Below are positions 1 through 32,000 of a DNA stretch of 32,000 nucleotides, piece after piece. Positions within the stretch are counted from its first letter, which is position 1. Each line of letters starts with the position of its first letter. A program made the translations under genes and the position numbers. Source of the DNA: Telmatocola sphagniphila (lineage in GTDB: Bacteria > Planctomycetota > Planctomycetia > Gemmatales > Gemmataceae); assembly GCF_018398935.1 (NCBI RefSeq), contig NZ_CP074694.1:4440001-4472000 (forward strand), in the 5' to 3' direction. The notes below the pieces were generated by a model. The model did no database searches and had not been told where the DNA came from. It saw nothing but the letters and a program-made list of their open reading frames with translations.

Positions 1-2263
1 GAACGGCATCCGGTCCGGGGTGCGGCTTGAAGTGGGTTTTGAAGTACTGGAGGGTCTCCGCGGGTTGATTTAAGGCGAAGCCCAACGCGGCGTACCAGCG
101 AGTGGCGTCCTTTCCTTTCATGGCTTGATACATCTGATCGAAATTGGCGGGCGCAGGAGTCCGATAACGGGGAGACTGCGGATCGATATCCCAAAGTAGA
201 ATCACACCGCTTTCCAGAGCCGTGGCAAAGAAACGGGAATCGCCGGAAAACTCACAATCGTTCACCGAAGTGTTCTCTCCCGGTCGGCTATACAACCAGG
301 AGCGCACGATTTTGCCCGTCACGATCTCGGTCATCTGGATTTTCTGTTCGCCTGCATCGATGCTCAAGCAATAGCGGCCGTCCCGGGTGAAGGCCGCGCA
401 TTGAAGGCTGGGAACCACCGGATTCCAGGTTCGACTGCTCTGCAGATCGATCAACCGGGCGGCGATCTCGTTATTGAACAGGGTGTTATTGAGATTGTTC
501 AGAAATCGGCATTCCTTGCTGAAGGCTGCCCCGGGGCGTTTTTCGGCGGGGATTCTCTTCCCCGTTTCGGCATCGAAGTACAAGAGGGTATTCGGCTGAA
601 GCAGACAGGCGATGATTTTTCCATCATTGCTGAATGAAAAATCGCGGAAGTTGACCCGGCTCATTTCCACATCCAGAAGCTTCGCGGAGTCGCCCCGCAA
701 GACTGAAATCTTGCGATTCACAAAGTCCTGAAGCACGGCGGCCTGTCCATCGGCCGAGAGGACGATGGCCCCGGTATTCTCCGCTGGGAACTGACGGGTA
801 TTCAATCGCCGACCGCTGCGCAGATCGTAGTCGATTATCTGGTTCTCGGTCGTGATGGCGGCGAGTCGATTGCCTCCATCGATAAAATTGAAAGCATTGA
901 TCCCGCCATAAGGTTGCTGCGATTGTCTGGGGTGAAGATTCAGGTTGCTGTGAGTGCGAAACGTATAAGGGTTGCTGCCGCTTTCCCGTTCTTCCGCGAA
1001 ATGGGATTTGGGCCGCCAGCTCCAGATTCGCAAATTCTGGCTAGCGGCGGAGACCAGAAGCGGAAGCGTGGGATGAAACTTGAGCGAGGAAATCGTTTCG
1101 GTATGCCCCGGATCGATCAGCTCCCTGCCCGTGGCCCTATCCAGAAAGCGGATCACGCGCCCCAACTCGGTTGCAAAGGCAATTTTTTTACGATCCGGCG
1201 TGAAGGTCATGCAGCTGACGTTGCCCGAACCGTTGGTATTCCACTGTTTCCAGATCGGCTTGAAGGACGGGAACTCCGAAAGGCACAAGGCCCCGGAGAG
1301 ATCGACGAAGCAAATCTGCTTGTTGTCGATCATCGCGATGGGCACAAGATTCGTTCCATTATTCGCGTCCAACCGGGTGTCAAGTTGTTTGCGGACGATC
1401 ACCCGACCCCGACCTGCCGGATCGCGGTGCGGATTCGCAATCACCTGAAAGCCCTCGGGATAGCGGACGACCAGACTTTCTTCATCGGGCGTGAAGAAAA
1501 AGTGCAGCGGCTCCGAATGGCAATTGTGGACGGCATAGCGAAGCCGCCTGTTAGTCTCCAGATCCCAGAAAACAAAATCATTCGTGAAAGTTTCAAAGCC
1601 CTGATCGCGCGTTTCGACCATCGCGGCGAATCGACCGGAGTACGACAGGCTGCGCAAGACGTTCCCGTTCCACAAAAGTCGCTGCTCGAGCTTTTGAATC
1701 TTAAGAGGGGGGCCTACAGTAATTTTGGAGACTTCAATGCGCCCGCCCGCTCCATTGGGCGCATTGAGAAGCTCCATTTTCAAACCTATTTTCCCGTTAC
1801 CACTCAGCTCCATGAAGGAATTTCGGGGTTGGCTGTTGTCCTGGGACAGCAAATTCCGGGCTTTGCGGGTGCGCATATCGAACTGCAAGAGGTAGCCGGG
1901 TCCGTCGAGCGCCGTGAACACATAGCGGTCATCCAGGGAAGCTGCGACATGATTTCCCGAGAAGCCCATCCCTGGAAAGCCGATCTGGGATAGAGTTAAA
2001 TTCTTGCCGGTTTTTGCATCGAACTGTTCGAGTGCCGTGCCCGAGGACATGAGATATTGACCGTTGTGGGTGAAAAGTAAAGACTGGGAGGAATTGGCCA
2101 GACGCCAGCGATTCGAACCGAGCCGGGCGATGGCCCCCTCGGGCAGGAGATCCCCCTGGGCATCGCGCAACCGCGGGATCGAGGGCGAATTCTTCCCATT
2201 CTCCCCTTGCGGGACAGGTGGAATAAAGAGGGTGTTTACTATTACAATTAGGCTGATAAACAT
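1..2263 (-). CDS. WD40/beta-propeller repeat protein with N-terminal hydrophobic signal/TM segment; partial, 3' end runs off the left edge
   Basis: Absent from the ORF track because it has no stop inside the window. Hand translation of the minus strand starts at ATG 2263..2261, with a GGAGG Shine-Dalgarno at 2265..2269 (minus sense), and stays open to base 2. Product: MFISLIVIVNTLFIPPVPQGENGKN...RLGSNRWRL...LRIWSW...GVILLWDIDPQ...KGKDATRWYAALGFALNQPAETLQYFKTHFKP. WD-like strand endings (LRIWSW, ILLWDI) and repeated F[ST]xDG blades are present. The + strand ORFs 914..1993 and 1080..1448 are antisense shadows of this gene. Confidence 0.7.
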   Translation of the reverse strand, partial: MFISLIVIVNTLFIPPVPQGENGKNSPSIPRLRDAQGDLLPEGAIARLGSNRWRLANSSQSLLFTHNGQYLMSSGTALEQFDAKTGKNLTLSQIGFPGMGFSGNHVAASLDDRYVFTALDGPGYLLQFDMRTRKARNLLSQDNSQPRNSFMELSGNGKIGLKMELLNAPNGAGGRIEVSKITVGPPLKIQKLEQRLLWNGNVLRSLSYSGRFAAMVETRDQGFETFTNDFVFWDLETNRRLRYAVHNCHSEPLHFFFTPDEESLVVRYPEGFQVIANPHRDPAGRGRVIVRKQLDTRLDANNGTNLVPIAMIDNKQICFVDLSGALCLSEFPSFKPIWKQWNTNGSGNVSCMTFTPDRKKIAFATELGRVIRFLDRATGRELIDPGHTETISSLKFHPTLPLLVSAASQNLRIWSWRPKSHFAEERESGSNPYTFRTHSNLNLHPRQSQQPYGGINAFNFIDGGNRLAAITTENQIIDYDLRSGRRLNTRQFPAENTGAIVLSADGQAAVLQDFVNRKISVLRGDSAKLLDVEMSRVNFRDFSFSNDGKIIACLLQPNTLLYFDAETGKRIPAEKRPGAAFSKECRFLNNLNNTLFNNEIAARLIDLQSSRTWNPVVPSLQCAAFTRDGRYCLSIDAGEQKIQMTEIVTGKIVRSWLYSRPGENTSVNDCEFSGDSRFFATALESGVILLWDIDPQSPRYRTPAPANFDQMYQAMKGKDATRWYAALGFALNQPAETLQYFKTHFKPHPGPDAV

Positions 2264-2431
2264 ACCTCCCTTTTTAACCGATCCCCTGCAAGAACCCAAG
2301 GACAAATCGGATTATTCCATCCTTGACGGTGTTGCTTGTTGGGCAATTTGGAGAATGGCGGTTGATCTTTTGCCTATTTTTCGTCAATCATAATGCTTCC
2401 CAGTGATTTGATTACTTCTTCGAGGTTCTCC

Positions 2432-5400
2432 ATGCGGAAAGGTCTGTTCGCATTTTTGTGCAGCCTTGTATTTACAATCCCCATCCAGGCTCAAAGTGAA
2501 ACACTACTTCTGCGGTTCCCCGCCATTCACAACGATACGGTTGTTTTCAGTTATGCCGGGAATCTCTATACCGTCTCCGCGCAGGGGGGAATTGCCCGCA
2601 AATTGACCAGCCACGAAGGTTATGAGATTTTCCCGCGTTTCTCGCCGGACGGAAAGACGATTGCGTTCACCGGCCAGTACGATGGCAATACCGAAGTTTA
2701 TTCGATACCAGCCGAAGGAGGCATTCCCAAGCGTCTGACCTTCACGGCGACGCTCAGCCGGGACGATGTGTCCGACCGCATGGGCCCCAACAACGTGGTG
2801 ATGGGCTGGAAAAACGACGGTAAGAGCATCATCTACCGCGGCCGCATGGCCAGCTTCAACGACTTCATCGGTCAACTTTACACGGTCAGCACCGAGGGTG
2901 GCATGTCCGAACCGCTGCCGTTACCGCGCGGCGGCTTCGCTTCTTATTCTCCCAATGACAGCAAGCTGGCCTACAACCGCGTCTTCCGAGAATTCCGAAC
3001 CTGGAAGCGCTACCGCGGCGGCATGGCCGACGATGTCTGGATCTACGATTTCAAAACTAAGACTTCGGAACAGATCACCAATGTCGATGCCCAGGATATT
3101 TTCCCGATGTGGGCCGGCACGAAAATCTATTACCTCTCGGATCGCGATGAAAACAAACGATTCAACCTGTTCTGTTACGACACGGTCGCCAAGACGACCC
3201 GACAGGTCACCCACTTCAAGGATTACGACATCAAATTCCCTTCACTGGGGAACAAGGCCATCGTTTTCGAACTGGGTGGCGCCCTGTACAAGATGGATCT
3301 GGAATCGGAAAAAGCCGAGAAAATCACCATTCGCGTTCTGGATGACCTGAACACCGGTCGCAACGTGCTTAAGAACGTTTCGAAGGAAGTCACTAGTTTC
3401 AGCGTTTCGCCCGATGGCAAGCGGGCGGCGATCGGCGCTCGAGGCGAAATCTTCAGCGTCCCAGCCAATCAGGGCTTCACTCGCAATTTGACGAATTCGC
3501 CCGGCGTTCACGAACGCAATGCCGCCTGGTCCCCTGACGGCAAGTCGATTGCTTTCGTTTCGGATCAGAGCGGCGAAGATGAGATTTACACCATTCCCCA
3601 GGATGGCAGCGATAGCCCCAAGGCACTGACCAGCGGGGCCGACACCTACAAGTACGAGATCGATTACTCGCCCGATTCGAAGAAGATTCTCTGGAGCGAC
3701 AAGAAGCTTCGTCTGCAATTCGTCGACGTCGAGAGCAAAAAAGTGACGCAGGTGGTTCAAGCGAAGGATTTCGAAATTCGCGATTTCACCTGGAGCCCCG
3801 ACAGCAAGTGGATCGCCTATGCGAAACCCGAATCCGAAACGATGAACAAGATTTTTCTCTATTCGGTTGAGAAAAACACCACCACGGAAATTACCGATGG
3901 CTGGCAAGCCGCCTCGAACCCCTGCTTCAGCTCCGATGGCAAATGGCTGTTCTTCGTCTCGAGCCGGGATTTCAACCCCATTTATAGCAGCACGGAATGG
4001 AATCACGCTTATCTGGAAACCTCGCGGATCTATTTCGTGTCGCTGGCCAGCGACACCGAAAATCCCTTCAAGCCCAAATCGGATGAAGTGAACGAAAAAC
4101 CGGCCGCCTCCAAACCCAGCGAACCGCTTAACGTGAAAGTCGATCTGGACGGTATCAAAGATCGCGTGCTGAGCCTGCCGGTACCGGTCGCCAATTACAA
4201 TAATCTCCATTCCGCGGGCGGACTGCTCTACTACACCCGCGGCGGTTTCCGCATGCCACGATCCTTCCACGCCTACGATCTGGGCGGGAATAAGGAACTC
4301 AGTCTCGGTACCGTGGACAACTACGACATCTCCGCCGACGGCAAGAAGATGATGGTTTCCAAGGGCGGCAACTACGGCATCATCGATCTGCCCCGGGCCT
4401 CTTTCGAATTCAAGCACATGGATCTTTCGGGCCTGGAAGTCAAGCTCGATCGCCATGCCGAATGGAAGCAGATCTACTACGAATGCTGGCGACAGATGCG
4501 GGACTTCTTCTACGATCCCAATCTGCACGGCGTCGATTGGGTCGGCGTCAAAAAGAAGTATGAAGTTTTGCTGCCCTACGTTCAACATCGCTACGATCTG
4601 AGCTACCTCATCGGGGAAATGATCGGCGAATTGAACGCCGGGCATTGCTACGTCGGCGGCGGCGATGTCCCGGCTGTGACGAAAATTCCCATGGGTCTGC
4701 TGGGAGCTCAGTTGAAGCTGCATCCGGAAACCCGCTACGTTCAGGTGGCCAAGATCCTCAAGGGAGCCAACTGGAGCAAATCGCTACGTTCCCCTTTGAC
4801 GGAAATGGGTAACGAAGTCAAGGAAGGGGAATATATCGTCGCGGTGAATAATGTGCCGGTCAACGAAGTGAAGAGCATCTATGAACTGCTGATCAACACC
4901 GTCGACAAACCGGTTCAATTGAAGGTGAACAAAGAGCCGAATATGAAGGGCGCTCGCACGGTGACGGTGACTCCCATCGGCAACGAACACGATCTGTATT
5001 ACTATGACTGGGTGCAGGCCAACATCAAGAAGGTCAGCGAGGCCACCAATGGCAAAGTGGGCTACATTCATGTCCCCGATATGTCGCAGGTCGGCCTGAA
5101 CGAGTTCGTGAAGTACTACTATCCGCAGTTGGGCAAGAAAGCCTTGATCATCGACATGCGCGGCAACGGCGGCGGCAACGTCTCCCCCATGCTGATCGAC
5201 CGGCTGCGCCGGGAAATTGCCATGGTCGGTATCGCTCGCAACGCTCAGCCGACTGTCGATCCGGGAGGGACTTTCTACGGACCGATGTGCTGCCTGCTGA
5301 ATGAATACTCCGCTTCGGATGGCGACCTTTTCCCCTATCGCTTTAAGCACTACAAGCTGGGGCCACTGATCGGCAAGCGAAGCTGGGGCGGCGTGGTCGG

Positions 5401-5653
5401 CATTCGCGGTTCGCTACCTCTGTTGGATGGCGGCACGCTGAGCAAACCAGAGTTCAGCCGATTCGACGTGGCCGGTAAGGAATGGATTATCGAAGGTCAT
5501 GGCGTTGATCCGGATATCGTTCAGGATAACGATCCCGCCAAGGAATACGCCGGGATCGACCAGCAACTGAACAAGGCGATTGAGGTGATGCTGGAAAAAC
5601 TGAAGACGGACGAGAAGAAACTTCCTGCAATCCCCGTCTTCCCCAAACGCTGA
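2432..5653 (+). CDS. Secreted tricorn-protease-like S41 family peptidase (PD40 beta-propellers + PDZ + S41 catalytic domain)
   Basis: The track ORF is 2393..5653. I prefer ATG 2432, which has GAGG 6 nt upstream and a classic signal peptide (MRKGLFAFLCSLVFTIPIQAQS). Repeated PD40 motifs: FSPDGKTIAF, WSPDGKSIAF, YSPDSKKILW, WSPDSKWIAY, FSSDGKWLFF. A PDZ-like segment (VAKILKG...VKEGEYIVAVNNVPV) is followed by S41 motifs (LIIDMRGNGGGNVSP, NEYSASDGDLF, GKRSWGGVVGI). Confidence 0.85.
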   Translation: MRKGLFAFLCSLVFTIPIQAQSETLLLRFPAIHNDTVVFSYAGNLYTVSAQGGIARKLTSHEGYEIFPRFSPDGKTIAFTGQYDGNTEVYSIPAEGGIPKRLTFTATLSRDDVSDRMGPNNVVMGWKNDGKSIIYRGRMASFNDFIGQLYTVSTEGGMSEPLPLPRGGFASYSPNDSKLAYNRVFREFRTWKRYRGGMADDVWIYDFKTKTSEQITNVDAQDIFPMWAGTKIYYLSDRDENKRFNLFCYDTVAKTTRQVTHFKDYDIKFPSLGNKAIVFELGGALYKMDLESEKAEKITIRVLDDLNTGRNVLKNVSKEVTSFSVSPDGKRAAIGARGEIFSVPANQGFTRNLTNSPGVHERNAAWSPDGKSIAFVSDQSGEDEIYTIPQDGSDSPKALTSGADTYKYEIDYSPDSKKILWSDKKLRLQFVDVESKKVTQVVQAKDFEIRDFTWSPDSKWIAYAKPESETMNKIFLYSVEKNTTTEITDGWQAASNPCFSSDGKWLFFVSSRDFNPIYSSTEWNHAYLETSRIYFVSLASDTENPFKPKSDEVNEKPAASKPSEPLNVKVDLDGIKDRVLSLPVPVANYNNLHSAGGLLYYTRGGFRMPRSFHAYDLGGNKELSLGTVDNYDISADGKKMMVSKGGNYGIIDLPRASFEFKHMDLSGLEVKLDRHAEWKQIYYECWRQMRDFFYDPNLHGVDWVGVKKKYEVLLPYVQHRYDLSYLIGEMIGELNAGHCYVGGGDVPAVTKIPMGLLGAQLKLHPETRYVQVAKILKGANWSKSLRSPLTEMGNEVKEGEYIVAVNNVPVNEVKSIYELLINTVDKPVQLKVNKEPNMKGARTVTVTPIGNEHDLYYYDWVQANIKKVSEATNGKVGYIHVPDMSQVGLNEFVKYYYPQLGKKALIIDMRGNGGGNVSPMLIDRLRREIAMVGIARNAQPTVDPGGTFYGPMCCLLNEYSASDGDLFPYRFKHYKLGPLIGKRSWGGVVGIRGSLPLLDGGTLSKPEFSRFDVAGKEWIIEGHGVDPDIVQDNDPAKEYAGIDQQLNKAIEVMLEKLKTDEKKLPAIPVFPKR

Positions 5654-5673
5654 TAGATTGCCCGTATTTCGCT

Positions 5674-5713
5674 GCTCCCGGTTGGAAGTTCGCTTCGATC
5701 CGGGAGCTTTTTT
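5674..5713 (+). terminator. Rho-independent terminator after the protease gene
   Basis: GCTCCCGG (5674..5681) pairs with CCGGGAGC (5700..5707). The loop holds an inner GAAG-TTCG-CTTC mini-hairpin. A run of six T follows directly (5708..5713), 21 nt after the stop codon. Confidence 0.7.
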
Positions 5714-5919
5714 AATTCCTATCTCTCCATCGCACATTAAAAGAATCGGTTGGGATAAACGGCGCAATCTGGCCGCTTCCATTATCCGTATAAACACGAT
5801 CAAATTCTTGCCTCCGTCGTCCAATCTGCAGTTCGACTTGCGTCTTCCCGTCCGGCCGCTATAAGCGAAGAGTCAAAATAGGAATGGATTCCACTTCGGA
5901 AGTGGAAGGAGCCTCCCGA

Positions 5920-7155
5920 ATGGACTTGCGTGGGACATCCTTCGAATGGATTGCGGCTTTGCCGCTCGTTACCCTGTTGGCCGCGGGCTGTTGCACGCCC
6001 GGCACCGGTCAAACCAGCGGTATTAATAAAGAGCGTGAAAAAGACGCCATGGACCGCGCCAGCAAGGCGCTGGATAAACCAGACGACAACTCTGGCAACA
6101 AACTGACCGCGCGTTCGCAGTCACCGCCGGATCAACCGGCTCCGCTGGCCGCGCCCGCTCAACCGGCTCCGCAGGTGATCCAGCCGGTAGTGAATGAAGA
6201 ATTCAAAGCCGATCTGCAGGTTCGCGTGGTGGCTCGCTTCGGCGAGGCCGCCGTGTACGACCGGGAAGTGAAAGAAGTCGTCGCGCAGCGGGCGGGCGAA
6301 TTCTATCAACTGGTCGGCGATGCCCGTCGAACCAAAGAAAAGCAGATTTACTGGGAAGAGCTCAAGAAGTTGATCGATCGGGAACTGATCATCGACGAAT
6401 TAATGGTGAAGCTGAAGAAGGCCAAAAACGATAAGGCGCAGCAGGAAATCAAGAAGGTCGCGAAGGAAGAGGCCGACAAGAAGCTGAAGGAATATCGGAA
6501 GAATCGCAAGATCGATACCGAGGAAGAGTTCGTCAAACTACTCGATCTACAAGGGATCTCGCTGGCCGGCCTGCGCCGTCAGATCGAACGGGATTTCATC
6601 AAGAACATTTATCTGCAGGAATTGATGAAGCCCAAGAAGGAACTCATCAGCATTGCGGATATCCACGATTATTACGACAAGCACTCGGATGAATTCAAAG
6701 TCGAAGAGAGCGTGAAGTGGAACGATATGTTCATCAGCAAATCGATTTTCGACAACAGTAAACCAGGCGAGGCCCGCAAGTACGCGATGGCCATACTGGA
6801 ACATGTGAAGGCTGGCGAGGACTTCGCGAAACTCGGCGAGCAGTACGACAAGGGAGACAGCAAGTTCCGCAAGAGCATGGGAGCCGGGGAGAAGCGCGGA
6901 GAAATTCGGCCGCCGGAGTGCGAGGAAACGCTCTTTGCCCTGAAGCCGAACGAGTCTAAATTGATTGAAACCGACAACGGCTTCCACATTGTGAAAGTGG
7001 TGGAGCGGGTGTATCCCGGCTTGAGGCCCTTCAACGATAAACTCCAAGCGGAAATCCGCCGAAAACTCACCAACCAGATACTGGATAGTGAATATCAGCG
7101 GATTACGGATGCGCTATGGCGGCAGGCCCAGCCCCAGATTCTGATCGATCCCTAG
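5920..7155 (+). CDS. Peptidylprolyl isomerase, parvulin (PpiC) type with SurA-like N-terminal chaperone region; probable exported protein or lipoprotein
   Basis: The track ORF is 5884..7155. ATG 5920 has AAGGAG 8 nt upstream and starts a signal sequence ending in Cys (MDLRGTSFEWIAALPLVTLLAAGCC). The C-terminal parvulin signature is ...LKPNESKLIETDNGFHIVKVVER.... There is a Pro/Ala-rich linker and a long charged helical middle region, as in SurA/PrsA-like proteins. Confidence 0.75.
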   Translation: MDLRGTSFEWIAALPLVTLLAAGCCTPGTGQTSGINKEREKDAMDRASKALDKPDDNSGNKLTARSQSPPDQPAPLAAPAQPAPQVIQPVVNEEFKADLQVRVVARFGEAAVYDREVKEVVAQRAGEFYQLVGDARRTKEKQIYWEELKKLIDRELIIDELMVKLKKAKNDKAQQEIKKVAKEEADKKLKEYRKNRKIDTEEEFVKLLDLQGISLAGLRRQIERDFIKNIYLQELMKPKKELISIADIHDYYDKHSDEFKVEESVKWNDMFISKSIFDNSKPGEARKYAMAILEHVKAGEDFAKLGEQYDKGDSKFRKSMGAGEKRGEIRPPECEETLFALKPNESKLIETDNGFHIVKVVERVYPGLRPFNDKLQAEIRRKLTNQILDSEYQRITDALWRQAQPQILIDP

Positions 7156-7162
7156 ACCGGAA

Positions 7163-7657
7163 TTACAGGCCCGATTTTTTCTTGGCCTCGAGGATGGCCG
7201 CCGGGATCGTCTGAATCTTGGCGTCTTCCTTGAGTCCTGAAGTGGGAATCGCGGGAACGTTCTGCTTCTTCCCGGCATTCGCGCTGGCGTCGGCCTGGCT
7301 GAGAATGTCGCGGAGACTCTTGCGGAAGGAGTCGTACTGGTTCTGGAGGTCGTTCCGCTCGGCCGTACGCACGGCCAATTCGGTTTTCACCAGATTCAAT
7401 TCTTTAACGGTGGCCTGCAGACGATCGACTTCGGCCTGCAATTGGGCGCGCGATTCTTCTTCCATCATCAGCTTTTTGCGAAACTGGTCCCGTTGAGCGC
7501 TGGAGGTTTTGAAATCTTCTTCCAGACGGATGGTTTTGGCTTCCAGAGATTGCAGTCGTTCGGTCATCGCAACGCTGGCGGTGGTGCTGCGCGAGCAACC
7601 CCAGGCTCCGATGATCAGGGTGAACGTCAGGGCTAAATACAAATTCCAACGCTTCAT
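7163..7657 (-). CDS. Hypothetical exported coiled-coil protein
   Basis: 164-aa ORF with an N-terminal signal-like segment (MKRWNLYLALTFTLIIGAWGCS), then heptad-rich, Q/E/L/R-rich sequence. A GAGGG SD lies upstream. It is convergent with the PPIase gene with a 7-nt gap. I recognise no family. Confidence 0.55.
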   Translation of the reverse strand: MKRWNLYLALTFTLIIGAWGCSRSTTASVAMTERLQSLEAKTIRLEEDFKTSSAQRDQFRKKLMMEEESRAQLQAEVDRLQATVKELNLVKTELAVRTAERNDLQNQYDSFRKSLRDILSQADASANAGKKQNVPAIPTSGLKEDAKIQTIPAAILEAKKKSGL

Positions 7658-8003
7658 GGAGGGACCCTCGAATTTAGGTTAACCGACGGACAAAAATGTG
7701 TACATCGGGGAGCTGGGAAATTCTGGCAAAAGATTCCGTTCGGGAAGCTCCGTTACATCCTTCGCATTTTCTTTCGTCCATCGAAAGTTCTTTACTTCAT
7801 CCAAATTTGCTATTTTTTGTGATCGGCAATGTGAAGCGCCGCCAAGAAGGAAACTGACGATTTCGCGGATTATGATTCAAGAAGTGTAATGCGTAAGACC
7901 GTCAGGATCGTTGCTCTCGGCGCGGCCAGGAAGTGCTCGTGAACCCGAAGCGGGGCGGGAGGATCTATGAGTTTGGGTGGAGTTGTCCGAGGAAGTTATC
8001 GGG

Positions 8004-8031
8004 TTGACAAATCGAGGCATGAACGTAGGAT
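8004..8031 (+). promoter_or_regulatory. Sigma70-like promoter candidate for tRNA-Pro
   Basis: TTGACA (8004..8009), a 16-nt spacer, then TAGGAT (8026..8031), ending 14 nt before the tRNA 5' end. This is a pattern match only. Confidence 0.3.
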
Positions 8032-8045
8032 ATGCCTTCCAAATT

Positions 8046-8119
8046 CGGGCTGTAGCTCAGCTTGGTAGAGCGCTTGGTTCGGGACCAAGAGGTCGCAGGT
8101 TCAAATCCTGTCAGCCCGA
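8046..8119 (+). tRNA. tRNA-Pro (anticodon CGG)
   Basis: Hand-folded cloverleaf of 74 nt. Acceptor stem CGGGCTG/CAGCCCG, then U8 A9. D arm GCTC-AGCTTGGTA-GAGC. Anticodon arm CTTGG-TTCGGGA-CCAAG, giving anticodon CGG with G37 as expected for Pro. Variable loop AGGTC. T arm GCAGG-TTCAAAT-CCTGT. Discriminator A. CCA is not encoded. Confidence 0.9.
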
Positions 8120-8133
8120 CTGTTTTTTAAAAG

Positions 8134-8170
8134 AAGCCCTTCGGCGAGTACGTCGAAGGGCTTTCTCATT
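8134..8170 (+). terminator. Hairpin terminator downstream of tRNA-Pro
   Basis: AAGCCCTTCG (8134..8143) pairs with CGAAGGGCTT (8154..8163). The stem can extend by G-U, C-G and G-C around an AGTA tetraloop. The following tail TTTCTCATT is T-rich but weak. Confidence 0.55.
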
Positions 8171-8412
8171 GCTAAATAATGGGCGGGTATCACGGGTTGA
8201 TTTCGTTCAAAAGACTGGCTTCATTGCCATGATTTTTCATTGGATTTGACGTAACCTCTTTGTTAGCAAGTCGTTTTGAGGTTCAAATTCCGTTGTCCCT
8301 CTCATTACGACAAAATTGCAGTTCAGTGCGAGTACCTCCATTTCGGGTCAGTCGAGTGAGATGCGAATTCTCGCGTTCCAACTGTCCTTTATTGGGAGAT
8401 TGATCGTTTGAC

Positions 8413-11253
8413 TCAGCCGCCGTTCGACTCGGAATTTCCAAAAGCTTTCTGCTGGTGGTGCGACAGAGCGCGAAGAATCGTATCGAGCACGCTGTTGAGT
8501 TGCTTGCCGACGTCTTCGGCCAGGAAGCGCAATACGAAATAGCCATGCTCCTGCAAGTGCATATCCTTGCGGCGGTCGCGGCGATAAGCTTCCGGGCTGT
8601 CGAAGTGCTGGGCGCCGTCCAACTCAATGGCGAGCCGGGCTTCGGCGTATAGCAGATCCACTTCCATTCTGCCGTTGCCGTCGAAGGGAATCGGCAGTTC
8701 AGCGTTCAGTCTAAACCGCCCGGTTGTTGCGGGAAGGGTCTGTAAACGTTGATAGAGAAAAGCCTCGCTTGCGCTGCGGGCACGATCGATTTCATTAGCT
8801 TCGAAAGCGACCGACGTTGCCGCTTGCGTGAACAGGTTCGCCAAGGGAGCATCGACGCCGTCGCGGATCAGCCGCTGGACGCTGGCTGCGTAGTCCGCTT
8901 TCCATTGTGGATCGACGGGCAAAGGAACGCTCGCCGGCCAACCCGGCACCGCGCTGGCAGGGAGCAAAATCGTATAACCCACAGCCTCGTAGCCGCGGCA
9001 ACGCCGGTCGAACATACGAGCCAGCATGGGTACGTTCAGGTCGACATAGTCGTACACGCGCACTTCGCGTTTGCTATGATACAGCCTGTGCAGCCGGCCT
9101 ACATATTGCGCGATTGTGCCGCGCCACGAAATCGGCAGTGTTAGAAATAGGGTATCCAGGCGCGGATCGTCGAAGCCTTCGCCGATATAGCGTCCGGTTG
9201 CGAGCAAGACACGCGGCTCGCATTCGGGAATTGCTGCTAATTTGCCGGCACCTTCGCCGATTTCTTTTCTACTCATGCCTCCGCGCATCACAATCAGATG
9301 CCGAACGGTGCTGGATAATTGCTCAGCCAGCAGGTCGAGATGCTCGTTGCGTTCGGTCAATACCAAAGGCGACCGGCCCTCGGCAACGGCCTGAAGCACG
9401 TCAGCGCAGATGAACCGGTTGCGAACCGGATCTACAACCAATTCTGAATGCAACTCTTGAAATTGGACGCGCCGATCTTCAGCGACAATTCCCTGAGAAC
9501 AAAAGCCCGTCGGCCGGACATGGACGGTATGCACGAAGGGACGCTCAGCTGCCTGCTTCTTGGCATCGACTCGATATCGAATGGGTCCGCACTGCATGAA
9601 AATCATCGGATGATGGCCATCTTTTCGAGCAACTGTGGCGGATAGGCCGGTGACGAATCTGGATTTTGCCAGGCGGACGACTTGCTCGAAACTGGCCGCG
9701 GGCAGATGGTGGCATTCGTCCACGACGAGATGCCCGTAATCCCCGAGCAAATCGAGTCCGGCTCCTTGTCGCGATAAGCTTTGAATTAACGCCACATCCA
9801 GCAAGCCGGTCGGTTTCTTGCGCCCGCCGCCGATTTGACCAATTTCTTTGGGCGGCAGATTCAGAAACGTTGCCAAACGCTGCACCCATTGCTCCATCAA
9901 CTGCCGGAGATGCACGAGAACCAAAGTGTTAACGCCTCGCTTCGCAATGAGCCAAGATGCGACCACGGTCTTTCCAAAAGCCGTTGTGGCGGCGAGCACG
10001 CCCGTGTCGTGTGCCAGCATTGCGTAGGCTGCGATCTCCTGTTCGTCATGCAAATGGCCGTGAAACGCAGCTTCCAGCGGCTTGCCCTGCTGGCGTTCAT
10101 CCCGCAAGCCGATGCCTATTCGCAGATCTGCAAGGAGAGCTTGAACTTCGTCCATGCAACCGCGAGGAAGGCCGATATGCTGCGGATGGTCCTCGGCACC
10201 AACAATAATGCGCGGCTTGCCAAATGTCGGCAGATGCATCGCTTGGGCCTTGTAGAATTCGGGATTCTGAAAAGCTGCCATCCGAACGAGACGGTTTTGC
10301 AAGTTGGGAGTCAGTTGGTCCTTGGCGATGGTGAGCTGATTGCAAAGGATCAATTCGACTCGGCTCGGCAGCGGCCCGTCGCAAGGGAGTTCTTTTCGAC
10401 GACTCACCGAAGGCACTGTCCAGTAATGAGCGTCGTCCTCTTCTACGGGAGCGAATCGCACGCCGATGATCCGCCCCGCTTTTTCCGCACGCGAGACGAT
10501 GGACTCGGCACCGACTCGGTCGATTCGCCGAACCGAAGACAGCAACTCCCATTGGTCGACGTGCGGTTTGAAATCGTCGTCCAGGAAAACGCTGTTGCCC
10601 CGTTCGCGCGATACTTTCTGCAAAGGAAGCGCGATCGAGTTGCCGAAACCGCCTTGAGGGAGCGTATCTTGGTTGGGGAAGCAATGATCGTAGGAATCCA
10701 ACCCAATTTCCGGCTGCCGATCCATGGTTTCGGTCAGCAAGTACGCCCCGAGTTTGCGCGCCAGAACGGCAGGAATTGCTTCGGCGAAGAACAGCCAAAG
10801 ATGACCGCTGTTTCCGCTTCGCGATTGCTCCAGCGCCGCCGGCAAGCCGAGGCGGCGGCACGTGTCCATCACCGCCTGTGCATCCTTCCGCCAATTCTGT
10901 TTGTCCAAGTCGATGGCCAGAAAGAAGCACCTCTCGTCGCGCAACAAAGGGTAGACACTCATGACGAAGTCGCGCCCCGCGTCATCTTGTCCGGACAGGT
11001 GCCAGCGGACGGCATCGTCAGTCACGGGTAAGAATCGTTGGTGCGGGCAGGCGGCACATTTGATGCGAGGCTTTTCGCATACTCCCTGTATCCACTCGTT
11101 GCCGCACGCGAGCGCATACCCCGACTTGCCTGTGCGGAGGCTTTCAAACCGGCGGGCATAGACGTCGTCGCGTCCGCGAAAGAGCGTTCGAAACAGGGCA
11201 ATCTTGGCCTTGGGAGAAGAAAGACGATTGACGGGTTGGAGCTGGCGGTTCAT
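8413..11253 (-). CDS. Fusion protein: archaeo-eukaryotic primase (AEP/PrimPol-like) N-domain + SF2 DExH (ResIII-type) helicase + C-terminal DUF559/Vsr-like PD-(D/E)xK endonuclease
   Basis: 946 aa. AEP motifs: FFLAIDLD (DxD, nt 10903..10923), SGNSGHLWLFF (sGxxH, nt 10786..10818) and GLDSYDHCFPNQD, plus a Cys cluster CGNEWIQGVCEKPRIKCAACPH. Helicase motifs: Walker A TAFGKT (nt 9967..9984), DECH (nt 9709..9720, checked on the DNA), SAT, and QYVGRLHR (motif VI). C terminus: EVDLLYAEARLAIELDGAQHFDSPEAYRRDRRKDMHLQEHGYFVLRF, the classic DUF559 pattern (nt about 8464..8796). Confidence 0.85.
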   Translation of the reverse strand: MNRQLQPVNRLSSPKAKIALFRTLFRGRDDVYARRFESLRTGKSGYALACGNEWIQGVCEKPRIKCAACPHQRFLPVTDDAVRWHLSGQDDAGRDFVMSVYPLLRDERCFFLAIDLDKQNWRKDAQAVMDTCRRLGLPAALEQSRSGNSGHLWLFFAEAIPAVLARKLGAYLLTETMDRQPEIGLDSYDHCFPNQDTLPQGGFGNSIALPLQKVSRERGNSVFLDDDFKPHVDQWELLSSVRRIDRVGAESIVSRAEKAGRIIGVRFAPVEEDDAHYWTVPSVSRRKELPCDGPLPSRVELILCNQLTIAKDQLTPNLQNRLVRMAAFQNPEFYKAQAMHLPTFGKPRIIVGAEDHPQHIGLPRGCMDEVQALLADLRIGIGLRDERQQGKPLEAAFHGHLHDEQEIAAYAMLAHDTGVLAATTAFGKTVVASWLIAKRGVNTLVLVHLRQLMEQWVQRLATFLNLPPKEIGQIGGGRKKPTGLLDVALIQSLSRQGAGLDLLGDYGHLVVDECHHLPAASFEQVVRLAKSRFVTGLSATVARKDGHHPMIFMQCGPIRYRVDAKKQAAERPFVHTVHVRPTGFCSQGIVAEDRRVQFQELHSELVVDPVRNRFICADVLQAVAEGRSPLVLTERNEHLDLLAEQLSSTVRHLIVMRGGMSRKEIGEGAGKLAAIPECEPRVLLATGRYIGEGFDDPRLDTLFLTLPISWRGTIAQYVGRLHRLYHSKREVRVYDYVDLNVPMLARMFDRRCRGYEAVGYTILLPASAVPGWPASVPLPVDPQWKADYAASVQRLIRDGVDAPLANLFTQAATSVAFEANEIDRARSASEAFLYQRLQTLPATTGRFRLNAELPIPFDGNGRMEVDLLYAEARLAIELDGAQHFDSPEAYRRDRRKDMHLQEHGYFVLRFLAEDVGKQLNSVLDTILRALSHHQQKAFGNSESNGG

Positions 11254-11332
11254 AGGTAGTCACCATGCATTGCCCTTCCCTGAAGTTCGACTTGCTTTTG
11301 GAAAAACGAATGTAACTGTATTCAGCCGAGAA

Positions 11333-11758
11333 TCAGCGTCCCTTCGCACCGCAACAGAACTTATATTTCTTGCCGCTATTGCAGGCACATGGTGCATAGC
11401 GGTCGATATTAGAGATTCTTTGGGCTGGCGCCCCTCTTTTGGGAAGCTCCTGCTCCGAAGGACCACTTAGTGAAGGTCCAGCGGAAGCCCGTCGATGCAA
11501 GAACGGGAACATTTCGTGGTGTCTTTGGATCATGGGCATAATGACGGATTTCTTAAATGCATCGAATTCCTCGTCGTTCATGGCGAAACTCTTCTGTACG
11601 TCGCTTAACGTCTTCTCCCAGCTATCTTCAGGAAAAATTGCGAGATTATAGCACAGCTGGGCTATGGCGAAGGCTTTCTCAATCTGTTCCGGAGAACCAT
11701 CCGTCTGATCGAGAAGAGGCTTTGCGTAAGCCACAATTCCTTCCGCAATCGCGCCCAT
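11333..11758 (-). CDS. SEC-C motif (zinc-binding) domain protein
   Basis: 141 aa ending in an intact SEC-C motif, YAPCACNSGKKYKFCCG (nt 11348..11398). A GGAGAG SD lies about 8 nt upstream of the ATG. The helical N-terminal domain is of unknown function. Its stop is 79 nt upstream of the AEP-helicase start, on the same strand. Confidence 0.7.
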   Translation of the reverse strand: MGAIAEGIVAYAKPLLDQTDGSPEQIEKAFAIAQLCYNLAIFPEDSWEKTLSDVQKSFAMNDEEFDAFKKSVIMPMIQRHHEMFPFLHRRASAGPSLSGPSEQELPKRGAPAQRISNIDRYAPCACNSGKKYKFCCGAKGR

Positions 11759-11870
11759 ATCCGAGTCTCTCCAGTATTGGTCAATTCGAGCCGATGCGAG
11801 TTCGAAAACGCGTCGGCATTTAGGACTATTCCTGTACTCAGTTTATTGAGGTGTGCAACCGCGCGGCGAA

Positions 11871-13256
11871 TCACTTTTGCTTTAAGTTGAGTTTACGGGT
11901 GGACCGCTTACGTTTTGCGTCTGTCGGCGGTATGGCCGGTGCGCGAAGGCCCTTGCCGAACTTCGGGATCTCGATGTGCAATGCCGCATAGGTGTAGAGA
12001 TCGACTTCGGAACTCTCATTTCCAAAATATCCCCAAGCGCAATAATCGCAGGTATGAAGGTGTCCAGCCGCTGGAAGTTCCGGATCGCCGTTATCTTGGG
12101 ATTGCCGTGTTGAACTGTCCGAGGAGGGAGGAGGCTCAATCCAAGTGACGCCAAAACCGCCTTTCGTTTCGGAACTTCCTCGAATCGGCAAAGCGCTTTC
12201 GAGGTCGGACGCAGCCACCTGCCAGCCCAGTTTCGATTTCTCTTTGCTCGTCGGAAAGCGATCGAGTTGCCAGGTTTCATCGACGCAGCTTTCGAACATG
12301 TATGGGTTGAAGCTGACTTTCAATCCGGCCTGGAGCGATGTCGCCGCCACCAAATAATCGCGTCCTTTGAGCGCGGTTGAAGGCTGCTGATCGATGGAGC
12401 TCTGTTTGCTCTGAAAGCGTGCGTCCTGGTGGTAGAGATGGCAACAGGGATAACCGAGAATTCCGCCATTAGGAAGGAAACTCTCGTCGGCCAGCAAGGC
12501 CTGCCACGCTTCTTGAATGCGCGGCGCGAGATCCTCGCCAGCCACATCGTGTACCGGCACACCGCTTTCTCCGCGTCTTAGCAAATAGGTCAATGTGACG
12601 CGTGCACCGCTCCAAATTCTTTCGATCTGATGATCCACATCGCCGAAGAACGCGGCCCAATGAAGTTGATTCGGCTTCTTTTGCTTTTCGATGGCAGATC
12701 CCCAGTCGTACTTCTGCACGACTCCCCGGTGCCTCAAAACCAATTTGCCGTTCGAAAAATTCGACGGCAAACACACAACCAGCGTGCCAAACATATCGTT
12801 GCCGCGCGGTGTATCTTTGTGAGGCGCGAAGTGTCCGCCAGAGCTATAAACATTTACGGAGTAAAGTTCCGCTGAAATGAGATTAGGATCGTGTGGAACG
12901 AGTTCTCGTTGGATCTTCTTCAAAATGCCGGCGGATTCGGGGTCGAAGCCTTCGATGGAAAATCCGCCCTTCTCGGCCTTGAGTTGAAGCGCATCGCGCA
13001 CCATGCGATCGTAGCGGGTCTTTTTGCCGTCGCCAAAAGGCGCCGGCTCGCAGTGGTCGAGCAACGGCTTTAATTCATTCTTCTGCTCGAATGTACTTTT
13101 CGCGCGAGCGACTTCAAACCGGGTCTTATCCCGAAACATAAAAGCGATGGGATTTTTCGGAATGCAAGTTCCTTTGCATGAAAATGGAGCAGTCACTCCA
13201 TGGATTGCCAACCGCAAATTCTCCAGTGTCGATGTTGCTTTCTTGCTCATGATCAT
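11871..13256 (-). CDS. 2OG-Fe(II) dioxygenase, prolyl-4-hydroxylase-like superfamily, with an extended C-terminal domain and a basic tail
   Basis: 461 aa. The double-stranded beta-helix core is LYSVNVYSSGGHFAPHKDTPRGNDMFGTLVVCLPSNFSNGKLVLRH...AAFFGDVDHQIERIWSGARVTLTYLL. That gives HxD (H146/D148, nt 12813..12821, checked on the DNA), a distal His (H209) and a 2OG-binding Arg (R219). The C-terminal half carries LKGRDYL and a Cys/His patch HLHTCDYCAWGY. The tail DAKRKRSTRKLNLKQK is strongly basic. Confidence 0.75.
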   Translation of the reverse strand: MIMSKKATSTLENLRLAIHGVTAPFSCKGTCIPKNPIAFMFRDKTRFEVARAKSTFEQKNELKPLLDHCEPAPFGDGKKTRYDRMVRDALQLKAEKGGFSIEGFDPESAGILKKIQRELVPHDPNLISAELYSVNVYSSGGHFAPHKDTPRGNDMFGTLVVCLPSNFSNGKLVLRHRGVVQKYDWGSAIEKQKKPNQLHWAAFFGDVDHQIERIWSGARVTLTYLLRRGESGVPVHDVAGEDLAPRIQEAWQALLADESFLPNGGILGYPCCHLYHQDARFQSKQSSIDQQPSTALKGRDYLVAATSLQAGLKVSFNPYMFESCVDETWQLDRFPTSKEKSKLGWQVAASDLESALPIRGSSETKGGFGVTWIEPPPSSDSSTRQSQDNGDPELPAAGHLHTCDYCAWGYFGNESSEVDLYTYAALHIEIPKFGKGLRAPAIPPTDAKRKRSTRKLNLKQK

Positions 13257-13362
13257 AGATTTCCTGGTAGGAGCTCACAGTCGATTGATCCTTGGAAATA
13301 CAACATTTCTTGAATTTCTTGCCGCTGCCGTACAGACAGGGGTCATTGTGTCCCGCCTTCAT
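13126..13362 (-). CDS. SEC-C-motif mini-ORF overlapping the dioxygenase start; possible frameshifted N-terminal extension or remnant
   Basis: The track ORF 13126..13383 starts at GTG. ATG 13362 gives MKAGHNDPCLYGSGKKFKKCC, a typical SEC-C N-terminus but with the second Cys replaced by Tyr. After about 40 aa the sequence looks like out-of-frame read-through of the dioxygenase 5' region. It overlaps 11871..13256 by 131 nt in a frame offset by one base. Confidence 0.4.
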   Translation of the reverse strand: MKAGHNDPCLYGSGKKFKKCCISKDQSTVSSYQEIYDHEQESNIDTGEFAVGNPWSDCSIFMQRNLHSEKSHRFYVSG

Positions 13363-13440
13363 TGGCATTTCCCCCCATTGCACTTGTGAGATTCTACGCT
13401 TTCCCGAAAACTGCGTACAGAAAAACGTAACCTCTTACCC

Positions 13441-13478
13441 GAACGCCGCCGTTCCATTTCACTGGAACGGCGGCGTTC
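13441..13478. repeat. Perfect 16-bp inverted repeat (hairpin or operator-like palindrome)
   Basis: GAACGCCGCCGTTCCA (13441..13456), loop TTTCAC, TGGAACGGCGGCGTTC (13463..13478). It lies about 60-80 nt upstream of the SEC-C/dioxygenase start and about 145 nt outside the IS66 end. No adjacent T-run on either strand. Confidence 0.8.
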
Positions 13479-13622
13479 GCGTTGAACAGAACGAGATTCT
13501 CTCCGCAGTCGTAAGATCAGTTTGCCGTGGGCTTTGTGTCATGCAGCCGCCGCTGTAGCCCACTTTCCCAGCCCCGCACGCCAGCGATAAAAAGTTCAAT
13601 AGTGACTGTGAATGAAATCAAG

Positions 13623-15147
13623 GTAATCTTTCACTCTCCTGAACTGAGCTTCACGGGTAGAGCAGGTAGTTTCCCTGTAAGCGTGTAGGTGCGGAGGGCC
13701 GATTCGGTCTCCTTTAAAGGATCCGGGTCCCGCAGCTTCAGGGTTCGATAAATGCTCATCAGAATGCTTCGCGTCCGAGCCCCCTGCTGGCTGTAACTGC
13801 CGAAACTGACTTTCCGCATCATCACGCCCGGTCGGATTTCTCGCTCCCCCTTATTGTTGCTCTTGGGCACTCCCTCTATTTCCAGAAACGTTAATAGATC
13901 GTCGCCGTAATCGAACAAACGCTTGGCCAATCTCCGGGCGTGGCGGTTCGTCCACGGTCGCACCGCCAAATCGGTGATCCGCGTCTTAAGCCGCAGCAAT
14001 CGGCTGTCGTAGCTCTCCTGTTGCAACTCTTCGATACCCGCCTCCAAACGCACGGCATCGGCGTAAATCCGCCACAGTTTCTTGCAGAATTCTGGCCAAT
14101 CCTCGCCGCTTTCAGAGCCTTCATCGACCGCCGTCAGATCCCGCAACAAGTGAGGCCAACACTTCTGACGCTTCTGGGTCACGATGTCGTACACTTTCCA
14201 GAAGTCGCTGACCAGAACGCCCTGGAAGGCTTCCGTGAAGAAGACCTTCAAGGCCTCGTGACCCCGCTTGGGGTGAATCCGATAATAGGTCGCATCGTCC
14301 CGCGCAAAACACCACAGCCAGGACGTCACTCCTTCGGTTCGCCAGCCGGTCTCATCAGCGTGCAGGACGCCGGCCAAAAGACATTCGCGGTGAATCTGCT
14401 CGTACCAGGGTTCGAGTACCTCGGCCAGACGGTGCCAGATTTCGGTCAAGCCGCCCACGCTGAGTTTCATCTGAAGGTGGCCGTTGAAGACCTCCAGGAT
14501 CTGACTCGTCGTGGTACCCAGTCCGTAGTGCAGCCAGGCCGACAGGACCGTAGTTCGATGGCCCAGCTGACAGCCTGGCAGAGCGTCGGGAACAACCGGT
14601 TCGACCTGCTTTTTGCACTTGGGACACCAGTCGCGGTGAATCGTGTGTTCGGTTGTCTGAGCGTGCAAATCGTCGGGAATATCTTCGATGATCCTTAGGC
14701 GTTTGCGGTCGGTGCGTTGCAGAGCTCCCTGGCAGCAGGGACAGACCTCCAGTTGGTGGGTCTGGCGTTTATCGATGCGGGTGGGAATTGGGCGATAATG
14801 ACCGTCGTGTCCAGGCTTGGGGCCGGCTTTTCCCTTCTTTTTCTTGGGATTCGCATTCGGCTTTAAGTAGGGAGCGATGGATCCCGAGGGAGTGTTTGGC
14901 CCCAGAGGTATCGTGCCTGCAGCGACCGCGACGCTCAGCTGAAGTAACAGAAACTGCAATTCCAGGGGATCTCGATGAACGAACTCCCGAGCTTGTTCCG
15001 AAGTCAGCTTTCCGCTTCGGAACGACGCCAGGAAAGTGGGATCGAGAACGGGAGTTTCCGTTGATGTTGGAATCGCAGAAGCCATGACGGAGTGATAGCA
15101 AATTGCAACCCCTCGCGCAAGACCAGTTCAGGGAAGTGAAAGGTTAC
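13623..15147 (-). mobile_element. IS66-family insertion sequence, single-ORF (ISBst12-like) type, apparently intact
   Basis: Terminal inverted repeats both begin with GTAA. One end reads GTAATCTTTCACTCTCCTGAACTG (13623 onward). The reverse complement of the other end reads GTAACCTTTCACTTCCCTGAACTG (up to 15147). They match at 21 of 24 positions. The repeats enclose a single full-length transposase ORF; total length is 1525 bp. No clean flanking target-site duplication is visible. Confidence 0.75.
13631..15085 (-). CDS. IS66 family transposase
   Basis: 484 aa with a basic N-terminal region (NPKKKKGKAGPKPGHDGH) and a zinc-finger-like segment (HQLEVCPCCQGAL...WCPKCKK). DDE-domain context motifs include LHADETGW and ...VLVSDFWKVYD.... 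The layout is typical of IS66 TnpC-type transposases. Confidence 0.85.
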   Translation of the reverse strand: MASAIPTSTETPVLDPTFLASFRSGKLTSEQAREFVHRDPLELQFLLLQLSVAVAAGTIPLGPNTPSGSIAPYLKPNANPKKKKGKAGPKPGHDGHYRPIPTRIDKRQTHQLEVCPCCQGALQRTDRKRLRIIEDIPDDLHAQTTEHTIHRDWCPKCKKQVEPVVPDALPGCQLGHRTTVLSAWLHYGLGTTTSQILEVFNGHLQMKLSVGGLTEIWHRLAEVLEPWYEQIHRECLLAGVLHADETGWRTEGVTSWLWCFARDDATYYRIHPKRGHEALKVFFTEAFQGVLVSDFWKVYDIVTQKRQKCWPHLLRDLTAVDEGSESGEDWPEFCKKLWRIYADAVRLEAGIEELQQESYDSRLLRLKTRITDLAVRPWTNRHARRLAKRLFDYGDDLLTFLEIEGVPKSNNKGEREIRPGVMMRKVSFGSYSQQGARTRSILMSIYRTLKLRDPDPLKETESALRTYTLTGKLPALPVKLSSGE

Positions 15148-15248
15148 CCATTCAGAATCAAGAGACGAAACTGTCCTAATGTTGGAATTCATTTCGAAAG
15201 AATATTTACTGGGGGATTTGATCCACCCCATTTTGCGCGGACACGGAG

Positions 15249-15470
15249 TTAAGCTTTTTTGCCTGCCCTTTCATACTCGTCCGGGGAAACGTATCCCAGA
15301 CTCGAAAGCCTTCTGATCCGATTGTAGAACACTTCGATGTATTCGAAGATGCTTCTTTTAGCTTCGTCCTGGGTTTCGGATTTCACTCGATGGCACGACT
15401 CCTTCTTCAGGCTGGCAAAGAAGCTCTCCATCGGAGCATAATTCCAGCAGTCGGCTCTACGACTCGCGCT
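15249..15470 (-). pseudogene. IS3-family transposase (OrfB, integrase-core) C-terminal remnant
   Basis: The in-frame translation SASRRADCWNYAPMESFFASLKKE...IEVFYNRIRRLSSLGYVSPDEYE matches the conserved IS3 OrfB tail (CWDNAxxESFF...YNxxRxHSxLGYxSPxxYE). An upstream in-frame stop and the absence of the rest of the rve domain show it is a truncated fragment. Confidence 0.7.
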
Positions 15471-15596
15471 TCAGCGAACTGCATGCTATAGCCAACCGAT
15501 CCTCGTCGTGTTATACTGACAGTCCTACCTCGAACTCTGCCTGCTCCCACCGCAGAACTCGTGCAAAGAATTCTTATCGCGATTTGGGTGCTCTCC

Positions 15597-16988
15597 ATGC
15601 TGAAAATTGGTGATTTTTCACGGATGGATCGACGAGCCTTTCTCCAAGTCGGCGGCCTTAATCTAAGCGGCCTATCCCTGCATCCTATCTTCCCTAGCGC
15701 CTGCCTCGCCGGAGAGTCGCGATCAGATTCCGGAAAAGCCGTCACGGATAAAGCCGTGATCTTCCTCTTTCTGCACGGCGGCCCCAGTCAGTTCGAGACA
15801 TTTGACCCGAAGCCAAACGCCCCCGTGGAAATCCGCAGCGCGACCGGGGAAGTGAAAACCAACATCCCGGGAATTACCTTCGGCGGCTCCTTCCCCAAGC
15901 TGGCAAAGATGGCGAACCGGCTGGCCATCGTGAGATCTTTCGTTCCCGGCGATGCCAACCACGACATCAAGCCGATTGTTGCTAAGGAGGGATTCGGTGC
16001 GAATCTTGGCTCCGCATTTGCCTCCATGGCAGGTGCCAACAATCCCTCGAATGGCATGCCAAATAACGTTCTTTTGTTTCCGCGGTCCGTGGATCCCAAT
16101 TCCGGACCGGGACAAGCGGCATTCGGAAAGTTCGCCTCCACTGGGCCGTTCAGTGGATCGTGTGCTCCGTTCCAACCCGATGGGGACGGAACGCTGAACA
16201 AAGACATGAAATTGAATTTGCCTCTCGACCGGCTCGATGATCGCCGTTCGCTCCTCGCTGGATTCGATCAGTTGAAGCGGCGAATGGAAAGCGAAGTGGA
16301 GAATGTCGATACGGCCAGACAGCAAGCTTTCTCGGTCCTGCTCAGCGGCGTGGGGGATGCGTTCGACCTCGCAAAAGAAGATCCAAAGATCGTAAATCTT
16401 TACGACACGAACAAACTGCTCCAGGTCGAAAAGATTAACAAGAAATGGAACAATCACAAGCATTACGCCGATAACGCCCGGACCCTGGGGAAACTCCTCC
16501 TGCTCGCGCGCCGGATGGTCGAACGAGGAGCCGGGTTCGTGACGGTAACCACCAACTTTGTGTGGGACATGCATTCCGATGTGAATAATGCCCCGATGGT
16601 CGAGGGGATGAGCTATATGGGTCCGCCGCTGGATCATGCGTTGAGTACTTTCTTAGAAGACCTTCGCCAGCGGGGACTCGAAGACAAGGTTCTGCTGGTG
16701 GCCTGCGGAGAGATGGGACGTTCACCGCGGATTAATAAAGATGGAGGCAGAGACCACTGGGGCAACCTCGGCCCACTTCTGCTGGCAGGGGGTGGCTTGA
16801 ACATGGGACAGGTCATTGGACAATCCAACTCAAACGGCGGTGAACCGAATAGCGATCCGGTTCGAATCCCAAACCTGATTGGGACGATCATGCATACCCT
16901 TTTCGACACGGGCAAACTCCGCATCACCCGAGGCGCTAGCCGCGAATTGCTTCAAATGGCCGACTATACTCCGATTCGAGGGCTATAG
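15597..16988 (+). CDS. DUF1501 domain protein (Tat-signal, sulfatase/alkaline-phosphatase-like fold)
   Basis: The track ORF starts at GTG 15561; I prefer ATG 15597. Twin-arginine motif: MDRRAFLQVGG. Family signatures: LFLHGGPSQFETFDPKPNAP and CGEMGRSPRINKDGGRDHWGN. Confidence 0.85.
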   Translation: MLKIGDFSRMDRRAFLQVGGLNLSGLSLHPIFPSACLAGESRSDSGKAVTDKAVIFLFLHGGPSQFETFDPKPNAPVEIRSATGEVKTNIPGITFGGSFPKLAKMANRLAIVRSFVPGDANHDIKPIVAKEGFGANLGSAFASMAGANNPSNGMPNNVLLFPRSVDPNSGPGQAAFGKFASTGPFSGSCAPFQPDGDGTLNKDMKLNLPLDRLDDRRSLLAGFDQLKRRMESEVENVDTARQQAFSVLLSGVGDAFDLAKEDPKIVNLYDTNKLLQVEKINKKWNNHKHYADNARTLGKLLLLARRMVERGAGFVTVTTNFVWDMHSDVNNAPMVEGMSYMGPPLDHALSTFLEDLRQRGLEDKVLLVACGEMGRSPRINKDGGRDHWGNLGPLLLAGGGLNMGQVIGQSNSNGGEPNSDPVRIPNLIGTIMHTLFDTGKLRITRGASRELLQMADYTPIRGL

Positions 16989-17075
16989 CGATTGGCAGGA
17001 TAGTTTTTCAACTCCAACGCTGAATCGGATAACGATTCGGGATGCTCGGATAGCGAAATAAAAACGGAGAAAAAT

Positions 17076-17975
17076 ATGAAGGCCACGCAGTTACTGATCC
17101 TGATCGGTGTTATGTGGGTTGGGGCGCTGAAGGTTCAAGCCGAAGAGTCCAAGAAGAGCGAACCCGAGCGTTTTAAGCTCTGGAATATGCACGCTCCAAT
17201 CGGCGATGGAACCTTCGAAAAGGCCGAGACTTGGATCACCCTTCACAGACCCGTAAAAGCCAACGGCACGGCGGTCGTCATCTGCCCCGGAGGTGGCTAC
17301 GGGGGACTGGTCACCGGAGCAGAAGGTCACGGAATCGCCACCTGGTTGAATACCCACGGCATCACCGGGATTGTGCTGGAATATCGATTACCCAAAGGTC
17401 GATCCTATGTGCCGCTCCTGGACGCCCAGAGGGCGATTCGAACTGTCCGGGCGAACGCCAAGTCCTGGGGAATCGATCCCGCGAAAGTCGGTATTATCGG
17501 CTTTTCGGCCGGCGGCCACCTCGCATCGACGGCGGGGACGCACTTCGACGAGGGCAACCCGAAGTCTGAAGATCCCATTGAAAAATTGAGCTGTCGTCCA
17601 GACTTCATGATCTTGGTTTACCCCGTCGTGACACTGGGGGAGAAGGGTCACGGCGGCACCCGGACCAACTTGCTCGGAAATCATCCCGACGACAAATTGA
17701 TTAAGCTATTTTCGAACGAGACGCAGGTCAGTGATAAGACGCCGCCCGCGTTTCTGGCGCATGCGAAGGACGACGGAGTGGTGGTGCCCGAGAATAGCAA
17801 AATGTTCTACGAGGCTCTACTCGCACATAAGGTTCCTGCCAAGTATTTGGAGTTGGCTTCCGGAGGCCACGGACTCAACGGTTACAAGGGGCCGATGTGG
17901 GACGCCTGGCAAACTCAGTCGCTGGCATGGCTAGTGGAACTGAAGCTCGTTCCTGCTGCGGAAAAGAAAAAGTAG
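17076..17975 (+). CDS. Secreted alpha/beta hydrolase (esterase, fold-3/BD-FAE-like)
   Basis: Signal peptide MKATQLLILIGVMWVGALKVQA. Oxyanion region VVICPGGGYGG, nucleophile elbow GFSAGGHLA, acid AKDDGVV and His in SGGHGL. A GGAG SD lies upstream. Confidence 0.8.
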   Translation: MKATQLLILIGVMWVGALKVQAEESKKSEPERFKLWNMHAPIGDGTFEKAETWITLHRPVKANGTAVVICPGGGYGGLVTGAEGHGIATWLNTHGITGIVLEYRLPKGRSYVPLLDAQRAIRTVRANAKSWGIDPAKVGIIGFSAGGHLASTAGTHFDEGNPKSEDPIEKLSCRPDFMILVYPVVTLGEKGHGGTRTNLLGNHPDDKLIKLFSNETQVSDKTPPAFLAHAKDDGVVVPENSKMFYEALLAHKVPAKYLELASGGHGLNGYKGPMWDAWQTQSLAWLVELKLVPAAEKKK

Positions 17976-18008
17976 GCGGGCTGGTCGCGGAGCATCGTTT
18001 CAAGCTTA

Positions 18009-18261
18009 GCGCAGACAGGGGGCGCGGTAGACTTTCAAGTCCTGTCATTCGAACCGAACAAAGCGCTTTCTTACACCTCGGCGGCTTACGGTCTGAAGAG
18101 TGTCGTCACCTGGACTCTCACCTCGAGTAGCGCAGGGACTCACACGCGAATGGAGCCAACTGGCTTCCGGCCGGATCAGGAGCAGGCTTACCAGGGGGCG
18201 AATTACGGCTTGGCAGAAGTTCATCGGCAACCTGGAATGGATTGTCGGCGGGTTGCAATAA
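18009..18261 (+). pseudogene. SRPBCC (AHSA1/START-like) family gene remnant, N-terminally truncated and frameshifted
   Basis: Hand translation gives ...TGGAVDFQVLSFEPNKALSYTSAAYGLKSVVTWTLTSSSAGTHTRMEPTGFRPDQEQAYQGANYG. A +1 shift at about 18210 then restores WQKFIGNLEWIVGGLQ*. This fits the C-terminal half pattern of SRPBCC proteins (ePnk.L.ytw...VtwtL...GT.l...h.GF...GW...l..L). There is no start codon or N-terminal half. Confidence 0.4.
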
Positions 18262-18380
18262 CCCAGCCCTGGAGCTCACTCGTTCAGATCGTTGTTTTTT
18301 TATGATTTGTCGATTTCCGGTTCCGCCTTACGACGAGATAATGAAGGTTGGGAACTCGGCTGGGGGTGGAAATTTTTACG

Positions 18381-18911
18381 ATGGCAAAACTCGTCTTTGG
18401 AATGAACCAGTCCCTGGATGGCTACGTTGACCACCTGGAAATGCGGACAGGCCCTGCCCTTTTTCGTCACTGGATCGAACACGTGCGCGCCCTGACCGGC
18501 AGTGTTTATGGTCGGCGCATGTACGAAATCATGCGCTATTGGGACGAAGACCGTCCGGAGTGGAATGCGGAACAACAGGAATTCGCGACGGCGTGGCGAC
18601 GCCTACCGAAGTGGGTCGTGTCGCGCTCACTAAAGTCCGTCGGTCCCAATGCCACTCTTGTCGAGAACGACCTCGAACCGCTGATACGGGACTTGAAGGC
18701 TCGGCTCGTGGGGGAAATTACCGTTTCCGGACCAGACCTGGCCCGAAGCCTAACCGATCTTGGGCTAATCGACGAGTATCGCCTCTACTTCCATCCTTTC
18801 GTGCTGGGTCGCGGTAAGCCTTTCTTTGACGGTCCACGGCCACCACTTCGTTTGATCTCCACGGACCGCATGGGCGAGGACGTAATTAAGTTAACTTACG
18901 TTCCAGCTTAA
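18381..18911 (+). CDS. Dihydrofolate reductase family protein (RibD C-terminal domain type)
   Basis: ATG 18381 gives MAKLVFGMNQSLDGYVD, a typical N-terminus. The C-terminal segment is GLIDEYRLYFHPFVLGRGKPFF. The track ORF begins earlier, at 18348. Confidence 0.8.
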   Translation: MAKLVFGMNQSLDGYVDHLEMRTGPALFRHWIEHVRALTGSVYGRRMYEIMRYWDEDRPEWNAEQQEFATAWRRLPKWVVSRSLKSVGPNATLVENDLEPLIRDLKARLVGEITVSGPDLARSLTDLGLIDEYRLYFHPFVLGRGKPFFDGPRPPLRLISTDRMGEDVIKLTYVPA

Positions 18912-19058
18912 TCGGGTGAGAATCGATCCTCCTCTGAGCCGGATACCGCAAGGCCAGGGCCTAAAATCCCCCGAAATCAATTGACACGCACTCCCAGATG
19001 CTTAAAGATTAATAGATCCACCCGCCAGTGCCGTTTCGGGCAGCAATTTGTCGTGAAC

Positions 19059-20912
19059 ATGGAAATCTTACTTAAGCCGCTGTCCGGTTTTATCGCCATC
19101 CTCTCCATTACGGCGTTGCACGTTTCGATTGCCACAGCCAGCGATGGACCAGCCCCGACCGTCGAGGTGCAAGCAATACTGGATTTGCACTGCGTGAAGT
19201 GTCACGGCCCGCTGGAAGACAAAGCGGGCCTGCGACTCGATACCGCGGCGGGACTCTGGAAAGGGAGTGAGAATGGCGCGATTGTGAAAGCGGGCAACCC
19301 CGAAGAAAGCAAACTCTTCCAAGTGCTGGCGAAAAATTCAGATCCACACATGCCACCCAAGAAGCAGCTGAGTGATGCGGAAATTGCCAAAGTCCGGGCA
19401 TGGGTCGCAAAGCCGGTGAAAGAGGCCCGCGTCGTGAAGCTGGTTGTACCCGCCGAGCCTTCCGCGGCGATTGATGCGTTCCTGGCGGAGGGCTGGAAAG
19501 AACGCAAAATCACACCGGCTCCGCTCTGTGACGACCTGACCTTTCTCCGACGGGTTTCCCTCGATCTCATTGGGCGAATCCCGACACCGGAGGAGACTTC
19601 CGCATTTCAGAAAGACCAAGCGGATAACAAACGAGCAATTCTGGTCGACCGCTTGATGGCCAGTTCGGAGGCCGCCCGTAACTTTCGCGAAATCTGGGAT
19701 GTTCTGCTGATGGGTCGGCAGGGTGGCCGTCGCGAGCAACAGAGGCGCGACAGCGGCTGGTATACCTACCTCGAAAACGCTTACAAGCAGAACCGCCCCT
19801 GGGATGAAGTCGTGCGCGGGTTCATAACCGCTCGGCCAGAGCGACCTGAGGACAAGGGGGCCGTCTGGTTCCTCTTCGAACGCAAAAACGAACACCAGCA
19901 GATCGCCGAAGCCCTAGCACCGATCATTTACGGCACTCGCATCGACTGTGCCCAATGTCACGATCACCCGCTGGCCGCCGAGATCAAGCAGGGACACTAC
20001 TGGGGCCTCGTCGCGGCCTTCAATCGTAGCAAAAATGTCGAAGCCGGACCCAGCGCGGTGCGAGAGATGGCCAGCGGCGGATTCATGAATTTCACGAATC
20101 TCAAGAAAGAATCGCAGCCCGCATCGATCACGTTGCTCACGGGGAAAGTGATCTCAGAAGCACGGCCGGAAAACGACGACTTATCCGGTTTATACCTCGA
20201 CCCGATGGCCAAGGTGAAGGTACCCAAGTTTTCACGACGAGCCGCCTTGGCTGAAGCGGCGACCCGGGATAATCCCCTGCTGGCGCGCTCCTTTGTTAAT
20301 CACACCTGGGCACTTCTGATGGGGCGGGGTATCGTCGATCCCCCGGATGAGATGAACTCCAAACATCCGCCAAGTCATCCCGAACTGCTCGACTGGCTGT
20401 CGGAGGATTTCGCAAAACACCAATACGACGTACGGCGGCTGCTGCGGGCCATCGTGCTCAGTCGCGGTTATCAGCTGGCGATGGGGGGTCACAACGCTCC
20501 ACCGCCGGACGCGTTCGCCTGTGCAATGGAACGGCCGCTGACCGGCGAAGCGATTACCCGTTCTGCTCGGATCTCGGCAGGTCAGACGCCCGATGATGAA
20601 GCTTTGCGAAAGGCGGTCGTGGAACGATTCCCCGACGTGATGCCTCGAACTTCGCGGGCCACAATTCAACAGGCGATGTTCCTGTCGAATAGCGAACGAG
20701 TCGCGGCGCTCTTCAAATCCGGCCCGGCCAAGATCATTGCGGACGAAGCCGGCGTTCGAGCCCTGTTTCGCCGTGCCTTGATCCGGGAACCGGACAAAGA
20801 AGAACTCGCTCACAGCCTGGAGTTTCTGAAACAGAACCCCAATCCGTCGGCCGCCGCTGGCCAGTTGCTCTGGGCACTGGTGGCTGGACCCGAATTCCTT
20901 ACGAACCATTAA
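19059..20912 (+). CDS. PSCyt (c-type haem motif) + DUF1549 + DUF1553 + PSD1-type planctomycete protein
   Basis: ATG 19059 starts the signal peptide MEILLKPLSGFIAILSITALHVSIATA; the track start 18981 is a TTG. CxxCH is at nt 19191..19205 (LHCVKCHGP). DUF1549-like: FLRRVSLDLIGRIPTPEETSAF. DUF1553-like: CAQCHDHPL...HYWGL. Family-typical C terminus: LLWALVAGPEFLTNH. Confidence 0.85.
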   Translation: MEILLKPLSGFIAILSITALHVSIATASDGPAPTVEVQAILDLHCVKCHGPLEDKAGLRLDTAAGLWKGSENGAIVKAGNPEESKLFQVLAKNSDPHMPPKKQLSDAEIAKVRAWVAKPVKEARVVKLVVPAEPSAAIDAFLAEGWKERKITPAPLCDDLTFLRRVSLDLIGRIPTPEETSAFQKDQADNKRAILVDRLMASSEAARNFREIWDVLLMGRQGGRREQQRRDSGWYTYLENAYKQNRPWDEVVRGFITARPERPEDKGAVWFLFERKNEHQQIAEALAPIIYGTRIDCAQCHDHPLAAEIKQGHYWGLVAAFNRSKNVEAGPSAVREMASGGFMNFTNLKKESQPASITLLTGKVISEARPENDDLSGLYLDPMAKVKVPKFSRRAALAEAATRDNPLLARSFVNHTWALLMGRGIVDPPDEMNSKHPPSHPELLDWLSEDFAKHQYDVRRLLRAIVLSRGYQLAMGGHNAPPPDAFACAMERPLTGEAITRSARISAGQTPDDEALRKAVVERFPDVMPRTSRATIQQAMFLSNSERVAALFKSGPAKIIADEAGVRALFRRALIREPDKEELAHSLEFLKQNPNPSAAAGQLLWALVAGPEFLTNH

Positions 20913-20917
20913 AGCCG

Positions 20918-22231
20918 ATGAACAAAACGCCGCCGCCCGGTTCCTGCACGCCCGAAGACCATCGGCTTCACCGCCGTTTGTTTTTGAAGGGCCTCGCCGC
21001 AACACCCGCTGTAACGAGTTTCACCGGGCTGTTCACGAATCCGCTCTTCGCCGAGAAAACGAAGAAGGCTCAAAAGAATGTCATCCTGCTCTGGCTCTGC
21101 GGGGCTCCCAGCCAATTTGAAACTTGGGACCCAAAACCGGGACGGCCTTCCGGTGGGCCGTTCGGAAGTATCGCAACCAGTCTACCGGGGGTACAGTTTT
21201 CCTCTCTCATGCCGCGCTGTGCCAACATTGCTCATGAGTTGAATATCATTCGGTGCATGAGGACCAAGCAGACCGAGCATCTGCAGGCCATTAACCTGTT
21301 GACCCGAGGCAACCCAGAAAGGCCTGGCTTCACCCGTCCCACTCTCGGTGCGGCGATCTCGGCGGCCATCGGCACGCTGGACGCAAAATTGCCAAACTTC
21401 ATTCTTCTCGATCCGAACCCCAAGGGAAACGAATTCGAGGCTTACAAGGCCAGCGATCTCGCGGGCTGGCTAGGGCCGGAACATGCCCCCATTCGACTCG
21501 GTGGCACCTTCACCCAACTGAATCGAGCGGTCGACTCCGCAGTGGACAATAATCAGGATCGCCTTGCCCTGCGACGATATTTCGCCAAACGATACGAGAC
21601 CGAAAAACAGAGCCGCACGGCGGCCGCCCAGAATGCCGCGTTCGAAAAGATGAATGGACTGAGCGCGAGTGCCGACTTGTTCGATGTGGCTAAACTGCCG
21701 GAAAAGGACCGTTCCCGCTACGGCCCTGGTACTTTCGGACTGCACGCTCTGATGGCCCGCAACCTCGTTGAGCAGGGCGCTCCGTTCGTGATGGTCGCCA
21801 ACGGCATGCCCTGGGACAATCACGTCTTCCAGCACGAGATTCACCAGATGCTCGTGCCGGAATTGGACCGCATCCTGCACTGCCTCATCACGGATCTGAA
21901 GGACCGCGGTCTTCTCGAACACACGCTGGTGGTGGCGATGGGAGAGTTTGGTCGCACTCCTTGGCTCAACGCCGCCCGAGGCCGGGATCATTATCCCAAC
22001 GCCTGGAGCATGATGATGACCGGTTGCGGTCTTAAGAGGGGCGTGGTGGTCGGCGGCACGGATGTCGATGGTGTTGACCCCGCCGGCCGTTCGTTCAACG
22101 AACAGAATCTCTTCGCCACAATTTTTACCGCGCTCGGCATCGACCCGCACGCGGAGTACGATCTGAAAAACATGCCGACTTTCCATAGGGTGGAAGACCG
22201 GGCCGAACCGATCCGGGAGGTGTTGGCATGA
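20918..22231 (+). CDS. DUF1501 domain protein (Tat signal)
   Basis: Starts 5 nt after the preceding stop. Twin-arginine motif HRRLFLKGLAA. Signatures: LWLCGAPSQFETWDPKPGRP and MGEFGRTPWLNAARGRDHYPN. Confidence 0.85.
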   Translation: MNKTPPPGSCTPEDHRLHRRLFLKGLAATPAVTSFTGLFTNPLFAEKTKKAQKNVILLWLCGAPSQFETWDPKPGRPSGGPFGSIATSLPGVQFSSLMPRCANIAHELNIIRCMRTKQTEHLQAINLLTRGNPERPGFTRPTLGAAISAAIGTLDAKLPNFILLDPNPKGNEFEAYKASDLAGWLGPEHAPIRLGGTFTQLNRAVDSAVDNNQDRLALRRYFAKRYETEKQSRTAAAQNAAFEKMNGLSASADLFDVAKLPEKDRSRYGPGTFGLHALMARNLVEQGAPFVMVANGMPWDNHVFQHEIHQMLVPELDRILHCLITDLKDRGLLEHTLVVAMGEFGRTPWLNAARGRDHYPNAWSMMMTGCGLKRGVVVGGTDVDGVDPAGRSFNEQNLFATIFTALGIDPHAEYDLKNMPTFHRVEDRAEPIREVLA

Positions 22232-23286
22232 AACTGACGAAAAATAAAGACCTGTCGCTTCCCACCGGTGTTCTGGGCCTCGCGGTCGCAGCCGATGCGA
22301 AACATCTCTATGCCGCGTGCATGGATGGCCGACTCTTTGAATGCGACCCGGCCACAGGAAAATCGACGCCATTCGCCAGTGGTCATACCAGTTTTGCCTC
22401 CGGCTGCGTGCTGCTGCCCAATGGTAAGACGCTGATCTCTGCCGGTTACGATGGCTGGCTGTTATGGCACGATGTGGAATCCAAACAGTGCGTGCGGCGG
22501 TTGAAAGCTCATGGGTTTTGGTCCTGGCAAATGGCGCTGTCTCCCGACGGTCGCCACGTTGCGACGGTGACCGGGCAATACCTCGCGGGTGGCGAGAAAT
22601 ACGAGCCGGCTCAGGCACCGGAGCCGACGGTGAAGGTGTTTGACACTCTCACCGGCGAACTGCTGAAGTCGTTCGATTATCTGCCGCCGGTACTGAGCGT
22701 TGCTTTCTCGCCGGACGGCCGTCATCTGGCGGCGGCCAACATGATGGGGGATGTGGCCGTGTGGGACCTGGAAGGCAAAGCACCGCCGGTGAAGTTCAAC
22801 TCTCCCGACTTCACGAGCTGGGGCATCATCAAGAGCCCGCACTTCTGTGGAGGCATCTATGGTCTTGCGTTCTCTCCCGATGGTAAGTCTCTATTGGCCT
22901 GTGGCATGGGACCGATGGGAGATCCCATGGCCGGTAATGGCAAGATGACCTGGCAGCGTTGGGATTGGCTGGCAAAAACACCGCAGAAACTCTCCCAGAT
23001 CCGTGACGGCGAAGGCGGCGCCGGTCTTATGGAAACGCTGACTCACGCGCCGGACGGTTCTTTTCTGATGGCGGGCCGGCAAGCCCAGGGTACCTGGACC
23101 ACCGCCCTTTTCGCCGCTGATGGCAAGCTGAAAGCCTCCCTGGATACCAAGTCTCGGGTGACCCGGGCCAAGTTCACCCCGGATGGAAATACCCTGTATT
23201 TAAGTGCGGTCATCGGTCAGCCAGGCCCCAATAAGGGTCAATGGCCAGACTATGGCCGTATTCACGTGGTTAAGGTTGAGGGTTGA
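22228..23286 (+). CDS. WD40 repeat protein (about 7 blades), no recognisable signal peptide
   Basis: Its start overlaps the DUF1501 stop in ATGA (22228..22231). WD-like repeats include ISAGYDGWLLWHD, LSPDGRHVATV, FSPDGRHLAAANMMGDVAVWDL and FSPDGKSLLACG. Confidence 0.8.
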   Translation: MKLTKNKDLSLPTGVLGLAVAADAKHLYAACMDGRLFECDPATGKSTPFASGHTSFASGCVLLPNGKTLISAGYDGWLLWHDVESKQCVRRLKAHGFWSWQMALSPDGRHVATVTGQYLAGGEKYEPAQAPEPTVKVFDTLTGELLKSFDYLPPVLSVAFSPDGRHLAAANMMGDVAVWDLEGKAPPVKFNSPDFTSWGIIKSPHFCGGIYGLAFSPDGKSLLACGMGPMGDPMAGNGKMTWQRWDWLAKTPQKLSQIRDGEGGAGLMETLTHAPDGSFLMAGRQAQGTWTTALFAADGKLKASLDTKSRVTRAKFTPDGNTLYLSAVIGQPGPNKGQWPDYGRIHVVKVEG

Positions 23287-23509
23287 CGATTCAGCAATGA
23301 GGACTACTCTCGACTGCTTCCCGCAACCCCTTACTGAACGATTCGGCTACTAGGGATATCGAACCCATTCGCGAAAAGTTTGGTGACGACGACCTTTCCA
23401 AGCACGGAAATGATACCTCGCGCTTTTTAGATTTGCACAACGGCGGCCGCATCGGATAAAGTAGGGGTTCGCAGCAGAATCCGAATCGAGTCGTTTCCAA
23501 GGCTATGCA

Positions 23510-24880
23510 ATGCTTCGACTTAATGCTCCACGTCCCGCCTCGCTATGCGGTGCCGTGCGCCGACGGGATTTCCTTCACGCAGGCACGCTGGCGACACTGG
23601 GATTGTCGCTACCGGCTTACCTTCGCGCCCAGCAGGCACAAGGCACTCCGGACAAAGACGTCAATTGCATCATGCTGTTTCTGCTCGGCGGTCCCAGTCA
23701 ACTCGATACCTGGGATCTGAAGCCGAACGCACCGGCCGAAGTGCGTGGCCCCTTCAAACCGATTAAGACCAACGCTCCGGGTATCGAAATCAGCGAAATC
23801 TTTCCCAAGATGGCGAAGCACGGCGACAAATTCTCTCTGATTCGCTCCGTCTTCCACACGGCGACCGCGGTTCACGATACCGGTCATCAGATGATGCAAA
23901 CAGGAAGACTCTTTACCGGCGGCGTCGAACATCCTCACATGGGGTGCACGCTGGGCTATCTGCGCGGCGGGCGAGGCGAACTGCCCGCCCACGTGATTCT
24001 GCCGCGCTTGATGGGCCGAACCGGCGGCAATTTACCGCATGGTCAAAACGCCGGCTATCTGGGGAAAAGCTACGATCCTTTCGTCCTGAATGCCGATCCT
24101 TCCGTTGCGAACTTTAAAGTTCCCGATCTACTACCCCCCGATTACATTTCGGATATCCGGGCCGAACGACGCCAGAAATTGCGCGACGCCATCGATGGAG
24201 AGATGCAAAGGTTCGAAAATGTCGCGGCCGCCAAACAACTGGATGATTCGTTTCATCAAGCCTACAAGCTGATGAGTTCTCCCCGGGCTCGCGAAGCATT
24301 CGCTATCGAGAAAGAACCGGCCGCGGTTCGCGACCGTTACGGCCGTACCCGCTTCGGACAGTGCTGCCTTATGGCGCGCCGACTGATCGAGGCCGGTGTC
24401 CGCTTCGTGACGGTTAACATGTTCGAAACGGTCTTCGATGAAATCACCTGGGATATTCACGGCTCGAAGCCCTTTACGGATATTCAGGAAATGTCGAAAC
24501 TCGTAGCGCCCAACTTCGACCAGGCCTATAGTGCCTTGCTGGAGGATTTGAAAGAGCGCGGCTTACTGGAAAAAACTATGGTCACGGCCTGTGGCGAGTT
24601 CGGCCGTACGCCGAAAATCAACCCGGCTGGGGGTCGCGACCATCACCCCGGCGTCTGGACGGTGATCATCGGCGGCGGCCCAATCCAAGGCGGTCAGGTG
24701 ATCGGCGAATCCGACGAATTCGGCTATGCTCCGAAAACTCGTCCGGTGACTACGGGTGAGTTCGCTGCCACGATCTTCAAGGGACTGGGGCTCGATCCGC
24801 ACAAAGAATTACCGGGCCCGCAAGGAAGACCGATTCCGCTGGCCGACTTTAACCTTAAGCCGATTGAGGAATTGTTCTAA
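23510..24880 (+). CDS. DUF1501 domain protein (Tat signal)
   Basis: Twin-arginine motif VRRRDFLHAGTLATLG. Signatures: LFLLGGPSQLDTWDLKPNAP and CGEFGRTPKINPAGGRDHHPG. Confidence 0.85.
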   Translation: MLRLNAPRPASLCGAVRRRDFLHAGTLATLGLSLPAYLRAQQAQGTPDKDVNCIMLFLLGGPSQLDTWDLKPNAPAEVRGPFKPIKTNAPGIEISEIFPKMAKHGDKFSLIRSVFHTATAVHDTGHQMMQTGRLFTGGVEHPHMGCTLGYLRGGRGELPAHVILPRLMGRTGGNLPHGQNAGYLGKSYDPFVLNADPSVANFKVPDLLPPDYISDIRAERRQKLRDAIDGEMQRFENVAAAKQLDDSFHQAYKLMSSPRAREAFAIEKEPAAVRDRYGRTRFGQCCLMARRLIEAGVRFVTVNMFETVFDEITWDIHGSKPFTDIQEMSKLVAPNFDQAYSALLEDLKERGLLEKTMVTACGEFGRTPKINPAGGRDHHPGVWTVIIGGGPIQGGQVIGESDEFGYAPKTRPVTTGEFAATIFKGLGLDPHKELPGPQGRPIPLADFNLKPIEELF

Positions 24881-24989
24881 CTGGGCACTGCTGCTAACCG
24901 GAATTCGCCGCCAATATCTCCGCCGAGAAGTCGGATATCACACTCGACGAAGCTCTCCAGGGATTTTCACACCGGAGTCGTTTTCGATC

Positions 24990-27464
24990 ATGCGTCAACT
25001 TCTGACAGTACTATTTTTCGGTTTATCCGCCGTGCAGGTGTTGGCGGCCGATCTGCGGATTCTGCCTTCCGAGGTGACTCTCACCGGACCGGGCGCCTCG
25101 CAAAAACTTTTGATCGTTGAAGAGGAAAAAGGACGCGTGATAGCTGAGAAGACGGCGGGCGTAACTCTCGTTTCTTCGAATACTAAAGTGGCGGTTATTG
25201 ATAAGGGAACCCTTCAAGCGGTCGGCAACGGCAATGTGATTGTGACGGCAAAGACTTCCGATGGAAAGACCGCGACGGCCAAAGTTCTAGTCCTGAAAGC
25301 CGAGCAGAATGCGCCTCCATCGTTTCGCAACGACATAATCCCGATTCTGACGCGAGCAGGATGCAATTCCGGTTCCTGTCACGGAGCGCTCGCCGGTAAG
25401 GGCGGCCTCAAACTTTCCCTGCGCGGCTATGATCCTGAATCCGATCACTTCGTTCTCACTCGACAGGCCCTGGCCCGAAGAGTTGACCGCAGCCAGCCGG
25501 AAAAAAGTCTCGTGCTCCTCAAAGGGGCACGCCTGATGCCGCACGGGGGTGGGCAACGATTGTTCGCCGATGAGGCCGATTATAATACGCTCCTCACCTG
25601 GATACAGTCGGGCGCGCTCCTCAATCCGGTCGATGCCAAGCTGGATCGCATCGAAGTACTCCCCCGGGCCGCCCTGCTCTCCCCGCAAGCCAAATCTTCC
25701 CTAATCGTCCGGGCGTTTTATTCCGATGGGCAGATCAAGGATGTGACGCGCTGGTGTCACTATGGAAGCAGCGACGATAATGTTGCGAAAGTAACCGAAG
25801 AGGCTCTCGTCTCCGGAGCCGGTTATGGAGAGGCCTCCATTACGGTGGGTTTCGGCTCCCGAGTCACCACCATGGTGATAACCTCTCCTTTCCCTAACTC
25901 CGTGAATCCGAAAGTTTTCGCGGACTCTCCTCGCAGCAATTTCATCGATGAACTCGTACTGCAGAAGTTGCAGTCGCTAAACCTGCCTCCTTCGCCGAAC
26001 TGTAAGGACGCCGAATTTATCCGCCGAGCCTTTCTCGACGCGACGGGAATTCTTCCACAACCACAAGAGGTCGAAAAATTCATTTCAGACAAATCGGTCG
26101 ATAAACGGGCGAAGCTGATCGCCGAGCTACTGGAGCGACCGGAGTTAATCGATTACTGGTCTTATAAATGGTCCGATCTGTTTCTGGTCTCGACCCGGAA
26201 GTTGCCGCAGCCAGCCATGTGGAGTTTTTATCGTTCACTGCGTCAGGCCGTTGCGGATAACAAACCGTGGGATCAATTGGCCCGCGATATCCTGCTCGCC
26301 AACGGCAGTACGATGCAAAATGGCGGCGGGAACTTTTTCGTTCTGCATAAAGACACTTCGGATGTCGCGGAAACGGTCGCGGTCAGCTTTCTCGGCATGT
26401 CGGTAACCTGCGCACGCTGTCACAATCACCCGCTCGAAAAATGGACGCAGGATCAATACTGGTCATTCGCCAATCTGTTTTCGCGCGTCGGTTTGAAAAA
26501 TGGGGAACGAGACGGAGATGTGGTGGTCTTTGAGCGACCGACCGGAGATGTGCTGCATCCCCGCCGGGGCGTGCCGATGCCAGCCGCACCGCTCGATGGC
26601 CTACCTCTTGCCGCCGAGGAGGGACGCGATCGCCGAATCTATTTTGCGGACTGGCTGACTTCGCCGGATAATCCGTACTTTGCCAAGGCCCTGGTGAATC
26701 GGGTCTGGCGGAACTTCATGGGCCGCGGACTGGTCGAGGCGGAAGATGATCTGCGCGAAACCAATCCGGCCAGTAATCGCGAGCTACTCGACGCACTCGC
26801 CCGCGATTTTATAACCCATAAATTCGATGTGAAGGTTCTGATTCGCACCATCATGAATTCGGCGGCCTATCAGCGTTCCTCGCAGAAACTGGAAGAGAAT
26901 GCTCAGGACGATCGCTACTATTCCCGTTACCTCGTGCGTCGTCTTCCCGGTGAAGTGATTTTGGATGCCCTGTCGCAGGTGACTGGTTCACCGACGCCCT
27001 TCAAGGAAATTTACACAGGCGTCGAAGGGGGGGTCGCCGCGACCTCGAACTATCCGCCGGGCACACGCGCTCTGCAGCTTCCCGACTCCCGAGTCGCTTC
27101 CCGGTTTCTGGATGCGTTCGGCCGGCCGGATCGCCTGGCCACCTGCTCCTGCGAACGGCAGCAGGATCCCACCGTCGGACAGGCTCTGATGATGAATAAT
27201 GGCCAGACCCTCAACGACAAGCTCCGTGCCCCGGATTCGCGTGTCAGCGCCTGGTTGAAAGAGAAGGTGACGGACGAACAGGCGATCAGCCGCATCTTTA
27301 TGCTGGCCCTCAGTCGGCCACCCAGCGCCAAAGAACGCGAGCGTTTCCAGGCGATTTTCGCTAACAAAACATCGAGTGAGCCGAATGCTCCCGGCCGCCG
27401 GGAAGCGCTTGAAGACCTTTTCTGGGCCGTGCTGACCTCCCGGGAATTCCTGTTCAATCACTGA
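24990..27464 (+). CDS. Big_2 (Ig-like) + Cx4CH motif + DUF1549 + DUF1553 + PSD1-type planctomycete protein
   Basis: The track ORF starts at 24756, inside the previous gene. ATG 24990 gives the signal peptide MRQLLTVLFFGLSAVQVLAA. Big_2-like: LRILPSEVTLTGPGASQKLLI...VTLVSSNTKVAVIDKGTLQAVGNGNVIVTAK. Other motifs: GCNSGSCHG (nt 25362..25382), FIRRAFLDATGILPQPQEVEKF and CARCHNHPLEKWTQDQYW. C terminus: LFWAVLTSREFLFNH. Confidence 0.85.
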   Translation: MRQLLTVLFFGLSAVQVLAADLRILPSEVTLTGPGASQKLLIVEEEKGRVIAEKTAGVTLVSSNTKVAVIDKGTLQAVGNGNVIVTAKTSDGKTATAKVLVLKAEQNAPPSFRNDIIPILTRAGCNSGSCHGALAGKGGLKLSLRGYDPESDHFVLTRQALARRVDRSQPEKSLVLLKGARLMPHGGGQRLFADEADYNTLLTWIQSGALLNPVDAKLDRIEVLPRAALLSPQAKSSLIVRAFYSDGQIKDVTRWCHYGSSDDNVAKVTEEALVSGAGYGEASITVGFGSRVTTMVITSPFPNSVNPKVFADSPRSNFIDELVLQKLQSLNLPPSPNCKDAEFIRRAFLDATGILPQPQEVEKFISDKSVDKRAKLIAELLERPELIDYWSYKWSDLFLVSTRKLPQPAMWSFYRSLRQAVADNKPWDQLARDILLANGSTMQNGGGNFFVLHKDTSDVAETVAVSFLGMSVTCARCHNHPLEKWTQDQYWSFANLFSRVGLKNGERDGDVVVFERPTGDVLHPRRGVPMPAAPLDGLPLAAEEGRDRRIYFADWLTSPDNPYFAKALVNRVWRNFMGRGLVEAEDDLRETNPASNRELLDALARDFITHKFDVKVLIRTIMNSAAYQRSSQKLEENAQDDRYYSRYLVRRLPGEVILDALSQVTGSPTPFKEIYTGVEGGVAATSNYPPGTRALQLPDSRVASRFLDAFGRPDRLATCSCERQQDPTVGQALMMNNGQTLNDKLRAPDSRVSAWLKEKVTDEQAISRIFMLALSRPPSAKERERFQAIFANKTSSEPNAPGRREALEDLFWAVLTSREFLFNH

Positions 27465-27506
27465 TTGCCGCGTCCTGAAGACGCTCAGCTGCATCAAAAA
27501 TCGATT

Positions 27507-30500
27507 ATGAAAAAGACTCTCCTCCTATTTTTTACTTTCCTGAGCGCAGGGATTTCCCAGGGGGCTCCTCTGCCTCCAGTCACGGCGTTGGCTTATCATC
27601 CCAGCTTTCCCGTGCTGGCGGCGGGATTGTACGGAGAAGTGTTGCTGATCGATCCGGCGAAAGCGGACGTCATTAGCCGACTCTCGGGACAAACGGAACG
27701 CGTCACTGCGCTGGCCTTCAGTAGTCAGGGCGACCGGTTGGCAGTCGCCAGCGGCCGGCCCGGAAAATCGGGTGAAATCCGACTCTATCGTGTGACGGCG
27801 CAAACCTTCTCTTCGCCGCTACTCGAAGCGACGATCACTCCCCACACGGATGTGATCTATGCTCTGACCTTCAGCCCCGACGGCAAAAAACTGGCTTCCG
27901 CCGGCTACGATCGCGTTATTCGAGTCGTCGATCCCGCCAAGCCTCAAGTCGTTATTCAAGAACTCAAAGATCACAGCGATGCCGTCTATGGCTTAGACTT
28001 CCATCCCGAGGGAAAACTGCTGGCGTCGGCGGGTGCCGATCGAGCCGTCAAGGTTTGGGATATCGCGACCGGCAAGAGACTCTATACGCTTTCCGAGCCG
28101 ACCGATGCGGTCCATTCGGTAGTCTGGAGTCCTGATAAGCTCCATCTGGCGGCCGCGGGAATAGACAAAAGCATTCGAATCTGGCAGGCGGACGCCAACG
28201 GCGGACGACTGGTCCACTCGGTTTTCGCGCATACGGAACCGGTCACCCGGATCCTCTATTCCCAAAACGGACAAGTGCTTTATTCGATCGGCGAAGGGGG
28301 GAGTTGCAAGAGCTGGAACGCCGCGGCCATGAAGGAAAAGCTGGTTTTCCCGGCACAGAAAGAAACTATTCTGGCGCTGGCTCTCAGTCCGGATCAAAAG
28401 CAGTTGGCGCTGGGACTGTTCGATGGAGCTTTGAAACTTCTCGCTTCGGACAACGGCAAAATAGTGGCCGAACCGCTGCCGATTAAACCGAAGCCTGCCA
28501 TCCTCCGGAAGATGACTCCGGCACAGGGTGTCCGCGGTTCGCAAGTCCGGGTCGTTTTCACCGGAGAACACTTAAATGAGGTGACGGAGATCGCGGCCAG
28601 TCCCGGAATCCAGGCTGAGATTCTCCCGGAAGGACGCGGACCCACGCAGTTGATCGCCCGTTTAACAATCGATTCCCAGTTCAAGCCGGGTAAGACGAAT
28701 CTCCTGGCCAAATCGCCGGCGGGAAACTCCGCGGCCCTGCCCTTTTTCGTGGATCGCTATCCCGTGGCTTCTGGAATGATGGCCAACGAATCGTCTCGCA
28801 CCGGTTCGAGAGTGACTCTCCCGGCCACTCTGATCGGTACTCTATCCAAGCCGGGTAAAGCCGATTATTTTCATTTCGAAGCGAAGGCCGGTCAGGAAAT
28901 CGCGATTCAAGTTTTCACCGGAGAGATCGGCTCCAAACTCGATCCGTTCCTTGAACTGACCGACGCTCAGGGAAAAGTCCTAGTCGACAGTGCCAACGGC
29001 CTGCTCGGCTATGTGGCCCAAGATAGCGGTTACCTGGCGATCAGTATTCGCGACAAGGAATTTCGGGGCGGCGGCGATTATTCGTATCGGCTCAGTATCG
29101 GTTCGTTCCCCCTTATCACCGGAGCGTCTCCTCTGAGTTTCCAGCGGGGAACTTCCGGGTTGGTGCGGATTCATGGGGTGAATCTCGGCAATCAGCGAAG
29201 CCTGCCGGTCACCATTCCCGCTGATGCGAAGCCGGGGAGCAGAATTCCGATTGCACTGCCGGGCTTGCCAGAAGCGGTGGTCGGGGAAGCGGCTGTGCGA
29301 GCGGGGGAATTTCCGGAAGTCAGGGTGGCTCAAAAAGAGGCGCACATCCAAGTTCCGGGAACTGCAACGGGGACCCTGGCTGAACCTCAGCAGGTGCATG
29401 CGATTTACTTTAAGGCCAAAAAAGGGCAACGGCTATTACTCGAAGTCGAAGCGCGCCGACTCGGTTCGCCATTGGACTCCGTCATCGAGATCGTCGATTC
29501 TCAGAATCAGCTGGTGATGCGGGCCACTCTGCGCAGCACGGCACGTATCTTTTCGACGTTTCGGGATAGCGATTCTGTCAACCCCGGAATTCGCCTCGAA
29601 TCGTGGCACGAACTGGGCATGGATGATTACCTGTTCGTCGATGGCGAACTGATGCGCGTCAAGGAGCTTCCTAAAGGTCCCGATGATGATTGTCAGTTCT
29701 ACGAGGTTGCTGGCCGTCGGCAGGGATTTTTGGAGACCACCCCCACTCAGCATTACAACGGCTCGCCGATGTACAAGGTGGAAATTCACCCGGCTGGAAG
29801 CAGTTTCCCCGCCAATGGCCTGCCACTCATTCAATTGCCTTATCGAAATGACGACGGCGGAGCCAGTTACGGCAAAGATTCGCTACTGACTTTCGATCCA
29901 CCCCAGGATGGAACTTATCGAGTTCGTCTCAAAGACGTGCGTGGCGCCGGCGGCGAGTTATTCAGCTACCGGTTGACAGTGCGGCCACCCCACCCCGATT
30001 TCGCAGTTGCGTTCAACTCAGCTAATCCGGTCGTCTGGAAAGGGGGATCAGTACCGATCAACGTTACCGCGACGCGAATCGATGGCTTCAACGGTCCCAT
30101 CCACTTCGCGCTCGAAAATCTTCCCGAAGGATTGGAAGCGCCGCCCAGTTCGATCGACCGCGAGCAATTGACGATGACCTTCCCGCTTTTTGCAAAATTG
30201 TCGGCGAAGTTACCCGAGACTCCCGCGCTCAAGCCGCTGAAGCTCGTAGCCCGGGCCACCATCGATGGGCGGGAGGTTGTACGGGAATTCGTCGGAGGCC
30301 CGCCAAAGCTGGCCGATGCCGGTGATATTGTTGCTACGACCAGCGTCAGCGAAGTCTCTCTCAAACCGGGACAAGAAACCCGGCTCGTAGTGAAAGTCGA
30401 ACGACGTAACGGCTACGCGGGACGGATTCCGATCGAGGTTCGCGGCCTGCCGCACGGAGTCCGCGTGGAAAACATCGGGCTCAATGGCATCCTGATCACT

Positions 30501-30644
30501 CCGGGGACTTCGGAGCGCGAGATCGTTTTGTTTGCGGAATCGTGGGTTCCCGAGCTGGAACATCCTTTGATAGTCCTCGCCCGCAACGAGTCGAAGGGTA
30601 CGGATTATGGAGCCAAGCCGGTTATCCTGAAGGTCCGCAAATAA
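27507..30644 (+). CDS. Large secreted WD40 repeat protein with C-terminal pre-peptidase-C-terminal (PPC)-like and Ig-like beta-sandwich domains
   Basis: ATG 27507 gives the signal peptide MKKTLLLFFTFLSAGISQGAP; the track start 27465 is a TTG. The N-terminal third holds WD repeats (FSPDGKKLASAGYDRVIRVVD, LASAGADRAVKVWDI, LAAAGIDKSIRIWQ). PPC-like modules follow (GKADYFHFEAKAGQEIAIQV...DPFLELTDAQGKVL...YSYRLSIG and AIYFKAKKGQRLLLEVEA...DGTYRVRLKDVRGAGGELFSYRLTV). Confidence 0.8.
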   Translation: MKKTLLLFFTFLSAGISQGAPLPPVTALAYHPSFPVLAAGLYGEVLLIDPAKADVISRLSGQTERVTALAFSSQGDRLAVASGRPGKSGEIRLYRVTAQTFSSPLLEATITPHTDVIYALTFSPDGKKLASAGYDRVIRVVDPAKPQVVIQELKDHSDAVYGLDFHPEGKLLASAGADRAVKVWDIATGKRLYTLSEPTDAVHSVVWSPDKLHLAAAGIDKSIRIWQADANGGRLVHSVFAHTEPVTRILYSQNGQVLYSIGEGGSCKSWNAAAMKEKLVFPAQKETILALALSPDQKQLALGLFDGALKLLASDNGKIVAEPLPIKPKPAILRKMTPAQGVRGSQVRVVFTGEHLNEVTEIAASPGIQAEILPEGRGPTQLIARLTIDSQFKPGKTNLLAKSPAGNSAALPFFVDRYPVASGMMANESSRTGSRVTLPATLIGTLSKPGKADYFHFEAKAGQEIAIQVFTGEIGSKLDPFLELTDAQGKVLVDSANGLLGYVAQDSGYLAISIRDKEFRGGGDYSYRLSIGSFPLITGASPLSFQRGTSGLVRIHGVNLGNQRSLPVTIPADAKPGSRIPIALPGLPEAVVGEAAVRAGEFPEVRVAQKEAHIQVPGTATGTLAEPQQVHAIYFKAKKGQRLLLEVEARRLGSPLDSVIEIVDSQNQLVMRATLRSTARIFSTFRDSDSVNPGIRLESWHELGMDDYLFVDGELMRVKELPKGPDDDCQFYEVAGRRQGFLETTPTQHYNGSPMYKVEIHPAGSSFPANGLPLIQLPYRNDDGGASYGKDSLLTFDPPQDGTYRVRLKDVRGAGGELFSYRLTVRPPHPDFAVAFNSANPVVWKGGSVPINVTATRIDGFNGPIHFALENLPEGLEAPPSSIDREQLTMTFPLFAKLSAKLPETPALKPLKLVARATIDGREVVREFVGGPPKLADAGDIVATTSVSEVSLKPGQETRLVVKVERRNGYAGRIPIEVRGLPHGVRVENIGLNGILITPGTSEREIVLFAESWVPELEHPLIVLARNESKGTDYGAKPVILKVRK

Positions 30645-30873
30645 GCGACGATTCGTTAATCGAGCGGTCCCTCCTGAGGAGACACTGGGAAAAATGTAAA
30701 GCCGCTATCGTTTTGCCGGACGGGTAACCCTGCCAGCAAGTATCGCAGCTTCGGATGCGAGCGCGATAAATCTCATGAATCCGTTGGTCGACCCAATACA
30801 GGCGGGAGCGTCATTACTTTCCGTTCTGGGCCACTCGATATTTGTTCTCCGCTCAGTTCATCGCGGGAATTCA

Positions 30874-31377
30874 CTAAAGTTTTCGAAACATAATTAGAGC
30901 ATCGACAAAGCCTTTTTCGGGATGAGCGAATGCGCCAGGCAAGGTGCCAACGACTTCGAACCCGAGACTTGTCCATAGCCGGACTGCCCGGTCATTGGTG
31001 CTTATCACAAAATTGAATTGCATCGCCAGAAAGCCGCGGGATCGCGCGAACTCGAGTGAATGCAAACACATCTTGCGGGCCACTCCTTGTCCGCGCGCTT
31101 TCAGACAGGTCGCATAGCCGCAATTTGCGACATGAGAGCCGCCCCCCAGTTGGTTTGCTCTAAGAAAATAGGTCCCGAGAATTTTACCGTCTTCCTCAAC
31201 GACAAAAGTATCGTGATCCGATTTGGTCCAATAGGCGATTGCACTCTCTTGAGTCATCTCCGGAGGAAGTGCATAAAATTCACCGGCTCGTAGGATCGGT
31301 TTTAGGATCTCCCAGATTTGACTGAAGTCGTTTTGGCAGGCTGGCCTGAGGATCAAGCTGGGATTGTTCCGTTGCAT
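30874..31377 (-). CDS. GNAT family N-acetyltransferase
   Basis: ATG 31377 is preferred over the TTG at 31434. Acetyl-CoA binding motif A context: GYATCLKARGQGVARKMCLHSLEFARSRGF. The size (167 aa) and overall pattern are typical of GNAT proteins. Confidence 0.8.
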   Translation of the reverse strand: MQRNNPSLILRPACQNDFSQIWEILKPILRAGEFYALPPEMTQESAIAYWTKSDHDTFVVEEDGKILGTYFLRANQLGGGSHVANCGYATCLKARGQGVARKMCLHSLEFARSRGFLAMQFNFVISTNDRAVRLWTSLGFEVVGTLPGAFAHPEKGFVDALIMFRKL

Positions 31378-31472
31378 AGCTCTGAAATCCGATTGCAATA
31401 TTCTTTCCGGGTAGTTTAGTTGGTCCGCCTGCAAATTACATCCAAGGCTCGCACGAAACGGCCCGCGACAAA

Positions 31473-31787
31473 ATGTTGTACGACTGTCGAGAATGCCCCG
31501 AAAAGGTCGCTATCCCAGAGGCCTTCCCGGGTGCTCGAAAGCAATTTAAGGTCGAATCCGAGTTACATAGTGGAGTTTTTCAACCAGACATTTCTGTTAC
31601 TCCTACAGCAAGCAACGATGCTAAATCTCCTGCCCCGACCGACATGATAAACTGGACATCGCCATTCATTTCAGGTATAGAAAAAGAAATTCAAGCTTTC
31701 AGTCGGTACCCTCATTGTGGCCATTCGCAGACCGAAATCCTGCGGCCAAGTGAATCCAGTGATAATCCTAAAGGATCAGATCCATGA
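31473..31787 (+). CDS. Hypothetical small protein (weak call)
   Basis: 104-aa ORF whose stop overlaps the next gene's ATG in ATGA (31784..31787). It has CxxC near the N terminus (CRECPEK) and HCGH near the C terminus. I recognise no family, and composition is AT-richer than the surroundings. Confidence 0.25.
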   Translation: MLYDCRECPEKVAIPEAFPGARKQFKVESELHSGVFQPDISVTPTASNDAKSPAPTDMINWTSPFISGIEKEIQAFSRYPHCGHSQTEILRPSESSDNPKGSDP

Positions 31788-32000
31788 GCAACCCATCGGA
31801 CCCTCATCATGTGTCGAGGCGGGAATTCAACAGCTTGACTGCCGGTACCTCGGCGGCGATGCTGTTTGGCACGGCAGCGGCCCGAGCGGAGCTGGAAGCG
31901 AAAGGCACTGCTGCTTTTTCGGAAGGCAAGAACGGTTTGAACATCCTGTTCCTCTTCACGGATCAGGAACGTTTTTTCCCCAAATGGCCCCGGGGCATGT
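31784..32000 (+). CDS. Sulfatase-like hydrolase with Tat-type signal; partial, runs off the right edge
   Basis: Not in the track because it has no stop. Hand translation: MSNPSDPHHVSRREFNSLTAGTSAAMLFGTAAARAELEAKGTAAFSEGKNGLNILFLFTDQERFFPKWPRGM. It shows a twin-arginine signal followed by the NILFLFTDQ strand typical of the sulfatase/alkaline-phosphatase superfamily N terminus. Confidence 0.55.
   Translation, partial: MSNPSDPHHVSRREFNSLTAGTSAAMLFGTAAARAELEAKGTAAFSEGKNGLNILFLFTDQERFFPKWPRGM

Follow-up and report, generated by a model that had tools for sequence, protein, structure and literature searches.

Organization of the locus

The window analysed here is a stretch of 32,000 nucleotides from Telmatocola sphagniphila. 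It contains a complete open reading frame on the minus strand (8413..11253), which starts with an ATG at position 11253, ends at position 8413 and runs as a single intact frame of 946 codons for amino acids. The product combines an archaeo-eukaryotic primase (AEP) PrimPol of the IEE (IS-excision enhancer) family, an SF2 DExH ATPase and a DUF559/Vsr-like nuclease. A database search returned an identical protein on record for T. sphagniphila, named 'DUF559 domain-containing protein', and scored more than 8000 homologues; the ORF is thus a genuine gene and not a chance product. A first-pass annotation made from the sequence alone had proposed the same three modules within one polypeptide, and Pfam profiles match all three.

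The 3' end of a tRNA-Pro(CGG) gene (8046..8120, plus strand) faces the 3' end of the ORF at a distance of 293 bp. This tRNA also adjoins the homologous gene in loci L017, L047, L055 and L085/86, and is probably the integration landmark of the island. The interval between the two genes contains a degenerate copy of the tRNA T-arm (AGGTTCAAATTCCGT; 8279..8293, plus strand, repeat family D8), and an equivalent motif, ATTTGAAC, is kept at the same place in L055 and L085. The copy may be a decayed att remnant, a faint indication at best.

Three upstream neighbours are encoded on the minus strand. The nearest, 80 bp from the ORF, is a 141-amino acid protein with a C-terminal SEC-C-type Cys motif (11333..11758), which is not conserved alongside the gene. 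Beyond it is a 461-amino acid 2OG-Fe(II)-oxygenase-like protein (11871..13256), recognized by a weak Pfam match. It shares 31% identity (E 5e-27) with the product of the gene directly upstream in L085, and a homologue is also found near the gene in L039; because homologues lie beside the gene in these two other Planctomycetota loci, the protein may be an occasional companion. An IS66-family transposase, encoded by a single ORF (13631..15085; DDE_Tnp_IS66 2e-38), is located 2.4 kb upstream of the gene and is the sole insertion sequence nearby. The gene had been described as sitting in an island next to a tRNA and IS elements: the tRNA stands, and the plural reduces to this one transposase. The accompanying view that the arrangement is not a housekeeping one agrees with the position of the gene in a variable, tRNA-linked region.

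Domain structure and conservation of the active sites

The AEP domain (aa 17–247; 10513..11205, minus strand) matches the AEP-TOTE profile PF22548 over 224 of 230 profile positions, with an E value of 1.3e-89 and 300 bits against a cut-off of 27 bits. The best PADLOC match is the CRISPR-associated 'PrimPol' profile PDLC01465 (2.8e-80), and the PDB sequence match is to the CRISPR-associated PrimPol 7nqd (2e-7). The translation carries the motifs FLAIDLD (D115 and D117), SGNSGHLWLFF (H151) and SYD (D189). Among 56 aligned homologues, D117, H151 and D189 are invariant and D115 is an aspartate in 54. Conservation also reveals a cluster of four cysteines within the domain (C50, C59, C66 and C69; 11047..11106, minus strand), which is kept in all 56 homologues and in IEE and presumably forms a zinc site; we infer metal binding from the cysteines, because the AF2 model is of low confidence in this area.

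A bridging region (aa 290–400; 10054..10386, minus strand) leads from the AEP domain to the ATPase core. It is conserved and collinear with IEE, includes the invariant residues N330, R348, P363 and D385, and matches no Pfam family. In the AF2 model it appears as a beta/alpha unit with pLDDT of 60–90, except for residues 330–352.

The SF2 DExH core (aa 401–760; 8974..10053, minus strand) is identified by Pfam (ResIII, aa 401–542, 5e-16; DEAD, 2e-9), by a PDB sequence match to archaeal XPB (1e-16) and by structural comparison. The AF2 model of the 946-residue protein has a mean pLDDT of 72, and a Foldseek search of the PDB gave XPB/Ssl2, archaeal XPB–Bax1 and T4 UvsW as the best matches. The motor is an XPB/UvsW-like SF2 enzyme. 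Its Walker A motif AFGKT (K428), DECH (512–515), SAT (538–540) and QYVGRLHR (Q716, R720 and R723) have their motif residues invariant in the 56 aligned homologues.

The C-terminal domain (aa 818–930; 8464..8802, minus strand) is of the DUF559/Vsr-like PD-(D/E)xK type. PF04480 (DUF559) matches across this segment at 2.6e-12 and 47 bits, exceeding the curated cut-off of 20.6 bits, and the PDB sequence match is to the DUF559-like 3hrl (2e-5). The motif EVDLL...IELDGAQH supplies D866, E877, D879 and H883, invariant in 31 of 31 domain-bearing homologues. By sequence the domain belongs to the Vsr/DUF559 endonuclease superfamily, and cleavage is predicted. The C-terminal slot is modular: among 32 diverse full-length representatives it holds DUF559, PLD (HKD) or no domain.

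Overall, the separate domain searches (PF22548, ResIII/DEAD and DUF559) and the structure prediction uphold the first-pass assignments, including an N-terminal part that is an AEP with its catalytic residues. Every motif listed there for the AEP, helicase and nuclease is found in the translation, and the three active sites are intact as it had proposed, with all catalytic residues present and invariant in homologues except for D115.

Relationship to Escherichia coli IEE

An IEE-type protein encoded on an E. coli plasmid (L099:5887-8253) was used for the comparison with IEE. It matches PF22548 with 4e-99 and 331 bits, and carries D142, D144, D216 and K451 in the same numbering as IEE in PMC9943667. 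Its gene is 96.5% identical to that of O157:H7, O111, O103 and ETEC genomes, in which a 786-amino acid product is encoded within an integrative element with a tyrosine integrase alongside. Residues 5–763 of the window protein align collinearly with residues 39–778 of the IEE-type protein, with 46% identity and 64% positives over 759 residues (E = 0). Residues D115, D117, H151 and D189 align with IEE D142, D144, H178 and D216; K428 corresponds to the motif I lysine K451, and the motif VI residues R720 and R723 are likewise present. The window protein is a member of the IEE family, also called 'Z1568-like' or AEP-TOTE. As recounted by Calvo et al. 2023 (PMC9943667, where Kusumoto et al. 2011 is cited), Iyer et al. 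assigned IEE to the 'Z1568-like' AEP family.

The first-pass annotation held the biochemistry of such proteins to be unestablished. This is wrong, as the family includes E. coli IEE, with published polymerase and microhomology-mediated end joining (MMEJ), ATPase and IS-excision activities. DNA synthesis by the AEP of IEE is Mn-dependent and error-prone and tolerates primer/template dislocation, and in vitro the enzyme performs MMEJ by joining 3' overhangs via microhomologies 4 bp or longer. The ATPase activity of the SF2 domain depends on DNA and is not accompanied by unwinding; the domain anchors the upstream duplex, remodels it and is required for end synapsis. In vivo, IEE converts the intermediates that transposases of copy-out-paste-in IS elements generate into excisions and deletions, by a mechanism that is disputed, the proposals being end joining of double-strand breaks and strand switching during copy-out (for all of these, PMC9943667; bioRxiv 10.1101/2023.06.07.543989). 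The natural role of IEE may be other than IS excision.

Distribution and mobile contexts of the family

The AEP domain alone matches 7164 clusters at 50% identity. Members are 60–78% identical among Planctomycetota, Verrucomicrobiota, Acidobacteriota, Chloroflexota, Spirochaetes, Chlamydiae, Saccharimonadales and Proteobacteria, and the gene is found in 876 of 5426 E. coli genomes (16%). The family moves horizontally, as cargo of small mobile elements. There is no conserved partner gene, as no neighbour family occurs in more than 7 of the 81 loci compared. A tRNA lies within 1 kb of the gene in about 12 of 60 loci, and the gene is found in islets of 4–7 kb bracketed by perfect direct repeats of tRNA ends, 38–51 nt in length. 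These repeat-bounded islets follow one another in tandem, each with unrelated cargo, a pattern typical of integration hot spots. Relatives lacking the nuclease occur inside recombinase-trio elements with perfect inverted repeats of 95 and 176 nt at their bounds; a further one closes a tnsA-like/tnsB-like/tniB/tniQ operon, with a Tn7-type end 165 bp away, and nuclease-less forms are also carried on plasmids. Transposase genes often neighbour family members, that of the window included; this proximity is weak evidence, because transposases gather in any island.

These contexts bear on two readings in which the protein would serve replication or repair. It could be a host DNA-repair or damage-tolerance enzyme, in which an XPB-like translocase with Bax1-like incision in cis would work with a gap-filling or repriming PrimPol. 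The closest solved structures are indeed XPB and the XPB–Bax1 helicase–nuclease complexes, IEE carries out MMEJ in vitro, and AEPs function in NHEJ, translesion synthesis and repriming, as outlined in PMC9943667. Set against this are the patchy, horizontal distribution in E. coli and across phyla and the location of the gene in islands, transposons and plasmids instead of the core genome. Nor was conserved synteny with repair genes found in the 81 loci. We consider a host repair function improbable.

The second of these readings, also raised in the first-pass annotation as the replication module of a decayed integrative element, is that the protein is the replication initiator (a primase–helicase 'Rep') of a small integrative plasmid-like element, of which a decayed copy remains at the tRNA-Pro. 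The plasmid replicase pRN1 ORF904 has an AEP-plus-helicase architecture, which the layout of the window protein resembles; the islets are flanked by att-like direct repeats and carry no integrase, and family members are found on plasmids. This proposal is weakly supported. The motor is a monomeric XPB/UvsW-type SF2 enzyme and not a hexameric SF3, SF4 or MCM helicase. Moreover, a Pfam search of the ORF gave no PriCT or D5 match, IEE does not unwind DNA, and plasmid replication has no use for a fused Vsr or PLD nuclease. The carrier plasmids range from 56 kb to 1.4 Mb and have their own typed replicons where typing is shown, the islets follow the tandem hot-spot pattern of unrelated cargo, and no circular or extrachromosomal form was seen. 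A replication initiator is accordingly quite improbable.

Relation to TOTE systems and defence

TOTE conflict systems (Aravind, Iyer & Burroughs 2022) are defined, in the account given in PMC12458937, by TPR, OB, TBP and Effector components. The product name 'TOTE conflict system AEP domain', suggested in the first-pass annotation, does apply to the window protein, given the PF22548 match and the use of this name by NCBI for close homologues. A Pfam scan of 20 larger ORFs between window positions 914 and 31787, all large ORFs flanking the gene among them, found no TPR, TPR-cold-shock or OB gene, no TBP-domain gene is present among the scanned window ORFs or the Pfam-annotated neighbours at several of the compared loci, and none of the three partners lies within about 10 kb of the gene. 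Together with the lack of a conserved partner in the 81 loci, this indicates that the locus is not a canonical TOTE locus, so that 'TOTE' is a domain label here and not a description of the locus. The ORF itself could be a TOTE-type effector, considering its AEP-TOTE domain and nuclease; by definition the system would also include the sensor genes. For annotation the warning is that a gene may bear the product name 'TOTE conflict system ... protein' where there is no TOTE system.

The protein might by itself be an immune effector against phages or plasmids, derived from the predicted TOTE systems but standing alone. Its SF2 motor would scan or load onto foreign DNA, its AEP would synthesise or prime aberrantly and its Vsr-like nuclease would degrade the target. 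The names used by Pfam and NCBI assign the AEP domain to a predicted conflict system, and the best PADLOC match is the CRISPR-associated 'PrimPol' noted above; PADLOC nevertheless matches only generic PrimPol and helicase profiles and no validated defence-system model. Exchange of the nuclease between DUF559, PLD and none is typical of defence effectors, toxin–antitoxin, Abi, Fic, YhcG-nuclease and SNF2 genes often adjoin the gene in variable islands, and helicase–Vsr fusions exist in ARMADA-type systems (PMC12458937). On the other side, phage protection is on record for no family member, the TOTE-defining partners are absent here and in the 81 loci, and the sole characterised member acts on IS elements together with transposases. 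Phage genomes lack the AEP part, and there is hence no sign of a phage arms race. The first-pass annotation had likewise suggested that the protein might sense or copy invading nucleic acid and cleave it; what experimental precedent there is concerns IS transposition intermediates. We regard an immune effector as a possible but not the probable reading. Against the IEE-type reading proposed below, nuclease-module swapping and the AbiE, VapC, ParE-like, YhcG, Fic, HipA and SNF2 neighbours fit a phage or plasmid defence effector equally well.

Proposed function

With a probability of roughly 0.55, we favour a mobile IEE-type 'cut, fill and rejoin' enzyme that works on the DNA intermediates mobile elements produce. 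The protein is an IEE-family PrimPol–SF2 ATPase that has gained a C-terminal Vsr-like nuclease, and its substrate would be broken or branched DNA made by mobile elements. Where IEE depends on other enzymes for incision or flap trimming, the DUF559 nuclease would carry out this step itself, a role that is pure conjecture on our part. The ATPase would keep the duplex in place, remodel it or strip off bound protein, and the AEP would carry out fill-in synthesis and join the ends again through microhomologies. Overall, the protein would work against mobile DNA or in its service, and not in chromosome replication. At 46% identity, function could have diverged from that of IEE.

The 'cut, fill and rejoin' proposal can be extended in two directions, both of which are speculative and rather doubtful. 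Nuclease-bearing relatives might be autonomous 'excise-and-reseal' enzymes. Intermediates that mobile DNA forms during transposition or replication would be cut by the Vsr-like (or PLD) nuclease of the protein itself, after which the PrimPol–ATPase would close the chromosome again through microhomologies; such an enzyme would give single-protein immunity to transposons with no need for a transposase-made break. Or the nuclease-less forms might be accessory factors of transposition that repair the donor site; transposon biology would then have in this family a widely shared module that had gone unrecognised.

To our knowledge, no bacterial enzyme other than IEE is dedicated to insertion sequence removal, and the studies of it that we know of are almost confined to pathogenic E. 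coli. The family is very large, is exchanged between distant phyla and includes versions with a built-in nuclease, DUF559 here and PLD elsewhere. If the nuclease dispenses with the transposase-made break, the protein would be a compact genome-cleaning or anti-transposon device and a possible tool for programmed excision with microhomology repair. The occurrence of the family inside Tn7-like and recombinase-trio elements suggests that mobile elements recruit an MMEJ polymerase, which bears on donor-site healing after transposition.

Comparison with known systems

The archaeal XPB–Bax1 complex resembles the window protein in that XPB is the best structural match for the motor and partners a dedicated nuclease; Bax1, however, is encoded separately and its fold differs. 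Pol theta is a functional analogue that, as IEE does, combines an MMEJ polymerase with a helicase-like ATPase (PMC11724360), although its polymerase belongs to family A and the domain order is reversed. Neither XPB–Bax1 nor Pol theta is mobile-element cargo.

CRISPR-associated PrimPol (CAPP; 7nqd/7nqe/7nqf) is the nearest solved AEP structure by sequence, but the AEP of the window is partnered by an SF2 ATPase and a nuclease. Assignment to CAPP was rejected: NF040561 scores 62.9 bits against a cut-off of 200, and the window contains no CRISPR array and no cas gene. The IEE preprint likewise reports CAPP as the nearest solved AEP structure (bioRxiv 10.1101/2023.06.07.543989).

The TOTE systems share with the window protein the AEP domain, whose Pfam family is named after them (PF22548); the lack of TPR, OB and TBP neighbours sets the gene apart, and E. 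coli iee is also without them. Hhe of Gao et al. 2020 is reportedly a helicase–nuclease defence protein with a Vsr-type domain. It and the YprA-Vsr fusions of ARMADA-type systems resemble the window protein in joining an SF2 helicase to a C-terminal Vsr/DUF559-type nuclease in one polypeptide encoded in islands. Both are without an AEP domain, and the window motor is XPB/UvsW-like, not YprA-like. PADLOC gave no ARMADA or Hhe match, and returned weak, partial matches to PbeA, DpdF, type IV REase and HamB.

IEE shares with the window protein the AEP-TOTE domain, the Cys4 cluster, the D/D/H/D catalytic set, Walker A, DExH and motif VI. The E. coli gene is also found in a horizontally acquired, IS-rich integrative element and is adjoined by an IS66-family element as well. 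The only insertion sequence near the gene in the window, of the IS66 family, is outside the families shown to be IEE-responsive. The hosts differ, one a planctomycete and the other an enterobacterium. Moreover, the 786-residue IEE stops after the helicase core, at the equivalent of residue 763 of the window protein, which extends about 185 residues further and bears there the DUF559/Vsr-like nuclease absent from IEE.

Domain composition of the protein

The open reading frame assigned three modules in the first-pass annotation is uninterrupted on the minus strand from an ATG at 11253 to the stop codon at 8413 (946 aa), and every motif quoted for it is present in the translation. The archaeo-eukaryotic primase (AEP) domain contains motif A, FLAIDLD (D115, D117), motif B, SGNSGH (H151), and motif C, SYD (D189). 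Helicase motifs are the Walker A sequence AFGKT (K428), DECH (512-515), SAT (538-540) and QYVGRLHR (716-723), and the C-terminal nuclease has EVDLL...IELDGAQH (D866, E877, D879, H883), so that three intact active sites are found in a single chain. Pfam profiles matched all of the proposed modules: residues 17-247 correspond to PF22548 ('TOTE conflict system, Archaeo-Eukaryotic Primase domain', E 1.3e-89), residues 401-543 to ResIII and DEAD, and residues 818-930 to DUF559 (E 2.6e-12, over its cut-off). No NCBIfam model reached its own cut-off with the protein. Four cysteines of the AEP domain (C50, C59, C66 and C69) are invariant in the aligned homologues and probably form a zinc site.

The best PADLOC match was to a CRISPR-associated 'PrimPol' profile (2.8e-80), followed by a second PrimPol profile of the adaptation-polymerase type (3e-20); matches to other defence-system proteins were weak and partial only. 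The closest solved structures in a sequence search were archaeal XPB, the CRISPR-associated PrimPol 7nqd and the DUF559-like 3hrl. An AlphaFold2 model, calculated with 56 homologues as input and of moderate confidence only (mean pLDDT 72), consists of folded domains joined by low-confidence linkers, and a Foldseek search with this model returned XPB/Ssl2, archaeal XPB-Bax1 and T4 UvsW as top matches. The identical protein from Telmatocola sphagniphila (Planctomycetota) is held in the public collection as 'DUF559 domain-containing protein'. A promoter and terminator scan around the gene gave nothing above chance.

Relationship to the IS-excision enhancer

A tblastn search against plasmids identified a 788 aa Escherichia coli protein of the IS-excision enhancer (IEE) type, which matches PF22548 at 4e-99. 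The window protein is collinear with it over 759 residues at 46% identity, and the E. coli protein has D142, D144, D216 and K451, the catalytic residues of IEE as numbered in PMC9943667. Its gene is 96.5% identical to that found in O157:H7, O111, O103 and ETEC strains, and 876 of the 5426 complete E. coli genomes contain a match to iee. The O157:H7 iee encodes 786 aa and is carried by an integrative element, with a tyrosine integrase 8 kb away and copies of IS66, IS30, IS3 and IS1 nearby. In the E. coli comparison locus (iee at L100:9001-11361) an IS66-family element lies directly downstream (L100:12118-14430).

The NCBI/RefSeq product name of iee is 'TOTE conflict system archaeo-eukaryotic primase domain-containing protein'; IEE is unmentioned, and the name conceals the experimental literature from users who rely on annotation. 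On the basis of this name, the PF22548 match, the collinear identity and the shared catalytic residues, IEE and the 'Z1568-like' AEP family are one family with Pfam AEP-TOTE, and the window protein is a member of it.

IEE polymerises DNA in a Mn-dependent and error-prone manner, tolerates strand dislocation and joins 3' overhangs via microhomologies of at least 4 bp, for which both domains are required; its ATPase is DNA-dependent and does not unwind DNA (PMC9943667; bioRxiv 10.1101/2023.06.07.543989). [quoted passage not shown] The mechanism is debated between end joining after a double-strand break and primer realignment in a copy-out step. Since the window protein falls into the IEE family and these activities are published, the earlier view, by which such proteins have no established biochemistry, is out of date. 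Polymerase activity with MMEJ, the non-unwinding ATPase and IS excision are established for the E. coli member only.

The C-terminal nuclease and family architecture

Whereas IEE stops at the end of the helicase core, ~185 further residues follow in the window protein and contain a DUF559/Vsr-like nuclease, the four key residues of which are invariant in 31 of 31 aligned homologues that bear the domain. The AEP domain alone matches 7164 representatives of 50%-identity clusters. In a sample of 32 diverse full-length family representatives, the helicase is present in 31, DUF559 in two and a PLD-type nuclease in seven (several with intact HxKxxxxD), and about half have no extra C-terminal domain. 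The AEP-SF2 core is constant across the family and the C-terminus is modular; the window protein is one such modular nuclease fusion. Among the family proteins compared, PLD takes the place of DUF559 in P0152, P0190, P0220, P0237 and P0249, where it occupies the C-terminal ~190 aa, and in P0170, P0183, P0187, P0218 and P0222; the HxKxxxxD motif is intact in some PLD-bearing members (HQKFxxxD) and degenerate in others. A further protein, P0169, has a TraG-like P-loop domain where the helicase would be.

Genomic neighbourhood and distribution

The gene (8413-11253) is convergent with tRNA-Pro(CGG) at 8046-8120. Upstream of it are genes for a small SEC-C-motif protein (11333-11758) and a 2OG-Fe(II)-oxygenase-like protein (11871-13256, minus strand), followed by an IS66-family transposase (13631-15085, minus strand) that consists of a single ORF; TnpA and TnpB ORFs are missing beside it. 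Just past the 3' end of the transposase gene, within 13410-13509, is an imperfect hairpin of 47 nt. The rest of the window (15561-16988 and 18981-30644) is occupied by planctomycete genes, with repeated DUF1501 and PSCyt/PSD1 cytochrome-like pairs and WD40 proteins, which are usual in this phylum and have no connection with the window protein. Base composition shows no contrast within the window that would mark an island border. TOTE denotes TPR, OB, TBP and Effector, a definition taken from a secondary source (PMC12458937); as the window contains no TPR, cold-shock/OB or TBP gene, its assignment as a TOTE locus was rejected.

Neighbours were compared across 81 loci, comprising the window and 80 loci from different species, mostly MAG contigs, with 1162 flanking ORFs clustered by all-against-all BLASTP (1e-8, 50% coverage). 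No conserved partner gene emerged under these settings, from which very divergent partners could escape, and the commonest neighbouring family occurs in only 7 of the 81 loci; the gene is effectively solo. The most frequent neighbour is an SNF2-family helicase, found within ~5 kb in ~11-13 of ~95 loci, roughly 1 in 8 (L095:10541-13033 and L096:10659-13151; also L027, L028, L032, L057, L058, L075, L067 and L008). Some of these helicases have a SWIM zinc finger, and in Methylocystis echinoides the SNF2 gene is directly downstream. A 2OG-oxygenase-like gene accompanies the main gene in 3-4 loci, all from Planctomycetota (the window; L085/86, with L085:5604-7934; and L039:3287-4918). Between the window and L085 this protein is ~31% identical and the main gene 76% identical. 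The SNF2 and 2OG-oxygenase-like genes accompany the main gene only occasionally and do not count as partners; other sporadic neighbours are toxin-antitoxin, AbiE, Fic, YhcG-nuclease and AAA genes.

Full-length homologues with 60-78% identity are present in MAGs of Planctomycetota, Verrucomicrobiota, Acidobacteriota, Chloroflexota, Spirochaetes, Parachlamydiaceae, Saccharimonadales and several proteobacterial classes, which points to frequent horizontal transfer even when some mis-binning is allowed for. It is very unlikely that the protein is a housekeeping repair enzyme, because its distribution is patchy and horizontally transferred. As regards carriage by phages, the AEP part was found in none, and only the helicase part matches phage helicases (23-31% identity).

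At four long-read MAG loci the gene is frameshifted at nearly the same codon (~aa 150-170, around aa 165; L057:~10500-10540, L058:~10498, L063:~10490 and L061:~10237). The site, GGCGCGCAA, reads GGCGCAA in three of the four loci and lies in a GCGCGC context. A biological origin of the recurrent frameshift was rejected, as the three cases checked in detail look like long-read errors, and systematic sequencing error is the likely cause. One locus has tandem copies of the gene 757 bp apart (L059:6471-9243 and 10001-12787), with a frameshift near aa 585 in the upstream copy and a partial tRNA-Pro-like fragment in between.

tRNA genes and repeat-bounded islets

A tRNA gene is located within 1 kb in ~12 of 60 loci, and tRNA-Pro(CGG) recurs beside the gene in the window, L017, L047, L055 and L085/86. 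Flank comparison revealed no conserved DNA ends around the ORF, the mark of a self-mobile gene; similarity past the tRNA is limited to ~45 nt (L085/86), 65 nt (L003) and one 25-nt match. The only trace in the window of a second copy of the tRNA-Pro 3' end is a 15-nt motif at 8279-8293 that resembles a degenerate T-arm (ATTTGAAC on the gene strand), ~170 nt from tRNA-Pro(CGG) and between the tRNA and the stop codon. This motif is kept in three Planctomycetota loci (the window, L055:~12902-12911 and L085:~11036-11046) and may be a decayed att remnant.

In six loci the gene is situated in 4-7-kb units flanked by direct repeats of 38-329 nt. The repeats are perfect 51-nt copies of the tRNA-Pro 3' end in L017:9631-13647, three perfect 46-nt copies of the tRNA-Thr end in L050:3436-11025, and perfect 38-nt copies of the tRNA-Ser end in L057:6048-13563; the respective co-cargo is a ParE-like toxin pair, a YhcG nuclease and an SNF2 helicase. 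In L003:821-14228 a 42-nt repeat is present in three copies and does not derive from any tRNA in that locus, and the islets at L064:683-15652 and L043:7935-14316 have longer repeats. No integrase is found among the listed ORFs of L017, L003 and L050, and between the repeats of L057, L064 and L043 nothing matches a recombinase. Third repeat copies, present in three islet loci, together with the lack of an integrase inside, give the picture of cargo units arrayed in tandem at hot spots of integration. Self-integration by the protein was rejected as an unnecessary assumption, because the islets are units of tandem arrays.

The island neighbours and the swapping of nucleases fit equally well with an effector that, in the manner of the predicted conflict systems, defends on its own against phages or plasmids. 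This is the main rival to an IEE-like role; none of the defence-system models gave it support, and we consider it rather unlikely.

Relatives in transposons and plasmids

A nuclease-less form is frequently encountered on plasmids of alphaproteobacteria; it has ~815 aa and shares 54-58% identity with the window protein. On three plasmids its gene is followed by three tyrosine recombinase genes, forming a 'recombinase in trio' element (L082:7651-13929, L083:7594-13876 and L091:4836-10216); perfect terminal inverted repeats of 95 nt and 176 nt surround the gene together with the trio in two of them, L082 and L083. In L082 the left inverted repeat extends into the 3' end of a DUF932 gene. Initiation of replication by the protein is highly improbable, since the motor is of the SF2 XPB/UvsW type, IEE does not unwind DNA and the carrier plasmids have other replicons.

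On the Sphingobium yanoikuyae plasmid pTB1, a nuclease-less IEE-like gene is the fifth in an operon with 4-bp gene overlaps, in the order tnsA-like, tnsB-like (rve and Mu-transposase C-terminal matches), tniB, tniQ and IEE-like, which corresponds to a minimal Tn7-like transposon (L089:1-7451 / L093:4177-12611 for pTB1; L077:97-7548). A Sphingomonas MAG has a second copy of the pTB1 block, 97.9% identical, in other genomic surroundings. Comparison of the two contexts shows that the shared sequence ends 165 bp past the IEE-like gene at ...TTATCGATTCTCCACA, the right end, a Tn7-type terminus with repeated putative transposase-binding sites; a search for the left end of the pTB1 element did not find it. 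Because the shared sequence stops at this terminus, the IEE-like gene is inside the transposon, where it is the sole non-canonical gene. On a Sinorhizobium meliloti plasmid, too, a TniQ gene lies ahead of the homologue. The family is horizontally mobile and resides, without partner genes, in or beside mobile elements.

Proposed function and comparison with known systems

We favour, with a probability of roughly 0.55, a role in which the window protein works on mobile-element DNA in the manner of IEE and the Vsr-like domain adds incision or end-trimming in cis. The substrate would be broken or branched DNA made by mobile elements, on which the protein would act as IEE does, and the fused nuclease might supply the incision or end-trimming step.

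The nuclease-bearing architecture, its PLD counterpart and the placement in Tn7-like and recombinase-trio elements are absent from the literature examined, and the 2023 IEE overview uses neither the term 'nuclease' nor the term 'Tn7'. The breadth of the IEE family across bacteria was already noted when IEE was discovered, according to that overview, and the family is already catalogued through Pfam and NCBI naming and partly characterised via IEE. The nuclease-bearing relative of IEE described here is a solid lead for research on IS excision or transposon accessory functions, and not a new category of system.

What the first reader, a model, noticed from the sequence alone, without database searches (positions are those of the whole stretch)
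8413..13383. Co-directional cluster: SEC-C mini-ORF / 2OG-Fe(II) dioxygenase, SEC-C protein, AEP-helicase-nuclease; candidate multi-gene conflict system
Four ORFs lie on the minus strand with short gaps: 112 nt between the dioxygenase stop and the SEC-C gene start, and 79 nt between the SEC-C gene stop and the AEP-helicase start. No intervening hairpin terminator was noticed, which is consistent with one operon. The pairing is unusual: a P4H-like dioxygenase (a protein- or nucleic-acid-modifying enzyme), two SEC-C zinc-knuckle modules (adaptor/binding modules) and a primase-helicase-nuclease effector. I do not recognise this combination as any named defence system. One hypothesis is that the dioxygenase modifies self or target macromolecules, or acts as a sensor/regulator, while the SEC-C protein tethers the complex.
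Basis: inference. Interest (0 to 1): 0.75.

Follow-up and report, generated by a model that had tools for sequence, protein, structure and literature searches.

The report
Solo primase-helicase-nuclease gene with chance neighbours
The four neighbouring genes are mostly real, but they are not a conserved multi-gene defence system: the large primase-helicase-nuclease belongs to a catalogued family that nearly always occurs alone, and its two neighbours are independent conserved genes placed beside it in a small variable region next to a tRNA gene.

Summary
Three solid minus-strand genes lie 79 and 112 nt apart with no terminator-like structure between them: a 946-aa AEP primase / SF2 helicase / DUF559 nuclease, a 141-aa SEC-C protein and a 461-aa P4H-like 2OG-Fe(II) oxygenase. 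The 85-aa SEC-C "mini-ORF" is doubtful. It overlaps the oxygenase gene by 131 nt, lacks the second zinc-binding Cys, and is not conserved upstream of homologues.

The window is Telmatocola sphagniphila. The cluster sits between tRNA-Pro and an IS66 element plus an IS3 remnant.

The large protein matches Pfam AEP-TOTE (E 1e-89), so it is a catalogued predicted conflict effector. No TPR, OB or TBP partner is present.

None of 43 oxygenase loci carries the helicase. None of about 95 helicase loci carries this oxygenase or the SEC-C protein family. Each gene is widespread, conserved and found in varied contexts.

Two weak links remain. A related 795-aa 2OG oxygenase lies next to AEP-TOTE helicases in four other loci from three phyla. 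The oxygenase and the SEC-C protein are adjacent once more, in the opposite order.

Best reading: an autonomous effector with fortuitous neighbours. A facultative link between oxygenase and helicase has about 0.2 probability.

The parts
8046..8120 (+). tRNA-Pro (CGG). It forms the left edge of the variable region and is followed by a hairpin at about 8131-8168.
   Evidence: ARAGORN; sequence
8413..11253 (-). 946-aa single-polypeptide AEP primase-polymerase / SF2 (XPB-like) helicase / DUF559 (Vsr-like) endonuclease. 100% identical to a Telmatocola sphagniphila protein.
   Evidence: Pfam AEP-TOTE 1.3e-89, ResIII, DEAD, DUF559; PADLOC CRISPR-associated PrimPol 2.8e-80; P0121 100% identity
10513..11205 (-). 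AEP (PrimPol) domain, residues 17-247. Motifs D115-x-D117, S144..G147..H151 and D189, plus a four-Cys cluster (C50, C59, C66, C69).
   Evidence: Pfam stretch; invariant or nearly invariant columns in 27 homologues
8974..10053 (-). SF2 helicase core, about residues 401-760. Motifs GKT 427-429, DECH 512-515, SAT 538-540, Q716..R720..R723.
   Evidence: Pfam ResIII/DEAD; NCBIfam XPB 4e-16; invariants
8464..8802 (-). DUF559 / MTES_1575 restriction-endonuclease-fold domain, residues 818-930. D866, E877, D879 and H883 are invariant.
   Evidence: Pfam; invariants
11333..11758 (-). 141-aa protein: an N-terminal four-helix bundle, a disordered linker and a C-terminal SEC-C zinc motif (nt 11348-11395).
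   Evidence: Pfam SEC-C 19.6 bits; 881 homologues, nearly all 141 aa long; alignment; AF2 pLDDT 78; no PDB fold match
11871..13256 (-). 461-aa P4H-like 2OG-Fe(II) oxygenase. The DSBH core is residues 133-224 (nt 12585-12860). The C-terminal half is conserved, Cys/His-rich and poorly modelled. The true start is probably 13250 or 13256.
   Evidence: Pfam 2OG-FeII_Oxy_3 4e-4; 797 homologues at 70-82% identity; invariants H146, D148, H209, R219; Foldseek PHD2/P4H E 3e-5
13126..13383 (-). 85-aa SEC-C 'mini-ORF'. Probably not a functional gene but a degenerate SEC-C motif remnant (nt 13300-13338) that reads into the oxygenase gene in another frame.
   Evidence: ORF list; motif C-L-Y; no conservation of the motif upstream of 42 homologues
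13441..13478 (.). Perfect hairpin with a 16-17 bp stem, upstream of the cluster and downstream of the IS66 transposase. A likely transcription boundary.
   Evidence: Sequence; fold -58.4 kcal/mol, z -7.8
13622..15148 (-). IS66-family insertion sequence (transposase at 13631-15085) with 25-nt inverted repeats matching at 22 of 25 positions. No target-site duplication found.
   Evidence: Pfam DDE_Tnp_IS66 2e-38; inverted-repeat alignment; flanks
15249..15431 (-). IS3-family integrase-core fragment. It forms the right edge of the variable region, before a DUF1501 gene at 15561.
   Evidence: Pfam rve_2 7e-13, DUF1501 1.5e-63

Best explanation
The 7.4 kb between tRNA-Pro (8046-8120) and the IS66/IS3 debris (13622-15431) is a small variable region of the Telmatocola sphagniphila chromosome. 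It holds three independently distributed accessory genes, not one dedicated system.

The only component with a conflict-system pedigree is the 946-aa protein. It is a stand-alone member of the Pfam AEP-TOTE family, with a zinc-binding AEP primase-polymerase, an XPB-like SF2 helicase and a Vsr/DUF559-type endonuclease in one chain. All catalytic motifs are intact, and the canonical TOTE partners (TPR, OB, TBP) are absent.

Inferred mechanism, none of it shown:
- The protein acts autonomously on DNA.
- The helicase loads and translocates on invading or aberrant DNA.
- The nuclease nicks or cuts that DNA.
- The AEP domain primes or extends on the exposed strand.

The 461-aa P4H-like oxygenase and the 141-aa SEC-C protein are members of two separate, widespread families of unknown function. 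Here they happen to lie upstream. They may be co-transcribed with the helicase gene simply because nothing terminates transcription between them.
For: Shown:
- Domain content and intact motifs of the large protein.
- At least 8,000 homologues; the 120 best listed are 69-82% identical, most from Planctomycetota where named. Some are named by NCBI as TOTE conflict system AEP proteins.
- Across 80 metagenomic loci, 10 close-relative or viral-contig loci and 2 plasmid loci, the helicase has no conserved neighbour. The recurrent ones are SNF2/SWIM helicases (8 loci), AbiEii/AbiEi, PIN, HEPN, HigBA, integrases, relaxases and IS66.
- No family matched more than 5 of the 149 flanking ORFs. A TPR protein turned up once. 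No S1/CSD or TBP family reached two members.
- Close relatives at 77-81% identity lie in different contexts.
- The helicase is in none of 43 oxygenase loci, and those loci share no conserved neighbour.
- The 461-aa oxygenase and the SEC-C N-domain are in none of about 95 helicase loci.
- SEC-C homologues sit beside a glycosyl hydrolase, a radical-SAM gene or AdoHcy hydrolase.
- Codon composition separates the genes. GC3 is 0.645 for the helicase (host range 0.62-0.71), but 0.535 for the SEC-C gene and 0.584 for the oxygenase.
- The region is bounded by a tRNA gene, an IS66 element without a target duplication and an IS3 fragment.
Against: - The tight co-directional spacing with no terminator is what an operon looks like.
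- A related 2OG oxygenase family (795 aa) lies immediately beside AEP-TOTE helicases in L130 (45-nt gap), L148 (156 nt), a Microvirga plasmid (1.4 kb, divergent) and a Streptomyces plasmid (about 130 nt, divergent). Oxygenase-helicase adjacency is therefore not unique to this genome.
- The oxygenase and the SEC-C protein are adjacent again in L123.
- SEC-C is the commonest Pfam family among the oxygenase's neighbours.
- No experiment shows that any AEP-TOTE protein defends against anything.
- Short forms of the helicase on plasmids and in a TniABQ transposon suggest a role in mobile-element replication instead.
Confidence: 0.6

Rival explanations
1. A facultative two-part module. A P4H-like 2OG oxygenase (the 461-aa type here, the 795-aa type elsewhere) works with the AEP-TOTE helicase-nuclease. 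It might hydroxylate the effector, a host factor or a target as a sensor or regulator, taking the place of the TPR/OB/TBP sensing parts of canonical TOTE systems.
For: - The 795-aa oxygenase shares a homologous N-terminal module of up to about 270 aa with the window protein (27-33% identity, E 1e-15 to 1e-27).
- It lies directly next to AEP-TOTE helicases in four loci from Planctomycetota, Alphaproteobacteria and Actinomycetota.
- On replicons of 0.7-1.4 Mb the two genes are within 1.5 kb of each other.
- Three of about 12 helicases that are at least 75% identical to the window's have an upstream co-directional oxygenase (the window, L130, L148).
- PADLOC lists both a PrimPol model and a 2OG model among CRISPR-associated genes, and both match here.
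Against: - Only 3 of 93 helicase-first loci have any such oxygenase.
- Only 2 of 11 loci found with the 795-aa oxygenase as the query have the helicase.
- Orientation and spacing are not conserved.
- The Streptomyces helicase copy is frameshifted twice.
- The 461-aa family itself is never linked to the helicase elsewhere.
- Co-residence of two defence-island or plasmid accessory genes would give the same pattern.
Confidence: 0.2
2. The oxygenase and the SEC-C-motif proteins form their own pair, unrelated to the helicase. One possibility is a protein hydroxylase acting with or on zinc-tail proteins that dock on the ribosome or a chaperone, since known P4H-like enzymes modify EF-Tu and ribosomal proteins.
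For: - A SEC-C141 homologue lies directly upstream of an oxygenase homologue in L123, with a 70-nt gap.
- Other SEC-C proteins lie directly downstream in L035 and L036.
- SEC-C is the top Pfam family among 139 flanking ORFs.
- The two window genes share an atypically low GC3.
- The fold matches the EF-Tu hydroxylase P4H and OGFOD1.
Against: - Only three independent lineages out of about 43 show it.
- The SEC-C proteins involved belong to different families and share only the roughly 20-aa motif.
- Motif density near the oxygenase is not clearly above the local background.
- Five of six SEC-C141 loci lack the oxygenase.
Confidence: 0.1
3. The AEP-helicase-nuclease is not an immune effector. It is a replication, establishment or repair protein of mobile elements, or of the host, that has become fixed in planctomycete chromosomes.
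For: - Short forms without DUF559, 52-58% identical among the 25 listed of 279 plasmid records, lie among DUF736, ArdC-like and ParB genes on plasmids. In one case the short form is the fourth gene of a TniA-TniB-TniQ operon.
- Purifying selection is very strong, with 76% mean column identity.
- Some copies sit beside ribosomal or lpx genes.
- GC3 is host-like.
Against: - Full-length copies are not in phages; only the helicase domain matches.
- Neighbours are enriched for toxin-antitoxin and Abi genes.
- A fused nuclease is unusual for a replicative primase-helicase.
- Pfam and NCBI file the domain under a conflict system.
Confidence: 0.1

Closest known systems
TOTE conflict systems (TPR, OB, TBP, Effector; Aravind, Iyer and Burroughs 2022, as summarised in PMC12458937)
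   Same: The AEP domain matches the Pfam model built for TOTE effectors (PF22548, E 1.3e-89). NCBI names homologues 'TOTE conflict system archaeo-eukaryotic primase domain-containing protein'.
   Different: No TPR-S1/CSD or TBP protein is encoded beside it in the window, and none recurs in 86 homologous loci. This is an orphan effector, not a TOTE operon. I could not read the original review, so the definition rests on a secondary source.
CRISPR-associated primase-polymerases (CAPP; PADLOC PDLC01465, NCBIfam PrimPol_Msp)
   Same: Strong match to a PADLOC PrimPol model flagged as CRISPR-associated (2.8e-80). Weak match to NCBIfam type A1 CAPP (2e-17, cut-off 200).
   Different: No cas gene among the annotated ORFs and no CRISPR-like repeat array in the 32-kb window. 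The protein is fused to a helicase and a nuclease rather than to Cas1/Cas2 partners.
Prolyl-4-hydroxylase-like 2OG-Fe(II) oxygenases (PHD2/EGLN1, Pseudomonas P4H acting on EF-Tu, OGFOD1, PiuC)
   Same: HxD...H triad and a 2OG-binding Arg are invariant. The DSBH fold matches PHD2 and bacterial P4H.
   Different: Only 13-18% identity. The Pfam score is below the cut-off. There is an extra conserved C-terminal half of about 230 aa of unknown fold. The substrate is unknown. No PDB relative is detectable by sequence.
SEC-C motif proteins (SecA C-terminal tail, YecA, YchJ)
   Same: C-terminal CxC...CC zinc motif with the KYKFCC signature.
   Different: The N-terminal four-helix domain has no detectable relative in Pfam or the PDB. 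It is not a YecA/UPF0149 or YchJ orthologue by NCBIfam cut-offs.

Membership tests
Pfam AEP-TOTE (PF22548) domain family | Sequence match above the gathering score (27 bits) over the whole model | tested here: met
   300.2 bits; residues 17-247 cover model positions 2-225 of 230
Pfam AEP-TOTE (PF22548) domain family | AEP catalytic motifs I (DxD), II (sGxGxH) and III (hD) intact | tested here: met
   D115/D117, S144-G147-H151 and D189 are invariant or nearly invariant in 27 homologues
TOTE conflict system (operon level) | TPR protein fused or linked to an S1/CSD-type OB fold, encoded beside the effector | tested here: not met
   No TPR or CSD hit in the window ORFs flanking the gene. Among 149 ORFs flanking 86 homologues, one TPR protein and no recurrent S1/CSD family.
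TOTE conflict system (operon level) | TBP-domain protein encoded beside the effector | tested here: not met
   No TBP family among the window neighbours or among families matched by two or more flanking ORFs
CRISPR-associated PrimPol (CAPP) | Adjacency to cas genes or a CRISPR array | tested here: not met
   No cas domains in the annotated ORFs. No interspaced repeat family in the window. NCBIfam PrimPol_Msp scores 62.9 bits against a cut-off of 200.
P4H-like 2OG-Fe(II) oxygenase (PF13640) | HxD...H iron triad and a 2OG-binding basic residue on a DSBH fold | tested here: met
   H146, D148, H209 and R219 invariant. Strands 127-228 form the jelly roll. Foldseek PHD2 E 2.9e-5.
P4H-like 2OG-Fe(II) oxygenase (PF13640) | Pfam gathering score | tested here: inconclusive
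   21.7 bits against 27 for the window protein. The related 795-aa protein passes at 33.2 bits.
SEC-C motif (PF02810) | Four zinc ligands C-x-C ... C-[CH] | tested here: met
   141-aa protein: PCAC...FCC. The four motif Cys are invariant in 34 homologues. Score 19.6 against 20.4.
SEC-C motif (PF02810), mini-ORF | Four zinc ligands C-x-C ... C-[CH] | tested here: not met
   The motif reads PCLYGSGKKFKKCC, with the second Cys replaced by Tyr. Score 18.5 against 20.4.
Dedicated multi-gene defence operon (generic criterion) | Conserved co-occurrence of the component families across unrelated genomes | tested here: not met
   0 of 43, 0 of about 95 and 0 of 6 for the three pairings that involve the helicase or the full set. 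One extra oxygenase/SEC-C141 adjacency.
Dedicated multi-gene defence operon (generic criterion) | Co-transcription and a joint phenotype | not testable with these tools
   Only the absence of terminator-like structures between the genes can be shown
IS66 family insertion sequence | DDE_Tnp_IS66 transposase flanked by terminal inverted repeats | tested here: met
   Pfam 2.1e-38. Inverted repeats at 13622-13646 and 15124-15148 match at 22 of 25 positions. The usual 8-bp duplication (the length is from my own knowledge of IS66) was not found.

The most novel reading that the evidence does not exclude
A previously undescribed, facultative partnership between AEP-TOTE primase-helicase(-nuclease) effectors and a large family of P4H-like 2OG-Fe(II) oxygenases (the 461-aa and 795-aa types). 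The oxygenase would supply sensing or regulation by hydroxylation, in place of the TPR/OB/TBP parts of TOTE systems. The window would be one variant of it, with a SEC-C adaptor inserted.
Probability: 0.18. Interest if true: 0.6.

Novelty: new member of a known kind. Interest (0 to 1): 0.3.

Why it matters
As it stands, the finding matters little. It is one more copy of a catalogued but experimentally untested effector family, sitting in a variable chromosomal spot.

It is useful as a caution. Tight co-directional spacing without terminators is not evidence of a system when each gene is individually mobile.

The by-product is of some value. AEP-TOTE helicase-nucleases are abundant (at least 8,000 clusters), strongly conserved, mostly solo, and stripped of the partners that define TOTE. 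A single-gene construct is therefore an easy experimental entry point. Their occasional pairing with a large 2OG oxygenase across three phyla is a concrete, cheap hypothesis to test.

Tried and rejected
1. Mini-ORF as an N-terminal SEC-C extension of the oxygenase. Rejected. A stop codon lies 18 nt upstream of the ATG in the oxygenase frame, and longer homologues have no SEC-C at the N-terminus.

2. IS66 insertion truncating a SEC-C141-like gene to leave the mini-ORF. Rejected. The inverted repeats put the IS end at 13622, about 240 nt from the ORF, and the ORF's own frame is closed by a stop at 13435-13437.

3. Island boundaries from a tRNA-derived direct repeat. Only a 13-of-15 match at 8279-8293, which is chance level.

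4. attC-like or other structured elements in the two intergenic gaps. None.

5. CRISPR array in the window. None.

6. Shared contig lengths as a shortcut to co-occurrence. The 53,420-bp contig was a true hit (L123). The 2,715-bp match was a coincidence, and L051 (6,563 bp) has no SEC-C141 hit. The 5,219-bp match was not checked.

7. L145 'helicase associated domain' protein after TniA/TniB next to a 795-aa oxygenase. It is not an AEP-helicase homologue.

8. Reading the primary TOTE description (Annu Rev Biomed Data Sci 2022). It is not held. Literature searches for AEP-TOTE, PF22548, or DUF559 with primase and helicase found nothing specific.

9. Sequence search of the oxygenase profile against the PDB. 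No hit.

10. Fold search of the SEC-C protein. No significant hit.

Full report
**What is there**

The minus strand carries four ORFs exactly as described:
- a 946-aa ORF at 8413-11253;
- a 141-aa ORF at 11333-11758;
- a 461-aa ORF at 11871-13256;
- an 85-aa ORF at 13126-13383.

The gaps are 79 and 112 nt. No terminator-like site falls in either gap, and neither gap folds better than shuffled sequence (z 0.33 and 0.38).

The 946-aa and 141-aa proteins are 100% identical to Telmatocola sphagniphila proteins on a 6.59-Mb contig, so the window is from that planctomycete.

The cluster is bounded on one side by tRNA-Pro(CGG) at 8046-8120. On the other side lie:
- a perfect hairpin at 13441-13478 (z -7.8);
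- an IS66-family element at 13622-15148, with 25-nt inverted repeats and no target duplication;
- an IS3 integrase fragment at 15249-15431.

Beyond these lie ordinary planctomycete genes: a PpiC rotamase, a tricorn-like protease, and DUF1501 and PSCyt genes.

**The genes one by one**

*The 946-aa protein.* It matches Pfam AEP-TOTE at 1.3e-89, then ResIII/DEAD, then DUF559/MTES_1575. It also matches a PADLOC PrimPol model flagged as CRISPR-associated at 2.8e-80, and XPB weakly. In 27 homologues the following are invariant or nearly so:
- the AEP motifs D115xD117, S144..G147..H151 and D189;
- a four-Cys cluster;
- helicase motifs I, II, III and VI;
- the nuclease residues D866, E877, D879 and H883.

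All three enzymatic modules therefore look active.

*The 461-aa protein.* It has only a sub-threshold 2OG-FeII_Oxy_3 hit. However, H146, D148, H209 and R219 are invariant. The N-terminal 320 residues of a moderate AF2 model (pLDDT 59.6) match PHD2, Pseudomonas P4H, OGFOD1 and PiuC. "P4H-like" is fair. The C-terminal half is conserved but unmodelled. The superfamily is large: 5,560 clusters at 50% identity, with lengths among the 150 best-listed full-length hits of about 400-1,059 aa.

*The 141-aa protein.* It is a conserved family with 881 hits, nearly all 141 aa long. It has a confident four-helix N-domain with no PDB fold match, a variable linker and a complete SEC-C motif.

*The 85-aa ORF.* It is probably not a gene:
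- It overlaps the oxygenase start by 131 nt in another frame.
- Its motif lacks the second Cys.
- In all but one homologous locus (L030), only the part that is the alternative frame of the conserved oxygenase 5' end is "conserved".

**Is it a system?**

*Oxygenase first.* A scan of one genome per species gave 42 loci in four planctomycete orders and several other phyla.
- None carries the helicase.
- One carries a SEC-C141 homologue, 7.4 kb away.
- No neighbour is conserved beyond lineage-level synteny.

*Helicase first.* I examined 80 metagenomic loci, eight close relatives, two viral-collection contigs and plasmid loci.
- None has the 461-aa oxygenase or the SEC-C N-domain.
- The recurrent neighbours are SNF2/SWIM helicases, AbiEii/AbiEi, PIN, HEPN, HigBA, integrases, relaxases and IS66. 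That is a mobile or defence-island flavour without a fixed partner.
- Close relatives at 77-81% identity lie in different contexts.

*SEC-C first.* Homologues lie beside a glycosyl hydrolase, a radical-SAM gene or other unrelated genes.

Codon composition also separates the genes. GC3 is 0.645 for the helicase, inside the host range of 0.62-0.71. It is 0.535 for the SEC-C gene and 0.584 for the oxygenase.

The exact combination is therefore unique to this genome in a sample of about 145 loci.

**What survives of the idea**

Two weak links appeared.

*First link: a related oxygenase next to the helicase.* In L130, whose helicase is 81% identical to the window's, a 795-aa protein with an N-terminal 2OG-FeII_Oxy_3 domain lies 45 nt upstream in the same direction. 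Its N-terminal module, up to about 270 aa, is homologous to the window oxygenase (27-33% identity, E 1e-15 to 1e-27). The same family is next to AEP-TOTE helicases in three more places:
- L148, as a C-terminal fragment 156 nt upstream;
- a 1.4-Mb Microvirga plasmid, divergent and 1.4 kb apart;
- a Streptomyces chartreusis plasmid, divergent and about 130 nt apart, with the helicase frameshifted twice.

Against this:
- Nine other loci with the 795-aa oxygenase lack the helicase.
- Only 3 of 93 helicase-first loci have any such oxygenase.

The adjacency is non-random but facultative. It is equally explained by two accessory genes that frequent the same islands. The 795-aa oxygenase also sits among toxin-antitoxin genes, next to a DUF2397/TIGR02678/TIGR02680 cluster, and next to SNF2+SWIM genes.

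*Second link: the oxygenase and SEC-C proteins.* In L123 a SEC-C141 homologue lies 70 nt upstream of an oxygenase homologue that is 80% identical. This is the opposite order from the window. SEC-C is the commonest Pfam family among 139 ORFs flanking the oxygenase. However, this rests on two lineages besides the window. The SEC-C proteins involved are unrelated outside the roughly 20-aa motif. Motif density near the oxygenase is not clearly above background.

**Comparison with what is known**

TOTE stands for TPR, OB, TBP, Effector. I know this only from a secondary source, a preprint that cites Aravind et al. 2022; the review itself is not held.
- The window protein is a member of the AEP-TOTE domain family.
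- The locus is not a TOTE system. No TPR-OB or TBP partner is present here, and none recurs in 86 homologous loci.
- It is not a CRISPR-associated PrimPol locus either. There are no cas genes and no array.

I found no paper in the held library that mentions AEP-TOTE or tests such a protein.

Short forms lacking the nuclease occur on alphaproteobacterial plasmids among DUF736, ArdC-like and ParB genes. In one case the short form is the last gene of a TniA-TniB-TniQ operon. This keeps a replication or establishment role for mobile elements alive as a rival. Phages carry only helicase-domain relatives.

**Verdict**

The most likely reading (0.6) is an autonomous, catalogued primase-helicase-nuclease effector lying in a tRNA- and IS-bounded variable region beside two unrelated conserved accessory genes. 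Co-transcription is possible but not evidence of joint function.

The rivals are:
- a facultative oxygenase-helicase module, about 0.2;
- an oxygenase/SEC-C pair unrelated to the helicase, about 0.1;
- a non-defence role for the helicase, about 0.1.

Interest is modest.

Noticed in passing
window 13395-13478: A perfect hairpin with a 16-17 bp stem (13441-13478), followed by a second long stem. The 117-nt fold is -58.4 kcal/mol, z = -7.8. It lies between the IS66 element and the cluster and may be a terminator or a repeat element.
   Followed up: partly
window 13622-15148 and 15249-15431: A compact single-ORF IS66-family element with 25-nt inverted repeats (22 of 25 match) but no 8-bp target duplication at either candidate boundary. 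An IS3 rve_2 fragment lies 100 nt further on. Together these suggest IS-mediated rearrangement at this edge.
   Followed up: partly
L130:5568-7952, L148:2-382, L137:6950-9289, L141:7001-9409: A 2OG-Fe(II) oxygenase family of about 760-800 aa lies directly beside AEP-TOTE helicases in four loci from three phyla. Nine other loci of the same family lack the helicase.
   Followed up: partly
L135 (Sphingobium yanoikuyae pTB1) 694-8286: A short AEP-helicase without DUF559 is the fourth, start-overlapping gene after a putative TniA, TniB and TniQ. That makes it a cargo or accessory gene of a Tn5053/Tn7-like transposon.
   Followed up: no
L044, L045, L086, L095, L099, L101, L104, L116; L139:2828-6442: An SNF2 helicase with a SWIM zinc finger is the commonest neighbour of AEP-TOTE helicases (8 of 80 loci). 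A helicase-plus-SWIM pair annotated as DEAD/DEAH box (family not checked against the SNF2 cluster) also lies upstream of the 795-aa oxygenase on a Bradyrhizobium plasmid.
   Followed up: no
L052, L053, L073, L103, L108, L117, L149 (e.g. L149:3097-4230): A protein of about 377 aa with no Pfam match, starting MSE[FY]QY, recurs next to AEP-TOTE helicases, upstream or downstream and on either strand. In L149 it overlaps the helicase stop by 4 nt. It may be a genuine partner in a subset of loci.
   Followed up: no
L001-L042: The 461-aa oxygenase is 70-80% identical across MAGs assigned to Gemmatales, Isosphaerales, Pirellulales and Planctomycetales. It also occurs in MAGs binned as Acidobacteria, Nitrospinota, Latescibacterota and Myxococcota, always in different contexts. 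This implies horizontal spread or binning errors.
   Followed up: partly
window 11333-13256: The SEC-C gene (GC3 0.535) and the oxygenase gene (GC3 0.584) have lower third-position GC than every other gene measured in the window (0.62-0.71).
   Followed up: yes
window 8279-8293: A 15-mer resembling the T-arm of the adjacent tRNA-Pro (13 of 15 match) lies 182 nt downstream of it. It could be an old attachment-site remnant or chance.
   Followed up: no
L134:5980-6729; L141:10841-16325: A DUF2398 gene overlaps the stop of an AEP-TOTE helicase by 4 nt in L134. A DUF2397/TIGR02678/TIGR02680 cluster lies next to the 795-aa oxygenase in Streptomyces.
   Followed up: no
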